Shown: positions 1-45,201 of the stretch, one piece after another
Layout of the letters: every line of letters begins with the position of its first letter
How positions within the stretch are numbered: position 1 is the stretch's first letter
Sequence record: NC_073088
Reading direction: 5' to 3' (one strand)
Length of the DNA: 45,201 bases
Source of the DNA: Escherichia phage PC2
Position numbers and translations under genes: made by a program
Notes under the pieces: generated by a model
Told to the model about the DNA's origin: nothing
The model's input: the letters and a program-made list of their open reading frames with translations, nothing else
Database searches by the model: none

Positions 1-2292
1 ATGAAAGACTTCGAACGCCTTTTTCTCGATACCGAGACATTTAGCGGGGTGGACCTGAAGAAAGTGGGCGCATACGCCTACGCAGAGCACCCAACAACCG
101 AGATTATGATTTGCACCTACGCCATCGACGAGGGCCGCGTGCAGACATGGGATTGCACCGAATCCCCCACAATGCCGCGTGAACTGCGCAAGGCGCTCCG
201 CCGGGTGTCCCGCAAGAAAGCAAAAATCGTGATGGCTAACGGCCTCCTGTTTGACCGCCTGGTTATTCGCGAGAAGTGGGGCATTGACCTGCCAGTGTGC
301 CAGATCGAAGATACCATGATTATGGCCTTTCGACACGCGTTGCCGGGTAGTCTCGATATGCAGTGCCAGGTGCTGGGCGTTGACGCAGACCACGCGAAGG
401 ATAAGGCGGGCAAGGCGCTGATCAAACGATTCTGTAAGCCAACCCCTAAGACCTACAAAATCCGCCGCTACACGCGCGAGACGCACCCCGAGGAGTGGGC
501 TAAATTCCTGCGCTATGCCGCGTTGGATATCATCGCTATGAGGGAAGTCTATTGGCGCATACCGGACTGGGGCAACACGCCGAAGGAAGATGAAATCCTG
601 CTTATTGACCAGATGATTAACGACCGCGGCTTCTATGTGGACGTTGACCTGGCTAACGCCGCGATCAAAGCGGTGCAGGCGCATAAGGAAGAATTGAAGG
701 AAGAAGCGTGGGAGCGCTTCGGCGGTAAGCTGACCGGCAATGACTTTCTGCCAGCGCTGCGCGACCTCGCGCCTGCGTTCACGATCCACAACGCGCAGAA
801 ATCCACACTTAACGACCTGCTGGAAGACCCAGACTTCCCCGACGAGGGAAAAGCGCTTATAGAAATGCGCCTCGGGGCATCATCAACGGCATCGACTAAG
901 TACAATCCGCTCGTAAACGGGCTGTCTTCCGATGGTCGCCGTCGTGGGTGTCTCCAGTATGGCGGGGCAAAACGCACGCTACGCTGGGCGGGCAAAGGCT
1001 TCCAACCGCAAAACCTGGCGCGCGGCGAGTATAGCGACGACCACGAAGGGAAGATTAAGCGCCGTGATGGCGAAAGCGACGTCTCGTTTTGGGTGCGGTC
1101 GCACATGCTTACCAACGGCATCAACTCCCTGTTACGCGGGACCGCACACTGGGCGTATGACATATCGAAGTTAACGGCCTCGACCGTTCGCGGGTGCATT
1201 ATTCCGGCTAAGGGCAAGAAGTTTGTCGTAGCGGACTATTCCAACGTGGAAGGCCGCGGGCTTGCATGGATCGCTGGCGAGAAAACCGCGCTAATGGTGT
1301 TTAATGCCGATCGAGATATCTATTGTGAAACTGCCGGTAAGATGTTTGGCCTCGACCCGGAATACATCAAAGCCAACCGCAAAGACTTACGCCAGATCGG
1401 TAAGGCGTGTGAATTGGGACTGGGTTATGGCGGCGGCGTGGCGGCGTTCTTGCAGTTCGCTAAAAACATGGGTCTAGACCTGTATGCGATGGCGGACGTC
1501 ATGAAGGGTACATTCCCCGATCATATTTGGGCCGCGGCGAAACGTGGTTATGAGTATGCCCGCATTAACGAAGCTAAGCGCCCGCCGAAGCCTGGCAAGA
1601 AAGACGAGCGCCCAACTTACATACTGCCGAAAAACGTATGGCTGACGTGTGATGCGATCAAACGTATGTGGCGCGAGTCGCACCCGAAGACGGTAGCATT
1701 TTGGGCTGAACTGGAAGACGCGGTGCTCTGCGCGATCCGCAATCCGGGCAAAGCGTACTGGGCTGGCGCGAACGTTCGCCCGGATGGCAAGAAAGCGCTC
1801 AAGATAGTCCGCACGAAGGCGAAGCACGACCCAACCTTCGACGAGGAGCGCGACGACCCGAACGCCGCGGGGTGGTGGTTGAAAATTGAGTTACCGTCGG
1901 GGCGCATCATGAGCTACCCCGGCATCGCGCTGTCTGTCACGACCGAGATCGACGAAGACACCGGCAAGAAGCGCACCAGCACCCGCATTAAATATCAGGG
2001 TGAGAATCAGACGACGCGCCAGTGGGGATTCCAGTACACCTACGGCGGCAAACTGACGGAAAACATCGTGCAGGCTCTGTGCCGCGATATCCTCGCATGG
2101 TCCATGCCGGGCGTTGAAGCCGCAGGGTATGAGATCGTACTGTCCGTACACGATGAACTGATAACCGAAGTGCCGGATACCGACGACTACACAACCGAGG
2201 AGTTGTGCGCGCTGATGTGCGACCTGCCGGTTTGGGCGAAAGGCTTCCCGCTTGCAGCGGAAGGCGACATTATGTACAGGTACAGGAAATAA
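1..2292 (+). CDS. Family A (Pol I / T7-like) DNA polymerase with N-terminal 3'-5' exonuclease domain
   Basis: 763-aa ORF; N-terminal exo motif LFLDTETFSG; polymerase-domain motifs resembling T7 gp5 (QIGKACELGLGYGGG, SVHDELITEV). ATG at position 1. Confidence 0.9.
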   Translation: MKDFERLFLDTETFSGVDLKKVGAYAYAEHPTTEIMICTYAIDEGRVQTWDCTESPTMPRELRKALRRVSRKKAKIVMANGLLFDRLVIREKWGIDLPVCQIEDTMIMAFRHALPGSLDMQCQVLGVDADHAKDKAGKALIKRFCKPTPKTYKIRRYTRETHPEEWAKFLRYAALDIIAMREVYWRIPDWGNTPKEDEILLIDQMINDRGFYVDVDLANAAIKAVQAHKEELKEEAWERFGGKLTGNDFLPALRDLAPAFTIHNAQKSTLNDLLEDPDFPDEGKALIEMRLGASSTASTKYNPLVNGLSSDGRRRGCLQYGGAKRTLRWAGKGFQPQNLARGEYSDDHEGKIKRRDGESDVSFWVRSHMLTNGINSLLRGTAHWAYDISKLTASTVRGCIIPAKGKKFVVADYSNVEGRGLAWIAGEKTALMVFNADRDIYCETAGKMFGLDPEYIKANRKDLRQIGKACELGLGYGGGVAAFLQFAKNMGLDLYAMADVMKGTFPDHIWAAAKRGYEYARINEAKRPPKPGKKDERPTYILPKNVWLTCDAIKRMWRESHPKTVAFWAELEDAVLCAIRNPGKAYWAGANVRPDGKKALKIVRTKAKHDPTFDEERDDPNAAGWWLKIELPSGRIMSYPGIALSVTTEIDEDTGKKRTSTRIKYQGENQTTRQWGFQYTYGGKLTENIVQALCRDILAWSMPGVEAAGYEIVLSVHDELITEVPDTDDYTTEELCALMCDLPVWAKGFPLAAEGDIMYRYRK

Positions 2293-2570
2293 TGACACCA
2301 GAAGGCAAGGTCCAAACTCACTTGATGAGACGGGTGAAAGAGGTTGGCGGATTCTGCCGTAAAGTGGCGTGGGAGGGGCGCGCAGGTGCGCCCGATCTGA
2401 TCATCATCATCAACGGCAAGATAGTTTTCGTCGAAGTGAAGCGCCCAGGCGGTAAACCTAAGCCGCACCAGGTACGAGAACATGAGCGAATGGCCCGCCG
2501 CGGTGCGGACGTTCGCGTTATCGACAGCATAGCCGACTGTGATTTATTGGTTGCTGAATTGGTCGCGTAG
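2292..2570 (+). CDS. VRR-NUC family nuclease (PD-(D/E)xK fold)
   Basis: 92 aa; motif GAPDLIIII...VFVEVKRPGGKP (D...E.K); start ATG overlaps polymerase stop (TAATG); AGGA upstream. Confidence 0.7.
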   Translation: MTPEGKVQTHLMRRVKEVGGFCRKVAWEGRAGAPDLIIIINGKIVFVEVKRPGGKPKPHQVREHERMARRGADVRVIDSIADCDLLVAELVA

Positions 2571-2579
2571 CGGTATAGT
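2551..2579 (+). promoter_or_regulatory. Candidate promoter (TTGCTG-N17-TATAGT) inside the 3' end of the VRR-NUC gene
   Basis: Hexamers read directly; preceded by TTGGTTGC as in other promoters here. Confidence 0.4.
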
Positions 2580-2610
2580 GTGCCGGTTAGCCATATCGAG
2601 GATTTTAGAG

Positions 2611-2784
2611 ATGATTGAAGAAAAACGTTGCAGTAATTGCGGCTGCGTTAAACCGCTATCCCAGTTCCATAAATACACCGGTAAGACTGCGCGAAGCCCG
2701 GACGGGTATCGGGCAGAGTGCAAATCGTGCCGCAATAAAAAAGAGCGCGAACGGCAGCGCCGCTACCGCGCAGCGCAAAAATAA
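2611..2784 (+). CDS. Small Cys4 zinc-ribbon protein
   Basis: 57 aa with CSNCGC...CKSCRNKK; RBS GAGGA 7 nt upstream of ATG; terminator follows. Confidence 0.45.
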   Translation: MIEEKRCSNCGCVKPLSQFHKYTGKTARSPDGYRAECKSCRNKKERERQRRYRAAQK

Positions 2785-2791
2785 TTAATAC

Positions 2792-2815
2792 GGCGGGCTT
2801 GTCCCGCCATTTTTG
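2792..2815 (+). terminator. Intrinsic terminator
   Basis: GGCGGG-CTTGT-CCCGCC followed by ATTTTTGG, right after the zinc-ribbon ORF stop. Confidence 0.7.
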
Positions 2816-2827
2816 GGAGACATGACG

Positions 2828-3046
2828 ATGAAAGAACATTACCGACTCACCAAGCTGGGCGAATGCAAACCAGGCGATCGCGTATGGTTTATTGCGGGCA
2901 TGAATGACCCGCTGCCGTTGACGGTATGCTGGCAAAAATTTAAGAGCTTCCGGGCGACGGGTGTGCACATCGGGCACCGCACCAACTACGACGCCACAAA
3001 AAGGAACTGGAACAGTGAAACCGAAGTCTGGAAAAAGGCGGAATAA
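2828..3046 (+). CDS. Hypothetical protein
   Basis: ORF after GGGAGA RBS; start chosen at ATG 2828 (the ORF track opens at TTG 2813). Confidence 0.35.
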   Translation: MKEHYRLTKLGECKPGDRVWFIAGMNDPLPLTVCWQKFKSFRATGVHIGHRTNYDATKRNWNSETEVWKKAE

Positions 3047-3050
3047 AGAT

Positions 3051-4475
3051 ATGGCACGTTTCCGACGTCGCGAATATCAGAAGTTGATAACCGCGTTCAT
3101 CCTCAAGCATAAGCGCTGCAATATTTGGGCGACAATGGGGTCGGGTAAAACCGGCGCGACCATGTGGGCGCTGAATAAAATGTTCCAGACCGGCATCCTG
3201 TCCAACCAGGAGGACCGCGTACTGGTGCTTGCCCCGCTGCGCGTCGCATCGGGCACATGGCCCCCGGAACAAGAAAAATGGCGCTTCCCCGCCCTGCTGG
3301 TAGTAGACGGCACCGGGTCAGAGAAGGACCGCATCGCTGCGCTTGAGAGCGACGCTAACGTGGTTTGTGTTAACTATGATGTGGTTGAGTGGCTTGTTGA
3401 GTATTGCGGCGACGAGTGGCCCTTTACGGTCGTTGTTGCCGATGAATCCACTAAGCTGAAAGGCTACCGCAGCAAGCAGGGGAGTAAGCGCGCCCGCGCC
3501 CTGGCGGCGATCGCACATAAGCGCGTCAAGCGCTGGATTAACCTTACCGGCACACCCGCACCAAACGGGCTGAAAGACCTATGGGGTCAGACGTGGTTTG
3601 TCGACGGTGGCGAACGCCTCGGCAGTAGCTATAAGGCATTCACGGATCGCTGGTTTATTAGCAAGCCTGTTAAGCCTGGCAGCTTCACTATGCAGCACGC
3701 CCCGCTAAAGAACTCCGAGAAGGAGATCCAACAACGCCTGTCTGACGTATCCCTTACCGTTGACGCGGCTGAATACTTCGGATGTGACAAGCCAATCTAT
3801 ACTCCGGTTGTTGTGGACCTGCCGAAGAAAGCCCGCAAGATTTATGACCAGTTCGAAGCGGAGCTATTTGCCGAACTGGAAAGCGGAACGGTGGAGGCGG
3901 CGAACGCTGCTTCGAAGACTATTAAGTGCCTTCAGCTTGCTTCCGGGGCCGTGTATAAAGTCGACGAAGACGGCGAGCGCACCGACGAATGGGTGAAAAT
4001 CCACGACGCTAAACTGGACGCGCTGGAAAGTATCGTGGAGGAGTTGAACGGCGCACCGCTGCTCGTCGCGTACCAGTACAAGCATGACCTGGCGCGTCTC
4101 AAGAAGAAATTCCCTCACGGCGTAGCGATGGGTAAGGGTAAGCAAGGCAATAAGGATATGGAAGCGTGGAACAGGGGCGAGATCCCCATCATGTTCGCGC
4201 ACCCGGCATCGGCGGGTCACGGCCTTAACTTGCAGGATGGCGGACACCACCTTGCCATCTTCTCAGACACCTGGAACTATGAGCATTTTTCGCAGATTGT
4301 GGAGCGTATCGGGCCGGTTCGCCAGATGCAAGCCGGACACCCTCGTCCGGTATTCGTCTACATTATCCAGGCGCGTGGCACACTGGATGAACTTGTCGCC
4401 GAGCGTCGCGACAGTAAGCGGGATATTCAGGACGACTTGATGGAATACATGAAAGCTAAAAAGGCACGCAAATGA
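3051..4475 (+). CDS. SF2 (SNF2/DEAD-like) DNA helicase
   Basis: Walker A GSGKTGAT, motif II VVVADESTKLK, C-terminal motif HPASAGHGLNLQ. Start set at MARFRRREYQ; an alternative GTG start at 2961 exists. Confidence 0.8.
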   Translation: MARFRRREYQKLITAFILKHKRCNIWATMGSGKTGATMWALNKMFQTGILSNQEDRVLVLAPLRVASGTWPPEQEKWRFPALLVVDGTGSEKDRIAALESDANVVCVNYDVVEWLVEYCGDEWPFTVVVADESTKLKGYRSKQGSKRARALAAIAHKRVKRWINLTGTPAPNGLKDLWGQTWFVDGGERLGSSYKAFTDRWFISKPVKPGSFTMQHAPLKNSEKEIQQRLSDVSLTVDAAEYFGCDKPIYTPVVVDLPKKARKIYDQFEAELFAELESGTVEAANAASKTIKCLQLASGAVYKVDEDGERTDEWVKIHDAKLDALESIVEELNGAPLLVAYQYKHDLARLKKKFPHGVAMGKGKQGNKDMEAWNRGEIPIMFAHPASAGHGLNLQDGGHHLAIFSDTWNYEHFSQIVERIGPVRQMQAGHPRPVFVYIIQARGTLDELVAERRDSKRDIQDDLMEYMKAKKARK

Positions 4476-5182
4476 CTATTGCTAAAATGACAATCTGGTC
4501 ATTATTTGACGGCAGCGGCTTGATGATTGAGCGTGCTGCCGAGATGGGGCATAAGTGCTATTGCTTCAACTACTCCGAAGCCGATCACGGGTCGTACCTG
4601 GACTACCGGATCTATGGGCGCGGTATCCGATATCGTAATGAGTTTATCGATCTGGACTTCGTAGACCGCGCGATGAATGGCGATTTCGGTACGCCGGATA
4701 TCATCTACGCATTCCCGCCGTGTACGGATCTGGCGGTTAGCGGTGCGCCAGCGTTCCCGCGCAAACGCTCCCGCGACCCTGCCTTCCAGCTTAAGGCGGT
4801 GCGCACCGCGAAGATCGCCGCTTACCTGGGTGATTTCTTCGAAGTGCCATATATGATTGAGAATCCGCGCAGCGTGCTATCAACTCAATGGCGTAAGCCG
4901 GACCACTCGTTTGACCCGTGGGAGTATGGCGGATATCTGCCGGAGGATGACGTGCACCCGTTATTCCCGGAATACATCAACGCCCGCGATTCATATCCGA
5001 AGTTGACCTGCTTATGGACCGGCAACGGCTTCCGTATGCCAGAGAAGAAACCTGTTTTCGTTGAAAAAGGGTACTCGAAGCAGTATAGTCGCCTCGGAGG
5101 CAAATCAGCCCGCACAAAATTAATCCGGTCGCTCACCCCGCGCGGCTTCGCGATAGCGGTTAACGAGGAAAATTTAAAATGA
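4472..5182 (+). CDS. DNA (cytosine-5)-methyltransferase-like protein, short, no obvious target-recognition domain
   Basis: 236 aa; motif I-like SLFDGSGL, motif IV-like AFPPCTDLAVSG (PCT in place of PCQ), motif VI-like MIENPRSVL (ENP in place of ENV). ATGA overlap with helicase stop. Confidence 0.55.
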   Translation: MTIAKMTIWSLFDGSGLMIERAAEMGHKCYCFNYSEADHGSYLDYRIYGRGIRYRNEFIDLDFVDRAMNGDFGTPDIIYAFPPCTDLAVSGAPAFPRKRSRDPAFQLKAVRTAKIAAYLGDFFEVPYMIENPRSVLSTQWRKPDHSFDPWEYGGYLPEDDVHPLFPEYINARDSYPKLTCLWTGNGFRMPEKKPVFVEKGYSKQYSRLGGKSARTKLIRSLTPRGFAIAVNEENLK

Positions 5183-5502
5183 ATACTGCATTCGACGCCA
5201 TCGACTTTTCAGTGGCAATGACCAATCAGCTTTTTTCCTACGACAGCAAGACCGGCGTCATTCGCCTGAAGTCAACCGGCTGCAAGATTGGCAACCTCAA
5301 TACTGCCGATGGCGGTACTCGTATCGAATGCAACGGCAAGACGCTGTCTGGCGCACGCGTGGCGTGGATTATCGCGACCGGCAATACAATCCCACCAGGC
5401 TTTGCCGTTGTGTGCCGTCAGCGCACGCCAGGCCATTACGGCAACCGGATCAGCAATCTCTATTTGGTTGACGTAGCGCGCGATCCTAACTTTTATGCGT
5501 AA
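5179..5502 (+). CDS. HNH_3/NUMOD-like homing-endonuclease-related protein, probably degenerate
   Basis: 107 aa; pattern ...GY..IECNGKTLSGARVAWIIATGNTIPPGF...NRISNLYLVD resembles the HNH_3 layout but lacks the usual His residues; ATGA overlap with upstream stop. Confidence 0.35.
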   Translation: MNTAFDAIDFSVAMTNQLFSYDSKTGVIRLKSTGCKIGNLNTADGGTRIECNGKTLSGARVAWIIATGNTIPPGFAVVCRQRTPGHYGNRISNLYLVDVARDPNFYA

Positions 5503-5507
5503 ATTGG

Positions 5508-5536
5508 TTGCATAATCATATTGGTTGCATTATATT
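5508..5536 (+). promoter_or_regulatory. Sigma70-type promoter (TTGCAT-N17-TATATT) with two TTGGTTGCAT copies
   Basis: Hexamers read directly; TTGGTTGCAT at 5504-5513 and 5521-5530. Confidence 0.55.
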
Positions 5537-5538
5537 TA

Positions 5539-5563
5539 GGGTGTCCGGTCGGACGCCCTTTTT
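5539..5563 (+). terminator. Terminator-like hairpin plus T5 tract overlapping the start of the 5508-5536 promoter transcript
   Basis: GGGTGTCCG..CGGACGCCC followed by TTTTTAAT, 20 nt before the RBS of ORF 5583. Confidence 0.5.
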
Positions 5564-5582
5564 AATACCTGGAGACAACACG

Positions 5583-6047
5583 ATGAAAATTTTACAAGAA
5601 GAGAAAAATTACTGGGCCGCGCAATGCCTCGAAGCCCGCGAACAGGCCGAACGTGCGAACGCGCTGGCGGATACCTACCTGTCAAGCTATGAAACGGAAG
5701 AAAAGCGTCGCATAGAGTTAGAGGAGCGCTTCGAACTGCTTTTCGAACTGATGGGGATTATGCAGCGCACCGGATACACCACCAGCGTTGCACTAAACCG
5801 CGTCACCGCCGAAGGTCTGCGCGAGCACTGTAAACGTGCGGAGGAGTACGTGCGACCGAAGGGTCGCCAGTCTAAGGTTGACCGGAAAGACCTTGTGCTT
5901 ATGGCGTGGCGCAACCCTACAAACGGCAGCTTCTACCCGGACGCGCGCCCGCTTAGTGCTGAGGAGTCAAAGCGCGTGCAACGCATTCTCAAAACCGGCA
6001 ATAAAATCGCCCTGTATGCGATAGACACCGACCATGCGGAAGAGTGA
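5583..6047 (+). CDS. Hypothetical protein (predicted coiled-coil N-terminus)
   Basis: 154 aa after RBS GGAGA (7-nt spacing); sits downstream of promoter 5508-5536. Confidence 0.5.
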   Translation: MKILQEEKNYWAAQCLEAREQAERANALADTYLSSYETEEKRRIELEERFELLFELMGIMQRTGYTTSVALNRVTAEGLREHCKRAEEYVRPKGRQSKVDRKDLVLMAWRNPTNGSFYPDARPLSAEESKRVQRILKTGNKIALYAIDTDHAEE

Positions 6048-6519
6048 GCAAAAAGATAGCTGGCGCACGCCGCCAGCTTTATTTAAACCGCTGCGCCGAA
6101 AGTACCGATTCCGTTATGACATGGCGGCGAGCGATGCCAACCACCTGCTACCGCGTTACTTCACGGCGGAGCACAGCGCGCTAGATGTGGACTGGTCAGA
6201 GTTGAAAGGGTGGAAGTGGTGCAACCCACCGTATTCCGATCCGCTGCCGTGGGTCGAGTGCGCAGCGCATGGACGTCGGACCGTCATGCTACTGAATCAG
6301 GATACGTCGACTAAGTGGGCGAAACTGGCCCGGAAGACTGCAAACCTGATAATTCTTCTGGACTGGCGTATCCGATTTATTCACGCTGTAACTGGTGAAG
6401 TCGGGCCTAGCAATAACAAGTGCCAGCAATTGATAATCTTCGACGAAGCGCTACCCTTCGGCGGCGCACAAATTGAAATAATGAGCGAAGGAGAACTCCT
6501 TGAATATCTTAATCGTTGA
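6034..6519 (+). CDS. Phage Dam-like DNA N6-adenine methyltransferase
   Basis: 161 aa; WRTPPALF...DMAASDANHL...WCNPPYSD (NPPY catalytic motif), typical of phage orphan Dam methylases. Confidence 0.75.
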   Translation: MRKSEQKDSWRTPPALFKPLRRKYRFRYDMAASDANHLLPRYFTAEHSALDVDWSELKGWKWCNPPYSDPLPWVECAAHGRRTVMLLNQDTSTKWAKLARKTANLIILLDWRIRFIHAVTGEVGPSNNKCQQLIIFDEALPFGGAQIEIMSEGELLEYLNR

Positions 6520-6724
6520 CCGCGACCCCGCGGTAGTAGACCAAATGCAAAAAGACTACGGTATTGACCCGCGACGCGATCGAGTGGTGCGCGCGTCTCG
6601 CCACGAATACATCATGGGCCTTGACCTCACCGGTTGGCTTGTCATGACTCAGCGTTGCCATTTCGTGTGCAACTCCTTTACTGCGCGAAGTGCCCGTTAC
6701 ACCCTTATTGAGAGTTTAAAATGA
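6500..6724 (+). CDS. Hypothetical small protein
   Basis: 74-aa ORF with non-ATG start after AAGGAG; start uncertain. Confidence 0.3.
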   Translation: MNILIVDRDPAVVDQMQKDYGIDPRRDRVVRASRHEYIMGLDLTGWLVMTQRCHFVCNSFTARSARYTLIESLK

Positions 6725-7191
6725 AATTATTGATTTGCGATTTGGATGGCGTTATTAACGGTTCAAGCGATGCGCGTGCCGACCTGGTACCTGGGATAAA
6801 AACTAAATCCACCTTTTGGGCGAAGTGGCACAAAGCGCACGTCCGCGAAGACCTGAACATGGATATGCTGCCGTTGTTGCGCATGTATAAAGAGCAAGGC
6901 TTCGAGATCGCGTATCTGACCAACCGGCAGCGTGAATGTTGGGACACCACCGCGGAGCAATTGAAGGTCTTCCCAGTAGGCCGGTTGTTTATGCGCCACA
7001 TGCTGGACGACACCCCGCCGCCTGAGTTTAAGGCGTGCGCCGTGTTCAAAATGGTCTGTTACGCGGACGTGTCTGAACTGGTCATCATTGAAGATTGCGA
7101 GAAGAACATCGCGGCAATTCGTCGGGTGTGTGGTGATTTGGTCCCGAAAATTTACGCAATAAACGTTGCAAAATTCACTTGCAACCAATAG
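6721..7191 (+). CDS. HAD-superfamily phosphatase-like protein (possible polynucleotide 3'-phosphatase or nucleotidase)
   Basis: N-terminal HAD motif I LICDLDGVI; ATGA overlap with upstream stop. Confidence 0.55.
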   Translation: MKLLICDLDGVINGSSDARADLVPGIKTKSTFWAKWHKAHVREDLNMDMLPLLRMYKEQGFEIAYLTNRQRECWDTTAEQLKVFPVGRLFMRHMLDDTPPPEFKACAVFKMVCYADVSELVIIEDCEKNIAAIRRVCGDLVPKIYAINVAKFTCNQ

Positions 7192-7208
7192 GTTGGTTGC
7201 ACTATAGT
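7179..7208 (+). promoter_or_regulatory. Sigma70-type promoter (TTGCAA-N18-TATAGT) containing a 9-bp-arm palindrome
   Basis: TGCAACCAA-TAGG-TTGGTTGCA at 7180-7201 lies in the spacer; overlaps the HAD gene stop. Confidence 0.5.
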
Positions 7209-7254
7209 AAACGTGTCGGGGGCAATACAGCCCCCTCACTAAAAGGGTAATACT

Positions 7255-7809
7255 GTGAAAGCATACGAATACTGCAAAAACGCCGCCACCACTATGGAAC
7301 AGCGCGGGAAAGAAAACGGCTATGACAACGCGAAAGAAGAACGCAGCGCTAAACAGGTCGCCGCCGTGTTTAACGCGCTTACCGGGCGCGACCTTACCGA
7401 GCAAGAAGCCTGGACCTTCCTGATCTGCCTGAAGCTGGTGCGCCAGCACCGTAAGCACCAGGAAGATAACATCGTGGATCTGGTGGCGTATGCCGCCCTG
7501 CTGGGCGAGTCTTACATGACAGTACATGACGAGATTCAGATCGATACAACGGCAGCACAATTCGACAGCCTCAAAGGTCTGTCCGTGCGCCTGGACGGCG
7601 AGATTAATGCGTATAACAGCGCAATTCGCGTTGCAGAGGACACGGTAGCCTCGTTCGGCAAGACGGTTAAGGCCCGCGATTTTGGAGTTGAAGCCCAGGA
7701 CGTCCAGCCTATGGTCGTGCTCACCGGCGAAGACGGATCGAAAATCTGCATGACGCAGGAAGATTTCCGTAACATGGAAAAAACACTGGTGACTGGCGCA
7801 CTTAAATAA
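7255..7809 (+). CDS. Hypothetical protein
   Basis: 184 aa; GTG start after promoter 7179-7208 and a GC hairpin. Confidence 0.45.
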   Translation: MKAYEYCKNAATTMEQRGKENGYDNAKEERSAKQVAAVFNALTGRDLTEQEAWTFLICLKLVRQHRKHQEDNIVDLVAYAALLGESYMTVHDEIQIDTTAAQFDSLKGLSVRLDGEINAYNSAIRVAEDTVASFGKTVKARDFGVEAQDVQPMVVLTGEDGSKICMTQEDFRNMEKTLVTGALK

Positions 7810-7850
7810 TTTAATCGCGGGCTTCAGCCCGCATCAATGAGGGATTCACA

Positions 7851-8426
7851 ATGTACGGCGAATATGAAATAACCGGTAAACAATTCCACCTGGCGGCAAT
7901 GATTGCAAGCATCGAGTTTGAACAGTGGCGCTTAAAGTCTGACGCGTGCAAGCAAAGCAGACTCGTCGGTGTGCTGGGCGAAATGTTTGCGGGCATGTAC
8001 CTCGAAGGGCAGGCGGGCGGTCGTAGCTGTATCCCACAAGGCTTGCTTATGCGTACCGGCCTGTTTAGCGCTAACACTATCGACCGCGGCGATATTATCA
8101 TGGTTGGCAAGCGCAAGGTTAAGTCCGGTCCTGATTTCCGCGAGCATACGATCGATGCCGTATGGACATACGAGGTTAAAGCCACCAGCGGCATCCGTCG
8201 CGGACTGGTAGAGGCCCGTTGCGCTCGCGAGTATCTGACCCGTCGCGTTGCCGGTGTTATCCTGGTGGGCGTAGATTTCGGACAACATAGCGCGCACGGT
8301 GTGATTGAGGATATAGCAGAGCCATACGTGATCGTGAACGACTGGCCTTTAGTGGAAGTTGACGGTAAGGAATACTACGAAAGCCCGCTGGTGCGGCGCA
8401 AAATGGATTGGGAAAACTCAAACTAA
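7851..8426 (+). CDS. Hypothetical protein (possible PD-(D/E)xK-like nuclease)
   Basis: 191 aa; RBS GAGGG; weak D...E.K pattern (GDIIMVGKRK...WTYEVKAT); followed by a bidirectional terminator. Confidence 0.45.
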   Translation: MYGEYEITGKQFHLAAMIASIEFEQWRLKSDACKQSRLVGVLGEMFAGMYLEGQAGGRSCIPQGLLMRTGLFSANTIDRGDIIMVGKRKVKSGPDFREHTIDAVWTYEVKATSGIRRGLVEARCAREYLTRRVAGVILVGVDFGQHSAHGVIEDIAEPYVIVNDWPLVEVDGKEYYESPLVRRKMDWENSN

Positions 8427-8457
8427 AAAAAAAAGGGGCCATAATGGCCCCTTCTCG
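8425..8457. terminator. Bidirectional intrinsic terminator between the convergent plus arm and the tail fibre gene
   Basis: GGGGCC-ATAAT-GGCCCC flanked by A10 on plus (T10 on minus). Confidence 0.8.
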
Positions 8458-10884
8458 TTATGCTTTAGACAGCGCCGCTACGGCAGCTTTCAATTCCTCC
8501 AGTTCACTACGCAACGACACCAGTTCTTCTTCCTGCTCTTTGCACACCTGCACTGCATAAGCGGCAATAGCGCCATAGTCGACCTGAAAGAAGCGCTGAC
8601 GACCCACCAGCTCCTCTCCGTCTTGCGTTGGCCCTGCGAGGTATTCGTGGTCCTCAAACGTGCTCACTGCTTCCGGCACAACGTCCATTACTTCCTGCGC
8701 AATAACCCCGGCGTAAGGCATACCGTCTTTTTTCAGGGTGTAGGTGTAACCGCCCATCTTAGCAAGGCCCGCGCGAGCGTTCTCGATCGGCTTGATGTTG
8801 TCCTTCAACTCGCGGTCCGATGACTGGTTTACCGTCGTGCAGTTTACCGTCCCGTTAACGCTCATCTGGCGCGTGCCGTTGCTGTTATACTGGGCGTAAA
8901 AAAGCCACCCCGGACCATCGTCAAGCCCAAACTCAATAACCGACGGGCGACCTGCCCCGTTACCCCACAATTTGAAGGTTGCTGGGTGTGACGAGTTGCC
9001 GTCGTTCTGCATTTTGAAATACTTGCCACTCGGACGGTTGATCTCTAAACTTGCGGCCTGAACGTATGCTTTACCCGCAAAATTCTTTGTACCAAGCACA
9101 ACGCCGTCCTTGATCAGCTCAACCTTACACGATGTAATATCGTTCAGGAATAAGGCGTTCGTCCCAGTGTCTTTCCCTAAAAACCAAAGACGTGTGCCTG
9201 CGGAGTTGTACCCTGTTACGTGCAGTGGTTGGTCGTTTGTTGACGCTGTTCCGTCGATACGAAATCCGCCATTAGCGGTTATAACTTTAATGCTGGGTAC
9301 GGTCATAGCAAATGTGCCGCTGGCTGCAAGCCCGTTATACGCGATCAGATTGTTGTCATACGCCAGTTCGCCGTTGTCACGAAGTTGAAAGTATTTATTA
9401 GATGCCGAGTTGTGAACAAATACATCTTTGGCGCCAGGTTTAATAGTTATGATCTTTCCGTCAACGGAAGCGCGCACCGCAGATCCAGTAATTACTCCAG
9501 AAAAAGTCGGCGACGACCCTGCGTTATACAACTCGTACCACTGCGACCATATTCCAGTAGCCGCGTTGTCTAGCCATCGAATCCAGCGCCGCCCGTTGCG
9601 GTATAATGTGTACGTCTGTACGCAACTCTTCGGGTCGTTAGCGCCAGTGCGCTGAACAAGTAGGCAACCTGCTTCCTGAAAGGGATAATTACGCTCCGGC
9701 GTTGCGTTGGCACTCAGGCCAGTATAATAAAATCCGGCCTTATCACCCTGAAGGTCGTTAAGGTCTTCGCTTACCAACGTTGCCCGGCGCTCGTGCATTG
9801 CCTGAAGATTGGCGCGCGCGCCCTGGTCGTTTGACGCACCTGTCCCACCGTCTCCGATCGCCACGTCCCCATTTGACCCCAGCTTCGCAAGCTCAATAGC
9901 GCTAACCCTTCCAGACGATCCGTTAATCGCGGCATTGTTTCCCGAGAAAACTTTAACGCGCGAGGTTTGCCAGTCAACGTTGATTGCAAAGAATGTATCC
10001 CCCGCGCCGCCACATACACCGGGTCCGTATCTGAAAGGGGTCATCTCACCGGCTTGGAACTGCGAAATATCATCAACGCGCCAAAAACCGCCTTTGACCG
10101 CATCGCGCAACCGCTTTAGCATATCCCTCACGCCAGTCGGAGCGTTTACGGTGACGCCCGCATACGGCACTTTCTGCGAGGCGTCCGCGCTGTTCGCAAA
10201 GCCTTCTGCCTCGTCGCGGAATCCTTTTGCCTGATCTTTAGCAGTTACGGCCTGCGACTTAGCAGTTACGGCCTGCGACTTAGCTGTCTCCGCGGCAGTC
10301 TTTGCGGACTCGGCTGCCGTCTTAGCTGTCTCGGCTTTGCCCTGTGCGGCCTCCGCCGCTGTTTTAGCTGTATTCGCGGTGTTCTTGAATCCTTCCGCCT
10401 CGTTACGGAAGCCTTGCGCCTGGTTTTTAGCCGTGATGGTCTGGTCTGCGATAGCCTGCAATTCAACCGGGTCTACATCTTTAAGCAGTTTAGACAGGTA
10501 GCCCCACGACATGCCCTGCACTACTTGACCGTTCGGCAGCGTGACCGAGATTTCCTCTTCTTCTCCGAAGATTGCGCGCCAGTTGTTCTCATCTGCGATC
10601 ATCAATCGCAGCGCTTTTTGCGCCTGGACGGTTACGCCCATCGTCGCCAGCGACATGGTATCGCGCTTAACGCCATCCCACGCAAGGCCGGTTGCCGTTG
10701 GGCCGTCGAACGGCAACACCAGCGTGAGCGCGGTTGCGCTTTCAATGGACGCGATCGCTACGGTGTAGGGGACTTGTCCTACCACCAGCGTTAAGAAGTC
10801 ACCAGCTTTAAACGCGGTAAACGTTGTGCCTACCCCTACAACCGCCTTGCTGTTATTCGTTACGGATAGAGTACCCGCTGCCAT
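8458..10884 (-). CDS. Tail fibre protein with C-terminal intramolecular-chaperone (endosialidase-chaperone-like) domain
   Basis: 808 aa; Ala/Lys/Thr heptad repeats in the shaft; C-terminus ...SSDRELKDNIKPIENA...GGYTYTLKK...GVIAQEV...; last gene of the tail operon; RBS GAGGA. Confidence 0.8.
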   Translation of the reverse strand: MAAGTLSVTNNSKAVVGVGTTFTAFKAGDFLTLVVGQVPYTVAIASIESATALTLVLPFDGPTATGLAWDGVKRDTMSLATMGVTVQAQKALRLMIADENNWRAIFGEEEEISVTLPNGQVVQGMSWGYLSKLLKDVDPVELQAIADQTITAKNQAQGFRNEAEGFKNTANTAKTAAEAAQGKAETAKTAAESAKTAAETAKSQAVTAKSQAVTAKDQAKGFRDEAEGFANSADASQKVPYAGVTVNAPTGVRDMLKRLRDAVKGGFWRVDDISQFQAGEMTPFRYGPGVCGGAGDTFFAINVDWQTSRVKVFSGNNAAINGSSGRVSAIELAKLGSNGDVAIGDGGTGASNDQGARANLQAMHERRATLVSEDLNDLQGDKAGFYYTGLSANATPERNYPFQEAGCLLVQRTGANDPKSCVQTYTLYRNGRRWIRWLDNAATGIWSQWYELYNAGSSPTFSGVITGSAVRASVDGKIITIKPGAKDVFVHNSASNKYFQLRDNGELAYDNNLIAYNGLAASGTFAMTVPSIKVITANGGFRIDGTASTNDQPLHVTGYNSAGTRLWFLGKDTGTNALFLNDITSCKVELIKDGVVLGTKNFAGKAYVQAASLEINRPSGKYFKMQNDGNSSHPATFKLWGNGAGRPSVIEFGLDDGPGWLFYAQYNSNGTRQMSVNGTVNCTTVNQSSDRELKDNIKPIENARAGLAKMGGYTYTLKKDGMPYAGVIAQEVMDVVPEAVSTFEDHEYLAGPTQDGEELVGRQRFFQVDYGAIAAYAVQVCKEQEEELVSLRSELEELKAAVAALSKA
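10240..10281. repeat. Perfect 21-bp tandem duplication inside the tail fibre gene
   Basis: AGCAGTTACGGCCTGCGACTT twice in tandem, encoding KSQAVTA twice; within a longer 21-nt periodic region (about 10225-10390). Confidence 0.8.
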
Positions 10885-10904
10885 AGCTAAATCCTCGTAA
10901 TTGG

Positions 10905-10932
10905 TTGCATTCCTGGTTGAGCGGTGTAATAC
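10905..10932 (+). promoter_or_regulatory. Candidate promoter (TTGCAT-N16-TAATAC) for the lipoprotein cassette
   Basis: Preceded by TTGGTTGCAT (10901-10910). Confidence 0.45.
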
Positions 10933-10963
10933 TAAAACTCAACCAAATATAGGGGATGATACC

Positions 10964-11185
10964 ATGAAAACTTTAATTATGATTTGTGCGGTTCTTTTGT
11001 CCGGTTGCGCCGTAGAACGCAACAACGGCGATTGCGTTACGGTTGCTTACGGTAGCTGCATGTTGCGCTACGTTGACGGGCAAAAAGTCCCGGCAGGAGA
11101 TGTAGACATGCGATTCACTGGGCTGTCATCCGATAGCGACGGCAACTTCTCAGGCACAGTATCAGTTAAATCACGGGAGTGGTAA
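10964..11185 (+). CDS. Small lipoprotein (candidate superinfection-exclusion, Cor/Llp-like)
   Basis: 73 aa; signal peptide with lipobox LLSGC; opposite strand to the tail genes, between tail fibre and J; own promoter at 10905-10932. Confidence 0.6.
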   Translation: MKTLIMICAVLLSGCAVERNNGDCVTVAYGSCMLRYVDGQKVPAGDVDMRFTGLSSDSDGNFSGTVSVKSREW

Positions 11186-11187
11186 TA

Positions 11188-12153
11188 ATGGGCGCTGGAA
11201 TACTTATCGACTATAACGACGGCAGGCCGGTAATGGAGATAACCGCGGGACTCCGCGCTCCGTCATACTGCACCAGCTTTAACCAGCGGGCACAGTCCAA
11301 CAAGACGCTAACCATTAACACCCCGCTTACGGAGGGGTCACAGGTCGTCGTCGCGCTCACTCGCCCGGTAGAGGTGATTGAAGTGTTCGACCAGACCCTG
11401 GTAATACCTGATCCGTTTTACGTTACGTCGGTTACTCGCAACGGTAATAGTGGTATCACCCTGCGCGGGGATGATGCGTATGGCGCGTACTCAGGTTTAC
11501 CACAATGGGCGGGCGTAATAATGGAAGTGCTGCCGGTTGGGTCGCGCAACGCGGGCTTGCTGGTGGCGAACTCGACTGACTTCACGGCAATATCCAACGT
11601 GGCAAAGCTGATGACCTGCCGATACGCGAAGCGTGTGCGCGTCAACGGGAGTATGACCTTGCCAGTTAGCGGTGTCCCGTTCGCCCGCTGGGATGACGGC
11701 AATGTATCAGTAGGCTTCGATGGCGGCAGTATTATCGTCCGCAACGCGTCCTATGGTGGTATCGACGATGTGGCGGCTTCGGTGGACATGGACCTTGTAA
11801 TATTCAACAACACGCCACCCACTCCGGGGGCGGGTATCACCATGACGAACAACCAGAATCAGGTCACGTTCTCGACCGTGAACAAGCCGTTCGTATATGA
11901 CCGCACTATTAACCTCGGAACGGGCGACCAGAATATTGGAAACAGCCTGATCCAGCTTTCATACACCGGCGCGCTGATTCAGAACAACGGAGGCTATAAC
12001 CACGTCCGCATGAACGGTATTCGCATGGCGGGTAATAATGTGCGTGTTGCCAAAAACCGCGTCATCGGCAACTACTCGCGGCAGCAATTCCAGATGCCAG
12101 GTAAAAATATTGCAGTACCAACACCGCTACTCGTCATCCCGAATATGTATTGA
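11188..12153 (+). CDS. Beta-rich, Asn/Gly/Thr-rich protein of unknown function (candidate receptor-binding or exclusion-associated protein)
   Basis: 321 aa; start ATG after GGGAG RBS, 2 nt after the lipoprotein stop; fibre-like composition; followed by a GGGGCC hairpin. Confidence 0.5.
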   Translation: MGAGILIDYNDGRPVMEITAGLRAPSYCTSFNQRAQSNKTLTINTPLTEGSQVVVALTRPVEVIEVFDQTLVIPDPFYVTSVTRNGNSGITLRGDDAYGAYSGLPQWAGVIMEVLPVGSRNAGLLVANSTDFTAISNVAKLMTCRYAKRVRVNGSMTLPVSGVPFARWDDGNVSVGFDGGSIIVRNASYGGIDDVAASVDMDLVIFNNTPPTPGAGITMTNNQNQVTFSTVNKPFVYDRTINLGTGDQNIGNSLIQLSYTGALIQNNGGYNHVRMNGIRMAGNNVRVAKNRVIGNYSRQQFQMPGKNIAVPTPLLVIPNMY

Positions 12154-12157
12154 AAAT

Positions 12158-12173
12158 GGGGCCAGATGGCCCC
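12158..12173. terminator. Hairpin (GGGGCC-AGAT-GGCCCC) between convergent genes, weak U-tracts
   Basis: Between ORF 11188-12153 (+) and the J-like gene (-). Confidence 0.5.
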
Positions 12174-12180
12174 ATCGCAT

Positions 12181-15100
12181 TTACCACGTCCCGACTTTCA
12201 CCCTTCCCCCGCCAGGTAACGGCACGTTTACTCCTGTCTCGTCAATCGTCACGGTCCCACCAGAGAATCCGAAGTTACCGGATGTGGCGTACAGGTTGCC
12301 GCGGACCGTTACCTCGTTAAACTCCGCAGCGCCGCCTTTCTGGATACGCCAGCCGCGTGACCCGGAAGCGAAGTTATTTGATTGAAGCGTGTCCGTGATC
12401 TGTGCAAAGTTGATTGACGCATCCTTGATGCGTGCCGTGTCGATGTACACCTGCCCGCCGTCAACGATAAACGCGGACGAAAGCGACCCATTAGATGGGT
12501 GCATGATATAGAACTGGTCTGCTTTGAACGCAATACGCGATTTAACTGCGTTGCCAGACGTCACAACTGAAAGCTGCATACCGGCGTCATAGTAAGTCCC
12601 ATTATACGTCACGCCAGCCTTAAGACTGTACGTGGCGCTGCCACCCGCATGGTTAAACGAAGACGTCATCTTCTGCTCGATCGCGGCGGACTGCTGACCG
12701 AACTGCGCCGCGACCTGGGTCTTATACTCCGCCAGCGCGCCAGCCACGTCCGCCGTTGCCGTTTGTACCTGCTGGATGGCTGCTTCCTGTTCCGAAAACT
12801 TAGCGGCAACAGTTTGCTGGTACTGGGCGAACGCTTGTTCATGTGTGCTTTGCGCAGTCTGCAACGTGTGGATTGATGCTTCGGCGTCATCCAGGCGCGT
12901 GCCGATCAACGTTTCCAGTTGCGCTACGGCTTTATGCGCGTCCGCCGCCACGTTATACGCCACCGTGATTTCCGCGTAAATCCCTTTATACTCGGCGCGG
13001 GCATTGAATAGCTGCTGGGCGTCCGTAAGCATAGACTCATAGATACCTTGCGGGATCGTGTTAATAGCTTCCTGGAAGTGTTTACCATCCTCGGAAGTCA
13101 AGAACTCGTTATCAAGCCCCTTCATGTACTCGTCAACTTTGTCGCTCACCTGCCCTTCAAACGGGGCCGACCAGTCCGACAGGTTGCCAATTTTATCCGC
13201 TACACGGGCGCGCAACTGCTGATAGATCCCGAACTCCAGTGACGTTTGCGCATACTCCGCCCCCGGGTATGGGACGTTGGACAGGAATTTCCATTCCGTC
13301 TCACCCGTCTTGCGCACTTCAAGCTCGGTGTAAGAGATATCCGTCGCGGCGTTGTTGTGGTTCCACTTCCACAAAATTTGGTGGAGGCCCGAAATCGCGT
13401 TGGTGATGATAGGCGCGTTAAGTCCGCCGAGACGACCTTCGATCGGCGTGATGGCAGACGACACCCACGGGGATGAAATCTCGCCCATACCGATTGCGCG
13501 GACGCGTGCCTGGTAGTTACCGGAGAACACGTTAGGGATGTGCGCGCCGTTCGATGCCGTGTGGGGGATGTTCACCCAGTCGTTACCCCACTGGATTTCC
13601 ATATTCTGCAAGCTGGTACGTCGCCACTGGATTTCATACACCACGGCATCCTTCACCGGCGGGAATACAATATCAACGTTGGTGATTAGCTGGCCTTGCG
13701 ATGAAATCTGCGACGGGGTGATGGTCACGGACTCCGGCCCCTTCATTACGCCGTCAGGCACTTGAGTAAAGATGCCCGGATCAAGGCGAGCGCCATTATC
13801 AACGGCATCATATTTGCTATCGTTGTACTCGATCCCGCGCACTGAAAAAGTGCTGGTAGAGTCGTCATATTCCAGGTCGGTGATGCGGAACTTCTGCAAC
13901 TGGATATCGTTGCCATCGACGCAAAACGGCTGATCAGGAATCGGGTCGGCATCCAGTGCGGTTTTTAGAGTGACCTTGTTGCCGTTGACGCTGGCGATCT
14001 CGCGGGTCTCCACATTACCGCTATCGGTGCGCACCAGGAACTTATCGCCTTGGCGGAACGTGATTTCGCTGTCCGTGTTCAGCACGGTACGCGTTCCAGG
14101 GTCTGACAACAGGCGACCGCCGCGAGTCTCGAATCCACCAGAAATATTAGTATCCGCGATCGCGACTACGCTACCGGGGATAAAGAATAACCCCTCCATG
14201 CCAACCTTAAAACTAACTTGCTGGTCAAGCTGGTTTGAGATTAGCGCCCAGTGCCCCCGGCGTTGCGCTTCTGACTCTCGCGTACAGCCGATCGCCGTAA
14301 TATCAAGACGGTTAATCTTATGGCGGCGCACCAGTTCGACGCGCTGGCCCGTTGCGATGGCGTCATCGTAGTGGTTTTTCGGATTGCCGTATGCTACCGC
14401 GAATGTGGAATAGCGAGTTTTCTGGCTGCCAGATGCGTAGTCGAATCGCCCATCAATAACAGATGCGTTGGTGATAGTGTGCGACACTGCTGCGACCGGT
14501 TGGTCACTGACAATATTCAACATCTGGTTTCCCCACCAGGTCATTCCGGCGAAGATGGCGGCTAAATCCTTAAGCACGGTCCAGGCATCCGTCTGTGACT
14601 GAATGTACATATCATTCTTAAAGCGGATTTCTCGACCACCGTTGCCGTCGCTGACCAACTGATCGCAGCGCTGCGCAATCTGGTAGAGCGCGTATCGGTT
14701 TAGCATTTGCGGTTTGATACGCCGACCGAGGCCGAAGCGCTCAGTAATACAAATATCGTACCAGTGCCACGCAGGGTTATCCGTCCATGCGCGTTTAAAC
14801 GTGCCGTCCCAGTCCCCGGAATAGGTATGATTGATCGGGTCGTAGTTGTTCGGTATTAGAACTTTGCGACCTTTGCACTTAATGGACACGCGCGGGATGT
14901 TCTGGAACGCTTTAGCGTCGAACTCCACAAACAACAGCGCGGTTAGCGGGTAACGCAGGCGGGCGTCGATAATCTCAGTGATGGATTGCACCCGGATATC
15001 ATTAACCACTTTCGCCGATGTGGAGTCTGCCGTTATGCGGTGCACCTCCACTCGCCAGCCGGTGTTCACGTTCGGCGGTAATTCGATGCGGTGGTCGCGC

Positions 15101-15627
15101 TCATATAGCGACATTGTTTTACCAACGGCGGCGAATCTGAACTCACGCGGGTCGGCGTTATCCGTATACACAACGATCTTATAGTCGATGCGCCCGCCCA
15201 CCAGGTCGCCGTTATCTTCGTTAGTGTACAGGGCCGGAATGCCGATGCGAATGCGAACGGCGTCCAGACTGGTATCGTTAATCTGGCGCACCCACGGCGT
15301 GCCGTTTTCCAGTTTTACGCCGACAGATTGCTCACTTTCCACCGCTGAAAATCCGTGGATCACATCCTGGTGCTGTGTTCCTGGGCGGAACTCCACACGC
15401 GCCCCAGGGAAGTTTTCAGACAGGTCTGCATTCTGGATCGGTGTTCCGTCCAGATATACGCGCCGCCGTAATTCGTTAGGGTCTGGAATACCTTCGAACT
15501 CACCTTCTCCCAGCGCAAGCAAGATGCGGATTTTAGCCAGAGAATGCAGGCTATCGGGTGTCTCCTGTGGGGTGTGCTGTTTGCCACCGCCGCCTTTATG
15601 ACCCGTGACGTCGTAAATAATCGTCAT
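12181..15627 (-). CDS. Tail tip / central tail fibre protein, lambda J-like
   Basis: 1148 aa; N-terminus ...GGGGKQHTPQETPDSLHSLAKIRILLALGEGEFEG resembles the lambda J N-terminus; follows I-K-L-M. Confidence 0.9.
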   Translation of the reverse strand: MTIIYDVTGHKGGGGKQHTPQETPDSLHSLAKIRILLALGEGEFEGIPDPNELRRRVYLDGTPIQNADLSENFPGARVEFRPGTQHQDVIHGFSAVESEQSVGVKLENGTPWVRQINDTSLDAVRIRIGIPALYTNEDNGDLVGGRIDYKIVVYTDNADPREFRFAAVGKTMSLYERDHRIELPPNVNTGWRVEVHRITADSTSAKVVNDIRVQSITEIIDARLRYPLTALLFVEFDAKAFQNIPRVSIKCKGRKVLIPNNYDPINHTYSGDWDGTFKRAWTDNPAWHWYDICITERFGLGRRIKPQMLNRYALYQIAQRCDQLVSDGNGGREIRFKNDMYIQSQTDAWTVLKDLAAIFAGMTWWGNQMLNIVSDQPVAAVSHTITNASVIDGRFDYASGSQKTRYSTFAVAYGNPKNHYDDAIATGQRVELVRRHKINRLDITAIGCTRESEAQRRGHWALISNQLDQQVSFKVGMEGLFFIPGSVVAIADTNISGGFETRGGRLLSDPGTRTVLNTDSEITFRQGDKFLVRTDSGNVETREIASVNGNKVTLKTALDADPIPDQPFCVDGNDIQLQKFRITDLEYDDSTSTFSVRGIEYNDSKYDAVDNGARLDPGIFTQVPDGVMKGPESVTITPSQISSQGQLITNVDIVFPPVKDAVVYEIQWRRTSLQNMEIQWGNDWVNIPHTASNGAHIPNVFSGNYQARVRAIGMGEISSPWVSSAITPIEGRLGGLNAPIITNAISGLHQILWKWNHNNAATDISYTELEVRKTGETEWKFLSNVPYPGAEYAQTSLEFGIYQQLRARVADKIGNLSDWSAPFEGQVSDKVDEYMKGLDNEFLTSEDGKHFQEAINTIPQGIYESMLTDAQQLFNARAEYKGIYAEITVAYNVAADAHKAVAQLETLIGTRLDDAEASIHTLQTAQSTHEQAFAQYQQTVAAKFSEQEAAIQQVQTATADVAGALAEYKTQVAAQFGQQSAAIEQKMTSSFNHAGGSATYSLKAGVTYNGTYYDAGMQLSVVTSGNAVKSRIAFKADQFYIMHPSNGSLSSAFIVDGGQVYIDTARIKDASINFAQITDTLQSNNFASGSRGWRIQKGGAAEFNEVTVRGNLYATSGNFGFSGGTVTIDETGVNVPLPGGGRVKVGTW

Positions 15628-16241
15628 TCGTTCAAATCCTCGGTTACGATTCCAGCTGAAATAATAGCGCCGCCGATCTCACGCTCGCCCCATAATACAC
15701 CAAGCGCCGTACCTTGCGCGGTCGTGTTTACCGGACCACCGAACGCATACGAAGCCTTGTTATCCACGTCCTGCCGTGTCTGCAATCCTTTCGGTTGAGG
15801 CGACAGCAATTGCATAACGCCACCCAGCGCCATCGACATGCCGAACGAAAACGTCGCTGTACCAATAGCGGCAGCGGTTGCAGCCGAAGCCCCGAAAGCG
15901 GCAGTAGCAAGTCCGCCCGTATAGAACGACGCCACTACGATCGCAACACCCGCCAGCAATTGGCCCAATCCTCTTTTTGCGCCAGTCATAACCGGCGCGA
16001 TGGTAACGACGCGGTTGCCGTGGAACTCGCCAAGCTCATCATAACCGGTCATTGTGTGGTTGCCTTTGCGCACCTTGAACATCATGTTGTCCAGGTGGGC
16101 GGACATTAAAAAGTCTTGTAACCCTGGCAACTTTACACACAAGCCGGTGATTCCTTCGCCCGGTGTGAAGCAGTCCAGCTTATGCACTTTACCGAATCGA
16201 CGCCCTAAGACGCCGTACAATTTAAACGTTGTCATTGCCAT
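15624..16241 (-). CDS. Tail assembly protein, lambda I-like
   Basis: Position between K and J; ATGA overlap with J. Confidence 0.65.
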   Translation of the reverse strand: MAMTTFKLYGVLGRRFGKVHKLDCFTPGEGITGLCVKLPGLQDFLMSAHLDNMMFKVRKGNHTMTGYDELGEFHGNRVVTIAPVMTGAKRGLGQLLAGVAIVVASFYTGGLATAAFGASAATAAAIGTATFSFGMSMALGGVMQLLSPQPKGLQTRQDVDNKASYAFGGPVNTTAQGTALGVLWGEREIGGAIISAGIVTEDLNE

Positions 16242-16972
16242 TCTGTGATATTCCCCGGTAGGTCTTTATGACGGACCCATTTAACCACATTGTCGCGGAA
16301 AAATCCTGCCCGGAAGGGGACTACGCTCGACAGACTGCCGTAGATATGGTGTAGTAGTTGGTTGCCCGGAAGGAATATCCCAGCGTGGTTAGGTACTGGC
16401 GCGCTAATCTGCATGATGACCATTGCCCCCGGCGTATTCTCCTCGCATTCCCTGAAGCCAGCACCGTACCAATTATCCATATACAGATTTTCGCCTGTCT
16501 CCCACCAGTTATACGGCACGCGGAAGTCTGGAAGGTTTACACCCTGCTTTTTATGCCAGTCCATGACGAGGCCGTAACAATCCGTAATTCCGAGAACAAA
16601 TCTACGCCCCACCAGCGGAGGGTCTTCAGGGTCGATCTCGATAAAATCGCCATATTCGTTAGTGATGGTCCAGACTACGCCGCTGCCGTTGCATCCGTTA
16701 ACGTCGCCAAGTGAGGGGGTAAGCTCTCGCTGGCCCGGATGCGAGTGGACTACGCGCACGACGTCGCCCATATCCTCGGCATCCATCCAGGCCATATCAC
16801 TAATCGTAAAAGCGTCTTTGCGTGAGCGCACGCCGGTCGGGTCTTCGAATACGTTCAGACATGGGACGAACACTTGCTTACGACCCACCATGACAACCAG
16901 GCCACAGGCTTCTTCCGGCAGACAGGCCGCGACGTGTGCGGCGATATCGCTTTTAACCTTCTTCGTTAACAT
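16232..16972 (-). CDS. Tail assembly protein, lambda K-like (MPN/JAMM plus NlpC/P60 domains)
   Basis: HSHPG metalloprotease motif and DCYGLV Cys motif; synteny. Confidence 0.85.
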   Translation of the reverse strand: MLTKKVKSDIAAHVAACLPEEACGLVVMVGRKQVFVPCLNVFEDPTGVRSRKDAFTISDMAWMDAEDMGDVVRVVHSHPGQRELTPSLGDVNGCNGSGVVWTITNEYGDFIEIDPEDPPLVGRRFVLGITDCYGLVMDWHKKQGVNLPDFRVPYNWWETGENLYMDNWYGAGFRECEENTPGAMVIMQISAPVPNHAGIFLPGNQLLHHIYGSLSSVVPFRAGFFRDNVVKWVRHKDLPGNITEWQ

Positions 16973-16974
16973 AA

Positions 16975-17763
16975 CTACCCCTTAATTAATCTGGACCCCG
17001 GAAAGCCGCCGAAGTCCAGCACCGCCGCTTTAGGGTCCGCAAGCCCTTGCCCGAATCGAAGATAACAGTCGGACAAACAGCCGCCGCATCGGTCCATGTT
17101 CATCGCGATGACTTCATTACCTCGCTCGTCGTAATACTTGATACCAGGCTTCGCAAGGTTCCAGGTGCACCCGTCCCCGCTGGCGTACTTCCCGTTGAGC
17201 GCCCATTCGCACATATTCATGATTTGGCGACGTGGTACGACCTGCCCTTCCATATCCGCAGGTGAGGATAGTGCGAAGGTGATTTGCTTGCCCGGATTGC
17301 GCCCGACCTGCGAGTCGATGTAATACTCCTGAACTCGTTTCTGCGTCGGGTCTGGATCTGTCCCGTTGTCCAGGAACTTCGCGAACGTATCAATGATCTC
17401 AACCTTCGCGCCAAGTAGCTGGTCGTGATTCAGCGACAGCCGGGTGATTATGCCGCCAATATCGACGATTGTTAGTTGCGGTTCTGCCGCCGTCGATGTG
17501 GAGAAGTTAAGGCCGGACAAATCGAAGGGCCAAAATTCGAACTCCTGCCCGCCGAAGAAGATTGATTTAGGTTTTAGCTTATCCTCGTCACCTCCGGCGG
17601 CAGCAATATCCTCGGCAGTGTGCGGAATAAAGCAGTAGTGGAAGTAGTGATGGCCCGCGCCGATCGCACCGTCGCCTGGTTCCACGTCCTGCGCGTCAAT
17701 GTGAATCAGGCGAACGCGACCCGATGGGTCAAAGCGCGTCGCCTCGCGATAAAGTTTATTCAT
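16975..17763 (-). CDS. Minor tail protein, lambda L-like
   Basis: C-terminal Cys cluster (C...C...CGGC...C) as in lambda gpL; synteny. Confidence 0.8.
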   Translation of the reverse strand: MNKLYREATRFDPSGRVRLIHIDAQDVEPGDGAIGAGHHYFHYCFIPHTAEDIAAAGGDEDKLKPKSIFFGGQEFEFWPFDLSGLNFSTSTAAEPQLTIVDIGGIITRLSLNHDQLLGAKVEIIDTFAKFLDNGTDPDPTQKRVQEYYIDSQVGRNPGKQITFALSSPADMEGQVVPRRQIMNMCEWALNGKYASGDGCTWNLAKPGIKYYDERGNEVIAMNMDRCGGCLSDCYLRFGQGLADPKAAVLDFGGFPGSRLIKG

Positions 17764-18416
17764 CTTACGAATCCAATAGCAGTCTTAAGGGTGGCGGATA
17801 CGGTTGCCGTGAGGTGTCCGTTGTCCGTGTACGACAAGCTCGAACGCTCGACCACGAATAAACCTGTTTCGCCATCCGGCGCGGTGACGACAAACGGCTT
17901 GACGAAGTGCCCGCGAAGGAAGTTGTAAACCAGTTTAGGGTTGCACCACTTGTCAGTAGTCAGTCCTATGAATTGCACGGGGAACTGTTTAGTTTCGGCG
18001 TTCGGGCCGTCCGCGATGTTCTGCCCGTAGCCATTACCGAATTGCAATTCCTCGGACCGGAAAGCTAACTGCACGTCGCCACCGCCCTGCAATTGCATGT
18101 GCCAGTAATAGGGCCATTCGTTTGATCGCGGGTCGTGTGCTTCGATTAGCTCATATGCCGCACCGGATTTCGTTGGCCCAGCCCAGTTATCTTTCAGGGT
18201 AATGACCGTGTTAGAGTTGAATGCCGCAATTTTGCCGGTGTAGTCGTTGCCGTCGATGCGGGCGAATACGAGTACCTTCCCGATCTCGCTAAGGAACGCC
18301 GTTCCCGCGCCAGTGACGGTCTTACTTCCTTTCGTTAGTGTGATTGTACCTTGTGACATAAAAAGCCCCCACGTTGTAGTGAGGGCCATTTTATCATCGT
18401 TTGTAAAGTACACCAC
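17760..18416 (-). CDS. Minor tail protein, lambda M-like
   Basis: Position directly after the tape-measure gene; overlaps it by 23 nt. Confidence 0.7.
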   Translation of the reverse strand: MVYFTNDDKMALTTTWGLFMSQGTITLTKGSKTVTGAGTAFLSEIGKVLVFARIDGNDYTGKIAAFNSNTVITLKDNWAGPTKSGAAYELIEAHDPRSNEWPYYWHMQLQGGGDVQLAFRSEELQFGNGYGQNIADGPNAETKQFPVQFIGLTTDKWCNPKLVYNFLRGHFVKPFVVTAPDGETGLFVVERSSLSYTDNGHLTATVSATLKTAIGFVR

Positions 18417-21036
18417 CCGGTTTCGTCGCCTTCACGATCTCGGCCTTCACCGCCTCGGTGATTTGCTTGCCGAACGCCTGCGCGGTACGTGGGTCCGTCC
18501 CGCCAACACTGGTATCCGTCTTACCGGTCCCCGTGTAAACGTTAGTCGTCACGACCATACCACCGCCTGCGCCAGACGCGGCAACGCCCAGTTTCCCGTC
18601 CGGCCCGCGCTTCAGTGGCATGATGGCCTCGGGTCCAGCCTCACCCATCAACCCAGCGCCCTTAGCGAACGCCTGGACGCCATAACTGAAAAAGGTGGGC
18701 TGGCTTACCACCTGACCCGAATATGCCGCGAGATTGCCCCCTGCGAACGCTCCGCCGTCTGCATTCTTAGTGAGGCCCGAGAAGATAGCGCCGAACAATC
18801 CGTTTTTGCCGCCGTCACCACCGAAAGAGCTAACGATCGACTTGAACGCCTGCGAGGTAGCCAGCTTGATTAACTCGCTCAGGATGGATTTGACCATATC
18901 CTTCGCGTTAATCTTGCCCGTCTCGAAAAACTCGTTCATCGTGTCTTGCATAGCGCTGAATGTAAATTTCGTGAGCGACGCCATCTGCGTATATCCGTTA
19001 CCCATTTCATCCACGCTATCCTTAAGCCCGCGACTGAATCCATCCCATAGCGAGGCGTTAGCCCCGGTCTGCGCCTCCTGCACTTCCCGCAGCTTAGACA
19101 CCGCCTTGTCAATATCGGTATCGTTAGCGCCCACACGCTTCAGGCGGTCGATTAGCTGCAATTCTTCACGCAGGTTTGCCGCTTCTCGAGTGGAAAGCGC
19201 ATAGCCCGCGGCGGTGGCTTTTAGTTCGGCGTTCTGGTTCTTAACGAAGGCATCGATCTGCGCGTGCGCCTTAATCTGCTTCTCTTTCGCGTCCAGCAAT
19301 TTGGCTTCTTCGACGATCTGCTCGCGCACTTCCTTCACGCGTCCGAATTCGACCATCTGCTGCTTTTCTGCTGCCGTTAGCGCTCTTTCTTTGCTCGCAG
19401 CGATTAACTGCTCATTGTCGGCGATCAGCTTGTTTAAGGCCGCTTGAGCGCGTTGCGTGCGGGTCTGCGTAGACGCGTTGGCTTCGATCTGCTTGCCGGA
19501 TTCTCGAAGCTGGGCCAGTTCGCTCCGTGCGACTTCCAGCATTTTCATACCGGCATCCACGCGAACAGCCGCGGCCTTCTTCGGGGCGGGGTCTTTGTAA
19601 CGCTCGTTTACCTGCTTCACCGCCTCGGCAAGCTCTTTCTCATCAATAACGCCGCGCTTATTCAGCAAATTGAGGCGGGCGATCTCGTCTGCACGCTTCT
19701 TCGCGTTGGTTGCGTACTCCTTCTCGAACGCAGCGCGGTCGCGGGCGGTGCGGTTAGCCTCCTCGTTCGCCTTTGCGGATTCGTCTGCGGCGCGGGCGTT
19801 GTCTCGCTCCGCGCGGTTACGCAGGGTGAGCGACGCCACCACTTTTTCCTGGGCGACCAGTTCGCTGTAAAGCATGTTAATACGTGCTTTCTGCGCTTCA
19901 GTCATTACCCCACCGGCAGCGTTTACCGCTTTCATCTCGGCATAGTAAGCCGTGGTCATGCGCTGTAGTGATTCGCGTGCTTTCATCTCGGACTCATTGG
20001 AGGACTGCGCGCGGCCCACATCCAGGATGGCATCCCACATTGATTTGGCTGCCGATGTGACGACGTTCATCGACCGCTCAAGCGTACCCATGTTCGCCTT
20101 GATCTCATTGGTCATGCTGGTGAACGACGCAGCGGCTGTTTTGTTAGCCAACGCAACTGCGTCTGTCTCACGACCCGCATCAACGAGCGACTGTACCTGC
20201 TGGATCTGCGCTTCGTTTACGACGTGATACTTATCCGCCAGCGCACGCAGTCCGCCTACGGGGTCGGTTGACAGCTTCGCCACCGCCGCTACCACATCCT
20301 CGATCGGCTGGCTGGACACCTTCGCAAAGTCATTAACTACCTTAGCCAATGCGCCGAAGTCACCACCCGCTTTCACACCCGCCGCCGCCAGCGCCTGGAT
20401 TGTGTCACGCGTCTTGCGAAATGACCCGCCCATGCGCTCGGCGTTCTCGGACAGCACCAGGATCTGGTTAGCGGTGAGGCCGGAGATATTACCAGACAGC
20501 GCCAGCGTCTTATTAAGCGCCGCCACCTGGTTCTCTGCGCGGGTCGTAATTGCCACGCCCACGCCTAACGTCGCCGTTAATGCCGAAAGGCCGATCCCTA
20601 CTGGGCCGAGGAAGCCCGCAACATAACGCAGCGTGTTACCAAGTCCGCCAAATGCGCCGGTTAGCTGTGGTAGCTGCTGAAGCATGACGCGGTGCACCGG
20701 CATACCCATCTCAAGCGTAACCGCAATATCCTGCAACTGGAATGCGGCGTTCCTCGATGCGAATCCCAGGTTTTTGGTAGACATGCCTAATCGGCTGGCG
20801 AGTCGCTCCTGTTTCGTCATACCATCGGCGGCACGCTGCGATTCAGTCGCTAACTTTTCCATTCCGCCAGCGGCGTCGCCAGTAACCTTTTTCGACTTGC
20901 CGAGGGTGTCGTTTAATTTCTTTACTTTCTGTTCTGTGTTCTCGGATTTCTGCGCAAATGTGTCCAGCACAGTATTAGCCGTTTTAATTTGCGCGACGTC
21001 CGCCTTGAGCGTGATGCCCGCTGCCTGATCTGCCAT
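18394..21036 (-). CDS. Tail tape measure protein
   Basis: 880 aa, largely alpha-helical Ala/Lys/Glu-rich with hydrophobic segments; RBS AAGGGGGA. Confidence 0.9.
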   Translation of the reverse strand: MADQAAGITLKADVAQIKTANTVLDTFAQKSENTEQKVKKLNDTLGKSKKVTGDAAGGMEKLATESQRAADGMTKQERLASRLGMSTKNLGFASRNAAFQLQDIAVTLEMGMPVHRVMLQQLPQLTGAFGGLGNTLRYVAGFLGPVGIGLSALTATLGVGVAITTRAENQVAALNKTLALSGNISGLTANQILVLSENAERMGGSFRKTRDTIQALAAAGVKAGGDFGALAKVVNDFAKVSSQPIEDVVAAVAKLSTDPVGGLRALADKYHVVNEAQIQQVQSLVDAGRETDAVALANKTAAASFTSMTNEIKANMGTLERSMNVVTSAAKSMWDAILDVGRAQSSNESEMKARESLQRMTTAYYAEMKAVNAAGGVMTEAQKARINMLYSELVAQEKVVASLTLRNRAERDNARAADESAKANEEANRTARDRAAFEKEYATNAKKRADEIARLNLLNKRGVIDEKELAEAVKQVNERYKDPAPKKAAAVRVDAGMKMLEVARSELAQLRESGKQIEANASTQTRTQRAQAALNKLIADNEQLIAASKERALTAAEKQQMVEFGRVKEVREQIVEEAKLLDAKEKQIKAHAQIDAFVKNQNAELKATAAGYALSTREAANLREELQLIDRLKRVGANDTDIDKAVSKLREVQEAQTGANASLWDGFSRGLKDSVDEMGNGYTQMASLTKFTFSAMQDTMNEFFETGKINAKDMVKSILSELIKLATSQAFKSIVSSFGGDGGKNGLFGAIFSGLTKNADGGAFAGGNLAAYSGQVVSQPTFFSYGVQAFAKGAGLMGEAGPEAIMPLKRGPDGKLGVAASGAGGGMVVTTNVYTGTGKTDTSVGGTDPRTAQAFGKQITEAVKAEIVKATKPGGVLYKR

Positions 21037-21104
21037 TATGCAGTCCCCCTTTTTATGCAGTTGCCGTCGGTCATTGTATCAGCGAATTTAAAACAAACCT
21101 TATT

Positions 21105-21270
21105 CAGTCTCAGACGAGGGGGGCCAATGACCCCCGTCTAGTCTGAAAGACTGGGCTTTGTCCCGCCTGTCCCGATCGGCTAAAACCAGCGGCAGCACTG
21201 GCGGGGACAGGGGTGCTGTCCCGCTTTGTCCCGACCCATTCTGTCCCGCTTTTTGTCCCGCTTACTTTAT
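21105..21270. repeat. Copy A of the 166-bp GTCCCGC-repeat / hairpin element
   Basis: Aligns block-for-block with 38166-38331; contains the perfect palindrome GCGGGACAG-GGGTG-CTGTCCCGC and six GTCCCG units. Confidence 0.85.
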
Positions 21271-21300
21271 GCACGAAAACTGAATAGATATTCACATTTT

Positions 21301-21430
21301 GGGGGCGGGACAGATCGGGACAGCACCCCTGTCCGCTTTTAATTTATGCAATGCTGGTGGGTAAATATGCAGTTTTTAAAGGTGCGGGATAGAACGGGAC
21401 AAAACGGGACGTCCCGCCTGTCCCGCTCCG
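21301..21430. repeat. Second cluster of GGGACA / GTCCCGC units adjoining copy A
   Basis: GGGCGGGACAGATCGGGACAGCACCCCTGTCCGC and GCGGGATAGAACGGGACAAAACGGGACGTCCCGCCTGTCCCGC; in inverted orientation to the copy A units, across an AT-rich spacer (about 21271-21300). Confidence 0.7.
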
Positions 21431-21754
21431 TTATGCGGGGTTCTGCCGCGCCATTTCATCCAGCGCAACGCGTTCCATTAGCTTGATATCTTTAAACGCA
21501 CGTTGCGCGTTTTCGATGCCGTGCATCTTAAATAGCCATTCCAGTACGCCATAGTCGATGCCGTATGCCCCGCCAAATCCGGTACGCCATTGCGTGGAGC
21601 AATCTGTGAAGACTGCGACTACCTTCGCGTTGTCGGGCCACAGCGCAACGGGTGGACACACGTCTTCAGGTGTCGCACCCCATAAACTCGCGGCTAAATC
21701 TTCGGAGGGTGGCGGCGGGCCATAAAAGCGTCGCGCCGCCTCAATTAGTTTTTT
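21431..21754 (-). CDS. T-like extension of the tail assembly chaperone, reached only by -1 frameshift from G (G-T fusion)
   Basis: The -1 frame stays open from the heptamer (21754-21748) to the TAA at 21433-21431 with no in-frame start near its 5' end; fused product about 229 aa. Confidence 0.75.
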   Translation of the reverse strand, partial: KKLIEAARRFYGPPPPSEDLAASLWGATPEDVCPPVALWPDNAKVVAVFTDCSTQWRTGFGGAYGIDYGVLEWLFKMHGIENAQRAFKDIKLMERVALDEMARQNPA

Positions 21755-22107
21755 TCACGCAATCCCATCAGTTCGAGATAGTACGAAGTGTGGAACACGC
21801 CGAACGCGCGCGGATAGTTGACCACCAGGCGGCGGACGTTCTCCGCGTTAAATTCGTCCGGCAGATTCCAGCCTTCTGCGACGTGCATGATGGCCTCGAC
21901 CATAACGTTAAAGCCGTCCGGGTCATTGTCGTCATATTCCGACAACTTGCGCTCAGTATCCTGCATGGTCTGCGAAAATTCGTCTATAGGGCGGTGGCGC
22001 ACGGTGAACGTCATTTTGCCTGGTTCGTTTTCGCCGGGGCGCGGGATTTCAATCGGCAGCTTAAAAGTCGGCTTAGGGTCAAGTGTAAAGAGTGGTGCTT
22101 TAGCCAT
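21745..22107 (-). CDS. Tail assembly chaperone, lambda G-like
   Basis: 120 aa from ATG 22107 (RBS GGAGA 7 nt upstream; the ORF track opens at TTG 22122); ends ...MGLREKN* at the slippery heptamer. Confidence 0.8.
   Translation of the reverse strand: MAKAPLFTLDPKPTFKLPIEIPRPGENEPGKMTFTVRHRPIDEFSQTMQDTERKLSEYDDNDPDGFNVMVEAIMHVAEGWNLPDEFNAENVRRLVVNYPRAFGVFHTSYYLELMGLREKN
21748..21754 (-). other. Programmed -1 ribosomal frameshift slippery heptamer A AAA AAC
   Basis: Minus strand reads CGT GAA AAA AAC TAA in the G frame; A_AAA_AAC lies 3 nt before the G stop; -1 frame continues KKLIEAARRFYGPPPP... Confidence 0.8.
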
Positions 22108-22123
22108 TGTAGTATTCTCCAAT

Positions 22124-22146
22124 AAAAAAGGGGCCGTACTGGCCCC
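22124..22146 (-). terminator. Strong intrinsic terminator after the major tail protein gene
   Basis: Minus strand GGGGCC-AGTAC-GGCCCC followed by TTTTTT, just upstream of the G chaperone RBS. Confidence 0.8.
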
Positions 22147-22176
22147 ATATTAACACCCGCTATTTAAGCGACCAAA

Positions 22177-22902
22177 TTACGACAGCGCTTCAACCAGGTC
22201 CTTACGGTAAATAACCATATCGGATTGCATGGTCAGAGTGGACTTCACCGTCTCCACGTTGTTTACTTCAGCCGATGGAATCTTCTGGAAAGACACCTTA
22301 GCCGGGTAAATGCGGATCTCACCTTTGCCGCTTGCCGCTGCCGGGTTGGTGAACTTAATCACAGTGGTTTTCTGTGTGTCGTCCAGGTCTTCCAGAATCG
22401 GGCGGATCGGGTCTTCTTCGTCGTGGGTGAAAGTGTAGGTCTGGACCAACGGGTTTCTCGTGGTGTTCAGACTGATCGCGGTATTCACCTGCAACGGCTG
22501 GAAGGTGGTGGTCTGCTGGTCGCCACCCGACACGGCAACGTTAGTGATATACGGGAAGTCGATAAAATTCGACACTTTCACCACTTCGCCTGGGGTTCCC
22601 GCCCCAAAAGCACCGGCAGGATATTTGGTGACGTCCGAGGTGTCGAAGCGCGCCAGCGTAACGTCGTTAGTCGCCACTTTACCCACGATGAACGCGCGGT
22701 TCCGCGCACGGACCCACGGGGTTTTAGTGAACATAACCACGTCACCAACTTTCAAGCCATGAGAAGCCGCGCAGGAGATAACGCACCCTTTCGTAAGATC
22801 AGAGATCGACGCGGCGGCGTTGGTAGCTGCCGTAACAGCGATACCTTTGCCAAGTACGGACCCAATCTGGACGCTAGACCCGTTAGGAAGTTGATAACCC
22901 AT
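22177..22902 (-). CDS. Major tail protein
   Basis: 241 aa immediately upstream of G/G-T; followed by a strong intrinsic terminator, as expected for a high-copy tube protein. Confidence 0.75.
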   Translation of the reverse strand: MGYQLPNGSSVQIGSVLGKGIAVTAATNAAASISDLTKGCVISCAASHGLKVGDVVMFTKTPWVRARNRAFIVGKVATNDVTLARFDTSDVTKYPAGAFGAGTPGEVVKVSNFIDFPYITNVAVSGGDQQTTTFQPLQVNTAISLNTTRNPLVQTYTFTHDEEDPIRPILEDLDDTQKTTVIKFTNPAAASGKGEIRIYPAKVSFQKIPSAEVNNVETVKSTLTMQSDMVIYRKDLVEALS

Positions 22903-22963
22903 AATGAACGCTCCTGTTTAGATATACGGTTCAATGATACAGCACGCGCAGAATAGCGCCAAA

Positions 22964-23386
22964 TCAGGCGCAACATGTGTAGGGGACTGTAACCACGATG
23001 CGGGCGCGGTCAACGTCCTCGACCACCGAACTGGTGTATGGCGCGTCCTGAAGCTGGAATGCAGCGCCGGAAATCTTTACCGCCAGCCACTTATCCGACG
23101 TAGCGATGGCGTCCGCCAGTTCGCTCGCGTACTGTGTGCCCGTACCCGCGGGGAACACCACAGCAACCTGATAAACGCCAGCATAGATTCGCCCCTTTTG
23201 CTGGAAGCCCACAAACTGGGTCGGTGCCGGTAGTAGGTACGGCTCCAGGTAGACACCACTTCCGTTTGCGTGGCCCCCTTGCACGTTCTCCCAGTTAACA
23301 AGTATCGGTCGCTGGCTGGTGCTCAGGCTTACCGATAAATCCTCCACCACGCGGTTAAGCGCCTTGCGGATTAGAGTATTGCTCAT
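22964..23386 (-). CDS. Tail terminator / tail completion protein
   Basis: 140 aa between head-tail genes and the major tail protein; assigned by synteny. Confidence 0.5.
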   Translation of the reverse strand: MSNTLIRKALNRVVEDLSVSLSTSQRPILVNWENVQGGHANGSGVYLEPYLLPAPTQFVGFQQKGRIYAGVYQVAVVFPAGTGTQYASELADAIATSDKWLAVKISGAAFQLQDAPYTSSVVEDVDRARIVVTVPYTCCA

Positions 23387-23979
23387 TATTTCACCTTCGA
23401 ATTAATTTCTGCCGCTACTACGCGAACAATCCCAGCGGGCGCTTGTTTACTCCAGCCATACTCCAGGCGCTGCGCGTACGGCACGTTGTTAGTAAACCAG
23501 ATCGACCCGTATTCACTCGAATCGTAGTGCGCCAGCACTTCACGCCCCGCGGCTAATGTTGCCGTTCCTGCCTTATCCACGCGGGCAATAGCGCCGACAG
23601 CCGGGCGGTCAAACGTAACCTGCCAGTTACCACGGAAGCGCCCGCCGGTGTAATTCTTCGCGGCCCAGCCACGCTGGCGGAACGTGACGTTGCCGTTTTT
23701 AGTCTTGAATGATACCAGCACACTGGCGTGCTTCTTCTGCCCGCGCTTCAGTTTTCCACCATTCTTGCGACGCTGTGCGGCGTTCACCTTGTTCGCGCGC
23801 TGGCGGGCCAGCGCGTAAGCCCTGTTAATTTTCCACCGGCGGGGGTCGCCCACCGGGGAGATCTCGATCAGGCGTCCAAGTATTTGCATACCGTACGCCC
23901 GCACCGCCTTGTCGTTGTTCTCCTTCGTCTTATCCACCCACGTTGCAATAGTGGCGGCGAATGAGTAGACCTCAGCCAC
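23386..23979 (-). CDS. Neck / tail-component protein
   Basis: 197 aa; assigned by synteny; overlaps neighbours by 1-4 nt. Confidence 0.45.
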   Translation of the reverse strand: MAEVYSFAATIATWVDKTKENNDKAVRAYGMQILGRLIEISPVGDPRRWKINRAYALARQRANKVNAAQRRKNGGKLKRGQKKHASVLVSFKTKNGNVTFRQRGWAAKNYTGGRFRGNWQVTFDRPAVGAIARVDKAGTATLAAGREVLAHYDSSEYGSIWFTNNVPYAQRLEYGWSKQAPAGIVRVVAAEINSKVK

Positions 23980-23980
23980 G

Positions 23981-24340
23981 TTAACCCCTTAGCTGTAGTT
24001 GAAACAGCATGGTTGTTCCAGCCGGTTGCAGTGGGTTTGGATTGACGACCCGGTAGTCTGTATTGTTCAGGCTAACCAAATCCCCGACCTGCACCGTCTT
24101 TACTGCCTGGCACAAAAACTTCACATCCCCGGCAACGATACGCGTCCCGTCGATCTCGCTTGGCTTGTACTCCTCGCGAAGTCCGATGACGTCAAACGAG
24201 GTCGGAGGGATGACAACTTCGTCGCCGTCTACGCGGTCGACTGTACCAGGACGCGTCACCGTAGCCGTCATTCCGAACTTTTTAATCAGCGGATTGACTT
24301 TCCGCTTCAAGCCAGCGTAATTAAAGCCCGCCATTATCAT
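23981..24340 (-). CDS. Head-tail adaptor / head closure protein
   Basis: 119 aa; assigned by synteny. Confidence 0.45.
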   Translation of the reverse strand: MIMAGFNYAGLKRKVNPLIKKFGMTATVTRPGTVDRVDGDEVVIPPTSFDVIGLREEYKPSEIDGTRIVAGDVKFLCQAVKTVQVGDLVSLNNTDYRVVNPNPLQPAGTTMLFQLQLRG

Positions 24341-24437
24341 CCTCCTGTACCGGTGGTTCCGGTTCTGGCGCTGGTTCCGGTTCTGGTTGGCGTTTAGTAT
24401 TTGCGGCTATAATAGCCGCCAGTAATGCAGGATTCAT
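24321..24437 (-). CDS. Small Pro/Glu-repeat ORF bridging two head-tail genes
   Basis: 38 aa (MNPALLAAIIAANTKRQPEPEPAPEPEPPVQEDDNGGL); GGGGG 4 nt upstream of ATG; overlaps both neighbours; may not be expressed. Confidence 0.25.
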   Translation of the reverse strand: MNPALLAAIIAANTKRQPEPEPAPEPEPPVQEDDNGGL

Positions 24438-24438
24438 A

Positions 24439-24939
24439 TCACCCCCGGAATACGTCAAAATTACCCGCTGCGTTGCCGTCTGTGTCAATCCAGTGTCCCA
24501 GCAAGCCATCCCACCACGGGAACGAAACACCGCTACCAATCGTCGCAGGGTCATATTCCATCGTGATCGGGCCAACAGTTTCGCGGATAGTCTCCTTACC
24601 ACTGCCAACCGGAGAAATATCGACCTCGTCCGCCACTAACATCGCCAACCTGTAAACGGCTTGCTCAACGGCAACGGGGATTGATGCGAAGTCTACGATT
24701 TGCCCTGCAGGCACTACTGCCAAAACTTCAGTGAGCGTGTCGCGCACCGGCTTACCGTCCGACTGGTAATTAAGGCGGGGCCATGCGTCGATGCCGGTCT
24801 GGTCTGCGGGTTCGCCGATCCAGTTGATGCCGTTAAGGAAGTCATTAACGACGGTGAGGTGTCGCGTTGCATCGCTCAGCGTGACTTCAACGCCTCGCGC
24901 CGCGGCATAATCGACAAATGTTTGCGGGTCGCCATACAT
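24439..24939 (-). CDS. Head-tail connector (gp6-like) protein
   Basis: 166 aa from ATG 24939 (RBS AGGAG); the track's upstream ATG at 24969 lies inside the terminator hairpin loop. Confidence 0.5.
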   Translation of the reverse strand: MYGDPQTFVDYAAARGVEVTLSDATRHLTVVNDFLNGINWIGEPADQTGIDAWPRLNYQSDGKPVRDTLTEVLAVVPAGQIVDFASIPVAVEQAVYRLAMLVADEVDISPVGSGKETIRETVGPITMEYDPATIGSGVSFPWWDGLLGHWIDTDGNAAGNFDVFRG

Positions 24940-24954
24940 TTCATTCACTCCTAT

Positions 24955-24978
24955 AAAAAAGGCGGGCATAAGCCCGCC
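24955..24978 (-). terminator. Strong intrinsic terminator after the major capsid gene
   Basis: Minus strand GGCGGGC-TTAT-GCCCGCC followed by TTTTTT. Confidence 0.8.
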
Positions 24979-24997
24979 CCTTTGGGATTTGCGCCTG

Positions 24998-26098
24998 TTA
25001 AGACGCGGTTGTCGCAGTCAGCGTAACCAGTACGCCAGCCGTTTCCTTGATGTGACGGGTCGGCACTTCCTGTGCGGCCTGGGTCTTACGACGGCCTTTA
25101 GTATCGCCGTCACCAACAGCGCCAACATCCTGAACGGTTGCCGGTGCGTTGTCTACCTGGCCCTGATCCAGTTCCCAGTTAGCGGAAGTGGTGATGTCGG
25201 ACAGTTTGAACGAGCGAACGCCTTCGACCGGGGTACGAGCGGACGCCTTCAGACGATAGCCTTTAACAGCCACGTTGAAGTCGAACTCGCCCTGCCACCA
25301 GCGCTCAATGTTCTCGTTACCGCCTTTTTCCTGCGCCAGCATATCAAGGCCGTTGGTGGTAACTGCAACCGCGCCAGGGACCAGGCCCAGCATTTTACCC
25401 GCGCCCATCGCATCACCCGCGGCATCGGAGATAATGAAACGGCGGCCCAGGCCGTCGCCCATTACCTGCAGATCGCCGATCGCGAATACCTGCTCGGCAG
25501 ATGGGAGCGCCTGGTATGCGATGAAGTTTGCCCAGGTAACGCCGTCCATAAACCAGGATTTAATCAAAGACGCCTGATCGCCGAACTTAGAAGCCGCCAG
25601 CGGGAAGTCTGCCAGGGTCGGGAAGGTACGACCGCCAACGCCGTCAACGCGCGCCGGTTGGGTGTAGTTTGCCGCTGCGTTGCTTTCGATAGCCGCTTTG
25701 CCCGCACCGATACCCGCTTTCAGGTAGTGCAGCATAATCGCTTGAGTAGCCTGCGCCGCAATCTCAGCCGCAACGCTGTTAACGTTGGTTTCGATCTTAG
25801 CCATCATGGCCTTAGTGATCGCCACCGGACCCACTTTCGCGGACAGGTTAACGGAGTTGGTCAGCATACGCGCCAGCACTTTTGCGGTCGCCGGAGTACC
25901 AACAGGGGCATAGGCGTTACGGTCGGTAACGAGGTTGGCGATCAAGCCTACGGACATTTTTTCTACAACGTCCTTCAGCACTTCACCCGTACCGAGAACA
26001 ACAGCGCCGTTAGCGGCAGCGTTGAACACGTTCAGGTTATCGGGAATCATTTGCGTAACCGCGGTGACGAGTTTACGCTGGAACACTGTTAAAGACAT
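24998..26098 (-). CDS. Major capsid protein
   Basis: 366 aa downstream of scaffold; followed by a strong terminator. Confidence 0.8.
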   Translation of the reverse strand: MSLTVFQRKLVTAVTQMIPDNLNVFNAAANGAVVLGTGEVLKDVVEKMSVGLIANLVTDRNAYAPVGTPATAKVLARMLTNSVNLSAKVGPVAITKAMMAKIETNVNSVAAEIAAQATQAIMLHYLKAGIGAGKAAIESNAAANYTQPARVDGVGGRTFPTLADFPLAASKFGDQASLIKSWFMDGVTWANFIAYQALPSAEQVFAIGDLQVMGDGLGRRFIISDAAGDAMGAGKMLGLVPGAVAVTTNGLDMLAQEKGGNENIERWWQGEFDFNVAVKGYRLKASARTPVEGVRSFKLSDITTSANWELDQGQVDNAPATVQDVGAVGDGDTKGRRKTQAAQEVPTRHIKETAGVLVTLTATTAS

Positions 26099-26169
26099 AT
26101 AGGAATCCTTTGAGTTGTGAGCATTAGCCCAGTACCGTTAATGTTACCTTAGATTTACGCGCTCGCAAA

Positions 26170-26191
26170 ATTGCCCGCTTTCGCGGGCAAT
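26170..26191 (-). terminator. Hairpin after the scaffold gene (terminator or processing site)
   Basis: ATTGCCCGC-TTTC-GCGGGCAAT, 9-bp stem; minus strand continues TTTTGCG. Confidence 0.5.
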
Positions 26192-26195
26192 TTGC

Positions 26196-26897
26196 TTACT
26201 CGTCGCCCATTTTAGCGATGATTTCACCCGCCTGTTTCGTCAGGTCGGTGATGCCAAAGCTGTGGCCCATAGTTATTTTAGACTTCGCATCCTCGACGAC
26301 CTGCGTCGGTTTGCTCGGCGCACCACCGGCTGGCGTGCCTGCCAGGACGGATGCAAAATCGGCGTTATTACGGAACTCTTTTTCAAGCTCTTCCATAGTC
26401 AGCGCGGACGGTTTGCCATCCTGCAAGACACGCACTTTTAAGCTGCCGTCTTCGCCGTCTTCCAGCGTGAGGCGGTCCATAACGTGGCGTTGCATGATGC
26501 CAGCATTCTTTCCGAATAGCTTCGATGCCAGGTCTTTGGCAGCGCTGCCGATGGTTAGATCGTGGATCTGCTTGCGGTAGGCTTCGATTTTTCCCGATGT
26601 GTCTGCTTCGTGTTTTGCAAACTTATCTTTCCAGGACTTGTCGATCGCTTCGAGGTCGCCATTTTTGCGCGCGGCGGCTTCCTCTTTCTCTTTCGCAAGG
26701 CGCTCGGCTTCGGCGCGGCGTTCAGCTTCTGCTTTCTTCTCGCTCACCAGCTTCGCGTTGTTGTCTTTCAGACCCTTGATCTCCGCCTGTACTTCTTCGG
26801 CGGTCATGAACGTGGATTTATACCCATCGCCATCAGCAACAAATAAAGCCTTCATGCCTTCTGGCAACGCGTCATATTCTGCTTTAGTAAGTTTCAT
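26196..26897 (-). CDS. Head scaffolding protein
   Basis: 233 aa from ATG 26897 (RBS GGGGGA); Ala/Glu/Lys-rich coiled-coil (KKAEAERRAEAERLAKEKEEAAARK); immediately upstream of the capsid gene. Confidence 0.55.
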   Translation of the reverse strand: MKLTKAEYDALPEGMKALFVADGDGYKSTFMTAEEVQAEIKGLKDNNAKLVSEKKAEAERRAEAERLAKEKEEAAARKNGDLEAIDKSWKDKFAKHEADTSGKIEAYRKQIHDLTIGSAAKDLASKLFGKNAGIMQRHVMDRLTLEDGEDGSLKVRVLQDGKPSALTMEELEKEFRNNADFASVLAGTPAGGAPSKPTQVVEDAKSKITMGHSFGITDLTKQAGEIIAKMGDE

Positions 26898-26986
26898 GCT
26901 ATCCCCCTGGGATTGTGGCAAAGCGGGCCACCCGCTTGACTTCACGCCTTAATATTATCAGCGATAAAAATAATCGCAAAATTCGC

Positions 26987-27016
26987 TTGCATTGCGAATG
27001 TTGGTTGCAGTATATT
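26987..27016 (+). promoter_or_regulatory. Sigma70-type promoter (TTGCAT-N18-TATATT) for the moron cassette, with overlapping palindrome
   Basis: Hexamers read directly; ATTGGTTGCACACCAAC at 27014-27030 overlaps the -10; AT-rich upstream region. Confidence 0.55.
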
Positions 27017-27051
27017 GGTTGCACACCAACAGAGATATGAAGGAAGACAAA

Positions 27052-27366
27052 ATGACTAACATGACCGTAGCAACTCCAGTAGACGCCGCAATGGCCCGTT
27101 TCAATAAAGCTACCGTAGCGAATACCTTTACCTTTCACGCAATGCGTAACGCGGAAGCGCTGAATCTGTGCCAGAGCATGAATGCTTCTGAAGCGGCAAA
27201 AGCGGCGATCAACTCCGCGATATTCGATAATCCGGCTTGCGGCCTGGTTCCGGCATCTTTCATAAACGCCCTGGTCGAAGCCTTTAACGATTTCATGTGC
27301 GTCGATGCCGTTGAAGCTGTATGTGCCCGCTTAACTTCCACCGGTGGCAACATCAAATTCAACTAA
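27052..27366 (+). CDS. Hypothetical protein, moron gene 1
   Basis: 104 aa; RBS GAAGGAAG; own promoter 26987-27016; plus strand inside the minus structural arm. Confidence 0.5.
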   Translation: MTNMTVATPVDAAMARFNKATVANTFTFHAMRNAEALNLCQSMNASEAAKAAINSAIFDNPACGLVPASFINALVEAFNDFMCVDAVEAVCARLTSTGGNIKFN

Positions 27367-27420
27367 ACCAATCGGGGGCGAAAGCCCCAATAATGAGGAC
27401 ACAAAAATGAGGACACAAAA

Positions 27421-28185
27421 ATGAGACTGACAAAAGACATTAAAAATCAGATTCTGGCTAACATCCTGCGCGACCACGAAATCGCAACCGAAGCCAAACA
27501 AATCATGATGGACTCACGCGACATGGCGTACGCAATCACGCTGGACTGTATGCCGGACGGCATTCGCACATTCGCCGCGCTACGCGAGCATATCCTGTTA
27601 ATCCGCGATGACCAGTCGCAGATGTACGGCGTCAGCATATACACCAACAAGGCGACGTATAGTTATAACTCCGACCGCCCGAAGGGTATCGGCAGCGTCT
27701 ATGACGCCACCTTTGAAATCAACGCAGGCGGCAATGTTCGCACCTTGTCATTGAGCGGCGACGGTCGCCAACACCGCATACATCGCGGGTACTGGGAAGA
27801 GAAATATATGAATAAGCTCGCGCCTGATCTCGGCGATATCGTTCCGGGGTTCGAGACAGTTATGCTCGCGTCAGTGTGCGAAGTGGACGAGGACGGGAAA
27901 GCGCTGCCGATATATCTCCCACGCGGTCGCGTAGACTACCCAGCGGATCATGATTTCTGTAAGCGCCTGGACCGTAACGACCAGGCCCGCCGCGAGTTGC
28001 GCGCGAAGTATGACGCGTTCAAACTCACCGTTACCGGTGTACTTGACCTGCACAATACTGACAAGAAGCTGATTAAGGCATGGCCTGAAGTCGAGCAATT
28101 CATCCCGTACCCGGACAAGCAAAAATCCACGGCGGTGGCGCTGGATGTGAAAACACTCAACGAGATTTGCGGCATTCCGCGCTAA
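27421..28185 (+). CDS. Hypothetical protein, moron gene 2
   Basis: 254 aa; no motif recognised; followed by a hairpin at 28191-28211. Confidence 0.55.
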   Translation: MRLTKDIKNQILANILRDHEIATEAKQIMMDSRDMAYAITLDCMPDGIRTFAALREHILLIRDDQSQMYGVSIYTNKATYSYNSDRPKGIGSVYDATFEINAGGNVRTLSLSGDGRQHRIHRGYWEEKYMNKLAPDLGDIVPGFETVMLASVCEVDEDGKALPIYLPRGRVDYPADHDFCKRLDRNDQARRELRAKYDAFKLTVTGVLDLHNTDKKLIKAWPEVEQFIPYPDKQKSTAVALDVKTLNEICGIPR

Positions 28186-28190
28186 CGAAA

Positions 28191-28211
28191 AAGGGGCCAT
28201 TACGTCCCCTT
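28191..28211. terminator. Hairpin between the moron cassette and the spanin genes
   Basis: AAGGGG-N9-CCCCTT, followed on plus by GATTATTTG. Confidence 0.45.
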
Positions 28212-28430
28212 GATTATTTGCTGCAACTCCAGCACCTGCGCCCTTAGCTTCGCCCCGCATTCCATATTTTTCACGTCAATCATCAAATCCTCGTCGGGGT
28301 CTGCAGACGGGTTATCGAACTTGCACGGCGGTCGCAGTGCCGATTCCGTTAGCGGCATCAACGGCACGCTGCTTGATCCGCACGCGCTCAGCGTCAAAAC
28401 TACAATCAGGGCGGTTAGGGCGCGTAACAT
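28200..28430 (-). CDS. o-spanin (Rz1-like outer-membrane lipoprotein)
   Basis: 76 aa from ATG 28430 (RBS AAGAGG); signal peptide with lipobox LSAC, Pro-rich mature part; starts inside the Rz-like ORF in another frame. Confidence 0.55.
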   Translation of the reverse strand: MLRALTALIVVLTLSACGSSSVPLMPLTESALRPPCKFDNPSADPDEDLMIDVKNMECGAKLRAQVLELQQIIKGT

Positions 28431-28641
28431 ATTTAACAACCTCTTTTGTGATAGTCCGGTATTCCACGTCGCGGGCTTGTTCTGCCTGCACGGAGCGCTC
28501 GATTACTTTAGTTTGCTGCCGTTGGGCTTGGGCTTGCGCTTCTTGCGCCGCCTCCGCCACTACGCCAGCGCGATAGGAGTCACCTAGCCAGAATCCTACC
28601 GCCAGACCTATAACCAGTCCAATCGCTGCATATTTAATCAC
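28312..28641 (-). CDS. i-spanin (Rz-like)
   Basis: 109 aa from GTG 28641 (RBS GGGGG); N-terminal transmembrane segment AAIGLVIGLAVGFWLG then Ala/Gln/Glu coiled-coil; overlaps the o-spanin ORF. Confidence 0.55.
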   Translation of the reverse strand: MIKYAAIGLVIGLAVGFWLGDSYRAGVVAEAAQEAQAQAQRQQTKVIERSVQAEQARDVEYRTITKEVVKYVTRPNRPDCSFDAERVRIKQRAVDAANGIGTATAVQVR

Positions 28642-29737
28642 GCCATAACCCCCGGTTTTTAAGCTGTGCAATAGTCATCAGTTCGCCAGAATCGGTGAAC
28701 ATCTTCGGCACTTTCACGCCGCGCATAATCTGGTCGGCGCGTTGCACTCCGTATAATTCTTCCAGGATATGGCGCGGCTGGCGCTGCACCCATGAGAAGA
28801 AATCAGTCTGCGCGTCGACCTGCTCACTCAGCAATCGACCCGCGTCAGCCTTCAGTGCCGGACGCTTACCACTGGGCCAATCTTCCATGCCTTTAACCTT
28901 CCACGTCTCCGTCGATCGGCAACAATAATGCAACTTGCCCGGACCAGCGCCATATTGTGACCCAGCCACCACTTTCCCGCCGCGCTTTCCTTTGGTGTCG
29001 GGAGTAACACCAACCGGATAAAACAGGCGATCGCGTAGCTGGCACATGGGAGAAGTATGCGTGTCCAATGTAGATAACCATTGGCGACCTTCGAGAATAT
29101 CGTCATTTGCTTTTACCATTAGTTCGCGGGCTGTAGCCGCATAGTGGTTTACTGCGGATTTAACAACGCTCGATATAGCTTGCGCACTACGACCACCTAG
29201 CGCGCGCCTCACGTCCGCGATAATTTCCATCGTTGGCTTGCCCTGGATGAATCCCGCTCGCACCTGATTACCGATCTGCGTCCTGGTCCACTCCGAGAGT
29301 GAGTCGGGCCATTGCATCATCGTATTACCCTGGAACGGGTTTTTCATCGCAGTCGCTGCGATCTGCGCACCTGTAACTACGCCCACCACCTCGACCGCAG
29401 GTACGGCTACCACCGGCTGGATCGCTGCCGTTAATGTGTCAGCGAGATAATCGGCCTCCGTGTCGGCGAACTCCTGAAGGCTTTCAGCCAGCGCCTTAAA
29501 CTCGGTGCGCAGTTCTGTTTTAACGGTCTTGTCGAGTTGCGTTAGCAGAGTGGTAAGTGCCTTGTTGTTCATGGACTTTTTGCCATCAAGTAACTCGGTC
29601 AGCTTACCCAGTAACGTGGGCCGGAACTTCTCCCACATAGCCAGCACCTTTCGCGCCTGGTCATTGCTCAGGCGCTGGGTGAAGATGTGACGGCGAATCA
29701 TTCGATCCGCCATATATTGATTAATTGTCTTTGCCAT
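28634..29737 (-). CDS. Head morphogenesis protein (SPP1 gp7 / Mu F-like)
   Basis: 367 aa directly downstream of portal; overlaps portal by 17 nt. Confidence 0.65.
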   Translation of the reverse strand: MAKTINQYMADRMIRRHIFTQRLSNDQARKVLAMWEKFRPTLLGKLTELLDGKKSMNNKALTTLLTQLDKTVKTELRTEFKALAESLQEFADTEADYLADTLTAAIQPVVAVPAVEVVGVVTGAQIAATAMKNPFQGNTMMQWPDSLSEWTRTQIGNQVRAGFIQGKPTMEIIADVRRALGGRSAQAISSVVKSAVNHYAATARELMVKANDDILEGRQWLSTLDTHTSPMCQLRDRLFYPVGVTPDTKGKRGGKVVAGSQYGAGPGKLHYCCRSTETWKVKGMEDWPSGKRPALKADAGRLLSEQVDAQTDFFSWVQRQPRHILEELYGVQRADQIMRGVKVPKMFTDSGELMTIAQLKNRGLWRD

Positions 29738-31241
29738 TGTCCGCTACCTTGTCCTGGTCTTCTTCGGTAGATTCTACCGCATCCGGGGACATTTGAGGCA
29801 ATGGATTCTGATTTCGCAGTTCGTCTTCCACCTGCTCGACGGTTTGCGAGTCATCAATGACGCCCTGGGCCATCATCCACTTGATAAAGTCCGCCAGACG
29901 GACAGTACCAGTCTGCACACCTGCCATCATCGCGGTCATAAGCTGTGCGTCCACCGTGATCTCGGTGTAAAACTTATTCAACGTGACTTGCTGGGTTGCG
30001 GTGTCCCCCGTGAAAAGCTGGACGATTTGCAGCGCACGGTTGAAAGCCTTCTCAACATTACCGGCAATCAGCGACAAAATACTGTTATCAGTCTGCGCAT
30101 CATAAGCCGCCTCCGTTGCCGTCTTAGGTGCGGTCCCCTTCTCAACCAGGGCCGCGCCCAGTTTAGCCATTTGCAATTCGCGTCGCTCACACAGCGCAAC
30201 TGACAGGTTTCTCTCCTCAGCCTGAAGCAGTTTAGCGTCCATATTCTGCCCCAGGATAACACCCTTAGTCGCGCCTAGTGCGATGCCGCCCTTCAGGTTT
30301 TTATCGGCCCATGATTGGGTAAGACCGGTCGCAATGAGTGTAGGTTGGCCCACAATGTGCGCAATCTCGGCGACGTCTGCTTCGGCGTTGTAGTGCTTAA
30401 TGTTGATGGATGCAATATCCGCCAGCGGTGCGGCGTCCGGCGTCGCGTTGTTGTCCACAGCACCACACCAGCAAAATGGCAGTTGAGTAAGCGCATTACC
30501 GGAGGCATCCACCAGCGGCACTAAGTCGGTGCGGGTGAAGCCGCGCGGCAAGTCCATCTGCACGTCTGACGTGTCCGCGTTGTAAAACCAGCGTCGACCA
30601 TGTGCCTTGCCGTCAATCATGCGAAGCTCGGTCCAGATGGTTACCTCGTGGTTTGCGAAGTCGTCCGGGTCTTCTGTGCTGATTTCGTCCGTTTCCTTCA
30701 GCACGATTAGCGTGTCGACACCGTGGGTCTGCCGCCAGTTGATGATCTGCTCTGCCGTATACAGGCGGATAAGCGGGCGGTGTGACGCCATCTCAGCGGC
30801 TGTCTGCGGAACTACGTTACCCAGTTCATCAAAATGCGCCTGGCGGTCGTAGTCCACCATAAAGCCTGCGCGGCCCGATTGCAGCACTTCCGACATAGCG
30901 CCGCGCAGGAGTTGCGCCAGAGGCATCCCGCTGCCGTCTACGTCATCAATCAGGTCCGCCATTGCCCCAGTAAGGTCTATACTCACCGGCTTGGCGAAGG
31001 CAACGCCTAACAAGGCATTCAGTGTGCGGGCGGTGGCGTTCAGGAAGACAGCACGTTGCTTATACGCCTTATACCGTGCCCGTGATTTCGGGTCGGTGGT
31101 GTCGCCGCTTGCTGGGTGTGGCAGGTATAATGGGCCGCACGCCTTCACGGCGCGCTCCCCTGCTACGCAGTCACGGATCATTTTCCACTCTGGCGCGATG
31201 CGCGCATAGAGCGGGTGCTGGTTGTCAACGTTAACGGTCAT
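29721..31241 (-). CDS. Portal protein
   Basis: 506 aa directly downstream of the large terminase; acidic C-terminal tail. Confidence 0.8.
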   Translation of the reverse strand: MTVNVDNQHPLYARIAPEWKMIRDCVAGERAVKACGPLYLPHPASGDTTDPKSRARYKAYKQRAVFLNATARTLNALLGVAFAKPVSIDLTGAMADLIDDVDGSGMPLAQLLRGAMSEVLQSGRAGFMVDYDRQAHFDELGNVVPQTAAEMASHRPLIRLYTAEQIINWRQTHGVDTLIVLKETDEISTEDPDDFANHEVTIWTELRMIDGKAHGRRWFYNADTSDVQMDLPRGFTRTDLVPLVDASGNALTQLPFCWCGAVDNNATPDAAPLADIASINIKHYNAEADVAEIAHIVGQPTLIATGLTQSWADKNLKGGIALGATKGVILGQNMDAKLLQAEERNLSVALCERRELQMAKLGAALVEKGTAPKTATEAAYDAQTDNSILSLIAGNVEKAFNRALQIVQLFTGDTATQQVTLNKFYTEITVDAQLMTAMMAGVQTGTVRLADFIKWMMAQGVIDDSQTVEQVEDELRNQNPLPQMSPDAVESTEEDQDKVADNGKDN

Positions 31242-31252
31242 GGTCGGTTTCC

Positions 31253-32638
31253 TTAGTAGAAGTCTACGGTAGGAACAACGGCGATCGGTCGAATCACAGG
31301 GAACAGGTGCGCAACAGGATAGCCCGCGGCGTCGTTCATGTGGTCCACACCGGCGGTCTTATCCGGTTCGCCTTTCTTCAGGTCATACACCTGCTGTTCC
31401 AGACATTTCGCTAGTGTAGGGCATTTATCCAGGTTGACAAAATACTGGCGCACGCCCTTCGAGTTGCACATCATCGTATTCATCGCGATCAATCGGTCTT
31501 TAACAGGCGGGTTAACGCTGTCATACTCCACATCGAAGCCAGCGTCTTCCAGTTGTGCGATATCGGACGACGAAGCGTTAACCGTCTTGCGGGACTTGCC
31601 ACTGCTATCCGGGTAAACGACAACACGACCGGCAGCACAATGATCGGGGTAGCGCTCCTCGATCGCCTCAATCATAGCCGGGGTGTCAAACAGGTCCACA
31701 AATTCATCCACTGCGTGAATCTCGTCGCGGAACTCCTTGTTCTCTGTGACTCGCTGCCGTCTGACATACACAACCGCCGCCATCTTAGTGACGTTAAAGT
31801 CCATACCGATAATCAGCGTGTCGTCCGGCTGCACTTCTTCGGTGCTGGCGTTCTCCTCGCGGTTGAACATCTTGTACACCGCGCCCGACGTAAGGTTAAC
31901 AAACAGGCCGTTCAGGTACGCGTCGATCAGGTTAGCTGGGTATTGACTACGCAGCGTGTCGATAAAGTCTGCCGGTAAATGGTGGTTGTCCGTGGTCTTC
32001 GCCCGGATCAAGCGTTTCTGGCTATCCTTCTCCACCTCGAAAATTTGATACATCGCCCGGAAGCCTTCCGGCGTTGACACGATGACGAACTGGCGGACGA
32101 AGCCAGCACGCAGACGACCGAGCAATTTGTGATATGCCGCCAGCGCGACGTCTTGTTTCGTGGTGTCGAACTCGTCGGCAACAATCCACGCGGCGTTGAT
32201 ACCGATCAGGCGGGTATAGTTCTCCATTGACTCACAGATAACGCGAGTCCATTTGCCTTTCACCAGCACGTTGTAAATCTTGTCCTGCTTATTGAACTTC
32301 CACCGGAAGCCAGCCTCGTCGAATGCCTTCTCCAGTTCCGGGTACATGATTTTAACCAGGAGTGGAATAGTCGGTTCGGTCACGATGCCGTCATAACCAG
32401 GGTTAAGTGTCAGAAGCTGGATGACCTTACGTGCGGCAACCCATGACTTGCCACCGCCGAAGCCGGAACACAGGCCGAGGATTTTAGTCTTCGTGTCGCG
32501 CAGTAGTTCAACCTGGTGCGGCAAGCAATCTGGCTGGTAAAGACGCACAGCCTGCGCAACGCGTGTCGGGCGTGGCGGTCGGTTACGATTTGCGATCGCT
32601 CGTTCAAGGGCGCGGTGTTCTGCCGCATAGTTACGCAT
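31253..32638 (-). CDS. terL: Terminase large subunit
   Basis: 461 aa; Walker A GLCSGFGGGKS, Walker B-like WIVADEFD; C-terminal nuclease region; TAATG overlap with the small subunit. Confidence 0.9.
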   Translation of the reverse strand: MRNYAAEHRALERAIANRNRPPRPTRVAQAVRLYQPDCLPHQVELLRDTKTKILGLCSGFGGGKSWVAARKVIQLLTLNPGYDGIVTEPTIPLLVKIMYPELEKAFDEAGFRWKFNKQDKIYNVLVKGKWTRVICESMENYTRLIGINAAWIVADEFDTTKQDVALAAYHKLLGRLRAGFVRQFVIVSTPEGFRAMYQIFEVEKDSQKRLIRAKTTDNHHLPADFIDTLRSQYPANLIDAYLNGLFVNLTSGAVYKMFNREENASTEEVQPDDTLIIGMDFNVTKMAAVVYVRRQRVTENKEFRDEIHAVDEFVDLFDTPAMIEAIEERYPDHCAAGRVVVYPDSSGKSRKTVNASSSDIAQLEDAGFDVEYDSVNPPVKDRLIAMNTMMCNSKGVRQYFVNLDKCPTLAKCLEQQVYDLKKGEPDKTAGVDHMNDAAGYPVAHLFPVIRPIAVVPTVDFY

Positions 32639-33189
32639 TATTCACCCTGGCCTTTGCCGGTAGGCTCCACAACGACGTCGCCGTTATCATCTTCGTCGTC
32701 ATCCAGCGGCACATCGTCGCGGACGCCGTGGTTTGCTTTAAGCAGGAATGTAGCGAAGCCCGCCGCGATGGTTACGCCACCAGCTTCCATCAGGAAAGTT
32801 TTCTGCAACTCCATAGCATCCGCCATCGCCTCGGCGAACTCCTCATGTGCGCGCGCCCAGCGATACAGGCAAGCTACGCCCACGCCGATTTCCGCGGCAA
32901 ATCGACCGAAGGTTGGCATTTTGTTGCGGGGGATTACTTGCGCAGCGCCTTTATCGGAGTAGTTTACCTGCCAGGCGTCGGCGTCGGCAAAATAGCGGCG
33001 AAGCTGATCGCAGTAAACGGATCTGTAGTCAGTAGGGCGTCCACATTTGCCGCCTTTACGGCGCTTTCCGTACTCGATTTCAGGTCCGAGATTGGTATGC
33101 TCGGTTTGCTCGCCTGGTTTACGGCGCGGGGTTACTGCCACTCGTCCGTCCAGTTTGGCGCGTCGGCCCTTAACTTTGATTTCTGCCAT
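32638..33189 (-). CDS. Terminase small subunit
   Basis: 183 aa from ATG 33189 (RBS AAGGG); basic N-terminus, acidic C-terminus; immediately upstream of the large subunit. Confidence 0.55.
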   Translation of the reverse strand: MAEIKVKGRRAKLDGRVAVTPRRKPGEQTEHTNLGPEIEYGKRRKGGKCGRPTDYRSVYCDQLRRYFADADAWQVNYSDKGAAQVIPRNKMPTFGRFAAEIGVGVACLYRWARAHEEFAEAMADAMELQKTFLMEAGGVTIAAGFATFLLKANHGVRDDVPLDDDEDDNGDVVVEPTGKGQGE

Positions 33190-33259
33190 GATATAAGCCC
33201 TTTTGTTCATATGCGCCGACCATCGGCAACATAGGAGACGGCCCTGCCATCTAAGGGGG

Positions 33260-33268
33260 ATTATAACA
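33260..33268 (-). promoter_or_regulatory. Candidate extended -10 promoter (TGtTATAAT) for the packaging/structural operon
   Basis: Minus strand reads CCTGTTATAAT about 70 nt upstream of the small terminase ATG; no good -35, so an activator may be needed. Confidence 0.4.
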
Positions 33269-33306
33269 GGCACAAAAAAGCCCACCAAATCGGCAGGCTA
33301 TGCGGT

Positions 33307-33519
33307 TTAAACGTCGCGCCCGTAGTATCGGGTTAACATGCTTTGCACTTCGCGTATAGCGCCCTCTGTGTAGCGTATTTGCGACAGTATCTCGATTCGC
33401 TCATCCATCGACATACCGACTGCCGCTGCCGTTCGTTCGAATCGGCGCAAGCCTTCGAGTTGTTTGCGTAGTTCTTTCAGGCGGGTGGCCTGCGTGCTCA
33501 TGAATACTTGTCTGATCAT
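33307..33519 (-). CDS. Hypothetical small protein
   Basis: 70-aa ORF; ATGA overlap with the upstream metallophosphoesterase gene. Confidence 0.4.
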   Translation of the reverse strand: MIRQVFMSTQATRLKELRKQLEGLRRFERTAAAVGMSMDERIEILSQIRYTEGAIREVQSMLTRYYGRDV

Positions 33520-34658
33520 TTCAACATTTCCGGGCTAATGGTTAAGCGCGCTACTTCGCCGTAGTTGGCGCTGTAGGTAATGACGTTGGCACTGCGACCG
33601 CTCATCCAGCCGCCGCGGCTGGCGTAGGCGTCTTTCGCTGCTAGCGTCCTGTGCTGTTCGACAATCATGTTGCGAGACTCGACAATCTTCTGGTGGTGCA
33701 AATGGCCTACGTGCGCGTAGCTGTATTCGCTAGACCCGAATGCCTGTCTAAATTTAGCGATCATAACCTGCTCGATAACATCGAATCGCGCTTTGTGCCC
33801 GTGGTGGAAAAACAGCGTGGTCTTACCGTGCTGCACCATTTTGTAGACGTCCGGGGACGTGTCCACATCGACGCGCGGCTCGTTCTCATACAGGGTATTG
33901 AACATCTCAGCAAGCAAAATCATACCCGATTCGTCATGATTACCCTGGACTATTAGCAGTTTGACTTTGTGGTGTTTTTGCAGCGCCAGGTCTACCACGT
34001 TGCGCACCATGCGGATCATGTAGCGGACTAACTTCTGATATCGGGTGTCGGCGTCCAGTACGTGACCGCTTGCCGGGGTGACTGCATCCAGGCTATCAAA
34101 GTGGGCCATATCCCCGAGGATATTGATAACGGCAGTGCCTGCGTCCGGTGCGCGGGCGAAGGCTTCGACAAACCAGCGGTAGAACAGGTCTTCGGCAATC
34201 GCCATATCCCAGTCTTCGCCAGTCTCCTCACCCCATGCCAGCATTCCCAGGTGAAAGTCTGACACGGTGTACAGGTTGAGCAAGTCGAGCGCCTGGATCG
34301 GTACTGGCGGGGCGTTTACAGGCGCTGCCGGTGTGATTTCGCTGTTCATACCCTCGACAACAGCGCGCATAGCTTCGAGTTGGCGCTCCTTGTCCTGCTC
34401 AGTGATGACCCACGACATGACCTCTTCGCCATTTCCGCGCACCAGGGCCGATACGCGCTTAACCCCAAAACCATCGGCAACGCGCTTACGGATCACGGCA
34501 TCATTGCCGTGACCAATTCCCTTTTTCGACAGGCGGGCTTTGCGCATATAGACATTGCGCATGGCAATCCCGTATTTCTTCGCAATCTCTTTAACCGTAG
34601 TCCCTGCCTGAATTTCTGCGATCAATTGCTCATCGGTAATTTTAGTTTGCGGGTGCAT
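33516..34658 (-). CDS. Helix-turn-helix domain fused to a calcineurin-like metallophosphoesterase
   Basis: 380 aa; N-terminal HTH (TVKEIAKKYGIAMRNVYMRKARL); phosphoesterase motifs VSDFHLG, GDMAHFD, VQGNHDE, HHGH, GHLHH. Confidence 0.7.
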   Translation of the reverse strand: MHPQTKITDEQLIAEIQAGTTVKEIAKKYGIAMRNVYMRKARLSKKGIGHGNDAVIRKRVADGFGVKRVSALVRGNGEEVMSWVITEQDKERQLEAMRAVVEGMNSEITPAAPVNAPPVPIQALDLLNLYTVSDFHLGMLAWGEETGEDWDMAIAEDLFYRWFVEAFARAPDAGTAVINILGDMAHFDSLDAVTPASGHVLDADTRYQKLVRYMIRMVRNVVDLALQKHHKVKLLIVQGNHDESGMILLAEMFNTLYENEPRVDVDTSPDVYKMVQHGKTTLFFHHGHKARFDVIEQVMIAKFRQAFGSSEYSYAHVGHLHHQKIVESRNMIVEQHRTLAAKDAYASRGGWMSGRSANVITYSANYGEVARLTISPEMLK

Positions 34659-34680
34659 ATTTAATTAATTCCTGATTAGT

Positions 34681-34706
34681 GGACCGTGGACAATATACCA
34701 CGGTCC
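34681..34706 (-). promoter_or_regulatory. Perfect 9-bp inverted repeat (GGACCGTGG-N8-CCACGGTCC) in the leader of the HTH-phosphoesterase gene
   Basis: Read directly; lies between a 26-aa hydrophobic mini-ORF (34720-34800) and the ATG at 34658. Confidence 0.4.
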
Positions 34707-34829
34707 GTATGGCGGCGGGCTATATCAATTCGCAAATAACCATGCCGATAAAAGCCGCGGTGGTCCAGATCGCTAATACCCAAATATCATTACGTGCCAT
34801 CTTGATTACTCCTCTCGTTGATTGGTCGC

Positions 34830-34859
34830 AGTATGGCGTCTATGTTGGTTGCGAGTCAA
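34830..34859 (-). promoter_or_regulatory. Candidate sigma70-type promoter (TTGACT-N18-CATACT) for the mini-ORF / HTH-phosphoesterase operon
   Basis: Minus-strand hexamers read directly; immediately downstream of the terminator at 34868-34895. Confidence 0.35.
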
Positions 34860-34867
34860 GCAATAAA

Positions 34868-34895
34868 AAGCCCGGAATTAACCGGGCTTAATTGT
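34868..34895 (-). terminator. Intrinsic terminator closing the lysis operon (hairpin flanked by T-rich tracts on both strands)
   Basis: GCCCGG-AATTAA-CCGGGC; minus strand continues TTTTTATTG, plus strand continues TTAATTGTTT. Confidence 0.7.
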
Positions 34896-35063
34896 TTACG
34901 CTGCGGGGCCGGATTCCGTCTGCGGTGGTGGGCTTGGCAGCTTCGCATCGAAGACGCCTGCATGGCTGATAGTGTCCGCGATGATAGCGCGTGCGCCGGG
35001 GTCTTCGGTTTTAGCCAGCGCGGCGAGCGCGTCGGCGTTATGATCAAGAATGCTTTTTAACAT
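34896..35063 (-). CDS. Small ORF between endolysin and terminator
   Basis: 55 aa (MLKSILDHNADALAALAKTEDPGARAIIADTISHAGVFDAKLPSPPPQTESGPAA); RBS GAGG about 9 nt upstream; not in the ORF track (<60 aa). Confidence 0.3.
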   Translation of the reverse strand: MLKSILDHNADALAALAKTEDPGARAIIADTISHAGVFDAKLPSPPPQTESGPAA

Positions 35064-35079
35064 ACTGTGTTACCTCGTA

Positions 35080-35571
35080 TTATGCAGCGTTACGCCCGAT
35101 CTTCTCGGCAACGTCCCACTGCTTACCATCAAACAACGCCTGTCTGCCGATTGCACGGCGTACCAGACCCTTAAGCACTTCCCCGCCTTGCTTGCGGAAC
35201 TGCGGCAGAGTAGCACGGACCTTCGCCCAGTCGCCCAGTCGCACCGCATCATCGAAATCATTCGCGATGTTATCCGGTACGATCGGACCTTGACCGGCAT
35301 TGATTACCAGGTCCACCAGCGCGTCGAATTGCGCCTGGTTAATGCTCGGATGTGCGTATTTGTTCACCCAGTCCTCGGCATACGCCACATCTCGCTTGAG
35401 CAGTTCCAGCGCTTCCGCACGGGTAATGCTTCGAGGCGGGTTAGTGCCGGTATGACCATAACCCCAGGTGTACAGGCCGCGGGCCTGCTCTTTCTTAGTC
35501 GCGAAATACGGCACTGGGCTGAAAGTCTCCCATGCTGCCGTAAATCGTAGACCGTTATCACTGAATCGCAT
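35080..35571 (-). CDS. Endolysin, T4 lysozyme-like (GH24 family)
   Basis: 163 aa; motif GLRFTAAWETF...YTWGYGHTG parallels T4 lysozyme [21 protein letters not shown]; directly after the holin-like genes. Confidence 0.85.
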   Translation of the reverse strand: MRFSDNGLRFTAAWETFSPVPYFATKKEQARGLYTWGYGHTGTNPPRSITRAEALELLKRDVAYAEDWVNKYAHPSINQAQFDALVDLVINAGQGPIVPDNIANDFDDAVRLGDWAKVRATLPQFRKQGGEVLKGLVRRAIGRQALFDGKQWDVAEKIGRNAA

Positions 35572-35803
35572 GTTTTACCCCATTCAAAACAGCATTACGC
35601 AGGGTGCGCAATGCAAACAGCCAGATTAACGCGGTCCAGGTGGTATCAGATACGTCTCCTGTTTGCAACAATCCGATAAGACAGATCATTGCCGTTAACA
35701 GATACAGCACCCGGCCTAAGATACCATCCTGAACGGACGGCGCATATACGTTAAACAGGGACGAAGCCCCGATGATAACAAACAACAGGACGGAGATAAT
35801 CAT
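35558..35803 (-). CDS. Holin / antiholin-like small membrane protein
   Basis: 81 aa with 2-3 predicted transmembrane segments; ATGA overlap with upstream holin; overlaps endolysin start by 14 nt. Confidence 0.5.
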   Translation of the reverse strand: MIISVLLFVIIGASSLFNVYAPSVQDGILGRVLYLLTAMICLIGLLQTGDVSDTTWTALIWLFALRTLRNAVLNGVKHAIQ

Positions 35804-36090
35804 TTTGCACCCCCCGGAAGTCGGAACGACGCAATAGTCTCCCTGATCCGGTCGGCGATTGGCATCCAGAAGATTGCGGTTACGAAGCCCAAACCGGCGA
35901 CAGTGCGCTCACCCGACAAACCAGCCCACTCGGCAATAGCCGGTGCGCCAAATATGGCACACAGGAAGCCAACTACAACATACAAAACGAAGTTTAGCGG
36001 CCCCTTCGTAGCCTCACCATGAATGCGTGCGCCTACGAAGCCACCCGCCAGACATGCCAGGGCGAATAGCCACTCGTTTAGCTTATCCAT
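35800..36090 (-). CDS. Holin
   Basis: 96 aa with about 3 hydrophobic segments and a charged C-terminus; first gene of the holin-endolysin block. Confidence 0.55.
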   Translation of the reverse strand: MDKLNEWLFALACLAGGFVGARIHGEATKGPLNFVLYVVVGFLCAIFGAPAIAEWAGLSGERTVAGLGFVTAIFWMPIADRIRETIASFRLPGGAK

Positions 36091-36142
36091 AAAAAAGTCC
36101 CAGTAAGTTTTAGCTCACTGGGACTATATCACGCTTGCATAA

Positions 36143-36442
36143 TTAATCGAAAATGGACCACTTGCCGACGCCTTTCCACTCCCACCCGGATGACCGGACG
36201 GCTTCGAATGTTCGACCGCCTATCATATCCCGATACCACAGCCACCACATGCGCAACCGGGTCGGGTGCTCCGTTATTCCACGGCGCTTGTAGATCTCGA
36301 ACGTCATGCGGGTAATGCTGGCTGCTTCCACGGCGGGCCATACTACGAACAACAGGACGACCAACAGCACCGCGGTAAGCAGGCACAGCCCGCAGACCAA
36401 ACCAAACCAATAAATCACATCATGAATCATAATCTGCCCCAT
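36143..36442 (-). CDS. Small membrane protein of unknown function
   Basis: 99 aa; N-terminal transmembrane helix (VIYWFGLVCGLCLLTAVLLVVLLFVVW). Confidence 0.45.
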   Translation of the reverse strand: MGQIMIHDVIYWFGLVCGLCLLTAVLLVVLLFVVWPAVEAASITRMTFEIYKRRGITEHPTRLRMWWLWYRDMIGGRTFEAVRSSGWEWKGVGKWSIFD

Positions 36443-36649
36443 AGGTATTTAACCAGACTAATAACAGCCGCCAACAACACCAGGGCCGCCAGACTACCGC
36501 CACATACTACCGCGAAGACGTATAGCATCGAATTGCCCCTTCCGGTTTGCCAATATGGCGCGCCCATGCACGCGCCACGAAGTAATTGCGAAATACCCGA
36601 CCGCCTATCTCAAAGCGGTTGTGCTGAAGCATATCGCGGATCGTCGCAC

Positions 36650-37207
36650 TCATTTCAGAATCACCGAGCGCGGGTCGATGGCGTTCATGCTGCCGTCTCG
36701 TTCTACCCGGATGAATCCAACGCCATATTCCTGCGCATGGCGCTGTGCATTCGTCACGGCGTCAAAGCGATTGACGATTTGGTGTACGGCGCGGCCCATC
36801 TTCGCTTGCACCTGGTGGGCGTCGTAGGTTGCGTAGGCGGGCTGCGACTTGCGGAACTCAACGCTCTCATGCGGCTGGCGTTCGCGAAGGCTGTAGTTGC
36901 GGCCCACGCGCTCGTAGTTGACAAGGCCGAAGTAAGTCATACCGGCGACGCCATCCTTGCGGTTCTGCATACGCAGACCATGAAGACCGACATATTCGAC
37001 GATCCACATACTACCGTCGCGAATATCACGCAGCACATCGCCGCGCTCGATATCATGCGTGACAATATCGAAGTTTTCTGGCAGCTTGTCCTTCTTCGCC
37101 CACCAGACCCGATCGCTTGCGGCGTGGTGTAGGCGCACGTGCGCGACAAGGGTCTGTATTGGCCTAAGAATTTTCCCATCATGCTTGCGGCGGAATAGTA
37201 ATTTCAT
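36650..37207 (-). CDS. Hypothetical protein
   Basis: 185 aa; ATGA coupling with the upstream small ORF. Confidence 0.5.
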   Translation of the reverse strand: MKLLFRRKHDGKILRPIQTLVAHVRLHHAASDRVWWAKKDKLPENFDIVTHDIERGDVLRDIRDGSMWIVEYVGLHGLRMQNRKDGVAGMTYFGLVNYERVGRNYSLRERQPHESVEFRKSQPAYATYDAHQVQAKMGRAVHQIVNRFDAVTNAQRHAQEYGVGFIRVERDGSMNAIDPRSVILK

Positions 37208-37347
37208 TGCTCTGTCTCCTCAATCTCATCGGCAGTTTTCGTGTCGCCATCGCACACCGTAGCGATACCGTCCATCTCATAATCTGCTATGCAGGCATCA
37301 ATAGAAATAAACTTCTGCGAGAATCCCGCCATTAGTGCTGGTGTCAT
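37204..37347 (-). CDS. Small acidic protein
   Basis: 47 aa (MTPALMAGFSQKFISIDACIADYEMDGIATVCDGDTKTADEIEETEQ); ATGA overlaps at both ends. Confidence 0.35.
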   Translation of the reverse strand: MTPALMAGFSQKFISIDACIADYEMDGIATVCDGDTKTADEIEETEQ

Positions 37348-37613
37348 TTGCTCAGTCTCCAGTGTTTGCCTACCCGCTCGACTGCGGGCTTCCGGCGTAA
37401 TGTAATACGGATGCCAATTGGTTGCAAGGACGTTTTTATGGCAAGTCCATGCTCCCTGGCGAACTGGTGCAGATAGCGAGTCTGCGTTAATGGCTTCACA
37501 TCGTCGCGATAGCACCAGAACACAGAATCGCCCTCAACCGCATTCTGCGCCCATATTCGTATGCAATGCAGTGGAATATGCCACGAAAGCTGTTTAGCTC
37601 GTCTGCGGTCCAT
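37344..37613 (-). CDS. Hypothetical protein
   Basis: 89-aa ORF in a chain of coupled early genes. Confidence 0.4.
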   Translation of the reverse strand: MDRRRAKQLSWHIPLHCIRIWAQNAVEGDSVFWCYRDDVKPLTQTRYLHQFAREHGLAIKTSLQPIGIRITLRRKPAVERVGKHWRLSK

Positions 37614-37622
37614 TTTGGCCCC

Positions 37623-37949
37623 TTATTTCGCAAGCTGGGCGAATAACTCACGCTGGGCGGCAATCCGGGCGATGTTTGTTGCTGCCGTCTCACCGATCCC
37701 GAAGCGATACGCCAGGCGCTCGCGAGAGAATGCAAGCGCGTAGTCCTGGATGGCGTTCGCCAGTGGCTGGATCTCTTCCATCGTGTCGAAGCGGCGCCCA
37801 AGCATAACGGTGATGGCCCGCTGCATTACCCTCACAACGGCCCACGCTGCCGATAGTCTTTCTACTGCTTCCACCCCCTCACCGGCGAACTCCGCCGCTT
37901 CTTGTGCCTTCGCCATAGCCATTGCGTAATTCCAGATTAATTTTTTCAT
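37623..37949 (-). CDS. Hypothetical helical protein (first gene of the minus early operon)
   Basis: 108 aa; RBS AGAGGA; directly downstream of promoter 37978-38006. Confidence 0.5.
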   Translation of the reverse strand: MKKLIWNYAMAMAKAQEAAEFAGEGVEAVERLSAAWAVVRVMQRAITVMLGRRFDTMEEIQPLANAIQDYALAFSRERLAYRFGIGETAATNIARIAAQRELFAQLAK

Positions 37950-37977
37950 TGTTCAGTCCTCTTGTTGGTGTGCAACC

Positions 37978-38006
37978 AATCTAGCAGGATGCTGGCATGA
38001 ATGCAA
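37978..38006 (-). promoter_or_regulatory. Sigma70-type promoter (TTGCAT-N17-TAGATT) with an overlapping palindromic operator
   Basis: Minus-strand hexamers read directly; palindrome GTTGGTGTGCAACCAAT at 37964-37980 overlaps the -10; two TGCAACCAA copies at 37971-37979 and 38002-38010. Confidence 0.55.
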
Positions 38007-38165
38007 CCAATATTAATCACGCGTATGAAAAAGTTGATCGCTATCTGCTGTGACTGCAAACTGCATTTTTCACACCCCATTCTGCAACTCGCATTGGTTG
38101 CCTAGTTCAGCGACGACCGCGATTTACAATGTGCTGCCGTGTATTATGCAATCCCGGATTTTATG

Positions 38166-38331
38166 CAGTCTCAGACGAGGGGGTCAGTTGGCCCCCGTCT
38201 AGTCTGAAAGACTGGGAGTTGTCCCGCCTGTCCCGCTCCTCGCCAGGCCGCGTCATCCGGGGCGGGACAGGGGTGCTGTCCCGCTTTGTCCCGCCCCTGG
38301 TCTGTCCCGCTTTTTGTCCCGCTTACTTTAT
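38166..38331. repeat. Copy B of a 166-bp GTCCCGC-repeat / hairpin element
   Basis: Aligns with 21105-21270: identical blocks CAGTCTCAGACGAGGGGG, CCCCCGTCTAGTCTGAAAGACTGGG, TTGTCCCGCCTGTCCCG, GCGGGACAGGGGTGCTGTCCCGCTTTGTCCCG and CTGTCCCGCTTTTTGTCCCGCTTACTTTAT, separated by divergent spacers. Confidence 0.85.
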
Positions 38332-38372
38332 TCAGTTTTATTGCATAACTATTCACTATATTTACACTACAC

Positions 38373-38420
38373 GGCAACCAATGCGACCAGATAAAAACGC
38401 TCAAAATGGCAACCAATGCG
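38373..38420. repeat. Direct repeat of GGCAACCAATGCG (two copies, 22-bp spacer)
   Basis: Copies at 38373-38385 and 38408-38420, just downstream of the primase-helicase stop. Confidence 0.6.
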
Positions 38421-38428
38421 CGCAAAAA

Positions 38429-40693
38429 TTAATCTTTCAGGTCATCATCGGTCGCCGAAAGCGTTATGGGAATATCCGATTTGATGACCAAATTCGACGA
38501 CCCATAGATGGCCCCGGTGTGCGGATCTGTATAAAAACCAATCACGCCGCGCTCGACCATATCGTCGATTGCCTTCGTCGAAGTGCCTCCCTTAGCGAGT
38601 CCAGCCTGGCGGACAATTGCCGATTTACTGAATCCAGTGTGGTTAGGGTTATCTTCCATCAGTTTTTCCAGTGCCGCATAGAGCACTTTCTCTTTTTCGT
38701 TGCGCGGACCGGCGGTGTTCTCCTCCTTAGCTGCGGCTTTTCCCTCCGCCTTCGCCTGTTCTATAGCGAACGGTGCCAGGGCAACCGGTACGAGGTAGAG
38801 AGTCTCGTCGCGAGGTGTGGAGGCAATCGGCTTGACGTCCCAACCGGCAACCACATCCCCGAAGTCTGGCCCGGTGCTGGTGGACTGGTGCGACGCGAAC
38901 GCTTCTGACTTGCGGAGATCCACCTTCACCTTGCACTTGAGCAGGACGAAGCCACGCGGCGCTTGCTTGATACCGTTACGTGACTTTTCGTGGTACAGGT
39001 TGAGTTGTCCCGGCTGGTTGTCGTCCGGCTGTTCCAGGAAGAACGCAGAATCGACAGCACCATGCAGCGCGCCGGACCCGCGGGGGGTTCTGCTGCCGTT
39101 TGCACCTTTCGCGGGGTGGTGGATGACACCCGCACTGCCACCTGTATTTTCCGCAATGGCCTTCAGCGCTTTGACCACTTCACCCATATCGCTGGCGTTG
39201 TTCTCGTCGAACGGTTTAGCATCAGCGGACCGCAACGCAACAGTCTGGTTGAGTGAGTCGAACGCCACCAGGCCAACCGGTTCGCCGTTAGCGGTGCGGT
39301 TGATAAAGCTGATAACTTCGCGCAAGCCGGATTTGCTGGTGATATCCCAGCCGCGTGACTGCAGATCGATAATGTGCAGCTTGTCCAGGTCGTGCTCGTA
39401 TTTAATCTGCAATGCTTCTTTACGCTGGTTGGAGGCTTCACCACCTTCCGCATCGAAATAGAAGCAATGGGACTGGACGACCTTCGCACCGCCAAACGGA
39501 ATACCGGCGGCAACCGCGCCCATCTGGCCCAGCACGTAGAAAGACTTACCAATATTCGACTCACCCGCCATGTACCAGGTCGATTTGAAGTTAATCAGAC
39601 CTTCGATGATCGGGTCGTGCTTACTGAATAGTGCGACCGGCTCGTTATCCAGATCCGCATCGGTGCACACGCCGTATTCTTCGCCGTCGCCAACCGCATC
39701 AACAATATGTTCATATAAGGATTCGACTTCCTCGTCGTCCAGCCCTGGGAGGATGGCGGCAATTTGCTTACGTGACATGTTGTGCGGCTCGACGTTCAGG
39801 TGGTCCGGTATCCCGATAAGACGTAGCGCCAGGTGCTGGTGTCTATTTAGCTCCGAGCAACACTCGTTTCCGGTGTGCATACACTTGAAACGGATCTCGC
39901 CATCCTTGACCATGATAGCCGTCGACCCTTCGCCGCTGTGCAGATGTTCGTTCGGGCACGGCACTTCATAACCGCGACCAGAAGATAACTCCTCGAATCC
40001 TGCCTGGAAGCACCAGTCCAGAATACCGTCCGCCACTGCGTCGTCGCCCTGGGTAAGCTCGCGGCGTACTTCCTCTTTCTCCACCCCCAGCTTGTCCGCC
40101 AGGCGGAGCAGACGCCGCACATTAGCGCGCTTGCCGTAGTGGCACTTAATAACAGACTGCTGGTGTGGCAAGTACATAAGACGGTTTGTGTCTTTCGTGC
40201 AATCGTCGAAGTCCACATCCGACAGGCCCAGTTGGTCTAACAGCGCGTACTGCACGCGGCCCAGGTCTTCCGCCGGTACTGGTTTATCTGTGAGCACAAG
40301 GAAACGGGCGCAACGCGTGCCGCCTTTCAGCGGGTGGCGGTCGCCGGTGGTTGTGTGGAATACGTGCTCAAGCCCCGCGCCGATGAAAGCCTTGCGGCAG
40401 CGGCGTAGGGTGCGGGTGTCGGTACGGTCAATATCGAAGAACAGGATCGAGCGGTCCACCGCACTTGTCTTGCGGCGTAAGCCGTCACTGGTATACGCTA
40501 CGATGCCATCGGCCTTACGCTTGCGGCGCGCATACTCGGCTTTATCTTCCGTCTTGTTGATATGCACCGAGGAGATTTCTTTCGCATCATTGATAAATTC
40601 GAAAAATTCATCGGTGGTCATCTGGAAGTTTTCCGCCCTGGCTTTTTCGCCTTTTTTAGCGGGTCTTGTTACAGCGAATTTAATTAAGCTCAT
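38429..40693 (-). CDS. Primase-polymerase (AEP-like) fused to a P-loop helicase
   Basis: 754 aa; N-terminal DxD motif (ILFFDIDRTD), central Cys-rich zinc-binding segment (CPNEHLH...CMHTGNECC), C-terminal Walker A (MAGESNIGKSF). Confidence 0.8.
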   Translation of the reverse strand: MSLIKFAVTRPAKKGEKARAENFQMTTDEFFEFINDAKEISSVHINKTEDKAEYARRKRKADGIVAYTSDGLRRKTSAVDRSILFFDIDRTDTRTLRRCRKAFIGAGLEHVFHTTTGDRHPLKGGTRCARFLVLTDKPVPAEDLGRVQYALLDQLGLSDVDFDDCTKDTNRLMYLPHQQSVIKCHYGKRANVRRLLRLADKLGVEKEEVRRELTQGDDAVADGILDWCFQAGFEELSSGRGYEVPCPNEHLHSGEGSTAIMVKDGEIRFKCMHTGNECCSELNRHQHLALRLIGIPDHLNVEPHNMSRKQIAAILPGLDDEEVESLYEHIVDAVGDGEEYGVCTDADLDNEPVALFSKHDPIIEGLINFKSTWYMAGESNIGKSFYVLGQMGAVAAGIPFGGAKVVQSHCFYFDAEGGEASNQRKEALQIKYEHDLDKLHIIDLQSRGWDITSKSGLREVISFINRTANGEPVGLVAFDSLNQTVALRSADAKPFDENNASDMGEVVKALKAIAENTGGSAGVIHHPAKGANGSRTPRGSGALHGAVDSAFFLEQPDDNQPGQLNLYHEKSRNGIKQAPRGFVLLKCKVKVDLRKSEAFASHQSTSTGPDFGDVVAGWDVKPIASTPRDETLYLVPVALAPFAIEQAKAEGKAAAKEENTAGPRNEKEKVLYAALEKLMEDNPNHTGFSKSAIVRQAGLAKGGTSTKAIDDMVERGVIGFYTDPHTGAIYGSSNLVIKSDIPITLSATDDDLKD

Positions 40694-40703
40694 TGCCGTG
40701 GCC

Positions 40704-41033
40704 TTACTTAGAAGTTTTATTATTGCGTACCCAGGAGCGCACTGTGCTCTGATTAATTCCGGTCAACTCGGCAATCATTGCCCAGGATTTTCCCTCGGCG
40801 CGCAAACGGATAACCTGTTTTTTGTATTCTTCCATTTCTTCATTGTGCTTTTGCAGCTTGCTGGCTGCCGTACCGTTGAGCAATTCCAGCCTGGCGCGTA
40901 ATTCTTTTTCTACACTGCGCAGGCGCTCGACCTCAAATAGCACCGCCCCCACGGCATCGGTATAAGCCCATGACCGGCTTGTTTCACTGCTAACAGTCTT
41001 CGTTAACATTTCGATTGCGTCGTTTACATTCAT
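40704..41033 (-). CDS. Transcriptional regulator with C-terminal helix-turn-helix
   Basis: 109 aa; coiled-coil N-terminus; C-terminal HTH (GKSWAMIAELTGINQSTVRSWV); RBS GAGGG; first gene after promoter 41065-41093. Confidence 0.55.
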   Translation of the reverse strand: MNVNDAIEMLTKTVSSETSRSWAYTDAVGAVLFEVERLRSVEKELRARLELLNGTAASKLQKHNEEMEEYKKQVIRLRAEGKSWAMIAELTGINQSTVRSWVRNNKTSK

Positions 41034-41046
41034 TGCTCAGCCCTCA

Positions 41047-41063
41047 GTTGGTTAATGACCAAC
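41047..41063. promoter_or_regulatory. Palindromic operator candidate GTTGGT-TAATG-ACCAAC at the start of the regulator transcript
   Basis: Perfect 6-bp arms read directly; related palindromes at 37964-37980 and 27014-27030 overlap two other promoters. Confidence 0.5.
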
Positions 41064-41064
41064 G

Positions 41065-41093
41065 AAACTACACCTAAAACCACAAGGTGTCAA
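41065..41093 (-). promoter_or_regulatory. Sigma70-type promoter (TTGACA-N17-TAGTTT) for the regulator and primase-helicase
   Basis: Consensus -35 read on the minus strand; divergent from the plus promoter at 41213-41241. Confidence 0.55.
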
Positions 41094-41212
41094 ATCCTTT
41101 GGATATTGAAACGGGCGCGCACGCGTGTAATAATAATAATTCCCGTCTCATTGTCTCTTATTGGTTAGCGCCGTCGCATTTTGCTTCGGCGCTTTTTTTT
41201 TAAAATTAGTTG

Positions 41213-41241
41213 TTGACTCCCTTCTGCAACCAATCTAATAT
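41213..41241 (+). promoter_or_regulatory. Sigma70-type promoter (TTGACT-N17-TAATAT) with upstream T/A-rich tract
   Basis: Hexamers read directly; T9 tract and AAAATTAG at 41194-41210; drives the plus arm. Confidence 0.6.
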
Positions 41242-41247
41242 TCACCT

Positions 41248-41436
41248 CGTCGACAGGATGCAGGACGCAAACTGGAGAGGGGCAACGCAGGGGCCGGATC
41301 GAAGTGTCAGGATTCCCAACCGTGATTATATAACCCGGTCCACTACCCGAAGGGAGAACGCGCAACCGGGCACTATGTTAAGGCCACCGACGAAGTTAAT
41401 GGTCGACACCTAAACTTAACCAATCGGAGATATACC
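41248..41436 (+). other. Long (about 190 nt) GC-rich 5' leader before the first plus-arm gene
   Basis: No RBS-supported ORF; two GTCGAC palindromes near its ends (41251-41256 and 41409-41414); could be a structured regulatory RNA. Confidence 0.35.
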
Positions 41437-41949
41437 ATGTTTGAACAAATCGTAAACCTGATTACTCGCGGCGTAGTAGCACTGGAAACCATCGCTAAGC
41501 ATTATGAAACCGTCGGCGCTGCCGTTGGTAAACAGGAAGACAAGAAGCCGTCTAAGGCTAAAAAAGAAGTTGTCGAAGATGACGACGCCGAAGACGAAGC
41601 ACCGGCGAAAACCAAAAAAGCACCGGCGAAAGGTAAGGCCAAAAAAGAAGTCGTAGAGGATGACGACGATGAAGAAGCCGAAGACGAAAAACCGGCGAAG
41701 GGTAAAAAAGCACCGGCGAAAGGCAAAGGTAAGAAAGATGCCGACCCGCTGGCAGAGATGCGCGACGAGATCAAACAGTATGCCGCGATTATCGCTGGCG
41801 GTGATGATGACGATGCGAACGACGAATTTGACGACCTGCTGGAATCGTTCGAGATCAAATCAATCGCCAAGCTGGAAGATGACGACGTGGAAGATTTCCA
41901 CAAAGATCTGAAAGAAATCGTCGAAACCTATTTCGAACTGGAAGATTAA
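41437..41949 (+). CDS. Acidic protein with alternating Lys-rich and Asp/Glu-rich repeats
   Basis: 170 aa; repeats KKEVVEDDD(A/D)E...APAKGK; first gene after a strong promoter; followed by a terminator. Confidence 0.55.
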   Translation: MFEQIVNLITRGVVALETIAKHYETVGAAVGKQEDKKPSKAKKEVVEDDDAEDEAPAKTKKAPAKGKAKKEVVEDDDDEEAEDEKPAKGKKAPAKGKGKKDADPLAEMRDEIKQYAAIIAGGDDDDANDEFDDLLESFEIKSIAKLEDDDVEDFHKDLKEIVETYFELED

Positions 41950-41955
41950 TATTAT

Positions 41956-41985
41956 CCGGCCCGCTAATCTGCGGGCCTCTTTTTA
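41956..41985 (+). terminator. Intrinsic terminator after the acidic-protein gene
   Basis: GGCCCGC-TAATCT-GCGGGCC followed by TCTTTTT. Confidence 0.75.
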
Positions 41986-41997
41986 GAGGACGAGACA

Positions 41998-42249
41998 ATG
42001 GCACGATTCACGCTAATCGAGGCGGTGGATTCCCGCGACCAGCGCCCGTACTATTGGCTATTCGAACGCATCGGCAGCTTTCAATCACGCGTTGCCGTAA
42101 TAGATAAACGCCGTAACACCCCCGCGCAAATTAAGCGCACCACCTTTACTAACCCCGACTTTTATATTTGGGCGGATTCAAATCTGGAATATGTTCGCTT
42201 CGCAGTTGCATCCGAAGCAAAAACAATTGACCGCTGGGAGACAAAATAA
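41998..42249 (+). CDS. Hypothetical protein
   Basis: 83 aa; RBS AGAGGA. Confidence 0.45.
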   Translation: MARFTLIEAVDSRDQRPYYWLFERIGSFQSRVAVIDKRRNTPAQIKRTTFTNPDFYIWADSNLEYVRFAVASEAKTIDRWETK

Positions 42250-42438
42250 ATGGCTATATTCTTCGTTTTATTTCGTTGCCGTATTACCGGCGACGAGCAA
42301 CCGGAAATTGTTATGAATCAAAACTGGAATTGCTGCTGGATGCAAGCCCGAGGACTGGCGGCTACCATGAACAATGCCGCTAAGCGGGCCAATGTTGAAC
42401 ATGATTATTACATTGCTCAGTTTTCAAGGGTGGAATAA
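42250..42438 (+). CDS. Hypothetical small protein
   Basis: 62-aa ORF starting right after the upstream stop; TAATG overlap with the nuclease gene. Confidence 0.3.
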   Translation: MAIFFVLFRCRITGDEQPEIVMNQNWNCCWMQARGLAATMNNAAKRANVEHDYYIAQFSRVE

Positions 42439-43868
42439 TGGCGATTAAACCAAAACGTAAAACGCAATCCGGTAGCAATACGGAACACTCATTACTCGGA
42501 CCGTCCGGTGCTAAAAAATGGATGGGTTGCCCTGCCGCCCTGGTGGTGGAAAAAGATATCCCGAACGAATCCGGGCAAGCCGCGATTAACGGTACGAGTA
42601 TGCACACCGTATCTGAGGTGGTGCTAAACCGCATTATCGCCGGTGAGAAGCTGATAACCGCGAAGACGTATAAAGGGTGCTACGTCGAGAACGAAGGCAA
42701 GGGGCCAGTAAAGGCACACCCTAAAGCACCGAAAGGCGGCGTACTGGTCAACGACGACATGGTGAAACAGTGCGACGCGTACATCGACCACTGGCGACCG
42801 CTCCTCGAAGTGGCGGAGTTTGTCCAGCTTGAGATGCGCGCCGATCTGACCCGCGTCCTTCACTCAGGCTACGAGATCGACGGCAACAGGATTAAAACGT
42901 TCGGTACTGCCGATATGGTCATGGTCATGAAGAAGACTGACGGCACGTACATGCTTATTGTTGGCGACCTGAAGACCGGGCGGCATAAGGTCGAGGCGAA
43001 AGAAAACAAACAGCTTATGTTGTACGCGATCGGACTGCTGCGCAAGCTGCACACTATGTACGACATTACGACCGTTCGCCTGGTTATCTTCCAGCCGTAT
43101 TGCGGCGGGGCGTCGGAGTGGGATATTTCGGTAGAAGCGCTGGAGATATTCGCGAAGTTTGCATCCAAGCGCGCTATTGCCGCACTGGAGGCGTATTCCC
43201 GCGGCAAGAAGGGACTCACCCGCGCGGACTTCCGGCCCAGCGTCGATGCGTGCCAGTGGTGCCGATTTGCGGATCAGTGTAGTGCCCGCGCTAAGGCCGC
43301 AATCGACACGATGACCCCACCGACGGCAACCGACGAAGACCTGGGCGACGACGTGAGTATTGCGACAGAGGAAGAATGCGCCAACCATGCCCGCAATATG
43401 GCCCGCGAAGCGCGGAAGGCGGCACGACGAGCGAAGCGTGGTAAGAAAGAAGCAGCCCCCGGTGCTATGAGCGCTGCGGAACTGCGCAAGGCTTATGAAG
43501 GCCTGGACGCAATGCGCCAGCACATCAAGGCTATCGAGTCCGCGGTATTCAAGGCGGTCATGGCTGGCGATGGCGAATCGCTGGGCCTCAAGATGGTTGC
43601 CGGTAAGGAAGGGGTCCGTAAGTGGGCGGACGAGAGCGAAGTGATTGAAATATTCACGAAGGCCCGGATCAAGCGCGATGTGATGTACAAAGAAACATTG
43701 CTCAGTCCTACGGACGCCGAGAAGGTGCTGAAGGACGAGAAGCCGAAAGTGTGGGCTAAATTATGTGATAAAATCACGCGCGCACCGGCTAAACCGGTAT
43801 TAGCACCCATCGACGACCCGCGCCCTGCGTGGTCGGAGGCCACTGACGAGGACTTAAGCAATGAATAA
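42438..43868 (+). CDS. Cas4-like PD-(D/E)xK nuclease (DUF2800-like) with Fe-S cysteine cluster
   Basis: 476 aa; N-terminal Cys (WMGCPA), core GDLKTGRHKVEAKENKQLMLYA (QxxxY), C-terminal CQWCRFADQC. Confidence 0.7.
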   Translation: MAIKPKRKTQSGSNTEHSLLGPSGAKKWMGCPAALVVEKDIPNESGQAAINGTSMHTVSEVVLNRIIAGEKLITAKTYKGCYVENEGKGPVKAHPKAPKGGVLVNDDMVKQCDAYIDHWRPLLEVAEFVQLEMRADLTRVLHSGYEIDGNRIKTFGTADMVMVMKKTDGTYMLIVGDLKTGRHKVEAKENKQLMLYAIGLLRKLHTMYDITTVRLVIFQPYCGGASEWDISVEALEIFAKFASKRAIAALEAYSRGKKGLTRADFRPSVDACQWCRFADQCSARAKAAIDTMTPPTATDEDLGDDVSIATEEECANHARNMAREARKAARRAKRGKKEAAPGAMSAAELRKAYEGLDAMRQHIKAIESAVFKAVMAGDGESLGLKMVAGKEGVRKWADESEVIEIFTKARIKRDVMYKETLLSPTDAEKVLKDEKPKVWAKLCDKITRAPAKPVLAPIDDPRPAWSEATDEDLSNE

Positions 43869-44103
43869 AGTATTTGCGATCTTATTGATGTTTTTGCTCG
43901 GCGCGCTGGGCTTTATCCTGCATTGCGTGCAAGGCGTGTTAATGGTGGCTTGGATGATTCGCCATCCGACCCGCTGGCTGGACGACGGATATAGTGACGC
44001 TGCCGTCGACTGGGTGGTGAAGAACAACAACCGACCGCCGTTAAGCTGGATCGAGAACGCTACCAACTACGTGACCAGAAATCTTTTTAATGAAAATGCT
44101 TGA
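43861..44103 (+). CDS. Small membrane protein
   Basis: 80 aa; hydrophobic N-terminus VFAILLMFLLGALGFIL; overlaps the nuclease stop by 8 nt. Confidence 0.45.
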   Translation: MNKVFAILLMFLLGALGFILHCVQGVLMVAWMIRHPTRWLDDGYSDAAVDWVVKNNNRPPLSWIENATNYVTRNLFNENA

Positions 44104-44193
44104 CCGCTTAGGCGCAACCAAGTAGATCGGCAACCAAGCCGAACGGGGTGGCTCACAATAACCCCGATACATGTGAAAATGAGGAATTGGAAA

Positions 44194-44976
44194 ATGGCTA
44201 AAGTCAACCTGAAAAATGTGCGCGTATGTTTCCTGAAAATTTGGGAACGTGATACCCCTAAACAGGATGGACAAAAACCGGCATACCGTGCAGTGATTCT
44301 TCTTGATAAAGAAGATCCGCAGGTGGACAAAGTGGAAGCGGCAGCGCGCGCAGTGCTAACCGACAAGCTGAAATCCGAGAAGAACGCCGATAAGTGGATG
44401 GACCGCCACTACGCCCAGGATTCTAAGGAATGCGCTGTTCGTGACGGTGACGAGCGCGATGAAGTGACTGAAGAATTCGAAGGCATGTTGTACATCAACG
44501 CTAAATCGTTCAAACAGCCGAACATCCAAACGTCACTCGGCGAGAAGCAGACCGAACAGGGTCTGACCATCGACGGCGACGAGATTGAAGGCCAGGAGAT
44601 CTACTCCGGTTGTTATTGCAACGTGTCCCTGGATATTTGGGCGTGGAACAACACCAACGGCAAGGGACTCGGTGCTGGACTGCTGGGTTTACGCTTCCGT
44701 GATGACGGTGAAGCCTTCGGCGGTGGCGGATCTTCTTGCTCCGATGAAGACCTGGACAACGACGAAGACGAAGCACCGCGCAAGGCTAAGAAGTCAAAAC
44801 GTCGTGATGACGATGATGAAGATGATAAGCCGCGTAAGTCCAAAAAGTCCAAGCGCCGCGATGACTACGACGATGAGGAAGATGAAAAACCTCGCAAACG
44901 TCGCAAGTCCCGCGATGACGAAGATGAGGACGAAGACGACGAAGACGAAGCACCACGTAAACGTCGCCGCCGTTAA
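44194..44976 (+). CDS. Single-stranded DNA-binding protein-like (gp2.5 / DUF2815-like) with charged repeat tail
   Basis: 260 aa from ATG 44194 (RBS GAGGA); N-terminus MAKVNLKNVRV; C-terminal about 80 aa of alternating D/E-rich and PRKSKKSKRR repeats ending RKRRRR. Confidence 0.55.
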   Translation: MAKVNLKNVRVCFLKIWERDTPKQDGQKPAYRAVILLDKEDPQVDKVEAAARAVLTDKLKSEKNADKWMDRHYAQDSKECAVRDGDERDEVTEEFEGMLYINAKSFKQPNIQTSLGEKQTEQGLTIDGDEIEGQEIYSGCYCNVSLDIWAWNNTNGKGLGAGLLGLRFRDDGEAFGGGGSSCSDEDLDNDEDEAPRKAKKSKRRDDDDEDDKPRKSKKSKRRDDYDDEEDEKPRKRRKSRDDEDEDEDDEDEAPRKRRRR

Positions 44977-44994
44977 GGGCAAAGCCCACTATTC

Positions 44995-45019
44995 AAGCCC
45001 GCTTAGTGCGGGCTTTTTA
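44995..45019 (+). terminator. Intrinsic terminator after the SSB-like gene
   Basis: AAGCCCGC-TTAGT-GCGGGCTT followed by TTTAAT. Confidence 0.75.
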
Positions 45020-45034
45020 ATAGGACAATGAAAA

Positions 45035-45201
45035 ATGCGCATTAAAGCCAGCGAAGTAAAAGTCGGAATGCAGGTATGGTCTAAATTGCTGGGCGAGTAT
45101 TTCACCGTTGCCGAGATTCGCAACAGCGGCGAGGAGATAACCCTTTCCGACGGTATCTTCTCCATGATCGGCAGCGCTGACGCCGTAGTGAGGATTAAGC
45201 A
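45035..45201 (+). CDS. Hypothetical protein, 3'-truncated by the window edge
   Basis: RBS AGGA 8 nt upstream of ATG; frame stays open to the last base (MRIKASEVKVGMQVWSKLLGEYF...). Confidence 0.35.
   Translation, partial: MRIKASEVKVGMQVWSKLLGEYFTVAEIRNSGEEITLSDGIFSMIGSADAVVRIK

Follow-up and report, generated by a model that had tools for sequence, protein, structure and literature searches.

A compact Dcm-like DNA cytosine-C5 methyltransferase gene in the Dhillonvirus coliphage PC2

The stretch of DNA analyzed here (the window) comprises 45,201 nucleotides of Escherichia phage PC2 (record NC_073088), a Dhillonvirus coliphage. On its forward strand, where all the features described below are located, an ORF with an ATG at position 4472 and a TGA at 5180-5182 encodes a protein of 236 amino acids that was assigned, from the ORF list, the PHROG match, the phage records and the fold matches, to the compact Dcm-like DNA cytosine-C5 methyltransferases of the PHROG 757 family. 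Upstream lies a SNF2/DEAD-type helicase gene (3051 to 4475), identified by a Pfam SNF2-rel_dom match (E = 3.3e-11) and annotated as a helicase in phage welsh; its longest ORF starts at a GTG at 2961, and the ATG at 3051 is the start of the annotated homologue. Downstream, an ORF of 107 amino acids (5179 to 5502) matches PHROG 99 'HNH endonuclease' (E = 4.2e-16) and carries the name HNH endonuclease in related phage annotations. The ATG of the methyltransferase gene (4472-4474) overlaps the helicase TGA (4473-4475) in a 4-bp ATGA, an overlap found identically in the phage welsh annotation, and the methyltransferase stop codon overlaps the ATG of the next ORF at 5179, again as ATGA. A Shine-Dalgarno-like AAAGG (4460-4464) precedes the methyltransferase start by 7 nucleotides, the whole arrangement spanning positions 4460 to 4475. 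An earlier note on this DNA had described the gene as translationally coupled to the helicase gene; the 4-bp overlap is indeed present, and the gene overlaps are compatible with such coupling rather than proof of it. The methyltransferase gene sits in the replication module and is probably co-translated with the helicase. Genome neighbourhood comparison revealed that the immediate neighbours of the gene vary between phage groups, and that family members often adjoin helicase or primase genes. The possibility that the downstream 107-amino acid ORF supplies a second subunit, as in methyltransferases like M.AquI or M.EcoHK31I, was considered and rejected, because this ORF is HNH-like and is not kept beside the gene in other phage groups.

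The segment 4472-5182 is thus a genuine and conserved gene, whose product is a phage DNA cytosine-5 methyltransferase of unusually small size. The gene was found in 153 phage records at 90 to 97% nucleotide identity, frequently annotated as "putative DNA cytosine methyltransferase C5", and the adjacent helicase gene was found in 161. The protein matches PHROG 757 'DNA methyltransferase' over residues 2-234 (E = 1.6e-83), and the phage welsh and phage aaroes genes of the same family bear the label VOG4567. Clustering of the homologous proteins gave 2,871 groups at 90% identity, or 1,939 at 50%, with a usual length of 210 to 260 amino acids, the short length being a family-wide trait. This compact family occurs mainly in phage genomes; it is large and already annotated, and the PC2 gene is an ordinary member of it, the question of its target site apart. 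Compared with the phage welsh gene, 37 nucleotide changes fall in 37 codons, 35 of them synonymous and 2 non-synonymous, and the gene is therefore under strong purifying selection. Residues C84, E130 and P132 are invariant in 74 representatives, each 31 to 55% identical to the PC2 protein, and F12, G14, S15, G16, P82, P83, C84, T85, E130, N131 and P132 are invariant in 25 closer homologues. Since the catalytic residues are invariant in such diverse homologues and purifying selection is strong, the motifs are not a chance pattern.

The earlier note had read a C5-methyltransferase-like protein from the order FDGSG, PPC, ENP, with PCT and ENP as variants of the usual motifs, and this reading was supported by sequence, conservation and alignments: the FxGxG of motif I, the Pro-Cys of motif IV and the glutamate of motif VI are all three in place. 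Motif I, LFDGSG (residues 11-16, positions 4502 to 4519), is the predicted SAM-binding loop after strand beta1, and its FDGSG (residues 12-16) aligned to LFDGIATG of DNMT3A (hhalign, E = 7.4e-5) and to F18 of HhaI. Motif IV, PPCTD (residues 82-86, positions 4715 to 4729), contains the predicted nucleophile Cys84, aligned to C81 of HhaI, C710 of DNMT3A and C82 of K42 Dcm. All members of the close family carry Thr where the usual PCQ has Gln, and DNMT3A has Asn at this place. In motif VI, IENP (residues 129-132, positions 4856 to 4867), Glu130 corresponds to the glutamate of ENV (aligned to E119 of HhaI and E128 of K42 Dcm); the Val of ENV is replaced by the invariant Pro132, and at least 90% of the 74 representatives retain N131. 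The suspicion that these altered motifs reflect decay or a new chemistry did not hold up, as they are family-invariant (about 1,900 clusters) and DNMT3A also lacks the Gln.

The second half of the protein departs from the canonical plan. A family-specific conserved block at residues 149-184 (positions 4916 to 5023) consists of PWEYGGY, an insertion of about 22 residues and YPKLTCLW. In it P149, G153, Y155, L156, D160, P163, P166, I169, D173, Y175, K177, T179 and W182 are invariant in the 25 closer homologues, and among the 74 representatives Y175 and W182 never vary, with K177 and T179 conserved in at least 90%. The segment YPKLTCLW, on a strand predicted at residues 179-184, is a putative motif VIII, its K177 matching K175 of K42 Dcm, to which Wang et al. 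ascribed a role in substrate binding; the arginines of the motif VIII QxRxR are not recognisable in the PC2 protein, which reads K177-L-T179 there. The block as a whole is a candidate non-canonical DNA-contact element. A second, C-terminal block, LGGKSARTKLIRSLTPRGFAIAV (residues 208-230, positions 5093 to 5161), comprises a motif IX-like RxLTPR followed by a terminal helix, as delineated by conservation, a weak hhalign alignment and the AlphaFold2 model. L208, G209, G210, K211, T215, K216 and I218 to R224 are invariant in the 25 closer homologues; R219-S-L-T-P-R224 resembles the RxLTxRE of motif IX and aligned weakly to HhaI 272-277, within a placement of residues 209-224 on HhaI 256-277 that is itself weak (hhalign, E = 0.086). 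We regard this block as a vestige of the recognition-domain end together with a motif IX-like segment. No GN(A/S)V of motif X was found in the 12 residues that follow R224, so that at most one of motifs IX and X is present, and the terminal helix (residues 224-234) was modelled with a pLDDT of about 94. From the motif IX-like segment to the C-terminus there are 19 residues in the PC2 protein versus 52 in DNMT3A. The earlier remark that so short a protein has no room for a normal target-recognition domain was thus borne out: such a variable domain, which usually takes up about 80 to 100 residues or more from motif VIII to motif IX, was not found between the putative motif VIII (177-182) and the motif IX-like segment (218 onwards), which are separated by about 35 residues (182-218), compared with about 100 to 105 in M.HhaI and about 65 in DNMT3A.

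The profile alignment against C5-methyltransferase families suggested in the earlier note succeeded at the level of the family, whose profile aligned with DNMT3A over motifs I-IV (hhalign, E = 7.4e-5), but the PC2 protein itself gave no match in Pfam and NCBIfam scans, even at E ≤ 10. Homologues 62 to 63% identical to it exceed the gathering score of Pfam PF00145 (28.5, 24.7 and 25.4 bits versus 22), over motifs I-IV only. Searches of PDB sequences by phmmer and hmmsearch, with the protein and two family profiles, returned nothing significant (HaeIII, E = 0.84; DNMT2, E = 0.68), and the similarity of residues 148-192 to a ToxD kinase was discarded as spurious. Against a diverse set of viral C5-methyltransferases, the family profile gave weak, collinear local alignments with HhaI motifs I-VI and IX; M.HhaI alone or with 16 close homologues was misaligned or not aligned, because these sets hold too little diversity, and the -glob mode was nonsensical. 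The AlphaFold2 model (pLDDT 89.9, pTM 0.89) found its best Foldseek matches in DNMT3A/B/C, with E values down to 5e-7, and thus has the fold of a C5-methyltransferase catalytic domain; as modelled, the core resembles the DNMT3 catalytic domain most. For the second half of the protein, the tie to C5-methyltransferases consists solely of the fold and the weak local alignment (E = 0.086).

Sequence identity to the mammalian DNMT3A/DNMT3B catalytic domain (PDB 6u8p, 4u7t, 6f57) is only 13 to 16%. DNMT3A shows ENV, RxR, motif IX and motif X, whereas the PC2 protein has ENP and no motif X; the SPCNDLS of the former and the PPCTDLA of the latter both lack the Gln. DNMT3 enzymes need oligomerisation and regulatory domains, and the likeness in fold implies no common specificity. 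Motifs I, IV and VI follow one another in the PC2 protein as they do in M.HhaI, M.HaeIII and E. coli Dcm (Pfam PF00145), with which it also shares the predicted catalytic Cys and Glu and a Rossmann-like core. However, canonical type II C5-methyltransferases have 327 to 472 amino acids versus 236, and the PC2 protein differs from them in PCT for PCQ, in ENP for ENV, in lacking QxRxR and GN(A/S)V, in a PF00145 score below threshold and in insertions peculiar to its family, one following motif II (DHG) and one preceding motif VIII.

The closest experimental reference is an orthologue in phage KarlJaspers (Bas06), bas06_0055 (QXV82308.1, 'Dcm-like C5 cytosine methyltransferase'), which, like the PC2 gene, has 711 bp and encodes 236 amino acids. 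The two proteins are 54% identical over 234 residues (E = 3e-86), all conserved motifs align and C82, E128 and K175 of bas06_0055 are in register with C84, E130 and K177 of PC2; both genes belong to a common PHROG/VOG family and lie in an early or replication region. K42/KarlJaspers are Hanrivervirus members of the Drexlerviridae whereas PC2 is a Dhillonvirus, bas06_0055 is not beside a helicase gene, unlike the PC2 gene, and K176 of K42 Dcm is replaced by Leu178 in the PC2 protein. Wang et al. (bioRxiv 10.1101/2023.08.16.553469) report that escape mutants map to the K42 allele of this Dcm-like gene, and that K42 Dcm by itself is toxic in the presence of Ec86 but not otherwise. When it was produced from a plasmid in E. 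coli without phage, 5mC on msDNA rose and retron Eco1 (Ec86) was triggered; LC-MS detected high 5mC on msDNA with the wild-type enzyme and not with the C82A/E128A/K175A/K176A mutant (bioRxiv 10.1101/2023.08.16.553469). According to the same study, a Dcm is encoded in 34 of 35 Ec86-sensitive phages of the Drexlerviridae, Siphoviridae and Demerecviridae, Dhillonvirus not being named, and methylation of the CCTGG stem of Ec86 msDNA with activation of retron Eco1 was reported for K42 Dcm only (bioRxiv 10.1101/2023.08.16.553469). The accounts of 5mC formation and retron triggering thus belong to the literature on the orthologue; for the PC2 protein we infer its activity, target site and anti-restriction role. 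We consider it likely that the PC2 protein is an active, stand-alone, SAM-dependent DNA cytosine-C5 methyltransferase of this compact, mainly phage family.

Four other readings, close to those raised in the earlier note, were weighed against this one. A methyltransferase fold that has lost catalysis and been retained for DNA binding, SAM binding or regulation would suit the non-canonical PCT and ENP, the missing QxRxR and GN and the missing Pfam match. It is nevertheless highly improbable, given that a very diverse family keeps the Cys nucleophile, the Glu and the Gly-rich SAM loop without exception, that the comparison with phage welsh indicates strongly purifying selection and that 5mC formation by the K42 orthologue needs the catalytic residues. 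We give scarcely any credence either to a cytosine-C5 transferase working with another cofactor (e.g. carboxy-SAM from host CmoA), or producing, instead of 5mC, a modification from which later modification steps could proceed. The known example, the phage DNA cytosine C5-carboxymethyltransferase CmoX (PDB 8yf3; PMC12783734), has 372 amino acids in the crystallised chain and a full recognition domain, is linked to cmoA and cmoY, uses Cx-SAM through R350 and has an SPPC motif instead of the FPPC of the PC2 protein. In contrast to this gene context, no cmoA or ligase gene was found in the 10 kb examined around the PC2 methyltransferase gene, and the product reported for the K42 orthologue is 5mC, so that nothing favours a different C5 modification.

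The very small recognition region (about 35 residues) also fits a catalytic subunit that needs a partner for targeting, be it the helicase co-translated with it, some other protein of phage or host, or its own second copy as in the DNMT3 dimer. The 4-bp overlap with the helicase gene, the common position of relatives beside helicase or primase genes and the fact that the nearest solved fold, DNMT3A/B, acts as a dimer or tetramer point in the same direction, and two-polypeptide C5-methyltransferases, M.AquI and M.EcoHK31I, exist. Yet the neighbours are not kept across phage groups, the downstream ORF is HNH-like, and the K42 orthologue alone raised msDNA 5mC and activated the retron. Activity without phage rules out an obligate phage-encoded partner for that enzyme, leaving a homodimer or a host factor as the forms that such dependence could take; for PC2 an obligate phage partner is improbable, and partner dependence as a whole appears unlikely.

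Genome composition bears on the target site and on the fourth reading, a C5 methyltransferase that has no specificity, or very little (1-2 bp), and acts on most cytosines of the phage genome. CCWGG is not avoided in the PC2 genome (148 sites versus 164 expected), and many C-containing 6-bp palindromes are absent: GCCGGC (0 versus 18 expected), GGGCCC (0/14), TCCGGA (0/14) and CGGCCG (0/8). These counts are compatible with a CCWGG-like specificity, without amounting to proof of it because all Dhillonvirus genomes are closely related. Blanket C5 methylation would render such extreme avoidance of palindromes largely needless. Moreover, phage records show that close relatives of PC2 were isolated on K-12 MG1655, which is mcrBC+, and McrBC restricts DNA heavily methylated in a purine-5mC context. 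A non-specific enzyme is thus very unlikely, even though the recognition region is minimal and the specificity ascribed to the orthologue is an assumed one. The CCWGG specificity of the K42 orthologue is an assumption by analogy with host Dcm (bioRxiv 10.1101/2023.08.16.553469), and our literature search found no methylome or specificity study for the compact phage methyltransferase family. The low msDNA 5mC of the dcm+ control host is hard to square with this assumption. In the BASEL study, which methyltransferase genes a phage carried bore no simple relation to its resistance to restriction among the Drexlerviridae, relatives of the Dhillonvirus phages.

For the active stand-alone methyltransferase that we prefer, catalysis would follow the canonical C5 mechanism: Cys84 of PPC would attack C6 of a flipped-out cytosine, Glu130 of ENP would protonate N3 and SAM would be held by the FDGSG loop. 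Recognition may depend on the two short conserved blocks (residues 149-184 and 208-224) in place of a canonical two-lobed domain. The likely substrate would be phage DNA during replication, methylated at some short motif with the 5mC in a pyrimidine-5mC context; a site resembling CCWGG has been proposed, and EcoRII-type restriction could thereby be blunted. As a side effect, the methyltransferase activity might be a danger signal read by retron Eco1 (Ec86).

A bolder version, which we hold to be rather doubtful, sees in the protein perhaps the smallest natural DNA C5-methyltransferase scaffold (about 230 amino acids), with a new, split mini-module (149-184 plus 208-224) that would read the DNA in place of a canonical recognition domain, a single C-terminal helix replacing motifs IX and X, and a true target that may not be the host-type CCWGG but another cytosine, a motif of fewer bases, or DNA in hairpin or single-stranded form. 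A target other than the host CCWGG would account for Ec86 being set off by the phage enzyme and not by host Dcm. How a 236-amino acid enzyme selects its site with neither a canonical recognition domain nor motif X is of interest for enzymology and for compact epigenome-editing tools.

Dhillonvirus phages with this gene are likely 5mC self-modifiers, which suggests an anti-restriction role, and are likely sensed by retron Eco1 (Ec86); both properties matter when host range is predicted and when phages are selected for therapy. In many Dhillonvirus records the gene is labelled "hypothetical protein", and such records can be given the name Dcm-like C5 cytosine methyltransferase, by orthology to an experimentally supported enzyme.

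The methyltransferase ORF runs on the + strand from ATG 4472 to TGA 5180-5182 (4472-5182, 236 aa), exactly where the earlier note had placed it, and the three motifs noticed there are evident in the sequence itself: FDGSG (residues 12-16), PPCTD (residues 82-86, nt 4715-4729) and IENP (residues 129-132, nt 4856-4867). Its start, preceded by AAAGG at 7 nt, shares the bases ATGA (4472-4475) with the helicase stop codon upstream, and its stop shares a second ATGA (5179-5182) with the ATG of the next ORF. By sequence comparison, about 150 sequenced Dhillonvirus genomes have a near-identical gene, and the family is already annotated and, via one orthologue, experimentally characterised. The gene was found at 90-97% nucleotide identity in 153 phage records, nearly all of them Dhillonvirus Escherichia phages, annotated in some as "hypothetical protein" and in others as "putative DNA cytosine methyltransferase C5"; since the adjacent helicase gene is present in 161 records, the methyltransferase gene is nearly core. 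Pfam and NCBIfam scans of the protein gave no match even at E <= 10, and PHROG 757 ("DNA methyltransferase") matched residues 2-234 (E = 1.6e-83). A word-indexed search retrieved 2,871 homologous clusters at 90% identity, an exhaustive profile search 1,939 clusters at 50% identity (E <= 1e-3, typical length 210-260 aa) and tblastn 1,509 phage records encoding the protein, among them Drexlerviridae, rV5-like, Klebsiella Webervirus, phiKO2, 9NA, Campylobacter and Vibrio phages. Given this breadth, the short length and the variants PCT and ENP characterise the family and are no local peculiarity.

Residues F12, G14, S15, G16, P82, P83, C84, T85, E130, N131 and P132 are invariant in 25 homologues of 57-84% identity, as are a block from P149 to W182 and LGGK...TK.IRSLTPR (208-224); C84, E130, P132, P149, Y175, W182 and P190 are still invariant in 74 representatives of 31-55% identity. 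The gene differs from that of the related phage welsh in 37 codons, 35 of them synonymously, and such comparisons point to strong purifying selection on the protein.

Several lines of evidence support the assignment to the C5-methyltransferase fold, and an unrelated Rossmann family, the outcome that the earlier note had named as refuting its proposal, was not what the profile and fold comparisons returned. Three homologues (62-63% identical) exceed the PF00145 threshold of 22 with 28.5, 24.7 and 25.4 bits, over motifs I-IV only. The family profile aligned with the DNMT3A catalytic domain (sequence confirmed identical to PDB 5yx2_A) over residues 2-89 (E = 7.4e-5), with C84 on C710 and, in the DNMT3A profile alignment, ENP opposite ENV. 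A profile of M.HhaI (verified sequence) and 43 viral canonical C5-methyltransferases gave two local alignments that were weak but collinear: HhaI 12-126 with residues 1-137 (F12~F18, C84~C81, E130~E119), and HhaI 256-277 "GGIFAKTGGYLVNGKTRKLHPR", which takes in the last part of the recognition domain and motif IX, with residues 209-224 "GGKSART..KLIRSLTPR". AlphaFold2 modelled the protein with confidence (pLDDT 89.9, pTM 0.89) and Foldseek independently put DNMT3A/B/C first (E = 5e-7).

The N-terminal half keeps the canonical order of motif I (11-16), the D/N ending beta2 (N33), motif IV (82-86) and motif VI (129-132), with an insertion of about 18 residues after beta2 that carries the invariant D38-H39-G40. 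Compared with the canonical enzymes, the helix-strand unit after ENP is shortened, and PWEYGGY (149-155) resembles the canonical "xxDYGxPQ" preceding motif VIII. Next come a conserved insertion of some 22 residues and YPK177LT179CLW182, on a predicted strand that would occupy the motif VIII position with the QxRxR arginines absent. Only about 35 residues lie between this strand and IRSLTPR (218-224), whereas HhaI has about 100-105 and DNMT3A about 65, so the protein indeed has no normal target-recognition domain, as had been remarked. The family-specific invariant blocks 149-184 and 208-224 could plausibly substitute for it in DNA recognition. The stretch from IRSLTPR to the C-terminus, 19 residues long (56 in HhaI, 52 in DNMT3A), has no room for both motif IX and motif X, and GN(A/S)V is absent from the protein sequence. 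A single terminal helix (224-234), confidently predicted, may be the structural stand-in for the motif X helix, its proposed counterpart being "LLGRSWSVPV" of DNMT3A.

The characterised orthologue is that of phage K42, whose identity to KarlJaspers (Bas06) of the BASEL phages is 95.4%. Wang et al. (bioRxiv 10.1101/2023.08.16.553469) selected K42 mutants for escape from retron Ec86 (Eco1), and all four escapers (4/4) disrupted a 711-bp "dcm" gene. Expressed alone, this gene was toxic only in Ec86-carrying cells, and LC-MS of msDNA found 5mC high with wild-type Dcm and low with a C82A/E128A/K175A/K176A mutant or empty vector; DNMT3A was the best structural match there too. The Bas06 gene, bas06_0055 (711 bp, "Dcm-like C5 cytosine methyltransferase"), encodes 236 aa that are 54% identical to the PC2 protein (E = 3e-86), with C82, E128 and K175 in register with C84, E130 and K177, but with Leu178 in place of K176; the orthologue of aaroes, another Hanrivervirus, gave the same result. 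The PC2 protein is thus orthologous to an enzyme for which the evidence that it forms 5mC with no phage partner is direct but limited. In metagenome clusters P0004, P0009, P0017 and P0097 we found alleles near-identical to the PC2 protein in which catalytic parts are lost through large in-frame deletions or truncations: about residues 97-133, ENP included, are missing from P0004 and residues 100-172 from P0009, and P0017 (24 member sequences, on a 44.7-kb contig) begins after PPC. They may be natural variants that have lost function, such as escapers from an Ec86-type retron, or assembly artefacts.

The best-supported reading is that the protein would act as an active, stand-alone, SAM-dependent C5-methyltransferase expressed together with replication genes. 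The earlier note's observation holds and its fold assignment is supported; most of its more exotic interpretations lack support. The invariant catalytic residues, the purifying selection and the data on the orthologue all speak against an inactive binding protein. A C5 transferase for carboxymethyl or some other group (CmoX-like, PMC12783734) is compatible with the fold but unlikely, as the cmoA/ligase gene context is absent from the 10 kb surveyed around the gene and the orthologue's product is 5mC. Dependence on a partner is weakened by the HNH-like nature of the downstream ORF and by neighbours that vary across other phage groups: the homologue lies among small ORFs after the primase gene in 9NA, upstream of the helicase-primase gene in rV5-like LL12, between the UvsW helicase gene and thymidylate synthase in a Vibrio phage, and beside small ORFs in Klebsiella phage Sushi and the Hanrivervirus phages. 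Homodimerisation as in DNMT3 is possible.

What retains interest is the sequence specificity of a stand-alone methyltransferase so small and how it recognises DNA. Wang et al. assumed that the enzyme shares the CCWGG site of host Dcm, and defence was lost when either C of the msDNA CCTGG was replaced; yet their host was dcm+ with little 5mC on its msDNA, so the phage Dcm and that of the host may not be equivalent. Under a maximal-order Markov expectation for the whole window (1-45201), neither CCWGG (148 found, 164 expected) nor GATC (175 and 207), which methylation of the Dcm and Dam types would protect, is avoided. Many 6-bp palindromes are extremely avoided, with zero occurrences of AAGCTT (15 expected), GCCGGC (18.1), GGGCCC (14.3), TCCGGA (14.3), CCATGG (8.3), CGGCCG (8.1), ATGCAT (8), GCATGC (8) and TGGCCA (7.7), and CTAG is rare (15 found, 53.5 expected). 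The absent palindromes would argue against blanket cytosine methylation and hence against a non-specific methylase, another option raised earlier. Close relatives of PC2 were isolated on K-12 MG1655, whose McrBC restricts DNA that carries 5mC after a purine; a target with 5mC after a pyrimidine, such as C5mCWGG, would be compatible with such a host.

Pfam and PHROG scans typed the neighbouring ORFs as a family A DNA polymerase (1-2292), a VRR-NUC nuclease (ending at 2570) and the SNF2-type helicase (ending at 4475). Terminator-like hairpins on the + strand (2792-2808 and 5538-5559, pattern evidence alone) possibly bracket a unit of a small ORF, the helicase, the methyltransferase and the HNH gene. 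The latter, a 107-aa ORF (5179-5502, +) overlapping the methyltransferase stop, had no Pfam match and matches only the middle of PHROG 99 (HNH endonuclease; profile positions 108-198 of 383); it is possibly what is left of a homing endonuclease, truncated or degenerate. A second methyltransferase gene, of the phage Dam-type N6-adenine class (6034-6519, +, 161 aa; PF05869, E = 2.2e-35), overlaps the end of a 154-aa ORF (5583-6047), for which, at this length, the 'DNA ligase' label of PHROG 10530 looks doubtful, and the start of a 74-aa ORF (6500-6724, +; PHROG 10685, unknown function) that precedes a HAD phosphatase gene (6721-7191). By described position and length alone, the 74-aa ORF can be likened to Ksap1, a Dhillonvirus protein sensed by Klebsiella Avs2 (PMC11564622). 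Further along, an 808-aa ORF (8458-10884, -) contains an Ala/Lys/Thr-rich repeated stretch (…TAKTAAEAAQGKAETAKTAAESAKTAAETAKSQAVTAKSQAVTAKDQAKG…) and a C-terminal region resembling the self-cleaving chaperone domain of tail fibres and tail spikes; its phage welsh counterpart is annotated 'hypothetical protein'.

Follow-up and report, generated by a model that had tools for sequence, protein, structure and literature searches.

The DNA around position 5504 carries two copies of a nine-base sequence, TTGGTTGCA, within a predicted sigma-70 promoter, and the question arises what such a motif does there. The original prediction, based on the recurrence of the motif at other candidate promoters, was that it marks one promoter class, possibly recognised by a phage factor together with the host RNA polymerase. 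We followed this up in the window, i.e. the whole stretch of 45,201 nucleotides from Escherichia phage PC2 (NC_073088), which is a near-complete genome (45.2 kb) of a Dhillonvirus (HK578-like) siphophage. It shares about 94% identity with Escherichia phage vB_EcoS_SD276 (20 kb compared), to whose record it is the reverse complement, and it starts with the start codon of the DNA polymerase; well over a hundred further Dhillonvirus records also match it. The gene layout was transferred from the gene calls of SD276 (Table 1).

The motif is strongly over-represented. As proposed in the original prediction, we counted it against shuffled sequence: TTGGTTGCA occurs in 11 exact copies compared with an expectation of 0.42 for dinucleotide-shuffled sequence, and in 100 shuffles this number was never attained. 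If one mismatch is allowed, 25 copies are found versus 12 expected. The exact copies start at 5504, 5521, 7180 (-), 7193, 10901, 27001, 27015, 37971 (-), 38002 (-), 41225 (-) and 37418 (+), and copies with one mismatch are located at 2547 (TTGGTTGCT), 34845 (TTGGTTGCG) and 38094, 38373 and 38408 (TTGGTTGCC). All coordinates listed originally turned out to be correct; new are the exact copy at 37418, the copies at 2559 and 34822 (TTGGTCGC), those at 44113 and 44129 (both on the minus strand) and, at 41048, a variant that forms a palindrome, TTGGT-N5-ACCAA. This palindrome is present three times (0.05 expected), in two cases, at 27015 and 37965, as a normal copy with an ACCAA extension, whereas the one at 41048 reads TTGGTCATTAACCAA. 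Furthermore, an unbiased scan returned the 8-base core TTGGTTGC, with 20 copies in the window, as the third most enriched 8-mer in the window, in SD276 and in HK578. When viral contigs were scanned for paired copies, at least 120 unrelated and uninformative matches were obtained, and a search of Rfam gave no matches.

The copies are largely restricted to the DNA between genes. After small conserved open reading frames had been added to the gene list, 15 of the 20 copies of TTGGTTGC were fully intergenic, although intergenic DNA makes up 7.6% of the genome (binomial P about 2e-13), and the motif is thus clearly commoner between genes than within them. Among intergenic 7-mers TTGGTTG ranks first; of its 22 copies, 17 are spread over nine intergenic regions. 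Two further copies of TTGGTTGC are part of promoters that reach into the last ~25 nt of the upstream gene, and three are located deep in genes (16358, 19706 and 37418), where about two are expected by chance. The copy at 37418 is antisense to a conserved open reading frame; it is probably a chance occurrence, or one whose use is not evident.

Two other sequences are repeated in the window. Of the E. coli Chi sequence GCTGGTGG there are 12 copies, three on the plus and nine on the minus strand (1.4 copies expected), and these could shield the phage DNA against RecBCD. The sequence G[CT]TGCCGT was found in 49 copies (GCTGCCGT 26 versus 2.5 expected, GTTGCCGT 23 versus 2.4 expected), most of which are within genes and have ACGGCARC as their coding-strand sequence. 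The Kagunavirus-like E. coli phage hz69 is enriched likewise, and this is probably a codon or dipeptide effect.

Reading of the individual sites supported the predicted link between motif and promoters. The copies fall within ten predicted sigma-70 promoters, whose hexamers are 17-18 nt apart and each of which faces a correctly oriented gene (Table 1). A promoter has been annotated in HK578 at the same place as P7, and the -10 hexamer of P8, TAGATC in the window, is TAGATT in most relatives. A generic promoter scan detects only P3, P7 and P9 among them, because TTGCAT fits just three of the six consensus positions. At P2 a terminator hairpin overlaps the predicted start; since it begins two bases past the -10 hexamer, transcripts from P2 would not contain the 5' arm of the stem and would escape termination.

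Table 1. Gene blocks, predicted promoters, motif copies and candidate regulators in the window. Promoters and terminators are predictions; gene blocks follow the gene calls of SD276.
Feature	Position	Strand	-35	-10	Spacer (nt)	Motif copies and remarks
Replication and nucleotide genes	41437-45201 and 1-8426	+
Structural genes	8458-33210	-
hyp53/hyp54, lysis, small proteins, primase-helicase, small HTH protein	33307-41033	-
Two islands within the minus-strand block	10964-12153, 27052-28185	+
P1, upstream of gp35/hyp33/helicase	2547-2579	+	TTGCTG 2551-2556	TATAGT 2574-2579	17	TTGGTTGCT 2547-2555 (+) supplies -35; TTGGTCGC 2559-2566 in spacer
P2, upstream of hyp29/Dam methylase	5504-5536	+	TTGCAT 5508-5513	TATATT 5531-5536	17	5504-5512 (+) over -35; 5521-5529 (+) in spacer, adjoining -10
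Terminator hairpin overlapping predicted P2 start	5538-5559	+				Ends upstream HNH operon
P3, upstream of hyp26/hyp25	7179-7208	+	TTGCAA 7179-7184	TATAGT 7203-7208	18	Reversed copy 7180-7188 holds -35; forward copy 7193-7201 adjoins -10
P4, upstream of lipoprotein-like ORF and hyp23	10901-10933	+	TTGCAT	AATACT 10928-10933	17	10901-10909 over -35; TG precedes -10; plus-strand island amid minus-strand late genes
P5, upstream of hyp7 and Nmad5 protein	26987-27029	+	TTGCAT 26987-26992	TATATT 27011-27016		27001-27009 in spacer; 27015-27023 across -10/start, extended to palindrome TTGGTTGCACACCAA (27015-27029); second plus-strand island
P6, upstream of hyp45	37965-38010	-	TTGCAT	TAGATT 37983-37978	17	38010-38002 (-) over -35; 37979-37971 (-) extended to palindrome TTGGTTGCACACCAA (down to 37965)
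P7, early rightward, toward hyp42 through DNA polymerase	41213-41241	+	TTGACT 41213-41218	TAATAT 41236-41241	17	41225-41233 in spacer, reversed
P8, upstream of single-strand DNA-binding protein and DNA polymerase	44100-44137	+	TTGACC 44100-44105	TAGATC 44123-44128	17	44113-44121 in spacer, 44129-44137 past -10, both reversed
P9, upstream of small ORF, hyp53, hyp54	34822-34859	-	TTGACT 34859-34854	CATACT 34835-34830	18	34845-34853 in spacer, 34822-34830 just past -10, both reversed
Terminator upstream of P9	34889-34868	-
Promoter of candidate regulator gene	41048-41093	-	TTGACA 41093-41088	TAGTTT 41070-41065	17	Near-consensus
Palindrome TTGGTCATTAACCAA	41062-41048	-				Two bases past -10 of regulator promoter, just before ribosome-binding site
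Exact copy in conserved 89-residue ORF (37344-37613, -)	37418-37426	+				Antisense to ORF
Longer variant CATTGGTTGCC	38092-38102	+				Conserved
Longer variant CATTGGTTGCC	38373-38383	-				Conserved
Longer variant CATTGGTTGCC	38408-38418	-				Conserved
109-residue protein, candidate binder	40704-41033	-				Long helix and C-terminal HTH
hyp53, second candidate	33516-34658	-				N-terminal HTH and metallophosphoesterase

The gene calls of the closest record do not include three small reading frames. One encodes a cysteine-rich basic protein of 58 residues with a CxxC...CxxC pattern (2611-2788, +), for which PHROG returned zinc-binding regions of the Lar-like and endonuclease VII types. Another reading frame, of 73 residues, is lipoprotein-like (10964-11185, +), and the third, located right after P9, would encode a hydrophobic peptide of ~26 residues (about 34716-34796, -; read by eye from the alignment, so that the coordinates are approximate).

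The copies have no common place within the promoters. The original proposal that TTGCAT serves as -35 element at sigma-70 spacing is in agreement with the copies at 5504, 10901 and 38002, each with 17 nt to a good -10 hexamer, and TTGCTG at 2547 and TTGCAA at 7180 likewise can serve as -35 before a good -10, but this does not apply everywhere. In detail, a forward copy supplies the -35 at P1, P2, P4 and P6, and TTGCA-type -35 hexamers occur in other arrangements at P3, inside a reversed copy, and at P5, as a separate TTGCAT. The copies at 5521, 7193 and 27001 fill the spacer and adjoin the -10, and those at 27015 and 37971 overlap both the -10 and the start site. At P2, P5 and P6 the second copy occupies the spacer beside the -10 or spans -10 and start. 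Finally, the copies at 34845/34822, 41225 and 44113/44129 (P9, P7 and P8) are reversed and accompanied by a separate and stronger TTGACY -35 hexamer. The distance from motif start to -10 is therefore 27, 15, 10 or -4 nt, and five copies are reversed. If the first base of the -10 hexamer is taken as -12, all promoter-linked copies fall between about -39 and +11, and at the ten predicted promoters none was found upstream of about -39.

The same picture emerged from a comparison of orthologous regions taken from three full genomes and from IMG/VR contig loci. Across 12-18 related genomes the copies are near-invariant, whereas the spacers between them drift: in eight regions, identity to the window is 98% for the motif columns, of which 76% are invariant, compared with 87% and 45% for the other intergenic columns (Mann-Whitney P = 4e-15, Fisher P = 6e-13, both ignoring the shared ancestry of what is a shallow genus). 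Both copies of P1 are kept in 13 distinct sequences. At P2 the 7-nt gap between the conserved copies varies freely, at P4 the first copy is conserved and the degenerate TGGTTGAG repeats are not, and at P6 a 17-nt spacer is almost randomised between two copies that are fixed together with the -10. P7 has undergone a 1-nt indel between -35 and motif that leaves the distance from motif to -10 unchanged. P9 varies in its spacer and in the loop of the terminator, and changes in the terminator stem are compensated, while the copies are kept, the second one tolerating T, C or A at one position. Copies can also be turned around, as the second copy of P3 is inverted in place in one contig (L033), and the entire spacer after TTGACG is taken up by a pair of abutting reversed copies in two diverged contigs (L021 and L022). 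Beyond the motif, P3 and P5 (7165-7208 and 26975-27016) share an upstream stretch, GCAAAATTC[A/G]CTTGCA, which suggests that one promoter is a duplicate of the other.

An element that is read by RNA polymerase or a sigma-like factor should hold its position and orientation, and the motif does neither; moreover, relatives flip and rearrange copies while these still remain within the promoter. Therefore, a single promoter class in which the motif extends the -35 cannot be maintained as proposed. The confinement of the copies to the polymerase footprint, their presence in either orientation and in one to three copies per promoter, and their free rearrangement in evolution point instead to an operator of the occupancy type, i.e. 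a repressor site. Three other readings of the sites were rejected. A sigma-54 promoter needs GG and GC at -24/-12, and here the two doublets are separated by 4 nt if both are in one copy and by 18-21 nt if they are in different copies; an extended -10 element was ruled out on spacing or conservation; and a role at the RNA level, for which a UUGGU-N5-ACCAA hairpin would be possible at the 5' end at P5, P6 and the regulator promoter, was dismissed because most copies are upstream of the predicted start.

There are also predicted promoters in the window that do not contain the motif, which fits a motif that marks some promoters and not all of them. According to our sequence reading, an extended -10 element, TGTTATAAT, near 33262 precedes terS, and the scaffold gene is preceded by a predicted TTGCGA-16-TAATAT promoter (-) near 26950, which has no internal copy, the copies of P5 being ~27 nt upstream. 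A third promoter of this kind is predicted at 41106 (+) in the early control region. The stretch from 41106 to 41205 (+), which begins with TTGAAA-17-AATAAT and an upstream TG and contains a strong terminator hairpin with a run of nine T ~65 nt past the likely start, is highly conserved in the genus and without a match in Rfam; it may encode a small RNA of the early control region.

Taken together, we consider it moderately probable that the motif is the operator of a dispersed regulon, in which one phage DNA-binding protein mainly represses early and middle promoters; the leading candidate for this protein has 109 residues and a predicted promoter at the early control region. A trans-acting factor of the phage, as originally suggested, is the likely reason for the motif. 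We infer the promoters, the binding, the identity of the binder and the repression from the sequence, and the direction of regulation, which would mainly be repression, from the geometry of the sites. The operator would be the short asymmetric sequence TTGGTTGC(A), often after an A and sometimes extended to TTGGT-N5-ACCAA, and would be recognised by one sequence-specific phage protein. About ten sigma-70-type promoters would each contain one to three copies in their core and would drive the non-structural (early and middle) units and the two antisense islands inside the late operons. The regulator would be made from its near-consensus promoter at the early control region, and with its accumulation it would fill the copies within the polymerase footprint and turn these promoters down, including its own. 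As the islands behind P4 and P5 face late minus-strand operons, their late silencing might avoid head-on transcription. Two features of repressor regulons are found in the window, namely a site at the promoter of the regulator itself, where TTGGTCATTAACCAA follows the -10, and a repeated conserved site that overlaps the polymerase footprint at ten predicted promoters. On the other hand, late-gene control is left unexplained if nearly all non-structural promoters are repressed, and the predicted promoters with TTGCAT as -35, which matches three of six consensus bases, fail the generic scan.

When 21 small or unassigned proteins were scanned against Pfam and PHROG, two with a helix-turn-helix (HTH) emerged as candidates for the binder. 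In Pfam the 109-residue protein matches HTH_23, HTH_28 and Sigma70_r4_2 above the cut-offs, and it reaches 16.1 bits for GerE (cut-off 23.5). The structural model (mean pLDDT 85) consists of a short helix, a 54-residue helix (residues 26-79) and the C-terminal HTH. Foldseek matched the HTH only, to domains of the LuxR/GerE/NarL and transposase types over 34 residues, at E values of about 0.4-1 that are not significant. The gene directly precedes that of the primase-helicase. Only 24 homologues were recovered in a search of 5.8 billion proteins, and the matches in the phage collection are nearly all from Escherichia, Shigella or Dhillonvirus records; the few under the names Sodalis, Campylobacter, Acinetobacter and Salmonella are near-identical sequences.

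The motif is present in every related genome examined, including HK578, whose protein is 38% identical overall, and the C-terminal 65 residues of the protein are almost invariant wherever the motif is invariant. HTH domain and motif alike are near-invariant in all 24 homologues and the two diverged contigs, so that covariation between protein and site yields no informative variation. The HTH proteins of these contigs (L021 and L022) are 60% and 73% identical to that of the window, and the HTH gene there has a canonical copy between its -10 and its ribosome-binding site. At the regulator promoter TTGGTCATTAACCAA is kept in most relatives; HK578 has no operator at this place, though it retains the motif. 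The N-terminal ~45 residues of the protein are hypervariable and sometimes replaced across relatives, which suggests diversifying selection or module exchange.

Phage hz69 (L004) shares the replication module, but it contains only one copy of the motif and has a different small HTH gene at the position of the 109-residue gene. This phage has a promoter repeat of its own, TTGCACACCCCAATATAATAGGGTACTATTC (~33 bp), at 21784, 30680, 41108 and 42517, in a fixed arrangement that differs from the flexible motif of the Dhillonviruses. The second candidate, hyp53, belongs to a widespread family and was first discounted because its homologue in the practically motif-less hz69 is 75% identical overall; it is kept as a possible binder because the recognition helix of its HTH differs in hz69. 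We rank the 109-residue protein first, above hyp53, and rate this specific assignment as somewhat less likely than not.

Of the other explanations, the one that survives best is an activator or a dual factor, which would assist or replace region 4 of sigma-70 at the TTGCAT promoters (P1, P2, P4 and P6) and, as a dual factor, would repress the TTGACY promoters (P7, P8 and P9), resulting in a switch from early to middle transcription. This is in line with the two promoter architectures, a weak -35 from a forward copy versus a strong separate -35 with reversed copies, with the match of the candidate protein to Sigma70_r4_2 and with the position of P7 and P8, where the block of replication genes begins. 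However, a protein bound to the additional copies of P2, P5 and P6 should hinder the polymerase, no copy is found near the classic activator positions -41.5 or -61.5, a partner like AsiA or MotA was not found among the proteins scanned, and TTGCAT in combination with a -10 hexamer that matches five of six positions can function unaided. We therefore regard an activator or dual factor as rather unlikely.

A related possibility, which we rate lower still and consider unlikely, is that a small protein resembling sigma region 4, with a hypervariable N-terminus, reprogrammes the sigma-70 polymerase of the host at one motif. At the weak TTGCAT hexamers it would replace or assist sigma region 4, and in the spacers of the TTGACY promoters its 9-bp site would block the polymerase, so that one protein and one motif would make up the early-to-middle switch of a virulent siphophage without a polymerase of its own. 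The variable N-terminus would then reflect an arms race with host defences or with the host polymerase.

The operator could also be bound by a protein of E. coli that the phage would exploit, for example a CytR-like member of the LacI family, a regulator of the GntR family or a nucleoid protein. Host proteins of the CytR and GntR types tolerate varied site arrangements, and we take GTTGCATT, present in some copies, to resemble the CytR octamer and TTGGT-N-ACCAA, presumably, the palindromes of the GntR family. But the invariant bases are ATTGGTTGC, and the bases that complete the CytR octamer, i.e. the positions after GCA, vary among sites and genomes, on which ground a CytR operator was rejected. 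As hz69 infects E. coli and has a similar gene module with a single copy, and as the motif tracks a genus-restricted phage protein, a host protein seems distinctly unlikely.

Three copies of the longer variant CATTGGTTGCC converge on an iteron-rich repeat of ~200 bp at 38161-38356, and a convincing -35/-10 pair was not found at any of the three. The repeat occurs a second time 17 kb away, at 21100-21295 (79-97% identical), and is packed with TGTCCCGC iterons; 13 of the 15 genome copies of this 8-mer are in or beside the two elements. The primase-helicase gene is closely followed by one element, and the other falls within the block of tail genes. The arrangement recalls the two-site ori/crr of phage P4, and by this analogy the repeats may be replication origins or an enhancer.

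It is conceivable that the motif serves in replication or another DNA transaction, for example as binding sites of an origin-binding or helicase-loading protein or as recombination hot spots at module borders, and the convergence of the extended copies on the repeat at 38161-38356 and the location of the candidate gene directly before the primase-helicase would fit such a role. We nevertheless assume that this is very improbable, as no copies accompany the second repeat at 21100-21295 and most copies lie between -35 and -10 hexamers genome-wide; for homologous exchange, nine bases would be too short. The least credible explanation is a fixed cis element of one promoter class, read by a polymerase with a phage-modified or phage-encoded specificity subunit, which can hardly be upheld, because the start of the motif exactly 27 nt before the -10 at four promoters is opposed by the other distances, the five reversed copies and the rearrangements in relatives, and because no recognisable sigma factor or RNA polymerase is among the proteins scanned.

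If the motif is indeed a repressor operator, it provides a map of about ten probable promoters, most of which generic scans miss owing to their weakly matching -35 hexamers, together with a testable pair of regulator and operator. Dhillonviruses are common E. coli phages that are part of the BASEL collection, are candidates for therapy and are used in studies of defence systems, and a short portable operator might be used for engineering these phages or for building reporters. In the searchable literature we found no publication on the timing of Dhillonvirus transcription, no mapped 5' ends and no description of the motif or a regulon (searches for the motif string and for promoters or transcriptomes of Dhillonvirus, HK578 or SSL-2009a, which gave only primers and unrelated papers), and two Dhillonvirus genome papers do not discuss promoters. 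The proposed phage operator regulon has not been described previously, but conceptually it is an ordinary repressor-operator system, which confirms a familiar logic and does not change the view of phage regulation.

Parts of this logic are known from several systems, of which the C1 repressor of phage P1, lambda Cro and KorA/KorB of plasmid RK2 are closest in function; no homology to C1, Cro or the Kor proteins was detected. The T4 MotA box is similar in that a phage motif replaces a poor -35 at promoters of the host polymerase, which comes near to the original proposal; it is located at about -30 in one orientation and needs AsiA, whereas position and orientation vary here, and since MotA/AsiA homologues are absent among the 21 proteins scanned as well, a MotA-type middle promoter was rejected. 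The C-terminal HTH of the candidate has its best, though weak, fold matches in the LuxR/GerE/NarL group (GerE remaining below threshold), and NarL and GerE also use short sites that vary in number, spacing and orientation. However, the candidate lacks both a receiver and a ligand domain, and we do not assign it to the LuxR/GerE family. KorA and KorB of the IncP plasmid RK2 are small autoregulated repressors with one operator that recurs in many promoters and so allows coordinated control; they are plasmid proteins unrelated to the candidate, with palindromic operators and some sites that act at a distance. Lambda Cro is likewise a small early HTH protein made from a strong early promoter in a divergent control region, and it turns down early promoters and its own via operators that overlap -35 and -10, as we propose here. 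Its 17-bp pseudo-palindromes are found at two loci, compared with about ten loci and mostly asymmetric sites in the window, and no match of the candidate to Cro was found in sequence or fold. Phage P1 has a short asymmetric C1 operator that is scattered over the genome, single or paired, direct or inverted, and overlaps the promoters of separate units, and the motif described here is likewise dispersed, asymmetric and promoter-overlapping. P1 is temperate and its C1 repressor of 283 residues recognises an unrelated operator of 17 bp, whereas the virulent Dhillonvirus would achieve a similar distribution of sites with a core of 8-9 bp and an HTH protein of 109 residues.

Follow-up and report, generated by a model that had tools for sequence, protein, structure and literature searches.

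Dam-like methylase, ksap1, and HAD phosphatase genes in the accessory block of Escherichia phage PC2

The region between positions 6034 and 7191 of Escherichia phage PC2 (NC_073088) encodes a Dam-like N6-adenine methylase and a HAD-type phosphatase, and raises the question of whether these proteins protect the phage DNA against several host restriction systems, act in nucleotide salvage or end repair, or operate together as one device. The window analyzed, i.e., the whole stretch of 45,201 nucleotides, is a complete Dhillonvirus (HK578-like) genome, and the interval comprises three overlapping accessory genes in the replication-side block, namely dam, ksap1, and the HAD phosphatase gene. We consider it likely that the trio consists of a Dam-family methylase (likely GATC-specific and orphan), Ksap1, and an end- or nucleotide-directed HAD phosphomonoesterase; the physiological roles given for these genes below are those that we infer.

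Genome setting of the gene block

The 4.1-kb block exhibited 80–95% nucleotide identity across 156 GenBank records, with vB_EcoS_SD276 as the top match (95%). Apart from the gene losses of Bas17 described below, the annotated Dhillonvirus orthologues (HK578, JL1, YD-2008.s, vB_EcoS-B2, SECphi18, and BASEL Bas14-18) bear an identical gene set in the same order, and the window block differs from them by allelic differences only. In the BASEL records, the genes are labelled “Dam-like N6-adenine methyltransferase”, “putative phosphatase”, and “Dcm-like C5 cytosine methyltransferase”. Among Dhillonvirus coliphages, the trio is a conserved feature with existing annotation, ordinary rather than new; its discovery value is small, as the genes are annotated in >150 sequenced Dhillonviruses. 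Some public labels used for the block, namely “polynucleotide kinase”, “DNA ligase”, and “restriction endonuclease”, are unsupported or overstated.

Upstream of dam, the block contains genes encoding a C5-methyltransferase-like protein (see below), a 107-aa HNH/homing-endonuclease-like protein (5179..5502, + strand; PHROG 99, 4e-16; labelled HNH or homing endonuclease in relatives), and a 154-aa protein with no function assigned (5583..6047, + strand; PHROG 10530), the gene of which runs 14 nt into the start of dam. The latter protein had no match in Pfam, NCBIfam, or PADLOC, and the “DNA ligase” designation that it carries in some records was rejected, given the lack of a family match and the record note reading “Possible DNA ligase but no evidence”. 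Downstream of the trio, the block continues with a gene encoding a 184-aa DUF6378 protein (7255..7809, + strand; PF19905, 1.5e-9), which is syntenic in divergent relatives and gave no meaningful match in a single-sequence PDB search, followed by a gene for a 191-aa protein discussed in the next section. A terminator-like hairpin (8430..8456, − strand), recognized by a consensus match only and composed of a 12-bp stem followed by a T-run, is situated at the junction of the + strand block and a convergent − strand tail-fibre gene. The promoter scan returned 6 sites, compared to 6.4 expected, and neither Rfam nor tRNA scanning gave a match anywhere in the window.

Methylases, restriction protection, and the question of a nuclease partner

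The first gene of the trio (6034..6519, + strand) encodes a 161-aa protein that was assigned to the small Dam-family (PF05869) N6-adenine DNA methyltransferases on the basis of Pfam, PHROG, and alignment. The PF05869 match covered residues 3-138 with 122.3 bits (gathering threshold 28.1; E = 2.2e-35), and additional matches were obtained to PHROG 111 (1.6e-54) and to the PADLOC “orphan methyltransferase” model (6e-11). Using the TIGR01712 model (phage_N6A_met), the protein scored 85.7 bits, under the equivalog cut-off of 97.05, and it was therefore filed under the Pfam family and not as an equivalog. The NPPY catalytic motif IV was located at residues 64-67 (6223..6234, + strand), and together with the family match it confirms the Dam-like N6-adenine methylase of the preliminary description. 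In an alignment with T1, Bas06, Stx-phage, and metagenomic Dam homologues, the segments D29-M-A-A-S and N64-P-P-Y-S were invariant, the D-x-A-A-S segment presumably being involved in AdoMet binding. The nearest functionally named relatives, the Stx-phage “dam” of the nin region and T1 Dam, were 37% and 31% identical, respectively; a single-sequence PDB search gave no meaningful match. The window Dam shares the Pfam family and the D-x-A-A-S and N-P-P-Y-S motifs with the T1, Stx-phage nin-region, and HP1/HP2 Dam proteins and, like the members of this family, probably stands alone without a nuclease partner. In contrast to the T1 and Bas06 enzymes, it lacks an N-terminal extension of approximately 50 residues and an internal insertion.

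As a member of the small phage Dam family, the protein would use S-adenosylmethionine to methylate adenine in DNA at N6; according to the general amino-methyltransferase mechanism, the target adenine would first be flipped into the NPPY pocket. The Dam enzymes of T1, VT-2, and HP1 are described as GATC-specific in the older literature, and GATC is most probably the target of the window enzyme as well, judging indirectly from its homology to proteins named dam and from the lack of GATC avoidance described below. The VT-2 and HP1 enzymes are cited as Dam-like proteins in PMC7556043.

The gene situated at 4472..5182 (+ strand) encodes a putative compact Dcm-like C5 cytosine methyltransferase of 236 aa, proposed from its invariant motifs and its homology to Bas06. 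The window protein had no Pfam match to PF00145, a family that 16 of its 26 homologues matched weakly, and PDB searches gave no meaningful match by single sequence and none by family profile. The motifs F12-x-G-S-G, P-P-C84, E130-N-P, and RSLTPRG were invariant in the family, and the Bas06 KarlJaspers Dcm-like protein was 54% identical to it (E = 3e-86). In K42, a close relative of KarlJaspers, dcm gave 5mC at CCWGG, as seen in the msDNA of retron Ec86, which requires its CCWGG site for sensing. The earlier mention of a C5-methyltransferase-like gene upstream of dam is plausible in view of the identity to the Bas06 protein and the experimental validation of its K42 relative. The window gene has the same length as the K42/KarlJaspers dcm that triggers retron Ec86/Eco1 (711 bp, 236 aa), and the catalytic Cys, the Glu, and one of two Lys residues align (C84, E130, and K177 in the window versus C82, E128, and K175/176), whereas the K42 and KarlJaspers enzymes belong to Drexlerviridae and the window gene to a Dhillonvirus. 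By analogy, the target of the C5-like enzyme is probably CCWGG. Phage methylases can also be liabilities, as a Dcm homologue triggers retron Ec86.

The nearest relatives named “dam”, together with the Dcm of K42, suggest GATC and CCWGG as targets, like those of the host, and the protection to be expected would then be narrow. The Dam-like methylase, paired with a C5 enzyme that probably covers CCWGG, would maintain full methylation of a host-like site on fast-replicating phage DNA, the two enzymes probably copying the host Dam and Dcm sites; protection would then be directed against methylation-sensitive GATC cutters and would not amount to broad anti-restriction. In Dam+ Dcm+ E. coli K-12, enzymes with these targets would only duplicate those of the host. 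Neither site was avoided in the window (observed/expected ratio of 0.85 for GATC and 0.91 for CCWGG), and palindrome avoidance was strong, with 15 of the 64 six-bp palindromes absent; the avoided A-containing palindromes include AAGCTT, ATGCAT, GAGCTC, and GGATCC. A comparatively high sensitivity to type I and type II restriction-modification (RM) was measured for the BASEL Dhillonviruses in which these genes occur, and methylase genes did not correlate in a simple way with RM resistance in related Drexlerviridae (BASEL paper). Given the strong site avoidance, on which the window visibly relies instead, and the measured RM sensitivity, the two methylases should not be read as broad anti-restriction armour, and the proposal that they protect the phage against several host restriction systems was not borne out. 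Our literature search returned no methylome, enzyme, or restriction-digest data for any Dhillonvirus methylase or phage.

The proposal of broad protection would be rescued by a Dam-like enzyme with a non-GATC or relaxed specificity, effective against adenine-sensitive restriction in general, and this we regard as unlikely. The identity to named Dam relatives is just 31–37%, the TIGR01712 score lies below its cut-off, and phage adenine methylases of this kind exist; however, the known relaxed enzymes belong to other families, the BASEL Dhillonviruses are comparatively RM-sensitive, and broad adenine methylation would leave no need for the avoidance of many A-containing palindromes. The non-specific adenine methylases Hia5, Hin1523, and Nma1821 were considered as members of the window Dam's family and rejected, being of a 281-aa EcoDam/DpnM-like type (PMC3299994). 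The relaxed methylase of the Serratia phage OS31/phiP27 type (PMC7556043) was likewise rejected as a relative (BLASTP versus phiP27 NP_543076, E = 0.49).

Regarding a nuclease partner, the preliminary description had stated that there was none. The Pfam and PADLOC restriction-enzyme models gave no match among the genes neighbouring dam. Three genes downstream of dam, the 191-aa protein mentioned above (7851..8426, + strand) was identified by fold match as a PD-(D/E)xK (restriction-endonuclease-like) protein, with no specificity assigned; its residues E44, D81/D102, and E108-x-K110 were invariant, and a single-sequence PDB search with it gave no meaningful match. This protein could form a phage-borne RM pair with the Dam-like methylase, serving, for example, in host DNA degradation: besides its fold and invariant residues, its gene lies on the same strand and in the same block as dam, and one GenBank record labels the product a restriction endonuclease. 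However, KarlBarth (Bas17) keeps dam and lacks the PD-(D/E)xK gene, and SECphi18 escapers with part of the methylase gene deleted were viable (PMC11564622), so that we regard such a pair as very improbable. On these same two grounds, the Dam-like methylase is probably an orphan without a cognate nuclease; the earlier statement is probably right in this respect, although it had overlooked the PD-(D/E)xK protein.

Ksap1 and the HAD phosphatase

Between the two genes originally described, a third gene had been overlooked, and the interval holds three genes instead of two. This gene (6500..6724, + strand) encodes a 74-aa protein that matched PHROG 10685 over its full length (3.5e-43) and corresponds to ksap1, KpAvs2-stimulating protein 1. 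It shares 20 nt with dam and 4 nt with the HAD gene, and its TTG start is preceded by GAAGGAG. The window protein displayed 85% identity over 74 aa to the SECphi18 protein encoded at the syntenic site. Ksap1 was described as a 74-aa protein encoded between methyltransferase and phosphatase genes, as the trigger of the Klebsiella defence protein Avs2, which binds it (KpAvs2), and as resembling a receiver domain without the phospho-acceptor Asp (PMC11564622). The middle gene of the trio has, in other words, a published immune-trigger role. The sequence identifies the window product as Ksap1, and binding by KpAvs2 is predicted, an event through which the sensor would be activated.

Compared to SECphi18 Ksap1 (Bechon et al. 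2024, PMC11564622), the window protein has the same length and position, and it also carries L47 and T50, the residues altered in SECphi18 escapers from KpAvs2 (PMC11564622). The two proteins differ at residues 30 and 39, the window having V30, M39, and F60, like Bas14, and SECphi18 having K30, L39, and F60. The triple change K30V/L39M/F60V in SECphi18 Ksap1 abolished KpAvs2 activation (PMC11564622), and KpAvs2 defends against Bas14, whose Ksap1 has F60 like that of the window.

The last gene of the trio (6721..7191, + strand) encodes a stand-alone HAD phosphatase of 156 aa, which was assigned to the PNKP-phosphatase/HAD-IIIB type by family profile and motifs. Motifs I (DxDx[T/V]), II (S/T), III (K), and IV (DD/ED) of the HAD superfamily were all present on a Rossmannoid fold. 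Motif I, DLDGV, was located at 6739..6753 (+ strand) with the nucleophile Asp7 and the acid/base Asp9, both invariant in 33 homologues, in agreement with the initial recognition of a HAD-type phosphatase bearing this motif. The protein would act as a Mg2+-dependent DxDxT-type phosphomonoesterase, in which Asp7 would form the aspartyl-phosphate, Asp9 would serve as acid/base, and Thr67/Arg69, Lys104, and Glu124-Asp125 would complete the site. Relatives numbered 16 in a word-indexed search and 41 representatives in an exhaustive search, and the family is consequently a small clade.

When searched as a single sequence against the PDB, the HAD protein had no meaningful match, and only the family profile found structures. 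It matched the phosphatase domains of T4 Pnkp/Pnkp1 and the class B/C acid phosphatases about equally, the best PDB match of the profile being a class C acid phosphatase, a nucleotidase. The window protein had no match to PF25109 (HAD_PNKP) at E ≤ 0.1, and its membership is by transitivity only, through the 26 of 33 homologues that match this family (best 1.1e-24). For PF03767 (HAD subfamily IIIB acid phosphatase), it scored 24.7 bits, under the gathering threshold of 27, and 31 of the 33 homologues matched at E ≤ 0.01. A bifunctional kinase-phosphatase of the T4 Pnkp type was ruled out, as the 156 aa are all HAD domain, without a P-loop 5′-kinase domain, and the “polynucleotide kinase” label in PHROG and GenBank is a misnomer for this protein. 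In contrast to T4 Pnkp and Capnocytophaga Pnkp1, the window protein lacks a kinase domain, and an RNA ligase gene is absent from the phage; furthermore, the insert that separates motif I from motif II contains Trp, is longer, and aligns with the class C acid phosphatases. For the class B/C bacterial acid phosphatases and plant VSP (PF03767), the PDB chains that were matched are approximately 100 residues longer than the window protein. These enzymes are secreted or lipoproteins.

The HAD protein most likely acts on 3′-phosphates, removing them from the ends of nucleic acids or from 3′(5′)-nucleotides. A soluble class B/C-type (deoxy)nucleotidase, acting on nucleotide pools or in 3′/5′-NMP salvage and not on polynucleotide ends, is a possible but less probable alternative. 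The putative roles in nucleotide salvage and end repair suggested in the preliminary description are plausible.

The trio as a unit

The dam, ksap1, and HAD genes appear to be translationally coupled. In a comparison of 10 Dhillonviruses, dN/dS was approximately 0.06 for dam and 0.08 for the HAD gene, indicating purifying selection, compared to 0.22 for ksap1, which was also far more diverged. Metagenomic relatives whose HAD proteins are 42–50% identical retained the gene order and both overlaps; in the ksap1 position, they encode a 76-aa protein with 28–32% identity that keeps the core GxDxxGWLVxT.

The three proteins might form one module, for example in counter-defence, in which the receiver-like Ksap1 partners or regulates a flanking enzyme. 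The conservation of order and overlaps down to these identities counts for such a module, as does the aspartyl-phosphate chemistry that HAD enzymes share with receiver domains. The receiver-domain likeness of Ksap1, which is without the phospho-acceptor Asp (PMC11564622), counts on the same side. On the other side, Bas17 has dam and ksap1 and lacks the HAD gene, SECphi18 tolerates deletions of ksap1 and dam without a reported defect (PMC11564622), the evolutionary rate of Ksap1 far exceeds that of the flanking proteins, and gene overlaps are common in compact phage genomes; a module is, on balance, distinctly unlikely. We are equally doubtful of the more specific version of a single device that would repair ends bearing a 3′-phosphate or a cyclic phosphate after cleavage by host defence nucleases, or dampen immunity in some other way, although, if true, it would explain the evolution of an Avs2 sensor that watches Ksap1. 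Against the preferred reading of three conserved accessory genes with the roles given above, it counts that the methylase gene and the HAD gene can each be lost without killing the phage, and their benefit is thus conditional.

Organization of the methylase and phosphatase genes

The window represents the full 45.2-kb genome of a Dhillonvirus, i.e., an HK578-like E. coli siphovirus, and it opens, like the record of vB_EcoS-B2, at the start codon (ATG) of the DNA polymerase I gene. The 4.1-kb stretch around the Dam and HAD genes matched 156 GenBank phage records at 80–95% nucleotide identity, with query coverage of at least 80% in 148 of them, the closest being vB_EcoS_SD276 (95%). Annotations of these genes exist already, so none is new, and for one of them, ksap1, a function has been published. 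The preliminary interpretation of the region is supported in part. The Dam-like methylase and the HAD phosphatase of the preliminary description were both confirmed with exact gene ends: the former (6034–6519, + strand, 161 aa) matches PF05869 and carries NPPY at residues 64–67 (nt 6223–6234, + strand), and the latter (6721–7191, + strand, 156 aa) matches PHROG 415 and carries DLDGV at residues 7–11 (nt 6739–6753, + strand). A third gene, unmentioned in that description, sits between them (6500–6724, 74 aa); it begins with TTG preceded by a GAAGGAG Shine–Dalgarno sequence, and its overlaps with the neighbouring genes measure 20 nt on the Dam side and 4 nt (ATGA) on the phosphatase side. The start of the Dam gene is in turn overlapped by 14 nt by the upstream 154-aa ORF (5583–6047, + strand), and the joining of these four genes by overlaps suggests translational coupling.

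The same order (SNF2 helicase, C5-like, HNH, ~150-aa, Dam, ~76-aa, HAD, DUF6378, and ~192-aa genes) was found in metagenomic contigs in which the HAD protein is only 42–50% identical to that of the window, and both overlaps flanking the middle gene were likewise present. Despite this kept order, the genes of the dam/ksap1/HAD region are accessory, since KarlBarth (Bas17) lacks the HAD, DUF6378 (7255–7809, + strand), and 191-aa protein (7851–8426, + strand) genes, and its minus-strand tail-fibre genes come straight after ksap1. Positions 1425–2622 of the KarlBarth stretch, set against 6721–8426 of the window, represent a natural deletion or replacement of the block. Terminator-like sites were enriched in positions 1–9000 (20 vs. 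10.4 ± 3.4 expected). They include a hairpin at 5538–5559 (+ strand) between the HNH and 154-aa genes, just 5′ of the overlapping chain, and another with a 12-bp stem at 8430–8456, where the plus-strand block meets the convergent tail-fibre gene. A 265-codon ORF (6763–7560, − strand) runs antisense to the HAD and DUF6378 genes, and one GenBank record annotates a minus-strand ORF instead of ksap1; both ORFs are probably spurious.

Methylases and restriction

The 161-aa protein matched the Pfam family PF05869 "Dam" (E = 2.2e-35; 122 bits vs. a 28-bit cut-off), PHROG 111 (1.6e-54), and the PADLOC "orphan methyltransferase" models. The D-x-A-A-S (29–33) and N-P-P-Y-S (64–68) segments did not vary when the protein was aligned with the Dam proteins of T1 and Bas06, the nin-region "dam" of Stx phage, and two homologues from metagenomes. 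Identity reached 37% to the nin-region protein and 31% to T1 Dam; T1-type enzymes are longer, with an N-terminal extension and an internal insertion that are absent from the window methylase. The protein missed the NCBIfam equivalog cut-off (85.7 vs. 97.05 bits), and a search of solved structures by its sequence gave no detectable match. Among ten Dhillonviruses, dN/dS was ~0.06 at a mean protein identity of 96%, indicating that the gene is maintained and functional. The slur05 version (735–1244 of its stretch) is 169 aa long and has an extended C-terminus. The Dam enzymes of VT-2 and HP1 are GATC-specific; judging from the names of its relatives and older literature, the window enzyme may likewise target GATC. 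PMC7556043 cites the Dam proteins of both VT-2 and HP1.

A candidate restriction partner is the 191-aa protein, a putative nuclease. Its fold match was weak, with a homing endonuclease and resolvases ranked best; its gene is missing in KarlBarth, where dam is present; and partial loss of dam is tolerated in SECphi18 (PMC11564622). These points make a cognate restriction pair unlikely, and the earlier designation of the methylase as an orphan probably stands, with this caveat.

The C5-like protein (4472–5182, + strand) gave no match in Pfam, and its family profile found no structure in the PDB. Within the family, FxGSG, PPC84, E130-N-P, and RSLTPRG are invariant, and 16 of 26 homologues weakly matched PF00145. 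With the Dcm-like protein of KarlJaspers (Bas06; 236 aa) it shares 54% identity (E = 3e-86), and the KarlJaspers genome is 95.4% identical to that of K42. The K42 dcm gene (711 bp; residues mutated: C82, E128, K175, and K176) encodes the trigger of retron Ec86; its product gave 5mC in the retron msDNA, whose CCWGG site was required for sensing. Homology to the Bas06/K42 Dcm thus supports the suggestion of two methylases of different base specificity. The phage family of this compact 236-aa protein is very large (2871 matches), mostly escaping PF00145, and the version annotated for Bas14 is shorter (192 aa).

Protection against several host restriction systems, as proposed from the two methylases, is not supported, or only in a narrow sense, given the RM sensitivity of BASEL Dhillonviruses and the passive avoidance in the window. 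In the BASEL study, Dhillonviruses showed comparatively high sensitivity to RM of types I and II, and methylase genes in related Drexlerviridae had no simple link to RM resistance. Passive site avoidance in the window is strong: of the 64 six-bp palindromes, 15 never occur (among them AAGCTT, GGATCC, CCATGG, GCCGGC, and GGGCCC), vs. 2.4 ± 1.0 (maximum 5) in third-order Markov simulations, and palindromic hexamers total 501 vs. 793 ± 28 expected (1–45201). No EcoKI site (AACN6GTGC) occurs in 1–45201. Six asymmetric hexamers had at least 15 copies in one orientation and none in the other, with 0.02 such pairs expected from simulations: CTGCTG (21, vs. 0 CAGCAG; the EcoP15I site), GAACTC (20/0), CGACAG (18/0), TAGCTG (18/0), CAACAG (16/0), and GACATG (15/0). 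Five of the six were found in both plus- and minus-gene regions; CAACAG is lacking from the first plus block. T7 evades type III restriction through single site orientation, and the pattern in the window looks like the same kind of evasion. Neither GATC (observed/expected 0.85) nor CCWGG (0.91) is avoided, which fits coverage of these sites by host-derived or phage-made methylation.

The middle gene product, Ksap1

In the Dhillonvirus SECphi18, the 74-aa Ksap1 is encoded between methyltransferase and phosphatase genes, and is bound directly by KpAvs2, thereby activating this defence protein (PMC11564622). The window protein, encoded at the syntenic site, shares 85% identity with that of SECphi18 and is assigned as Ksap1. 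Both residues altered in KpAvs2 escapers, L47 and T50, are present in it. The discriminating positions are K30, L39, and F60 in the sensed SECphi18 and V, M, and V in the unsensed SECphi6 (PMC11564622). The window carries V, M, and F, identical to Bas14, which is among the phages that KpAvs2 defends against (PMC11564622), so the window phage would probably be sensed. Mean protein identity across the genus was 0.69 for Ksap1, compared with averages of 0.96 (Dam) and 0.93 (HAD protein), and tblastn identity bands likewise placed Ksap1 as far more diverged than its neighbours; its dN/dS was ~0.22, with dS near saturation. The metagenomic 76-aa proteins share 28–32% identity and a GxDxxGWLVxT core with Ksap1.

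The HAD phosphatase and labels on neighbouring genes

The 156-aa protein matched PHROG 415 at 6.7e-36, and an exhaustive search for relatives returned only 41 representatives. In a 33-sequence alignment, D7, D9, W33, R69, and D125 were invariant and R19, P24, T77, R92, and K104 nearly so, showing that all four HAD motifs are present. The AlphaFold model was confident (pLDDT 95.6, pTM 0.90), and its viral fold neighbours were "PNKP phosphatase" proteins, stand-alone or kinase-fused, of T1-like and other phages; T1 and Bas06 each encode a distant version that also stands alone, 22–27% identical to that of the window. The kinase domain is absent, making the label "polynucleotide kinase" a misnomer. 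The protein could act on the 3′-phosphate ends of polynucleotides, like T4 Pnkp, or on mononucleotides, like the class B/C acid phosphatases. Structures matched by the family profile were a class C acid phosphatase from Bacillus anthracis (1.5e-11), Pnkp1 (3.3e-11), and the phosphatase domain of T4 Pnkp (5e-7). PF03767 was matched by 31 of 33 homologues and PF25109 "HAD_PNKP" by 26 of 33 (best 1.1e-24); the window protein itself scored below PF03767 (24.7 bits vs. 27) and did not pass PF25109. A Trp-containing insert aligns with acid phosphatases only, and the higher HMM scores are those of HAD_PNKP. Nucleic-acid 3′-ends or 3′-nucleotides are weakly favoured. The corresponding ORF of Gluttony (1422–1937 of its stretch) encodes 171 aa.

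Upstream, the 154-aa protein is called "DNA ligase" in RefSeq and PHROG 10530, with the remark "Possible DNA ligase but no evidence" in some records; it matched none of the ligase families searched, and the name is likely a propagated misannotation. The DUF6378 protein gave no match in a PDB sequence search; it matched PF19905 (1.5e-9) and also PHROGs labelled "phosphofructokinase", a label that looks unfounded. In relatives, its gene and the HAD gene always occur in synteny.

What the first reader, a model, noticed from the sequence alone, without database searches (positions are those of the whole stretch)
10901..12173. Plus-strand lipoprotein and beta-rich protein between the tail fibre and J genes
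A 73-aa lipoprotein (lipobox LLSGC) and a 321-aa Asn/Gly/Thr-rich protein are transcribed against the tail operon from their own promoter and end at a hairpin. In T5-like and T1-like phages, a small lipoprotein beside the receptor-binding locus blocks the receptor in the infected cell (Llp, Cor). The lipoprotein here is a plausible analogue. The partner protein could be a receptor-binding protein or part of the exclusion function; I cannot tell which.
Basis: partly seen in the sequence, partly recalled or inferred. Interest (0 to 1): 0.6.

Follow-up and report, generated by a model that had tools for sequence, protein, structure and literature searches.

The report
Known LptD receptor-binding and exclusion cassette
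These two genes are the already-described host-recognition cassette of a Dhillonvirus coliphage: a tail-tip protein that binds the essential outer-membrane LPS exporter LptD, and a small lipoprotein predicted to block that receptor in infected cells. The feature is real but ordinary.

Summary
A 73-aa lipoprotein gene (10964..11185, +) and a 321-aa gene (11188..12153, +) lie inverted between the lateral tail fibre gene (8458..10884, -) and the J-like tail tip gene (12181..15627, -). They end at a conserved hairpin (12156-12175).

The window is an almost complete Dhillonvirus genome, about 95% identical to phage vB_EcoS_SD276.

The 321-aa protein is 315/321 identical to the receptor-binding protein of phage Oekolampad (Bas18). 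That protein's cryo-EM structure bound to the LptDE lipopolysaccharide translocon is solved (PDB 9RPT; Dunbar et al., PNAS 2025).

The lipoprotein is 72/73 identical to Oekolampad bas18_0026 ("SEOeko") and 36% identical to Rtp45. Rtp45 is the exclusion lipoprotein whose structure on the periplasmic side of LptDE is solved (PDB 9RPS). The lipobox cysteine and the Rtp45 disulfide pair are both conserved.

Maffei et al. (2021) had already described this "RBP locus downstream of gpJ" and assigned LptD as the receptor.

The only untested step is the exclusion activity of this particular lipoprotein.

Verdict: already known, low interest. One side lead: phiEco32-like podoviruses carry both families unlinked.

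The parts
10905..10933 (+). Predicted sigma-70 promoter of the cassette: -35 TTGCAT (10905-10910), 17-nt spacer, extended -10 TG-t-AATACT (TG 10925-10926, hexamer 10928-10933). Prediction only.
   Evidence: Found by the permissive scan. The TTGCA, TG and AATACT positions are invariant in 6 Dhillonvirus relatives. The strict consensus scan did not find it. Unrelated Drexlerviridae carrying the same cassette also have a promoter-like site 29-40 nt upstream of the lipoprotein ATG.
10914..10945 (.). Perfect 8-bp inverted repeat TGGTTGAG / CTCAACCA with a 16-nt spacer. It brackets the predicted -10. Possibly an operator or a 5'-leader hairpin; function unknown.
   Evidence: unique in the window, with 0 expected by chance in 100 shuffles. 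It is mostly conserved in relatives. PEC9 has one compensatory T-A to C-G change, and three phages have single disruptive changes.
10964..11185 (+). Superinfection-exclusion lipoprotein gene (73-aa precursor, 59-aa mature; Rtp45/SEOeko family). Lipobox LSG-C15, Ala at +2 (predicted sorting to the outer membrane), conserved Cys24/Cys32 pair.
   Evidence: Pfam PF24052 E 1.5e-21 and phrog_4281 E 1.6e-33. 72/73 identical to Oekolampad bas18_0026. PDB 9RPS_D (Rtp45) E 1.5e-8. 36% identical to Rtp45. Invariant C15, C24, C32, G22, G30, G39, G45, D48, R50, G53 and E72-W73 across 7 homologues.
11188..12153 (+). Receptor-binding protein gene (321 aa, DUF6453 family, LptD-specific allele). Probably translationally coupled to the lipoprotein gene, with a 2-nt gap.
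   Evidence: Pfam PF20051 E 1.1e-120. PDB 9RPT_C E 8e-209. 315/321 identical to Oekolampad bas18_0025; the substitutions are V15R, E49A, T157A, A215T, L243I and G246S. 33% identical to Rtp44. No transmembrane segment: maximum KD19 is 1.2.
12156..12175 (.). GC-rich hairpin between the convergent stop codons of the receptor-binding protein gene (12153) and J (12181). Probable bidirectional intrinsic terminator, stronger for the J transcript because the T-run is on the minus strand.
   Evidence: dG -16.5 kcal/mol. Stem invariant and loop variable in 7 phages. Annotated as a terminator on both strands in phage Chapo.
12181..15627 (-). J-like central tail fibre / tail tip protein (1148 aa). Presumed docking platform for the receptor-binding protein.
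   Evidence: Pfam FNIII-A_GpJ, Phage-tail_3 and Phage_Tail_Tip. 97% identical to Oekolampad J. The docking role is taken from Maffei 2021, not tested here.
8458..10884 (-). Context only: lateral tail fibre (808 aa) with a C-terminal S74 intramolecular chaperone domain. This is the separate, glycan-directed fibre, not part of the cassette.
   Evidence: Pfam Peptidase_S74 E 2.4e-13 and PHROG tail fibre families. Its role is taken from the BASEL papers.

Best explanation
This is the LptD-type host-recognition cassette of a Dhillonvirus siphophage.

The 321-aa protein is the terminal receptor-binding protein (RBP). [quoted passage not shown] This gives irreversible adsorption.

The 73-aa protein made from the same transcript is a Lol-sorted outer-membrane lipoprotein of the Rtp45 family. 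In the infected cell it binds LptDE from the periplasmic side and pushes a hairpin up the barrel lumen. That displaces EL4, so the RBP of incoming phage, or of progeny meeting cell debris, can no longer bind. This is superinfection exclusion and progeny protection by steric displacement.

Shown for near-identical or homologous proteins in the literature:
- RBP-LptDE binding and LptD-dependent infection, for Oekolampad.
- Rtp45-LptDE binding and EL4 displacement, for Rtp.

Inferred here:
- This phage uses LptD.
- This lipoprotein, only 36% identical to Rtp45, acts in the same way.
- The two genes are co-transcribed from the predicted promoter.
- The RBP docks on J.
For: - The RBP is 98.1% identical over its full length to the Oekolampad RBP solved with LptDE (PDB 9RPT/9RPW/9RQI).
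- The lipoprotein is 99% identical to Oekolampad SEOeko. It is homologous to Rtp45 (PDB 9RPS_D, E 1.5e-8; 36% identity). The lipobox Cys is conserved, as are both cysteines that align with the Rtp45 Cys30-Cys38 disulfide.
- Pfam PF24052 and PF20051 match far above the gathering thresholds.
- Same position and orientation as in Oekolampad, Rtp, Chapo, IME542 and 12397IV: J, then a hairpin, then the inverted RBP gene preceded by the lipoprotein gene.
- J is 97% identical to Oekolampad J.
- Literature: allelic variants of this locus match receptor specificity without exception, and Bas18-resistant mutants map to lptD (PMC8594841).
- Literature: cryo-EM of RBPOeko-LptDE; the LptD point mutants D352Y and Y671N abolish binding and infection; the Rtp45-LptDE structure gives the steric exclusion mechanism (PMC12685063).
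- Literature: independent confirmation that a DUF6453-type family at this locus tracks LptD (bioRxiv 10.64898/2026.04.02.716166).
Against: - Nothing was tested on this phage itself.
- The authors of the structural paper could not express SEOeko, the 99%-identical lipoprotein. Its binding to LptDE rests on 35-36% identity to Rtp45.
- I could not read Wietzorrek et al. 2006. I therefore cannot cite an exclusion phenotype for Rtp45 in vivo; the structural paper infers exclusion from the structure.
- Six substitutions separate this RBP from the solved one, and I could not map them onto the interface.
- Some LptD-type phages need a second receptor (Bas01 needs NupG through its J tip). LptD may not be the only requirement.
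- The promoter is a weak consensus match and there are no expression data.
Confidence: 0.9

Rival explanations
1. The lipoprotein is a member of the Cor (T1/phi80/N15) or Llp (T5) family and blocks FhuA. The phage would then be FhuA-dependent.
For: A small lipoprotein beside the receptor-binding locus is the classic Cor/Llp arrangement. There is a weak PHROG hit to 'Cor superinfection exclusion protein', E 5.4e-4. Many Dhillonviruses are FhuA-dependent (PMC10373560).
Against: The Cor hit covers only residues 1-30, which is the signal peptide and lipobox. The best families are PF24052 and phrog_4281. No Llp family appears in the Pfam or PHROG results. The partner protein is the LptD-type allele, 98% identical to RBPOeko, not a FhuA-type RBP. 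Receptor type follows the allele at this locus.
Confidence: 0.02
2. The lipoprotein is a lysis protein (a u-spanin or o-spanin), and the 321-aa protein is a membrane-protein 'moron'. Several database records label them this way.
For: Phage Chapo annotates the homologous lipoprotein as 'u-spanin'. PHROG 1265 and RefSeq call the 321-aa family 'membrane protein / moron'. I saw no Rz/Rz1 pair directly downstream of the endolysin in the window.
Against: A u-spanin needs a C-terminal transmembrane anchor. This protein ends in the hydrophilic ...SGTVSVKSREW, and its only hydrophobic stretch is the signal peptide. There is no adjacent i-spanin. The 321-aa protein has no transmembrane-grade hydrophobic segment: maximum KD19 is 1.2. 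Homologues of both proteins are solved bound to LptDE, one from outside and one from the periplasm. The cassette lies about 23 kb from the holin-endolysin genes at 35080-36090.
Confidence: 0.02
3. The RBP assignment is right, but this lipoprotein does not act as an Rtp45-like plug. It could be an assembly or chaperone factor for the RBP. It could also act on LptDE in another way, for example by inhibiting LPS export as a host-takeover function.
For: The two genes appear translationally coupled, with the lipoprotein first. That arrangement also fits a dedicated helper. Identity to Rtp45 is only 36%, and the C-terminal half differs by an insertion/deletion. SEOeko could not be expressed, so there are no direct data. 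Rtp45 occupies the LptD lumen, so an effect on LPS transport has not been excluded.
Against: A lipoprotein exported to the periplasm cannot chaperone a cytoplasmic virion protein. All family-invariant residues are present, including the disulfide pair and the strand that pairs with LptD in Rtp45. In Klebsiella phages and phiEco32-like phages the lipoprotein gene is unlinked from the RBP gene. That argues against an obligate assembly role and fits a host-directed function.
Confidence: 0.06

Closest known systems
Phage Oekolampad (Bas18, Dhillonvirus): bas18_0025 (RBPOeko, PDB 9RPT/9RPW/9RQI) and bas18_0026 (SEOeko)
   Same: Same genus, locus, order and orientation. The receptor-binding protein (RBP) is 315/321 identical, the lipoprotein 72/73 and J 97%. 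The cassette DNA is 93.6% identical.
   Different: There are six conservative-to-moderate substitutions in the RBP and one in the lipoprotein. The lateral tail fibre differs: 808 aa here against 606 aa in Oekolampad. Primary (glycan) host range probably differs while the terminal receptor does not.
Phage Rtp (Drexlerviridae): Rtp44 (RBP) and Rtp45 (exclusion lipoprotein, PDB 9RPS)
   Same: Same two Pfam families and the same inverted two-gene arrangement next to the J homologue. The lipobox, disulfide cysteines and C-terminal KEW motif are conserved. Rtp45 supplies the mechanism for exclusion.
   Different: Identity is only 33% for the RBP and 36% for the lipoprotein. Rtp belongs to a different phage family. 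The middle and C-terminal part of the lipoprotein differs in length.
Phage T5 pb5 (RBP) and Llp (exclusion lipoprotein) acting on FhuA
   Same: Same logic. A monomeric RBP at the tip of a siphophage tail binds an outer-membrane barrel protein, and a small periplasm-facing lipoprotein encoded next to it makes the receptor unable to bind the RBP (PMC9586334; summarised).
   Different: No sequence relationship was detected. The receptor is FhuA, not LptD. Llp works by long-range allostery through a TonB-dependent transporter, whereas Rtp45 works by steric displacement of EL4.
Cor lipoproteins of T1, phi80, N15 and HK022 (FhuA exclusion)
   Same: A small outer-membrane lipoprotein encoded at or near the tail fibre/J region that inactivates the phage's own receptor.
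   Different: The only similarity is the signal peptide: PHROG Cor hit over residues 1-30, E 5e-4. The mature parts are unrelated, and the target is FhuA.

Membership tests
LptD-specific receptor-binding protein (RBP) of small siphophages (Pfam PF20051/DUF6453; RBPOeko/Rtp44 family) | Full-length sequence match to the family profile above the curated threshold | tested here: met
   PF20051 scores 402.9 bits against a cut-off of 25, E 1.1e-120, covering residues 4-297 of 321. phrog_1265 E 4.6e-122.
LptD-specific receptor-binding protein (RBP) of small siphophages (Pfam PF20051/DUF6453; RBPOeko/Rtp44 family) | Close similarity to a member whose complex with LptDE is experimentally solved | tested here: met
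   PDB 9RPT_C E 8e-209, end to end. 315/321 identical to bas18_0025.
LptD-specific receptor-binding protein (RBP) of small siphophages (Pfam PF20051/DUF6453; RBPOeko/Rtp44 family) | [quoted passage not shown] 2021) | tested here: met
   The RBP stop is at 12153 and the J stop at 12181, convergent and separated only by the hairpin. The layout is the same in 9 related phages.
LptD-specific receptor-binding protein (RBP) of small siphophages (Pfam PF20051/DUF6453; RBPOeko/Rtp44 family) | Binds LptDE, and infection depends on LptD | not testable with these tools
   Shown for Oekolampad. Inferred here from 98% identity.
LptD-specific receptor-binding protein (RBP) of small siphophages (Pfam PF20051/DUF6453; RBPOeko/Rtp44 family) | Present in the virion at the tail tip | not testable with these tools
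   No proteomic or structural data on virions were available to me. The docking on J is the literature's model.
Rtp45-type superinfection-exclusion lipoprotein (Pfam PF24052 Phage_lipoprotein) | Sequence match to the family profile above the curated threshold | tested here: met
   PF24052 scores 76.6 bits against a cut-off of 27, E 1.5e-21, covering residues 3-73. PDB 9RPS_D E 1.5e-8.
Rtp45-type superinfection-exclusion lipoprotein (Pfam PF24052 Phage_lipoprotein) | Signal peptide with a lipobox and an acylated Cys; no inner-membrane retention signal at +2 | tested here: met
   The sequence is MKTLIMICAVLLSG-C15-A16. The lipobox Cys is invariant in 7 homologues. Outer-membrane sorting is inferred from the E. 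coli +2 rule.
Rtp45-type superinfection-exclusion lipoprotein (Pfam PF24052 Phage_lipoprotein) | The cysteine pair that forms the Rtp45 Cys30-Cys38 disulfide, plus the strand between them that pairs with LptD | tested here: met
   Window Cys24 and Cys32 align with Rtp45 Cys30 and Cys38. Both are invariant in 7 homologues. Formation of the disulfide itself was not tested.
Rtp45-type superinfection-exclusion lipoprotein (Pfam PF24052 Phage_lipoprotein) | Binds the periplasmic face of LptDE and prevents RBP binding or phage adsorption | not testable with these tools
   Shown structurally for Rtp45 only. Expression of the 99%-identical SEOeko failed in the published study.
Cor superinfection-exclusion lipoproteins (FhuA) | Homology of the mature protein to Cor | tested here: not met
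   The PHROG 1119 hit has E 5.4e-4 and covers only residues 1-30, the signal peptide. There is no Pfam Cor hit.
Unimolecular spanin (T1 gp11 type) | N-terminal lipobox plus a C-terminal transmembrane anchor; located in the lysis cassette | tested here: not met
   There is no C-terminal hydrophobic segment; the last 20 residues are LSSDSDGNFSGTVSVKSREW. The gene lies about 23 kb from the holin and endolysin genes.

The most novel reading that the evidence does not exclude
The two families of this cassette are not confined to T1-like and Dhillonvirus siphophages.

In phiEco32-like podoviruses (Gordonclarkvirinae), 99 phage records carry a DUF6453 homologue inside the tail/ejection gene block. 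An example is phi32_21: Pfam E 1.2e-23, and PDB 9RPT_C at E 2e-9. In the same group, 97 records with the same organism breakdown carry a PF24052 lipoprotein about 45 kb away. An example is Bas87_0096: Pfam E 6.5e-36, and PDB 9RPS_D at E 1.5e-15.

The reading my evidence does not exclude is that this pair is a portable LptD recognition-and-exclusion system that crosses virion morphotypes. LptD would then be the so far unrecognised terminal receptor of these podoviruses. No paper I could search says this. Their receptors are currently described as O-antigen plus LPS core.

This concerns relatives, not the window itself, where everything is as already published.
Probability: 0.35. Interest if true: 0.5.

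Novelty: already known. Interest (0 to 1): 0.1.

Why it matters
For this window, the result turns two genes that most records annotate poorly into a confident functional call. Databases label them 'hypothetical', 'membrane protein/moron' or 'u-spanin', or do not annotate them at all.

The call predicts that the phage's terminal receptor is LptD. It also predicts that LptD loop mutations (EL4, EL5, EL11) are the route to resistance, and that infected cells exclude LptD-dependent phages. This is useful for choosing phages for a cocktail and for predicting receptors, but it adds nothing conceptually new.

The one real gap in the field is direct evidence that the Dhillonvirus-type lipoprotein, 36% identical to Rtp45, binds LptDE and excludes phage. 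The published attempt to express it failed.

Tried and rejected
- Single-sequence AlphaFold2 of the 321-aa protein gave mean pLDDT 30 and pTM 0.20. The model is unusable, so I ran no fold search. A solved structure of a 98%-identical protein makes one unnecessary.
- NCBIfam has no model for either protein.
- Rfam (gathering thresholds) and ARAGORN found nothing anywhere in the window.
- The strict promoter/terminator scan found no promoter in the 79-nt intergenic region and missed the hairpin, because its T-run has fewer than 5 T in 8. A permissive scan plus conservation analysis was used instead.
- Wietzorrek et al. 2006, the Rtp genome paper that first described Rtp45, is not in the library. 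I make no claim from it beyond what the PNAS paper cites.
- The Cor/Llp family, spanin and 'membrane protein moron' readings were considered and rejected (see the rival explanations).
- I did not run the large protein-database searches (search for homologous proteins, the search of protein representatives) or the metagenome scans. The phage-genome collection and the PDB already gave near-identical characterised relatives.
- My first family scans used coordinates one base off and returned errors. One DNA query was one base too long.
Full report
**1. What is in the sequence**

The region holds two tightly packed plus-strand genes.
- The first runs from ATG 10964 to TAA 11185 and encodes 73 aa, MKTLIMICAVLLSGCAVERNNGDC.... 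It has a classical lipobox (L-S-G-C15) and Ala at +2.
- The finding's start coordinate, 10901, is only the upstream TTG of the maximal ORF. An AGGGGA ribosome-binding site lies 7 nt before ATG 10964.
- The second gene starts two bases after the first stop codon. It runs from ATG 11188 to TGA 12153 and encodes 321 aa, with GGGAG 8 nt upstream.
- Its composition is V 10.6, G 10.3, N 9.7, T 7.8%. It has no transmembrane-grade hydrophobic segment: the maximum Kyte-Doolittle 19-residue average is 1.2.

Both genes are inverted relative to their neighbours.
- One neighbour is an 808-aa lateral tail fibre with an S74 chaperone domain (8458..10884, minus strand).
- The other is a 1148-aa J-like tail tip protein (12181..15627, minus strand).

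An 8-bp GC-rich hairpin (12156-12175, -16.5 kcal/mol) fills the 27 nt between the convergent stop codons.
- In seven phages its GGGGCC/GGCCCC core is invariant while the loop varies.
- The T-run is on the minus-strand side. The hairpin is therefore first of all the J operon terminator, and at best bidirectional. Phage Chapo's annotators mark it that way.

The strict promoter scan found nothing usable in the 79-nt intergenic region.
- A permissive scan finds TTGCAT, a 17-nt spacer, then TG-t-AATACT at 10905-10933.
- Its key positions are invariant in six Dhillonviruses.
- The promoter remains a prediction.

**2. What the window is**

- The cassette DNA matches 156 phage records. Sixty-two of them cover at least 80% of it, at up to 94.9% identity. 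Nearly all are Escherichia or Shigella phages of the genus Dhillonvirus.
- A 24-kb stretch is 94.9% identical to phage vB_EcoS_SD276 over its full length.
- The gene order of that genome matches the window's ORF map.
- The window is therefore essentially a whole Dhillonvirus genome.

**3. What the two proteins are**

The 321-aa protein:
- It matches Pfam DUF6453 (PF20051) at E 1.1e-120.
- It matches one solved protein end to end, PDB 9RPT chain C, at E 8e-209.
- That chain is the receptor-binding protein of phage Oekolampad (Bas18). The window protein differs from bas18_0025 at six of 321 positions.

The lipoprotein:
- It matches Pfam PF24052 'Phage lipoprotein family' at E 1.5e-21.
- It is 72/73 identical to Oekolampad bas18_0026.
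- It matches PDB 9RPS chain D, Rtp45 of phage Rtp, at E 1.5e-8. Identity to Rtp45 is 36%.
- In a seven-member alignment the invariant residues are the lipobox Cys; the two cysteines aligning with the Rtp45 Cys30-Cys38 disulfide (Cys24 and Cys32 here); several glycines; D48; R50; and the C-terminal E-W.
- The stretch that forms a beta-sheet with LptD in Rtp45 (residues 30-35) aligns with residues 24-29 here.

Other comparisons:
- The window's J protein is 97% identical to Oekolampad J.
- The receptor-binding protein is 33% identical to Rtp44. This is the same figure the literature gives for RBPOeko against Rtp44.

**4. What the literature has already shown**

Maffei et al. 2021 (PMC8594841):
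- They described 'bona fide RBP loci' directly downstream of gpJ in Drexlerviridae, Dhillonvirus, Nonagvirus and Seuratvirus.
- They proposed that these loci encode a dedicated receptor-binding protein plus a cognate superinfection-exclusion protein.
- They found that locus alleles match receptor specificity without exception.
- They mapped resistance to Oekolampad to lptD.

Dunbar et al. 2025 (PMC12685063):
- They solved RBPOeko bound deep in the lumen of an open state of LptDE. The interface is about 1,700 square angstroms and involves EL3-5 and EL11.
- They showed that LptD D352Y and Y671N abolish both binding and infection.
- They solved Rtp45 bound to the periplasmic side of LptDE, between LptE and LptM. 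A hairpin protrudes up the lumen and displaces EL4 by up to 20 angstroms, which is incompatible with binding of the receptor-binding protein.
- They state that they could not express SEOeko, and that they assume it acts like Rtp45.

A 2026 preprint confirms independently that one protein family at this locus tracks LptD. The second BASEL paper predicts LptD for further Dhillonvirus isolates carrying this allele.

**5. Mechanism, with its status**

- Shown for near-identical or homologous proteins: the receptor-binding protein binds LptDE, Oekolampad infection depends on LptD, and Rtp45 binds LptDE and rearranges EL4.
- Inferred from 98% identity: this phage adsorbs irreversibly to LptD through the 321-aa protein, carried on the J tip.
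- Inferred from family membership and conserved key residues: the lipoprotein is processed at Cys15 and sorted to the inner leaflet of the outer membrane (the E. coli +2 rule). It then plugs LptDE from below, so that superinfecting phage and released progeny cannot bind.
- Inferred from the anatomy: the two genes form one transcription unit with coupled translation, starting from a promoter at about 10905-10933.
- I put the receptor-binding assignment at about 0.95, the exclusion assignment at about 0.8, and the whole picture at 0.9.

**6. Rivals**

- Cor or Llp family membership is rejected. The only Cor signal is the signal peptide, and the receptor type is LptD.
- 'u-spanin' (Chapo's annotation) fails for lack of a C-terminal membrane anchor, and because the gene lies far from the lysis genes.
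- 'Membrane protein / moron' (the PHROG and RefSeq label) fails on hydropathy and on the solved structure.
- A non-exclusion role for the lipoprotein cannot be excluded without experiments, but it is unlikely. In other phage groups the lipoprotein gene is unlinked from the receptor-binding protein gene, which fits a host-directed function and argues against a role in assembly.

**7. Comparison and novelty**

- The cassette works like T5 pb5/Llp and T1 Cor in its logic.
- By membership it belongs to the RBPOeko/Rtp44 and Rtp45 families. Every sequence-level defining feature I could test was met. The biochemical ones cannot be tested here.
- It is already known.

**8. Things seen on the way**

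- The receptor-binding protein family occurs in 433 phage records and the lipoprotein family in 321.
- In E. coli Drexlerviridae the cassette has the same inverted layout.
- In Salmonella phage S107 and Klebsiella Webervirus phages, the receptor-binding protein homologue follows J on the same strand with no adjacent lipoprotein. In Klebsiella phages the lipoprotein homologue lies about 10 kb away.
- PhiEco32-like podoviruses carry distant but significant homologues of both proteins, about 45 kb apart, in 99 and 97 records respectively with the same organism breakdown. No paper I could search links these phages to LptD. This is the only part of the work with some novelty, and it lies outside the window.

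Noticed in passing
L008 2159-3187 (phiEco32 phi32_21) and L009 1474-1797 (Bas87_0096); related records: PhiEco32-like podoviruses (Gordonclarkvirinae) carry homologues of both cassette proteins, unlinked and about 45 kb apart. One is a DUF6453 protein inside the tail/ejection gene block (Pfam E 1.2e-23; PDB 9RPT_C E 2e-9). The other is a PF24052 lipoprotein (Pfam E 6.5e-36; PDB 9RPS_D E 1.5e-15). At E<=1e-20 they occur in 99 and 97 records, with the same organism breakdown. This suggests LptD as an unrecognised terminal receptor with Rtp45-like exclusion. No paper in the library says so.
   Followed up: partly
L004 1501-2457 (Salmonella phage S107); L007 1501-2454 (Klebsiella phage KW1.2); Klebsiella phages phi1_146036 and NJR15: In these phages the receptor-binding protein homologue follows J on the same strand, with no lipoprotein ORF within 1.5 kb. 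In the Klebsiella phages phi1_146036 and NJR15 the lipoprotein homologue (41% identity) lies about 10 kb away. The inverted two-gene cassette is therefore one of at least three arrangements of the same two families.
   Followed up: partly
window 10914-10945: A perfect 8-bp inverted repeat, TGGTTGAG-16 nt-CTCAACCA, brackets the predicted -10 of the cassette promoter in the divergent intergenic region. It is unique in the window. It is mostly conserved in relatives, with one compensatory T-A to C-G change in PEC9 and single disruptive changes in three other phages. It may be an operator shared by divergent promoters or a leader hairpin; I could not resolve which.
   Followed up: partly
window 34896-35063 (-), compared with L002 43410-43823: The ORF just downstream of the endolysin encodes only 55 aa here, against 137 aa in the closest genome, SD276. 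The N-terminal 44 residues are identical. About 246 nt are then missing, including what looks by eye like an Ig-like C-terminal domain; I did not run a family search on it. I also saw no Rz/Rz1-like spanin pair directly after the endolysin.
   Followed up: partly
window 8458-10884 (-): The lateral tail fibre is 808 aa, with a coiled-coil-like alanine-rich repeat region and a C-terminal S74 chaperone domain. SD276 has the same gene length, but Oekolampad's fibre is 606 aa. The terminal-receptor cassette and the glycan-binding fibre have evidently been reassorted independently.
   Followed up: no
database records: L002 (SD276) 22058-22360; L003 (Chapo) 1268-1498; Bas85_0027 in L013: Annotation problems in public records. 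SD276 leaves the lipoprotein ORF unannotated. Chapo calls it 'u-spanin'. The receptor-binding protein is labelled 'membrane protein; moron/auxiliary metabolic gene' in PHROG-based annotations and 'Tail fiber protein' in the PDB.
   Followed up: yes
(Acinetobacter phage NJ01 = L012; Campylobacter phages A120 and A127; Sodalis phage SO-1): Phages recorded with non-E. coli hosts (Acinetobacter baumannii, Campylobacter jejuni, Sodalis) carry related versions of this cassette. Cassette DNA is 85.6% identical in NJ01 and 92.9% in SO-1. The Campylobacter phages have proteins about 60-63% identical. The host labels may be unreliable, or these isolates may in fact grow on enterobacteria.
   Followed up: no
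MH706966.1 (temperate phage mEp021) 52682-52888: A temperate lambdoid phage, mEp021, encodes a lipoprotein 43% identical to the one in the window. An Rtp45-family gene in a prophage could give lysogens resistance to LptD-dependent phages.
   Followed up: no

Follow-up and report, generated by a model that had tools for sequence, protein, structure and literature searches.

The window, the whole stretch of 45,201 nucleotides analysed here (Escherichia phage PC2, NC_073088), is a complete Dhillonvirus genome of the HK578/SO-1 group, as seen by comparison with the HK578 and SO-1 maps, and its tail region is 94-96% identical to Escherichia phage B2, SD276, HK578, EP23 and SSL-2009a. Two transcription arms diverge from 41034-41436, the minus arm running from the HTH gene gp45 through the helicase-primase gene, a group of small genes and the lysis, terminase, head and tail genes to the tail-tip gene at 12181. 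Hairpins of a GGGGCC-N4-GGCCCC family with T/A runs (8426-8451, 22121-22146, 24953-24978 and 28184-28209) represent intrinsic terminators; they follow the major tail and major capsid genes, among others, and both arms converge at the one at 8426-8451.

Within the tail genes, 394 bp of non-coding DNA (21037-21430, region A) lie between the tape-measure gene (18394-21036, minus strand, 880 aa, matching Pfam TMP_2 at 1.7e-42 and also Tape_meas_lam_C) and the tail assembly chaperone genes (21431-22122, minus strand, with DUF1799 at 21431-21745 and Phage_TAC_4 at 21745-22122). The initial annotation had described about 400 bp of non-coding DNA splitting two genes that are normally adjacent in lambda-type tail operons, and had proposed a comparison with related tail modules. 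This comparison agreed with it on both counts, as the gap was found in all 157 matching Dhillonvirus records searched, whereas in T1 just 41 bp separate the chaperone and tape-measure genes, and in 30 distant DUF1799-encoding loci from IMG/VR the two are contiguous. The same annotation noted that the predicted small ORFs of the gap and of copy B resemble each other as peptides only where the DNA repeats coincide, and named a conserved gene in the spacer of related phages as the finding that would speak against its reading; the relatives do carry the spacer, but a conserved gene is absent from it. The ORFs of the gap (38-107 aa) differ in frame, length and position among 15 Dhillonvirus genomes, none being kept in frame or length, and 1-nt indels occur in the alignment, so that a protein-coding gene at this place was rejected. 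Phage B2 (MG581355.1) annotates ORF24 and ORF25 as 'hypothetical proteins' within the gap (20426-20518 and 20490-20681); judged by their lack of conservation as ORFs, they are almost certainly not genes, and annotators should be warned against such entries.

Anatomy of region A

In the direction of transcription, region A consists of a hairpin, a stretch with TGCATA(A) motifs, inverted iterons, an AT-rich core, the main iterons, a stem-loop, an extended -10 element and a leader, and the conservation footprint of these parts was derived from an alignment of 15 Dhillonvirus genomes. The unit GTCCCG occurs 12 times in 21160-21425, in both orientations, where ~0.09 occurrences are expected (Poisson P ~5e-22), and seven times in 38221-38321 (Poisson P ~1e-14), within the second copy of the element (region B), compared to only 15 occurrences in the remaining 44.8 kb, which amounts to a >100-fold enrichment in the two regions. 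In region A, six forward units (21160-21260) are followed by four reverse units (at 21306, 21316, 21395 and 21405) and two further forward units (at 21411 and 21420), with a phasing of 9-12 bp in both orientations. In addition, a 33-nt inverted repeat (21205-21237 and 21302-21334, 91% complementary) brackets the AT-rich core, which at 21262-21300 is 74% AT, compared to 45% for the genome. Two elements of the initial description, the reversed orientation of the second cluster and the inverted repeats around an AT-rich core, are thereby confirmed, with the two forward units to be added to the former. Across the 15 genomes the GTCCCG units are conserved in A as well as in B, while the spacers between them vary.

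Directly after the chaperone stop, an inverted-iteron hairpin (21401-21426, minus strand; GCGGGAC-N9-GTCCCG-TTTT, with AGGCGGGAC as N9) is invariant in the 15 genomes; it folds at -25.9 kcal/mol (z = -4.4) with the U-run as part of the stem, and the HK578 record annotates it as a rho-independent terminator. The hairpin lies in the distal iteron cluster (21385-21426), made up of one CGGGAT, two CGGGAC and two GTCCCG units, which is followed by a second AT-rich stretch with two conserved TGCATA(A) motifs (21335-21384, minus strand, 66% AT) and by the right arm of the 33-nt inverted repeat (21302-21334), an inverted partial copy of the iteron block that pairs with 21205-21237 as well as with 38265-38297 in region B. 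The AT-rich core (21260-21294, minus strand) carries an ARG-box-like pair, Box 1 (TGAATATCTATTCA, 21281-21294) and Box 2 (GCATAAAGTAAGC, 21260-21272), with a start-to-start distance of 21 bp. Next to it, the main iteron array (21157-21261) holds six GTCCCG(C) units at 9-15 bp spacing plus an inverted GGGACA at 21205, and these six GCGGGACA units are constant while their spacers vary. The array is followed by a three-tier stem-loop of 49 nt (21105-21153, outer CAGTC/GACTG, -28.4 kcal/mol, z = -4.9), the stems of which are invariant in the genus and the loop variable, and its complementary strand folds at least as stably. An extended -10 promoter-like element, TGATACAAT (21073-21081, minus strand), is located ~37 nt upstream of the tape-measure ATG, with GCTGATACAAT invariant in the 15 genomes and the next 6-7 nt varying, and the conserved tape-measure leader (21037-21066, minus strand) shows ACTGCATAA on both sides of the Shine-Dalgarno sequence AAGGGGGA.

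Region B and the module in other lineages

Region B (37950-38428), the parent module, lies between the helicase-primase gene and the next gene and corresponds to 'region B' of the Sodalis phage SO-1 record. The helicase-primase gene (38429-40693, minus strand, 754 aa; AAA_25, phrog_3228) encodes a C-terminus with a predicted winged-helix fold (38432-38746), which diverges fast between lineages and for which the match is a generic one. Region B contains an AT-rich core (38322-38372, 75% AT) with Box 1 (GAATAGTTATGCA, 38342-38354, minus strand), an array of seven GTCCCG iterons (38215-38321), a three-tier stem-loop (38166-38214) and a sigma-70 promoter, TTGCAT-17-TAGATT (37978-38006, minus strand), for the genes downstream. 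In most relatives the -10 hexamer of this promoter is TATATT, the -35 hexamer lies inside a ATTGGTTGC motif, and among the 15 genomes the hexamers are conserved while the spacer varies. Direct repeats of 79-97% identity (21100-21295 and 38161-38356) establish that the two repeat copies recognised initially are real, the 200-bp core of the gap being a duplicate of region B. Iterons, core and stem-loop are common to A and B, but the promoter-proximal part differs. Region B has a specific extension with five GCAACCAAT motifs and the promoter TTGCAT-17-TA(G/T)ATT, and region A an extra inverted iteron block. The core of region B represents the least stable 40 bp of the genome, and that of region A ranks 11th, within the top 0.2% of 40-mers.

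The motif GCAACCAAT (ATTGGTTGC) is found throughout the genome in 13 exact copies against ~0.3 expected, mostly intergenic and many of them paired (2546, 5503, 5520, 7181, 10900, 27014, 37417, 37972, 38003, 38093, 38374, 38409 and 41226). It overlaps the -35 and +1 of the promoter 38006-37978(-) and the spacer of TTGACT-17-TAATAT near 41212-41240(+), is dispersed in Edwardsiella phage eiAU as well (as GCAACCA, 31 copies), and is probably the operator of a conserved phage regulator. Moreover, some Dhillonviruses carry one or two extra 55-bp units (ATTGGTTGCC plus the palindrome ATATGGGAATTCCCATAT) just past the helicase-primase stop (L053, L056, L059, L061, L065 and, at 27361-27470 of its record L080, PNS1), which the window lacks. 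A third copy of the module, suggested by '3-4 places' in the BLAST rows, was rejected, as PNS1, HK578 and SO-1 have exactly two stem-loop cores each and the extra places in PNS1 correspond to a terminal assembly overlap.

Homologous helicase-primases (37-47% identity) are encoded by Salmonella phage FSL SP-031 and the uncultured L071, L074 and L076, and in all of these, as in Dhillonvirus, a module of the region B type adjoins the helicase-primase stop; overall, such a module follows the gene in six lineages, i.e., at least five besides Dhillonvirus. The shared order is ARG-like GAATAGTTATGCA boxes 21 bp apart, iterons, three-tier stem-loop, TTATTCA..TATGCA, ACACGGCAGCA and a sigma-70 promoter, and L069 and L073 retain stem-loop, ACACGGCAGCA and promoter. 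The spacing and sequence of the ARG-like pair are conserved in five other lineages, and an equivalent stem-loop with different stem sequences is present in eight (z -1.9 to -4.9). The iterons, in turn, are lineage-specific, namely CGGGACA in Dhillonvirus, GGGGAGA in FSL SP-031, TCCGACA in L071, AGGGATA in L074 and GGGGATG in L076. The complete SP-031 genome has one iteron cluster only, and an IMG/VR search for the L074 iteron pair returned just one cluster in that 47.6-kb contig. In the Guernseyvirinae phages K1G and Ent1, whose enzymes are ~28-33% identical, no iteron array follows the helicase-primase gene, and a reverse Cro-like gene takes its place. Considering the single cluster at the helicase-primase gene in SP-031 and L074, and K1G and Ent1 without an array, comparison among lineages indicates that B is the older element and A a later duplicate.

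Edwardsiella phage eiAU (Eiauvirus), the proteins of which are 38-64% identical (PMC3025963), has both gaps, one of ~1.1 kb between the chaperone and tape-measure genes and one of ~0.9 kb after the helicase-primase gene. The former (L005 42121-43015 and 1-221) has iterons, an AT-rich core and a stem-loop as in Dhillonvirus, together with GCAACCAA arrays, a canonical terminator and a reverse-strand gene that has been inserted there. Both eiAU gaps use the unit CGCCCCG and share a 40-nt block at 90% identity, and the stem-loop of eiAU region A still resembles that of Dhillonvirus, while that of its region B is a different three-tier structure; the iterons of A have thus changed together with those of B in the same genome. 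Within Dhillonvirus, derived iteron changes of the most divergent member are likewise common to its A and B, and region A is closest to the region B of its own genome in 5 of 14 genomes, where ~1 would be expected. Such a common change is what a shared trans-acting binder would predict. The inserted eiAU gene, P858_54 (42365-42718, reverse strand), has its own promoter-like palindrome, TTAAGTTGAATTAACTATAG, which recurs five times in the eiAU genome directly upstream of genes.

The repeats of the gap have been recorded before. The entry of Sodalis phage SO-1 (GQ502199), a member of the same genus, shows regions A and B (features 11214..11597 and 40178..40657) at the same places, between gp16 and gp17 and after the gp48 helicase/primase gene, and carries the note 'direct, inverted and palindromic repeat sequences; sequence similarity with region B; possible ...'. 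The SO-1 entry is a GenBank note only, and a literature search returned no paper discussing these repeats in Dhillonvirus; what was worked out here is the wider family to which the module belongs, its iterons that are specific to each lineage, its stem-loop and its ARG-like boxes. New is therefore the family-wide context together with the likely role. The initial annotation had mentioned neither the SO-1 entry nor the origin of the gap as a duplicate of an older module, and it had overlooked the conserved stem-loop and the conserved promoter-like element at the end of the gap.

Putative role of the two regions

Comparative sequence evidence strongly supports the gap as a protein-binding site, since its units are kept while the spacers vary, are phased at 9-12 bp, recur in a copy beside the helicase-primase gene and change together in A and B. 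Of the two functions offered by the initial annotation, an origin or a large protein-binding site, the latter is thus well supported, whereas the former is plausible. In favour of an origin, copy B adjoins the helicase-primase gene in six lineages and holds the least stable 40 bp of the genome, and the enzyme carries a predicted winged helix. As in iteron origins, short repeats near helical spacing (9, 10, 12 and 15-16 bp; 12 in A, seven in B) are accompanied by an AT-rich, easily melted segment in both regions, and in the case of B they lie next to the putative initiator gene in six lineages. Region A is 17 kb away from the helicase-primase gene and would therefore be a second site. Taken together, we favour, with a probability of about 50%, a reading in which the phage origin is region B, while the gap would be a second site of origin type to which the same factor binds. 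Cumulative GC/AT skew is uninformative about an origin as it follows only gene orientation and transcription, turning at 41248, where the promoters diverge, and at 8438, the site of the convergent terminator, with nothing to be seen at A or B.

In the mechanism that we infer, the parent module combines an AT-rich core with the ARG-like pair, arrays of 7-8 bp iterons (TGTCCCGC/GCGGGACA) on one helical face and the stem-loop of 50 nt. The helicase-primase would be the binder, reading the iterons via its C-terminal winged helix and oligomerising there, while a bending factor, either host ArgR or a phage regulator, would shape the AT-rich core, which then melts, and the extruded stem-loop might signal entry or priming in a strand-specific manner. 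Region A would have been inserted between the chaperone and tape-measure genes in the ancestor that Dhillonvirus and Eiauvirus share, with the hairpin after the chaperone gene as insulation and its own extended -10 promoter restoring transcription of the tape-measure and distal tail genes. There it may act as a secondary origin, where replication would start, or as a distant cis partner of region B, either by looping as in P4 ori-crr or as a fork barrier with bound initiator, as proposed for SPP1 oriR, where replication would pause. Several observations speak against a role in replication: SP-031 and apparently L074 manage with a single module, K1G and Ent1, with their more distant helicase-primases, do without an iteron array, and a sigma-70 promoter follows the module in every lineage, so that a purely transcriptional role would fit its position equally well.

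Such a transcriptional role is the main rival, albeit clearly less probable. Transcripts of the head and tail-tube genes would then end in the gap, and transcription of the tape-measure and distal tail genes would begin anew there from a regulator-controlled promoter, with the GCGGGACA arrays bound but with no part in replication, and region B would do likewise for the operon after the helicase-primase gene. Besides the strong hairpin directly after the chaperone stop, an annotated terminator in HK578, eiAU has a canonical terminator at the equivalent place, which means that transcription of its tape-measure gene has to start from a promoter within the gap. Upstream of the tape-measure gene, TGATACAAT does not vary; region B closes with a conserved sigma-70 promoter in this phage as well as in L071, L074, L076 and L069, and K1G shows TGAATAGT-type boxes in the promoter region by its Cro-like gene. 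However, no lineage-specific regulator was found to go with the lineage-specific iterons, the helicase-primase being the one protein that always adjoins the module, and what A and B share is iterons, core and stem-loop rather than the promoter-proximal part. Furthermore, a two-hexamer promoter and terminator scan of A and B returned nothing above chance, although it missed TGATACAAT; its sole terminator-like site in the gap is on the plus strand, and the U-run of the first hairpin is base-paired. The origin reading and the transcriptional one are compatible, since activation of an origin by a neighbouring promoter is well established, e.g., in lambda, T7 and T4.

An element acting at the RNA level in the polycistronic mRNA, whether for processing by RNase III, for stabilising the message or for sequestering CsrA or another GGA-binding protein as a sponge, appears improbable. 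Its stem-loops are indeed stable (z -2 to -5) and kept across lineages, and the GGGACA repeats contain GGA on the transcribed strand, but the units occur in both orientations, and in six of eight lineages the mRNA strand gives a less stable fold than its complement, with no bias of wobble pairs towards the mRNA strand, which argues against a purely mRNA-level role. Moreover, no Rfam family came near its gathering score in the gap, where just generic miRNA-precursor hairpins appeared, >50 bits below threshold.

Terminase small subunits also bind short repeats flanking bent DNA, and several GenBank assemblies begin or end in or near the gap (UAE_MI-01, EcoIv6a_Kente, PNS1 and BEK2-2). Nevertheless, a site for packaging (pac) or recombination, or a duplicated repeat that is selfish or neutral, is highly improbable, given that packaging in the genus is reported as headful with no fixed ends (PMC9022532), that the module travels with the helicase-primase gene and not with the terminase genes 5 kb away, and that 157 genomes and a second genus each have exactly two copies in fixed places, a pattern that indicates selection and not mobility. 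The ends of the PNS1 record (L080 1-120 and 43826-43945) are an assembly overlap of ~120 bp that stops at the first iteron, which suggests breakpoints of the assembler at a two-copy repeat, not genuine termini. Apart from a chance match with one mismatch at 17782, the window lacks the cos end claimed for phage EE09 (ATCTTAAGGG), which is unrelated to the gap.

Among the candidate binders, the small HTH protein gp45 (40704-41033) was discarded as an obvious conserved one, as no homology to the eiAU protein upstream of the helicase-primase was found. For the core, the boxes invite comparison with ArgR. The canonical operator consists of pairs of 18-bp ARG boxes 3 bp apart, with 21-bp periodicity (PMC6640053). 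Compared with TGAAT-W4-ATTCA, Box 1 of this phage agrees at 13 of 14 positions in region A and at 12 of 14 in its region B counterpart. The whole genome has just three such ARG-box-like cores, the third being TGCATATTTAATCA (12/14; 28627-28640) at the start of the gene 28634-29737 (-). By sequence, an ARG-core box and a second box exactly 21 bp away are present as in E. coli ArgR operators, with the difference that Box 2 is degenerate, a half match. As K1G carries similar TGAATAGT boxes in the promoter region beside its Cro-like gene, a phage regulator is an equally good candidate for the boxes as ArgR.

A bolder extension of the favoured reading is tentative and rather unlikely. Regions A and B may belong to an undescribed type of origin for fused RepA-like helicase-primases, in which lineage-specific 7-mer iterons would be recognised by the enzyme's own C-terminal winged helix, a hexamer of host ArgR would sit as architectural factor on the conserved ARG pair of the unwinding element, and the three-tier DNA stem-loop would direct priming to one strand. 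In Dhillonvirus and Eiauvirus this would come with a two-site system, the copy in the tail operon coupling replication to late expression, and the coupling would take place by a second start, by looping or by a fork pause triggering concatemer synthesis.

Comparison with known replication systems

The closest functional precedent is SPP1, also a virulent siphovirus with two similar repeat and AT-rich regions, one of them in the late genes. Its oriL lies at the replication genes, and its oriR breaks the otherwise conserved order of the morphogenesis genes, with transcription signals on either side; a single origin-binding protein serves both, and oriR was proposed to stall forks (PMC6316719). 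The same layout was found here, with two repeat and AT-rich regions, the second of which splits the late genes between transcription signals. The proteins of SPP1 are unrelated, however, as gp38, the loader gp39 and the DnaB-type gp40 stand against one fused helicase-primase in this phage, and no gp38-family origin-binding protein was among the Pfam/PHROG matches of the replication genes. In addition, oriL is inside gene 38, whereas region B follows the helicase-primase gene, and binding in SPP1 was shown biochemically, whereas here it is proposed from comparison of sequences.

Satellite phage P4 resembles the present case in its multidomain primase-helicase with a C-terminal winged helix and short iterons. 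The P4 iterons are octamers in both orientations, placed in two separated cis regions. They differ from the module described here in that P4 has no conserved stem-loop and that its helicase is of SF3 type, compared to AAA_25/RepA-like in this phage, the primase being different too. The binding of short iterons by the C-terminal winged helix has been described for P4 alpha (PMC4234260), which was not among the sequence or fold matches of the helicase-primase, so that homology of the initiators does not place regions A and B with P4 ori/crr. RSF1010 oriV likewise combines iterons, an AT-rich segment and a conserved hairpin (PMC4234260), and its helicase RepA belongs to the same Pfam family, AAA_25 (weak match to 1g8y). 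Yet RSF1010, with RepA and RepB', has 20-bp iterons, a separate RepC and two hairpins, ssiA and ssiB, on opposite strands, in contrast to units of 7-8 bp and one stem-loop per module in this phage. An essential cis element just 3' of a gene for a primase-helicase with C-terminal winged helix is known from pRN1 and Bordetella phage BIP-1 (PMC4234260), but that of pRN1 is a 100-nt stem-loop without iterons, and the enzyme consists of prim/pol and an SF3 helicase. Because membership by homology fails for each of these systems, the resemblance to SPP1, P4, RSF1010 and pRN1 is best regarded as one of layout, by analogy.

Few coliphages are isolated as often as Dhillonviruses, which also find use in therapy and in defence-system studies. 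If A and B are origins or initiator-binding sites, they would provide a direct handle for marker-frequency, ChIP and plasmid-amplification work, and the lineages, each with an iteron and a winged helix that match, would form a natural series in which to study the evolution of recognition specificity. If ArgR binds the conserved ARG pair, replication or transcription of a virulent phage would be tied to the arginine status of the host.

Two further observations concern the helicase-primase and two other genes. In the helicase-primase, a Cys/His cluster (CPNH...C.H.C...H.H, alignment columns 275-324) is nearly invariant, and the acidic C-terminal tail D-x-D-L-x-D, which may be a contact for polymerase or SSB, is conserved in all lineages. 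The gene 41437-41949 and the gene for an Enc34-type ssDNA-binding protein (44173-44976) contain coding repeats, both tandem and dispersed, with a high content of Asp/Glu and Lys/Ala/Pro (41565-41743 and 44742-44960).

Follow-up and report, generated by a model that had tools for sequence, protein, structure and literature searches.

The origin oriV of the IncQ plasmid RSF1010 is composed of iterons, GC-rich and AT-rich segments and the hairpins ssiA and ssiB, and it is served by the RepA helicase, the RepB' primase and the RepC initiator. In P4, ori and crr reportedly consist of the same octamer repeat, lie 4.5 kb apart and are both needed, as Flensburg and Calendar in 1987 and Ziegelin and Lanka in 1995 are said to have found. 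The P4 alpha protein unites a primase, a helicase and a C-terminal winged-helix origin binder in one polypeptide, and the winged helix binds the origin repeats (PMC4234260). For pRN1, an essential cis element, which includes a required stem-loop, lies within 166 bp downstream of the primase-helicase gene orf904, and its authors state that similar arrangements occur in some bacteriophages (PMC4234260). In the SaPI family, the C-terminal winged helix of Rep recognises penta- or hexanucleotide iterons with lineage-specific specificity, and the origin holds six to twelve iterons directly downstream of rep, opposed to each other around an AT-rich centre (PMC9371898).

We have analysed a window of 45.2 kb, i.e., the whole stretch of DNA from Escherichia phage PC2, in which an earlier note had pointed out a 166-bp element in two copies. 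BLAST searches with either copy and its flanks matched 157 phage records, nearly all from Escherichia and Shigella Dhillonviruses (HK578, SSL-2009a, JL1, SO-1 and others), and most of the matches are 80–96% identical across the whole 601-bp query. This indicates that the window is a complete Dhillonvirus genome of the HK578/SO-1 type; its orientation is opposite to that of the HK578 record. The earlier note had suggested searching related genomes for the element, and all 157 related GenBank phages do carry it, almost always at both sites (335 places), so that an assembly artefact can be dismissed. In the RefSeq record of Sodalis phage SO-1, the two regions are already annotated as 'repeat_region' (A, 11214-11597; B, 40178-40657), with a remark on direct, inverted and palindromic repeats and on the similarity of region A to region B. 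In the literature on Dhillonvirus, SO-1, HK578 and SSL-2009a, we have found no publication describing regions A and B or a replication origin. Overall, the feature is real and strongly conserved, and it had been flagged as a repeat earlier in one GenBank record.

We propose, at a rough probability of 0.6, that the two copies are arrays of iterons belonging to a phage replication origin, which would be used by the primase-helicase. Binding, melting and origin activity are inferred from what the analysis shows, i.e., the anatomy of the repeats, their conservation, the family-wide linkage of gene and array, the predicted fold and the coordinated change of the motif. The features concerned are as follows.

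21037-21430, whole region A: the non-coding gap between the tail-chaperone (DUF1799) and tape-measure genes, with 11 CGGGACA sites in both orientations
21105-21270, copy A core: in plus-strand order, an imperfect hairpin, two GTCCCG units, a 42-bp A-specific spacer with a degenerate inverted unit, and four GTCCCG units
21105-21154, copy A hairpin: outer stem CAGTCT/AGACTG and inner stem AGACG(A)GGGG/CCCCCGTCT with a bulged A
21205-21334, inverted repeat of 33 bp (21205-21237 and 21302-21334, 91% complementary): the 64-bp spacer holds an AT-rich core and two more units
21386-21433, outlying iterons of region A: the palindrome CGGGACGTCCCG, and GTCCCGCCTGTCCCG for the third time; a third partial copy is at 21411-21433
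38166-38331, copy B core: laid out as copy A, its right end about 100 bp from the stop codon of the primase-helicase gene (38429-38431)
38166-38215, copy B hairpin: stems as in copy A, loop different
38322-38428, stretch separating copy B from the stop codon of the primase-helicase gene: AT-rich tract (about 38323-38372), two GCAACCAAT boxes
38429-40693, minus strand, gene of the proposed reader, the 754-aa primase-helicase: primase-like N-terminal region, RepA/AAA_25 core at residues 357-531, predicted winged helix near the C-terminus, acidic tail
38483-38698, minus strand, predicted winged-helix domain (about residues 666-737): H1-H2-H3 and a beta wing, pLDDT 81-88

The genes flanking both sites are on the minus strand. 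The tape-measure gene (18394-21036) and the tail-chaperone gene (21431-21661) are separated by a 394-bp gap, and copy A lies inside it. Copy B lies directly downstream of the primase-helicase gene and upstream of a block of small genes, lysis genes and terminase genes. For an origin, the position of copy A is odd, being 17 kb from the helicase gene and inside the late structural gene cluster.

Pairwise alignment and a repeat search have both recovered the two copies as direct repeats at the positions given before. The homology exceeds these ends, reaching about 21100-21295 versus 38161-38356, and it falls into three collinear stretches with a spacing of 17,060–17,061 bp, which are the longest non-coding direct repeats in the genome:

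21100-21205 versus 38161-38266, 106 nt, 79% identical
21204-21237 versus 38264-38297, 34 nt, 97% identical
21240-21295 versus 38301-38356, 56 nt, 82% identical

Coding repeats are also present, i.e., acidic, lysine-rich repeats of the GAAGACGAAGCACCGGCGAA type (42–89 nt) in two plus-strand ORFs of the early region (41565-41743 and 44742-44960). Of five blocks described as identical between the copies, four are so; the fifth, the palindrome block, differs. Its palindrome, which had been called perfect, is perfect in copy B only (GCGGGACAG-GGGTG-CTGTCCCGC, with 9-bp arms), and the left arm in copy A is CGGGGACAG, which leaves 7 bp. As a conserved hairpin the palindrome is rejected: 80% of the cells pair, two pairs are broken in more than half of the sequences, and the compensatory changes that were to be looked for are absent.

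The claim of at least six GTCCCG units per copy agrees with our count, which gives six on the plus strand in each. For the heptamer CGGGACA, we have counted 22 sites in the 45.2 kb, with 11 at 21165-21425, 7 at 38226-38321 and 4 elsewhere (about 5.5 expected). That is, 18 of the 22 sites fall in the two clusters, a signal well beyond chance, and the other four are within chance expectation. At least six short repeats clustered in non-coding DNA, as expected of a SaPI-type iteron origin, are thus found in both copies. In copy B, the iterons lie essentially on one side of the AT-rich tract with the GCAACCAAT boxes on the opposite side, and only one unit, at 38263, is inverted.

Region A, whose position corresponds to 'repeat_region A' of the SO-1 record, holds more than its 166-bp core. 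The earlier note had missed its extra units in both orientations, its 33-bp inverted repeat and its third partial copy. As the inverted repeat surrounds an AT-rich spacer, the iterons of region A face each other across an AT-rich stretch, with the units at 21218-21260 opposed to those at 21306-21321. Region A has a more complete layout of iterons, AT-rich DNA and inverted iterons than region B. The GC-skew profile was also considered as evidence for an origin and is uninformative, since the skew follows gene orientation.

Both copies are further flanked by TTATGCA/TGCATAA heptamers (21036-21065, 21267-21273, 21344-21350, 38144-38173 and 38335-38349). On the gene-proximal side they form direct pairs 17 bp apart, and in copy B of most relatives they make a palindrome, TTATGCA-N7-TGCATAA. 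We have dropped the idea that this motif is a DnaA box, with 6 of 9 positions matching by eye.

To describe the variation of the element, we have aligned 30 copies from 17 genomes, 13 of which supply both copies (the window and 28 IMG/VR loci). In these copies, the six GTCCCG cores are invariant or nearly so and the spacers vary, with a central 26-bp spacer that is either A-specific or B-specific. Between orthologous A copies there are indels of one nucleotide (alignment columns 90, 118 and 149), and the ORFs overlapping the copies (21110-21295 and 38171-38425, both on the minus strand) keep no common frame. The single-nucleotide indels among orthologues rule out a coding reading, and a protein-coding element, whose reading frame would have to be preserved, is rejected. 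The earlier suggestion of selection on protein-binding sites or on structure, and not on a frame, is borne out by the invariance of the cores and of the hairpin stems, by the variable loop and spacers and by the 1-nt indels.

Outside the A- or B-specific spacer, A and B share 37 polymorphic columns with 5 fixed differences, and the A–B distance within a genome (0.094) is no larger than that between orthologues (0.107–0.110). From the shared polymorphisms and the small distance, the two copies exchange sequence and evolve in concert. Such frequent exchange might also be read as the mark of a recombination or mobile cassette, like the T4-type promoter–stem-loop cassettes, or of a pac signal, duplicated and without a role in replication, and the chaperone–tape-measure gap of Edwardsiella phage eiAU does hold an inserted opposite-strand ORF. 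We regard this as very improbable, because any functional site that is repeated should show exchange between its copies, both copies keep their position and layout in every relative with no extra copies, and neither copy adjoins the terminase genes. For the pac signal in particular, headful packaging has been reported by PhageTerm for Dhillonvirus Opt-212 (PMC9022532), which counts against it.

The hairpin beside each array is the other invariant part. All of its 15 pairs are unchanged among 29 distinct sequences, and its 7–8 nt loop is hypervariable, with more than 10 forms. By DNA folding, the copy A hairpin has −13.7 kcal/mol and z = −3.7; the z-scores range from −3.0 to −3.8, and the two strands fold with the same stability, as a palindrome in DNA would. 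Since all pairs are invariant, no covariation could be scored in the main hairpin among these 29 sequences.

These observations bear on whether the element acts as a minus-strand RNA, i.e., an RNase III-type processing site, a stabiliser or, once in each transcription unit, an antitermination RNA of the HK022 put kind. Both copies are oriented as their flanking genes, the stems are invariant with a loop free to vary, the folding z-scores are low, and the bulged hairpin GACGGGGG..CCCCTCGTC recurs upstream of the eiAU tape-measure gene. Against this, an Rfam 15 scan of the whole window gives zero matches at the gathering score, covariation offers no help with stems that never vary, and the equal stability of the two strands does not single out an RNA. 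Besides, the orientation of the unit in eiAU is reversed with respect to the hairpin, as fits a site in duplex DNA and not an RNA motif, and the six repeated units and the link to the helicase gene would be left unexplained. An RNA element is therefore improbable in our judgement.

The more specific proposal of a minus-strand terminator or processing module finds no support: no U-run follows either hairpin, and a consensus scan finds no minus-strand terminator within either copy. That is, the hairpin is not a terminator. The sole terminator-like match near the copies is on the plus strand at 21318-21334, outside the 166-bp core. It is a hairpin, GGACAG-CACCC-CTGTCC then GCTTTTAATT, opposed to the direction of the flanking genes, and it is itself an inverted iteron pair. 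The real terminators of the genome, four hairpins consisting of an A-run and GGGGCC-loop-GGCCCC (T9) on the minus strand, are unlike those of the element:

8426-8451, minus strand, strong rho-independent terminator
22121-22146, minus strand, same terminator family
24953-24978, minus strand, same terminator family
28184-28209, minus strand, same terminator family

The evidence that ties the arrays to a particular protein comes from two independent scans of viral loci. In a motif-first scan, viral contigs were searched for GTCCCG arrays of at least 5 units per 250 bp, which gave 32 loci in genomes of 47–74% GC. In 13 of these 32 otherwise unrelated loci, a gene homologous to that of the primase-helicase has its 3' end at the CGGGACA array or shortly before it; ten of the 13 homologues are detected by BLAST, with 24–29% identity in the helicase core. 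Since the motif-only scan was noisy, with many matches in coding repeats or tandem arrays, a protein-first scan was added, in which 80 loci were collected from the protein alignment alone. Of these, 54 loci of distant homologues extend 400 bp or more beyond the stop codon. Within these 400 bp, some heptamer is present four or more times at 78% of the 54 loci, versus 4% of control windows inside the gene or upstream, and with at least 5 repeats the proportions are 69% and 0%. The heptamers are lineage-specific (CGGGACA, CGGACAA, TCCGACA, CGTGACA, GGGGGAGA, AATCGTA, ATGTGAA, ACGGAAG and others). In PC2, copy B has this place directly downstream of the helicase gene, and copy A lies 17 kb away. 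Kagunavirus K1H has no array after its primase gene.

Many of the metagenomic CGGGACA arrays after helicase genes (L042, L077, L124, L128, L132, L138 and L139) are symmetric around a palindrome of a G-run and a C-run, e.g., GGGACACACCCCTATAGGGGTGTCCC, so a central GC-rich hairpin seems to recur in these putative origins. One unrelated viral contig, IMGVR_UViG_3300042874_000221, carries 24 TGTCCCG/CGGGACA units at 6122-6400 in a tandem array of ATGTCCCGGGACAAATCGGGAC, with no helicase homologue within its 4-kb flanks.

The family-wide link also bears on the possibility that the arrays bind a transcription regulator of the phage and mark operon boundaries, copy B between early replication and late genes and copy A between the chaperone and tape-measure genes, where they would set the timing or level of downstream expression. 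Both copies do lie in intergenic gaps of one long minus-strand gene cluster, other regulatory-looking motifs (GCAACCAAT and TTATGCA) surround them, and HTH proteins are encoded in the genome. The HK578 record, moreover, annotates a rho-independent terminator on the minus strand, just upstream of region A, whose position is that of the iteron palindrome (about 21399-21416). This reading, both for the binding of a regulator and for the control of expression, is nevertheless rather unlikely. There is no sigma-70-like promoter in or beside copy A, the lone match near copy B takes the hypervariable loop as its −35 element, and it is the helicase gene that goes with the arrays throughout the family, in genomes which are otherwise unrelated and lack the local HTH protein. 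Promoter and terminator consensus scans around the two copies gave no conserved site. Homologues of that neighbouring HTH protein (40704-41033) are confined to Dhillonvirus loci and hence cannot explain the family-wide pattern of gene and array, so we have rejected it as the common reader. An array bound by the helicase could still affect (late) transcription as a side effect.

A separate motif, GCAACCAA(T), probably serves a phage regulator as its operator. We have counted about 21 sites on both strands versus about 1.4 expected, with sites at 2554, 5511, 5528, 7181, 7200, 10908, 27008, 27022, 34852, 37425, 37972, 38003, 38101, 38374, 38409, 41226, 44114 and 44130. These are often in or beside sigma-70-like promoters, e.g., TTGACT-N8-GCAACCAA-tc-TAATAT at 41226, and two of the boxes flank copy B. 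In eiAU the same box (GCAACCAAC) is present 23 times, 13 of them in its two repeat regions.

For the origin reading, the protein itself is informative. In the primase-helicase, Pfam detects AAA_25 (RepA-type) only, with no D5 or Toprim domain, and PHROGs assigns it to the 'replicative helicase-primase' phrog_3228. When it is aligned with its eiAU and Otaku homologues, four parts can be told apart: a primase-like region at the N-terminus, which is conserved and has a Cys/His cluster; the helicase core; a C-terminal domain that varies; and an acidic tail (...DDDLKD), again conserved. This tail (..ATDDDLKD, 38432-38455, minus strand) is common to homologues of about 45% identity and recalls the polymerase-binding tails of T7 gp4 and gp2.5. 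We have modelled residues 575-754 by AlphaFold (whole-fragment pTM 0.43), and the top Foldseek matches of the model are all winged-helix domains (MarR/MepR, Rio2-wH, histone H1 and ORC wH), individually weak at E values of 0.02–0.7. Lineages that have different heptamers also differ at the start of the putative recognition helix:

GGT-STKAI, heptamer GCGGGACA
SRRRS, heptamer CGGACAA
RRPA, heptamer TCCGACA
RYKI, heptamer GGGGGAGA
YSDA, heptamer TTCCGCACA

Two clades that are 68% identical overall and have GCGGGACA in common show a similar start of this helix. The earlier idea that the primase protein binds the repeat fits these data; the likely reader within it would be the predicted C-terminal winged helix and not the N-terminal domain that had been put forward for a binding test. 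On the other side, the helicases of the distant metagenomic CGGGACA loci have a different family of C-terminal tail, without detectable similarity to that of PC2 (two tail families; hhalign probability 0.5%). Hence, a shared recognition domain does not explain the shared heptamer and is rejected as its cause; convergence or a limited motif space may account for it.

More distant relatives show how the element changes. In eiAU, the primase-helicase is 47% identical with a diverged tail, and large non-coding gaps exist at the same two positions, both with CGCCCCG-type units and sharing a 52-bp block (88% identity, E = 8e-10). Thus, the motif has changed at both sites together, as would be expected if one reader had co-evolved with both. 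In front of the tape-measure gene, the gap holds the bulged hairpin GACGGGGG..CCCCTCGTC, Dhillonvirus-like, relative to which the eiAU repeat unit is inverted. An opposite-strand ORF is annotated in this chaperone–tape-measure gap (42365-42718), so the gap tolerates inserted genes. In Serratia phage Otaku, the primase gene is followed by four TTCCGCACA units, with a single inverted pair at a distance of 11 kb. At both Otaku sites (15380-15440 and 26270-26400), a long GC-rich stem is bracketed by TTATGCT../..AGCATA, resembling the TTATGCA brackets around the Dhillonvirus element. Salmonella phage TS6 has one array only.

Based on the above analyses, the iteron-type origin is clearly favoured among the three candidate roles raised earlier (origin, binding array for a regulator, and terminator or processing module), owing to the family-wide linkage of helicase and array, the predicted winged helix and the layout of region A. 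In such an origin, the primase-helicase would bind double-stranded GTCCCG(C)/CGGGACA units at 9–12 bp spacing, probably via its C-terminal winged helix, assemble on the array, open the adjacent AT-rich DNA, load itself and prime synthesis. Copy B, directly 3' of the presumed initiator gene, is at the position typical of the family. Copy A, between the tail-chaperone and tape-measure genes, is a duplicate that would serve either as another origin or, like P4 crr, as an enhancer acting in cis from a distance. By each array, the invariant bulged hairpin may be a structure-specific loading or priming site.

A further thought is that the two arrays are one bipartite control element, in which primase-helicase complexes at 21.2 kb and 38.2 kb would pair or loop the intervening 17 kb, as in P4 ori–crr or plasmid handcuffing. 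We hold this as doubtful; if it were so, the pairing would set the replication timing and gate the read-through into the tape-measure and tail genes.

Dhillonviruses are common coliphages that are used in phage therapy and in defence-system studies. If the arrays are origins, they would provide a defined cis element for engineering, and a cloned origin could be used as a decoy against infection. They would also open a way to study how replication begins in a virulent siphovirus without the DnaA or DnaC of the host. With the family-wide rule that a helicase gene has its own heptamer array behind it, origins in many uncultured phages are predicted directly from sequence. A helicase family with lineage-specific heptamers after the stop codon would, in addition, give hundreds of protein–DNA pairs for a recognition code of the winged helix.

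Compared with the described systems, the PC2 locus resembles each of them in part. As in pRN1, the putative origin lies downstream of a gene for a multifunctional primase-helicase, whereas the pRN1 element is without iterons and its protein is of the prim-pol/SF3 type of archaeal origin. RSF1010 RepA belongs to the same Pfam family as the PC2 helicase (a weak sequence match, PDB 1g8y), and oriV likewise combines iterons, an AT-rich segment and conserved hairpins, by analogy with which the PC2 hairpin may be a primase start site. The iterons of RSF1010, however, are 20 bp versus 7–8 bp in PC2, and a separate RepC-like initiator was not identified in PC2. P4 ori and crr are alike in placing the same short repeat at two separated cis sites, which are 17,061 bp apart in PC2, and P4 alpha resembles the PC2 protein in joining primase, helicase and a C-terminal winged helix (predicted in PC2) in a single chain. 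They differ in that no sequence relationship was found and that the spacing is 17 kb versus 4.5 kb; P4 alpha combines a Toprim primase with a D5/SF3 helicase, and Pfam finds AAA_25 only in the PC2 protein.

The SaPI/PICI Rep (Pri-Rep)/ori systems are alike in the position of copy B and in the layout of region A. SaPI Rep, on the other hand, is of the AAA+ type while the PC2 helicase core is a RecA-type RepA/AAA_25, and comparison of the PC2 helicase with SaPI Rep gives no PDB sequence match even at E ≤ 1. Also unlike SaPIs, PC2 is a virulent 45-kb siphovirus with its own DNA polymerase and two arrays, of which copy B has its units mainly on one side. By this analogy, the element appears to work like the SaPI Rep/ori family and is not a member of it. 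Most probably, therefore, this is a known kind of origin, and what is unusual is its duplication, with the second copy kept in the tail gene cluster across two genera.
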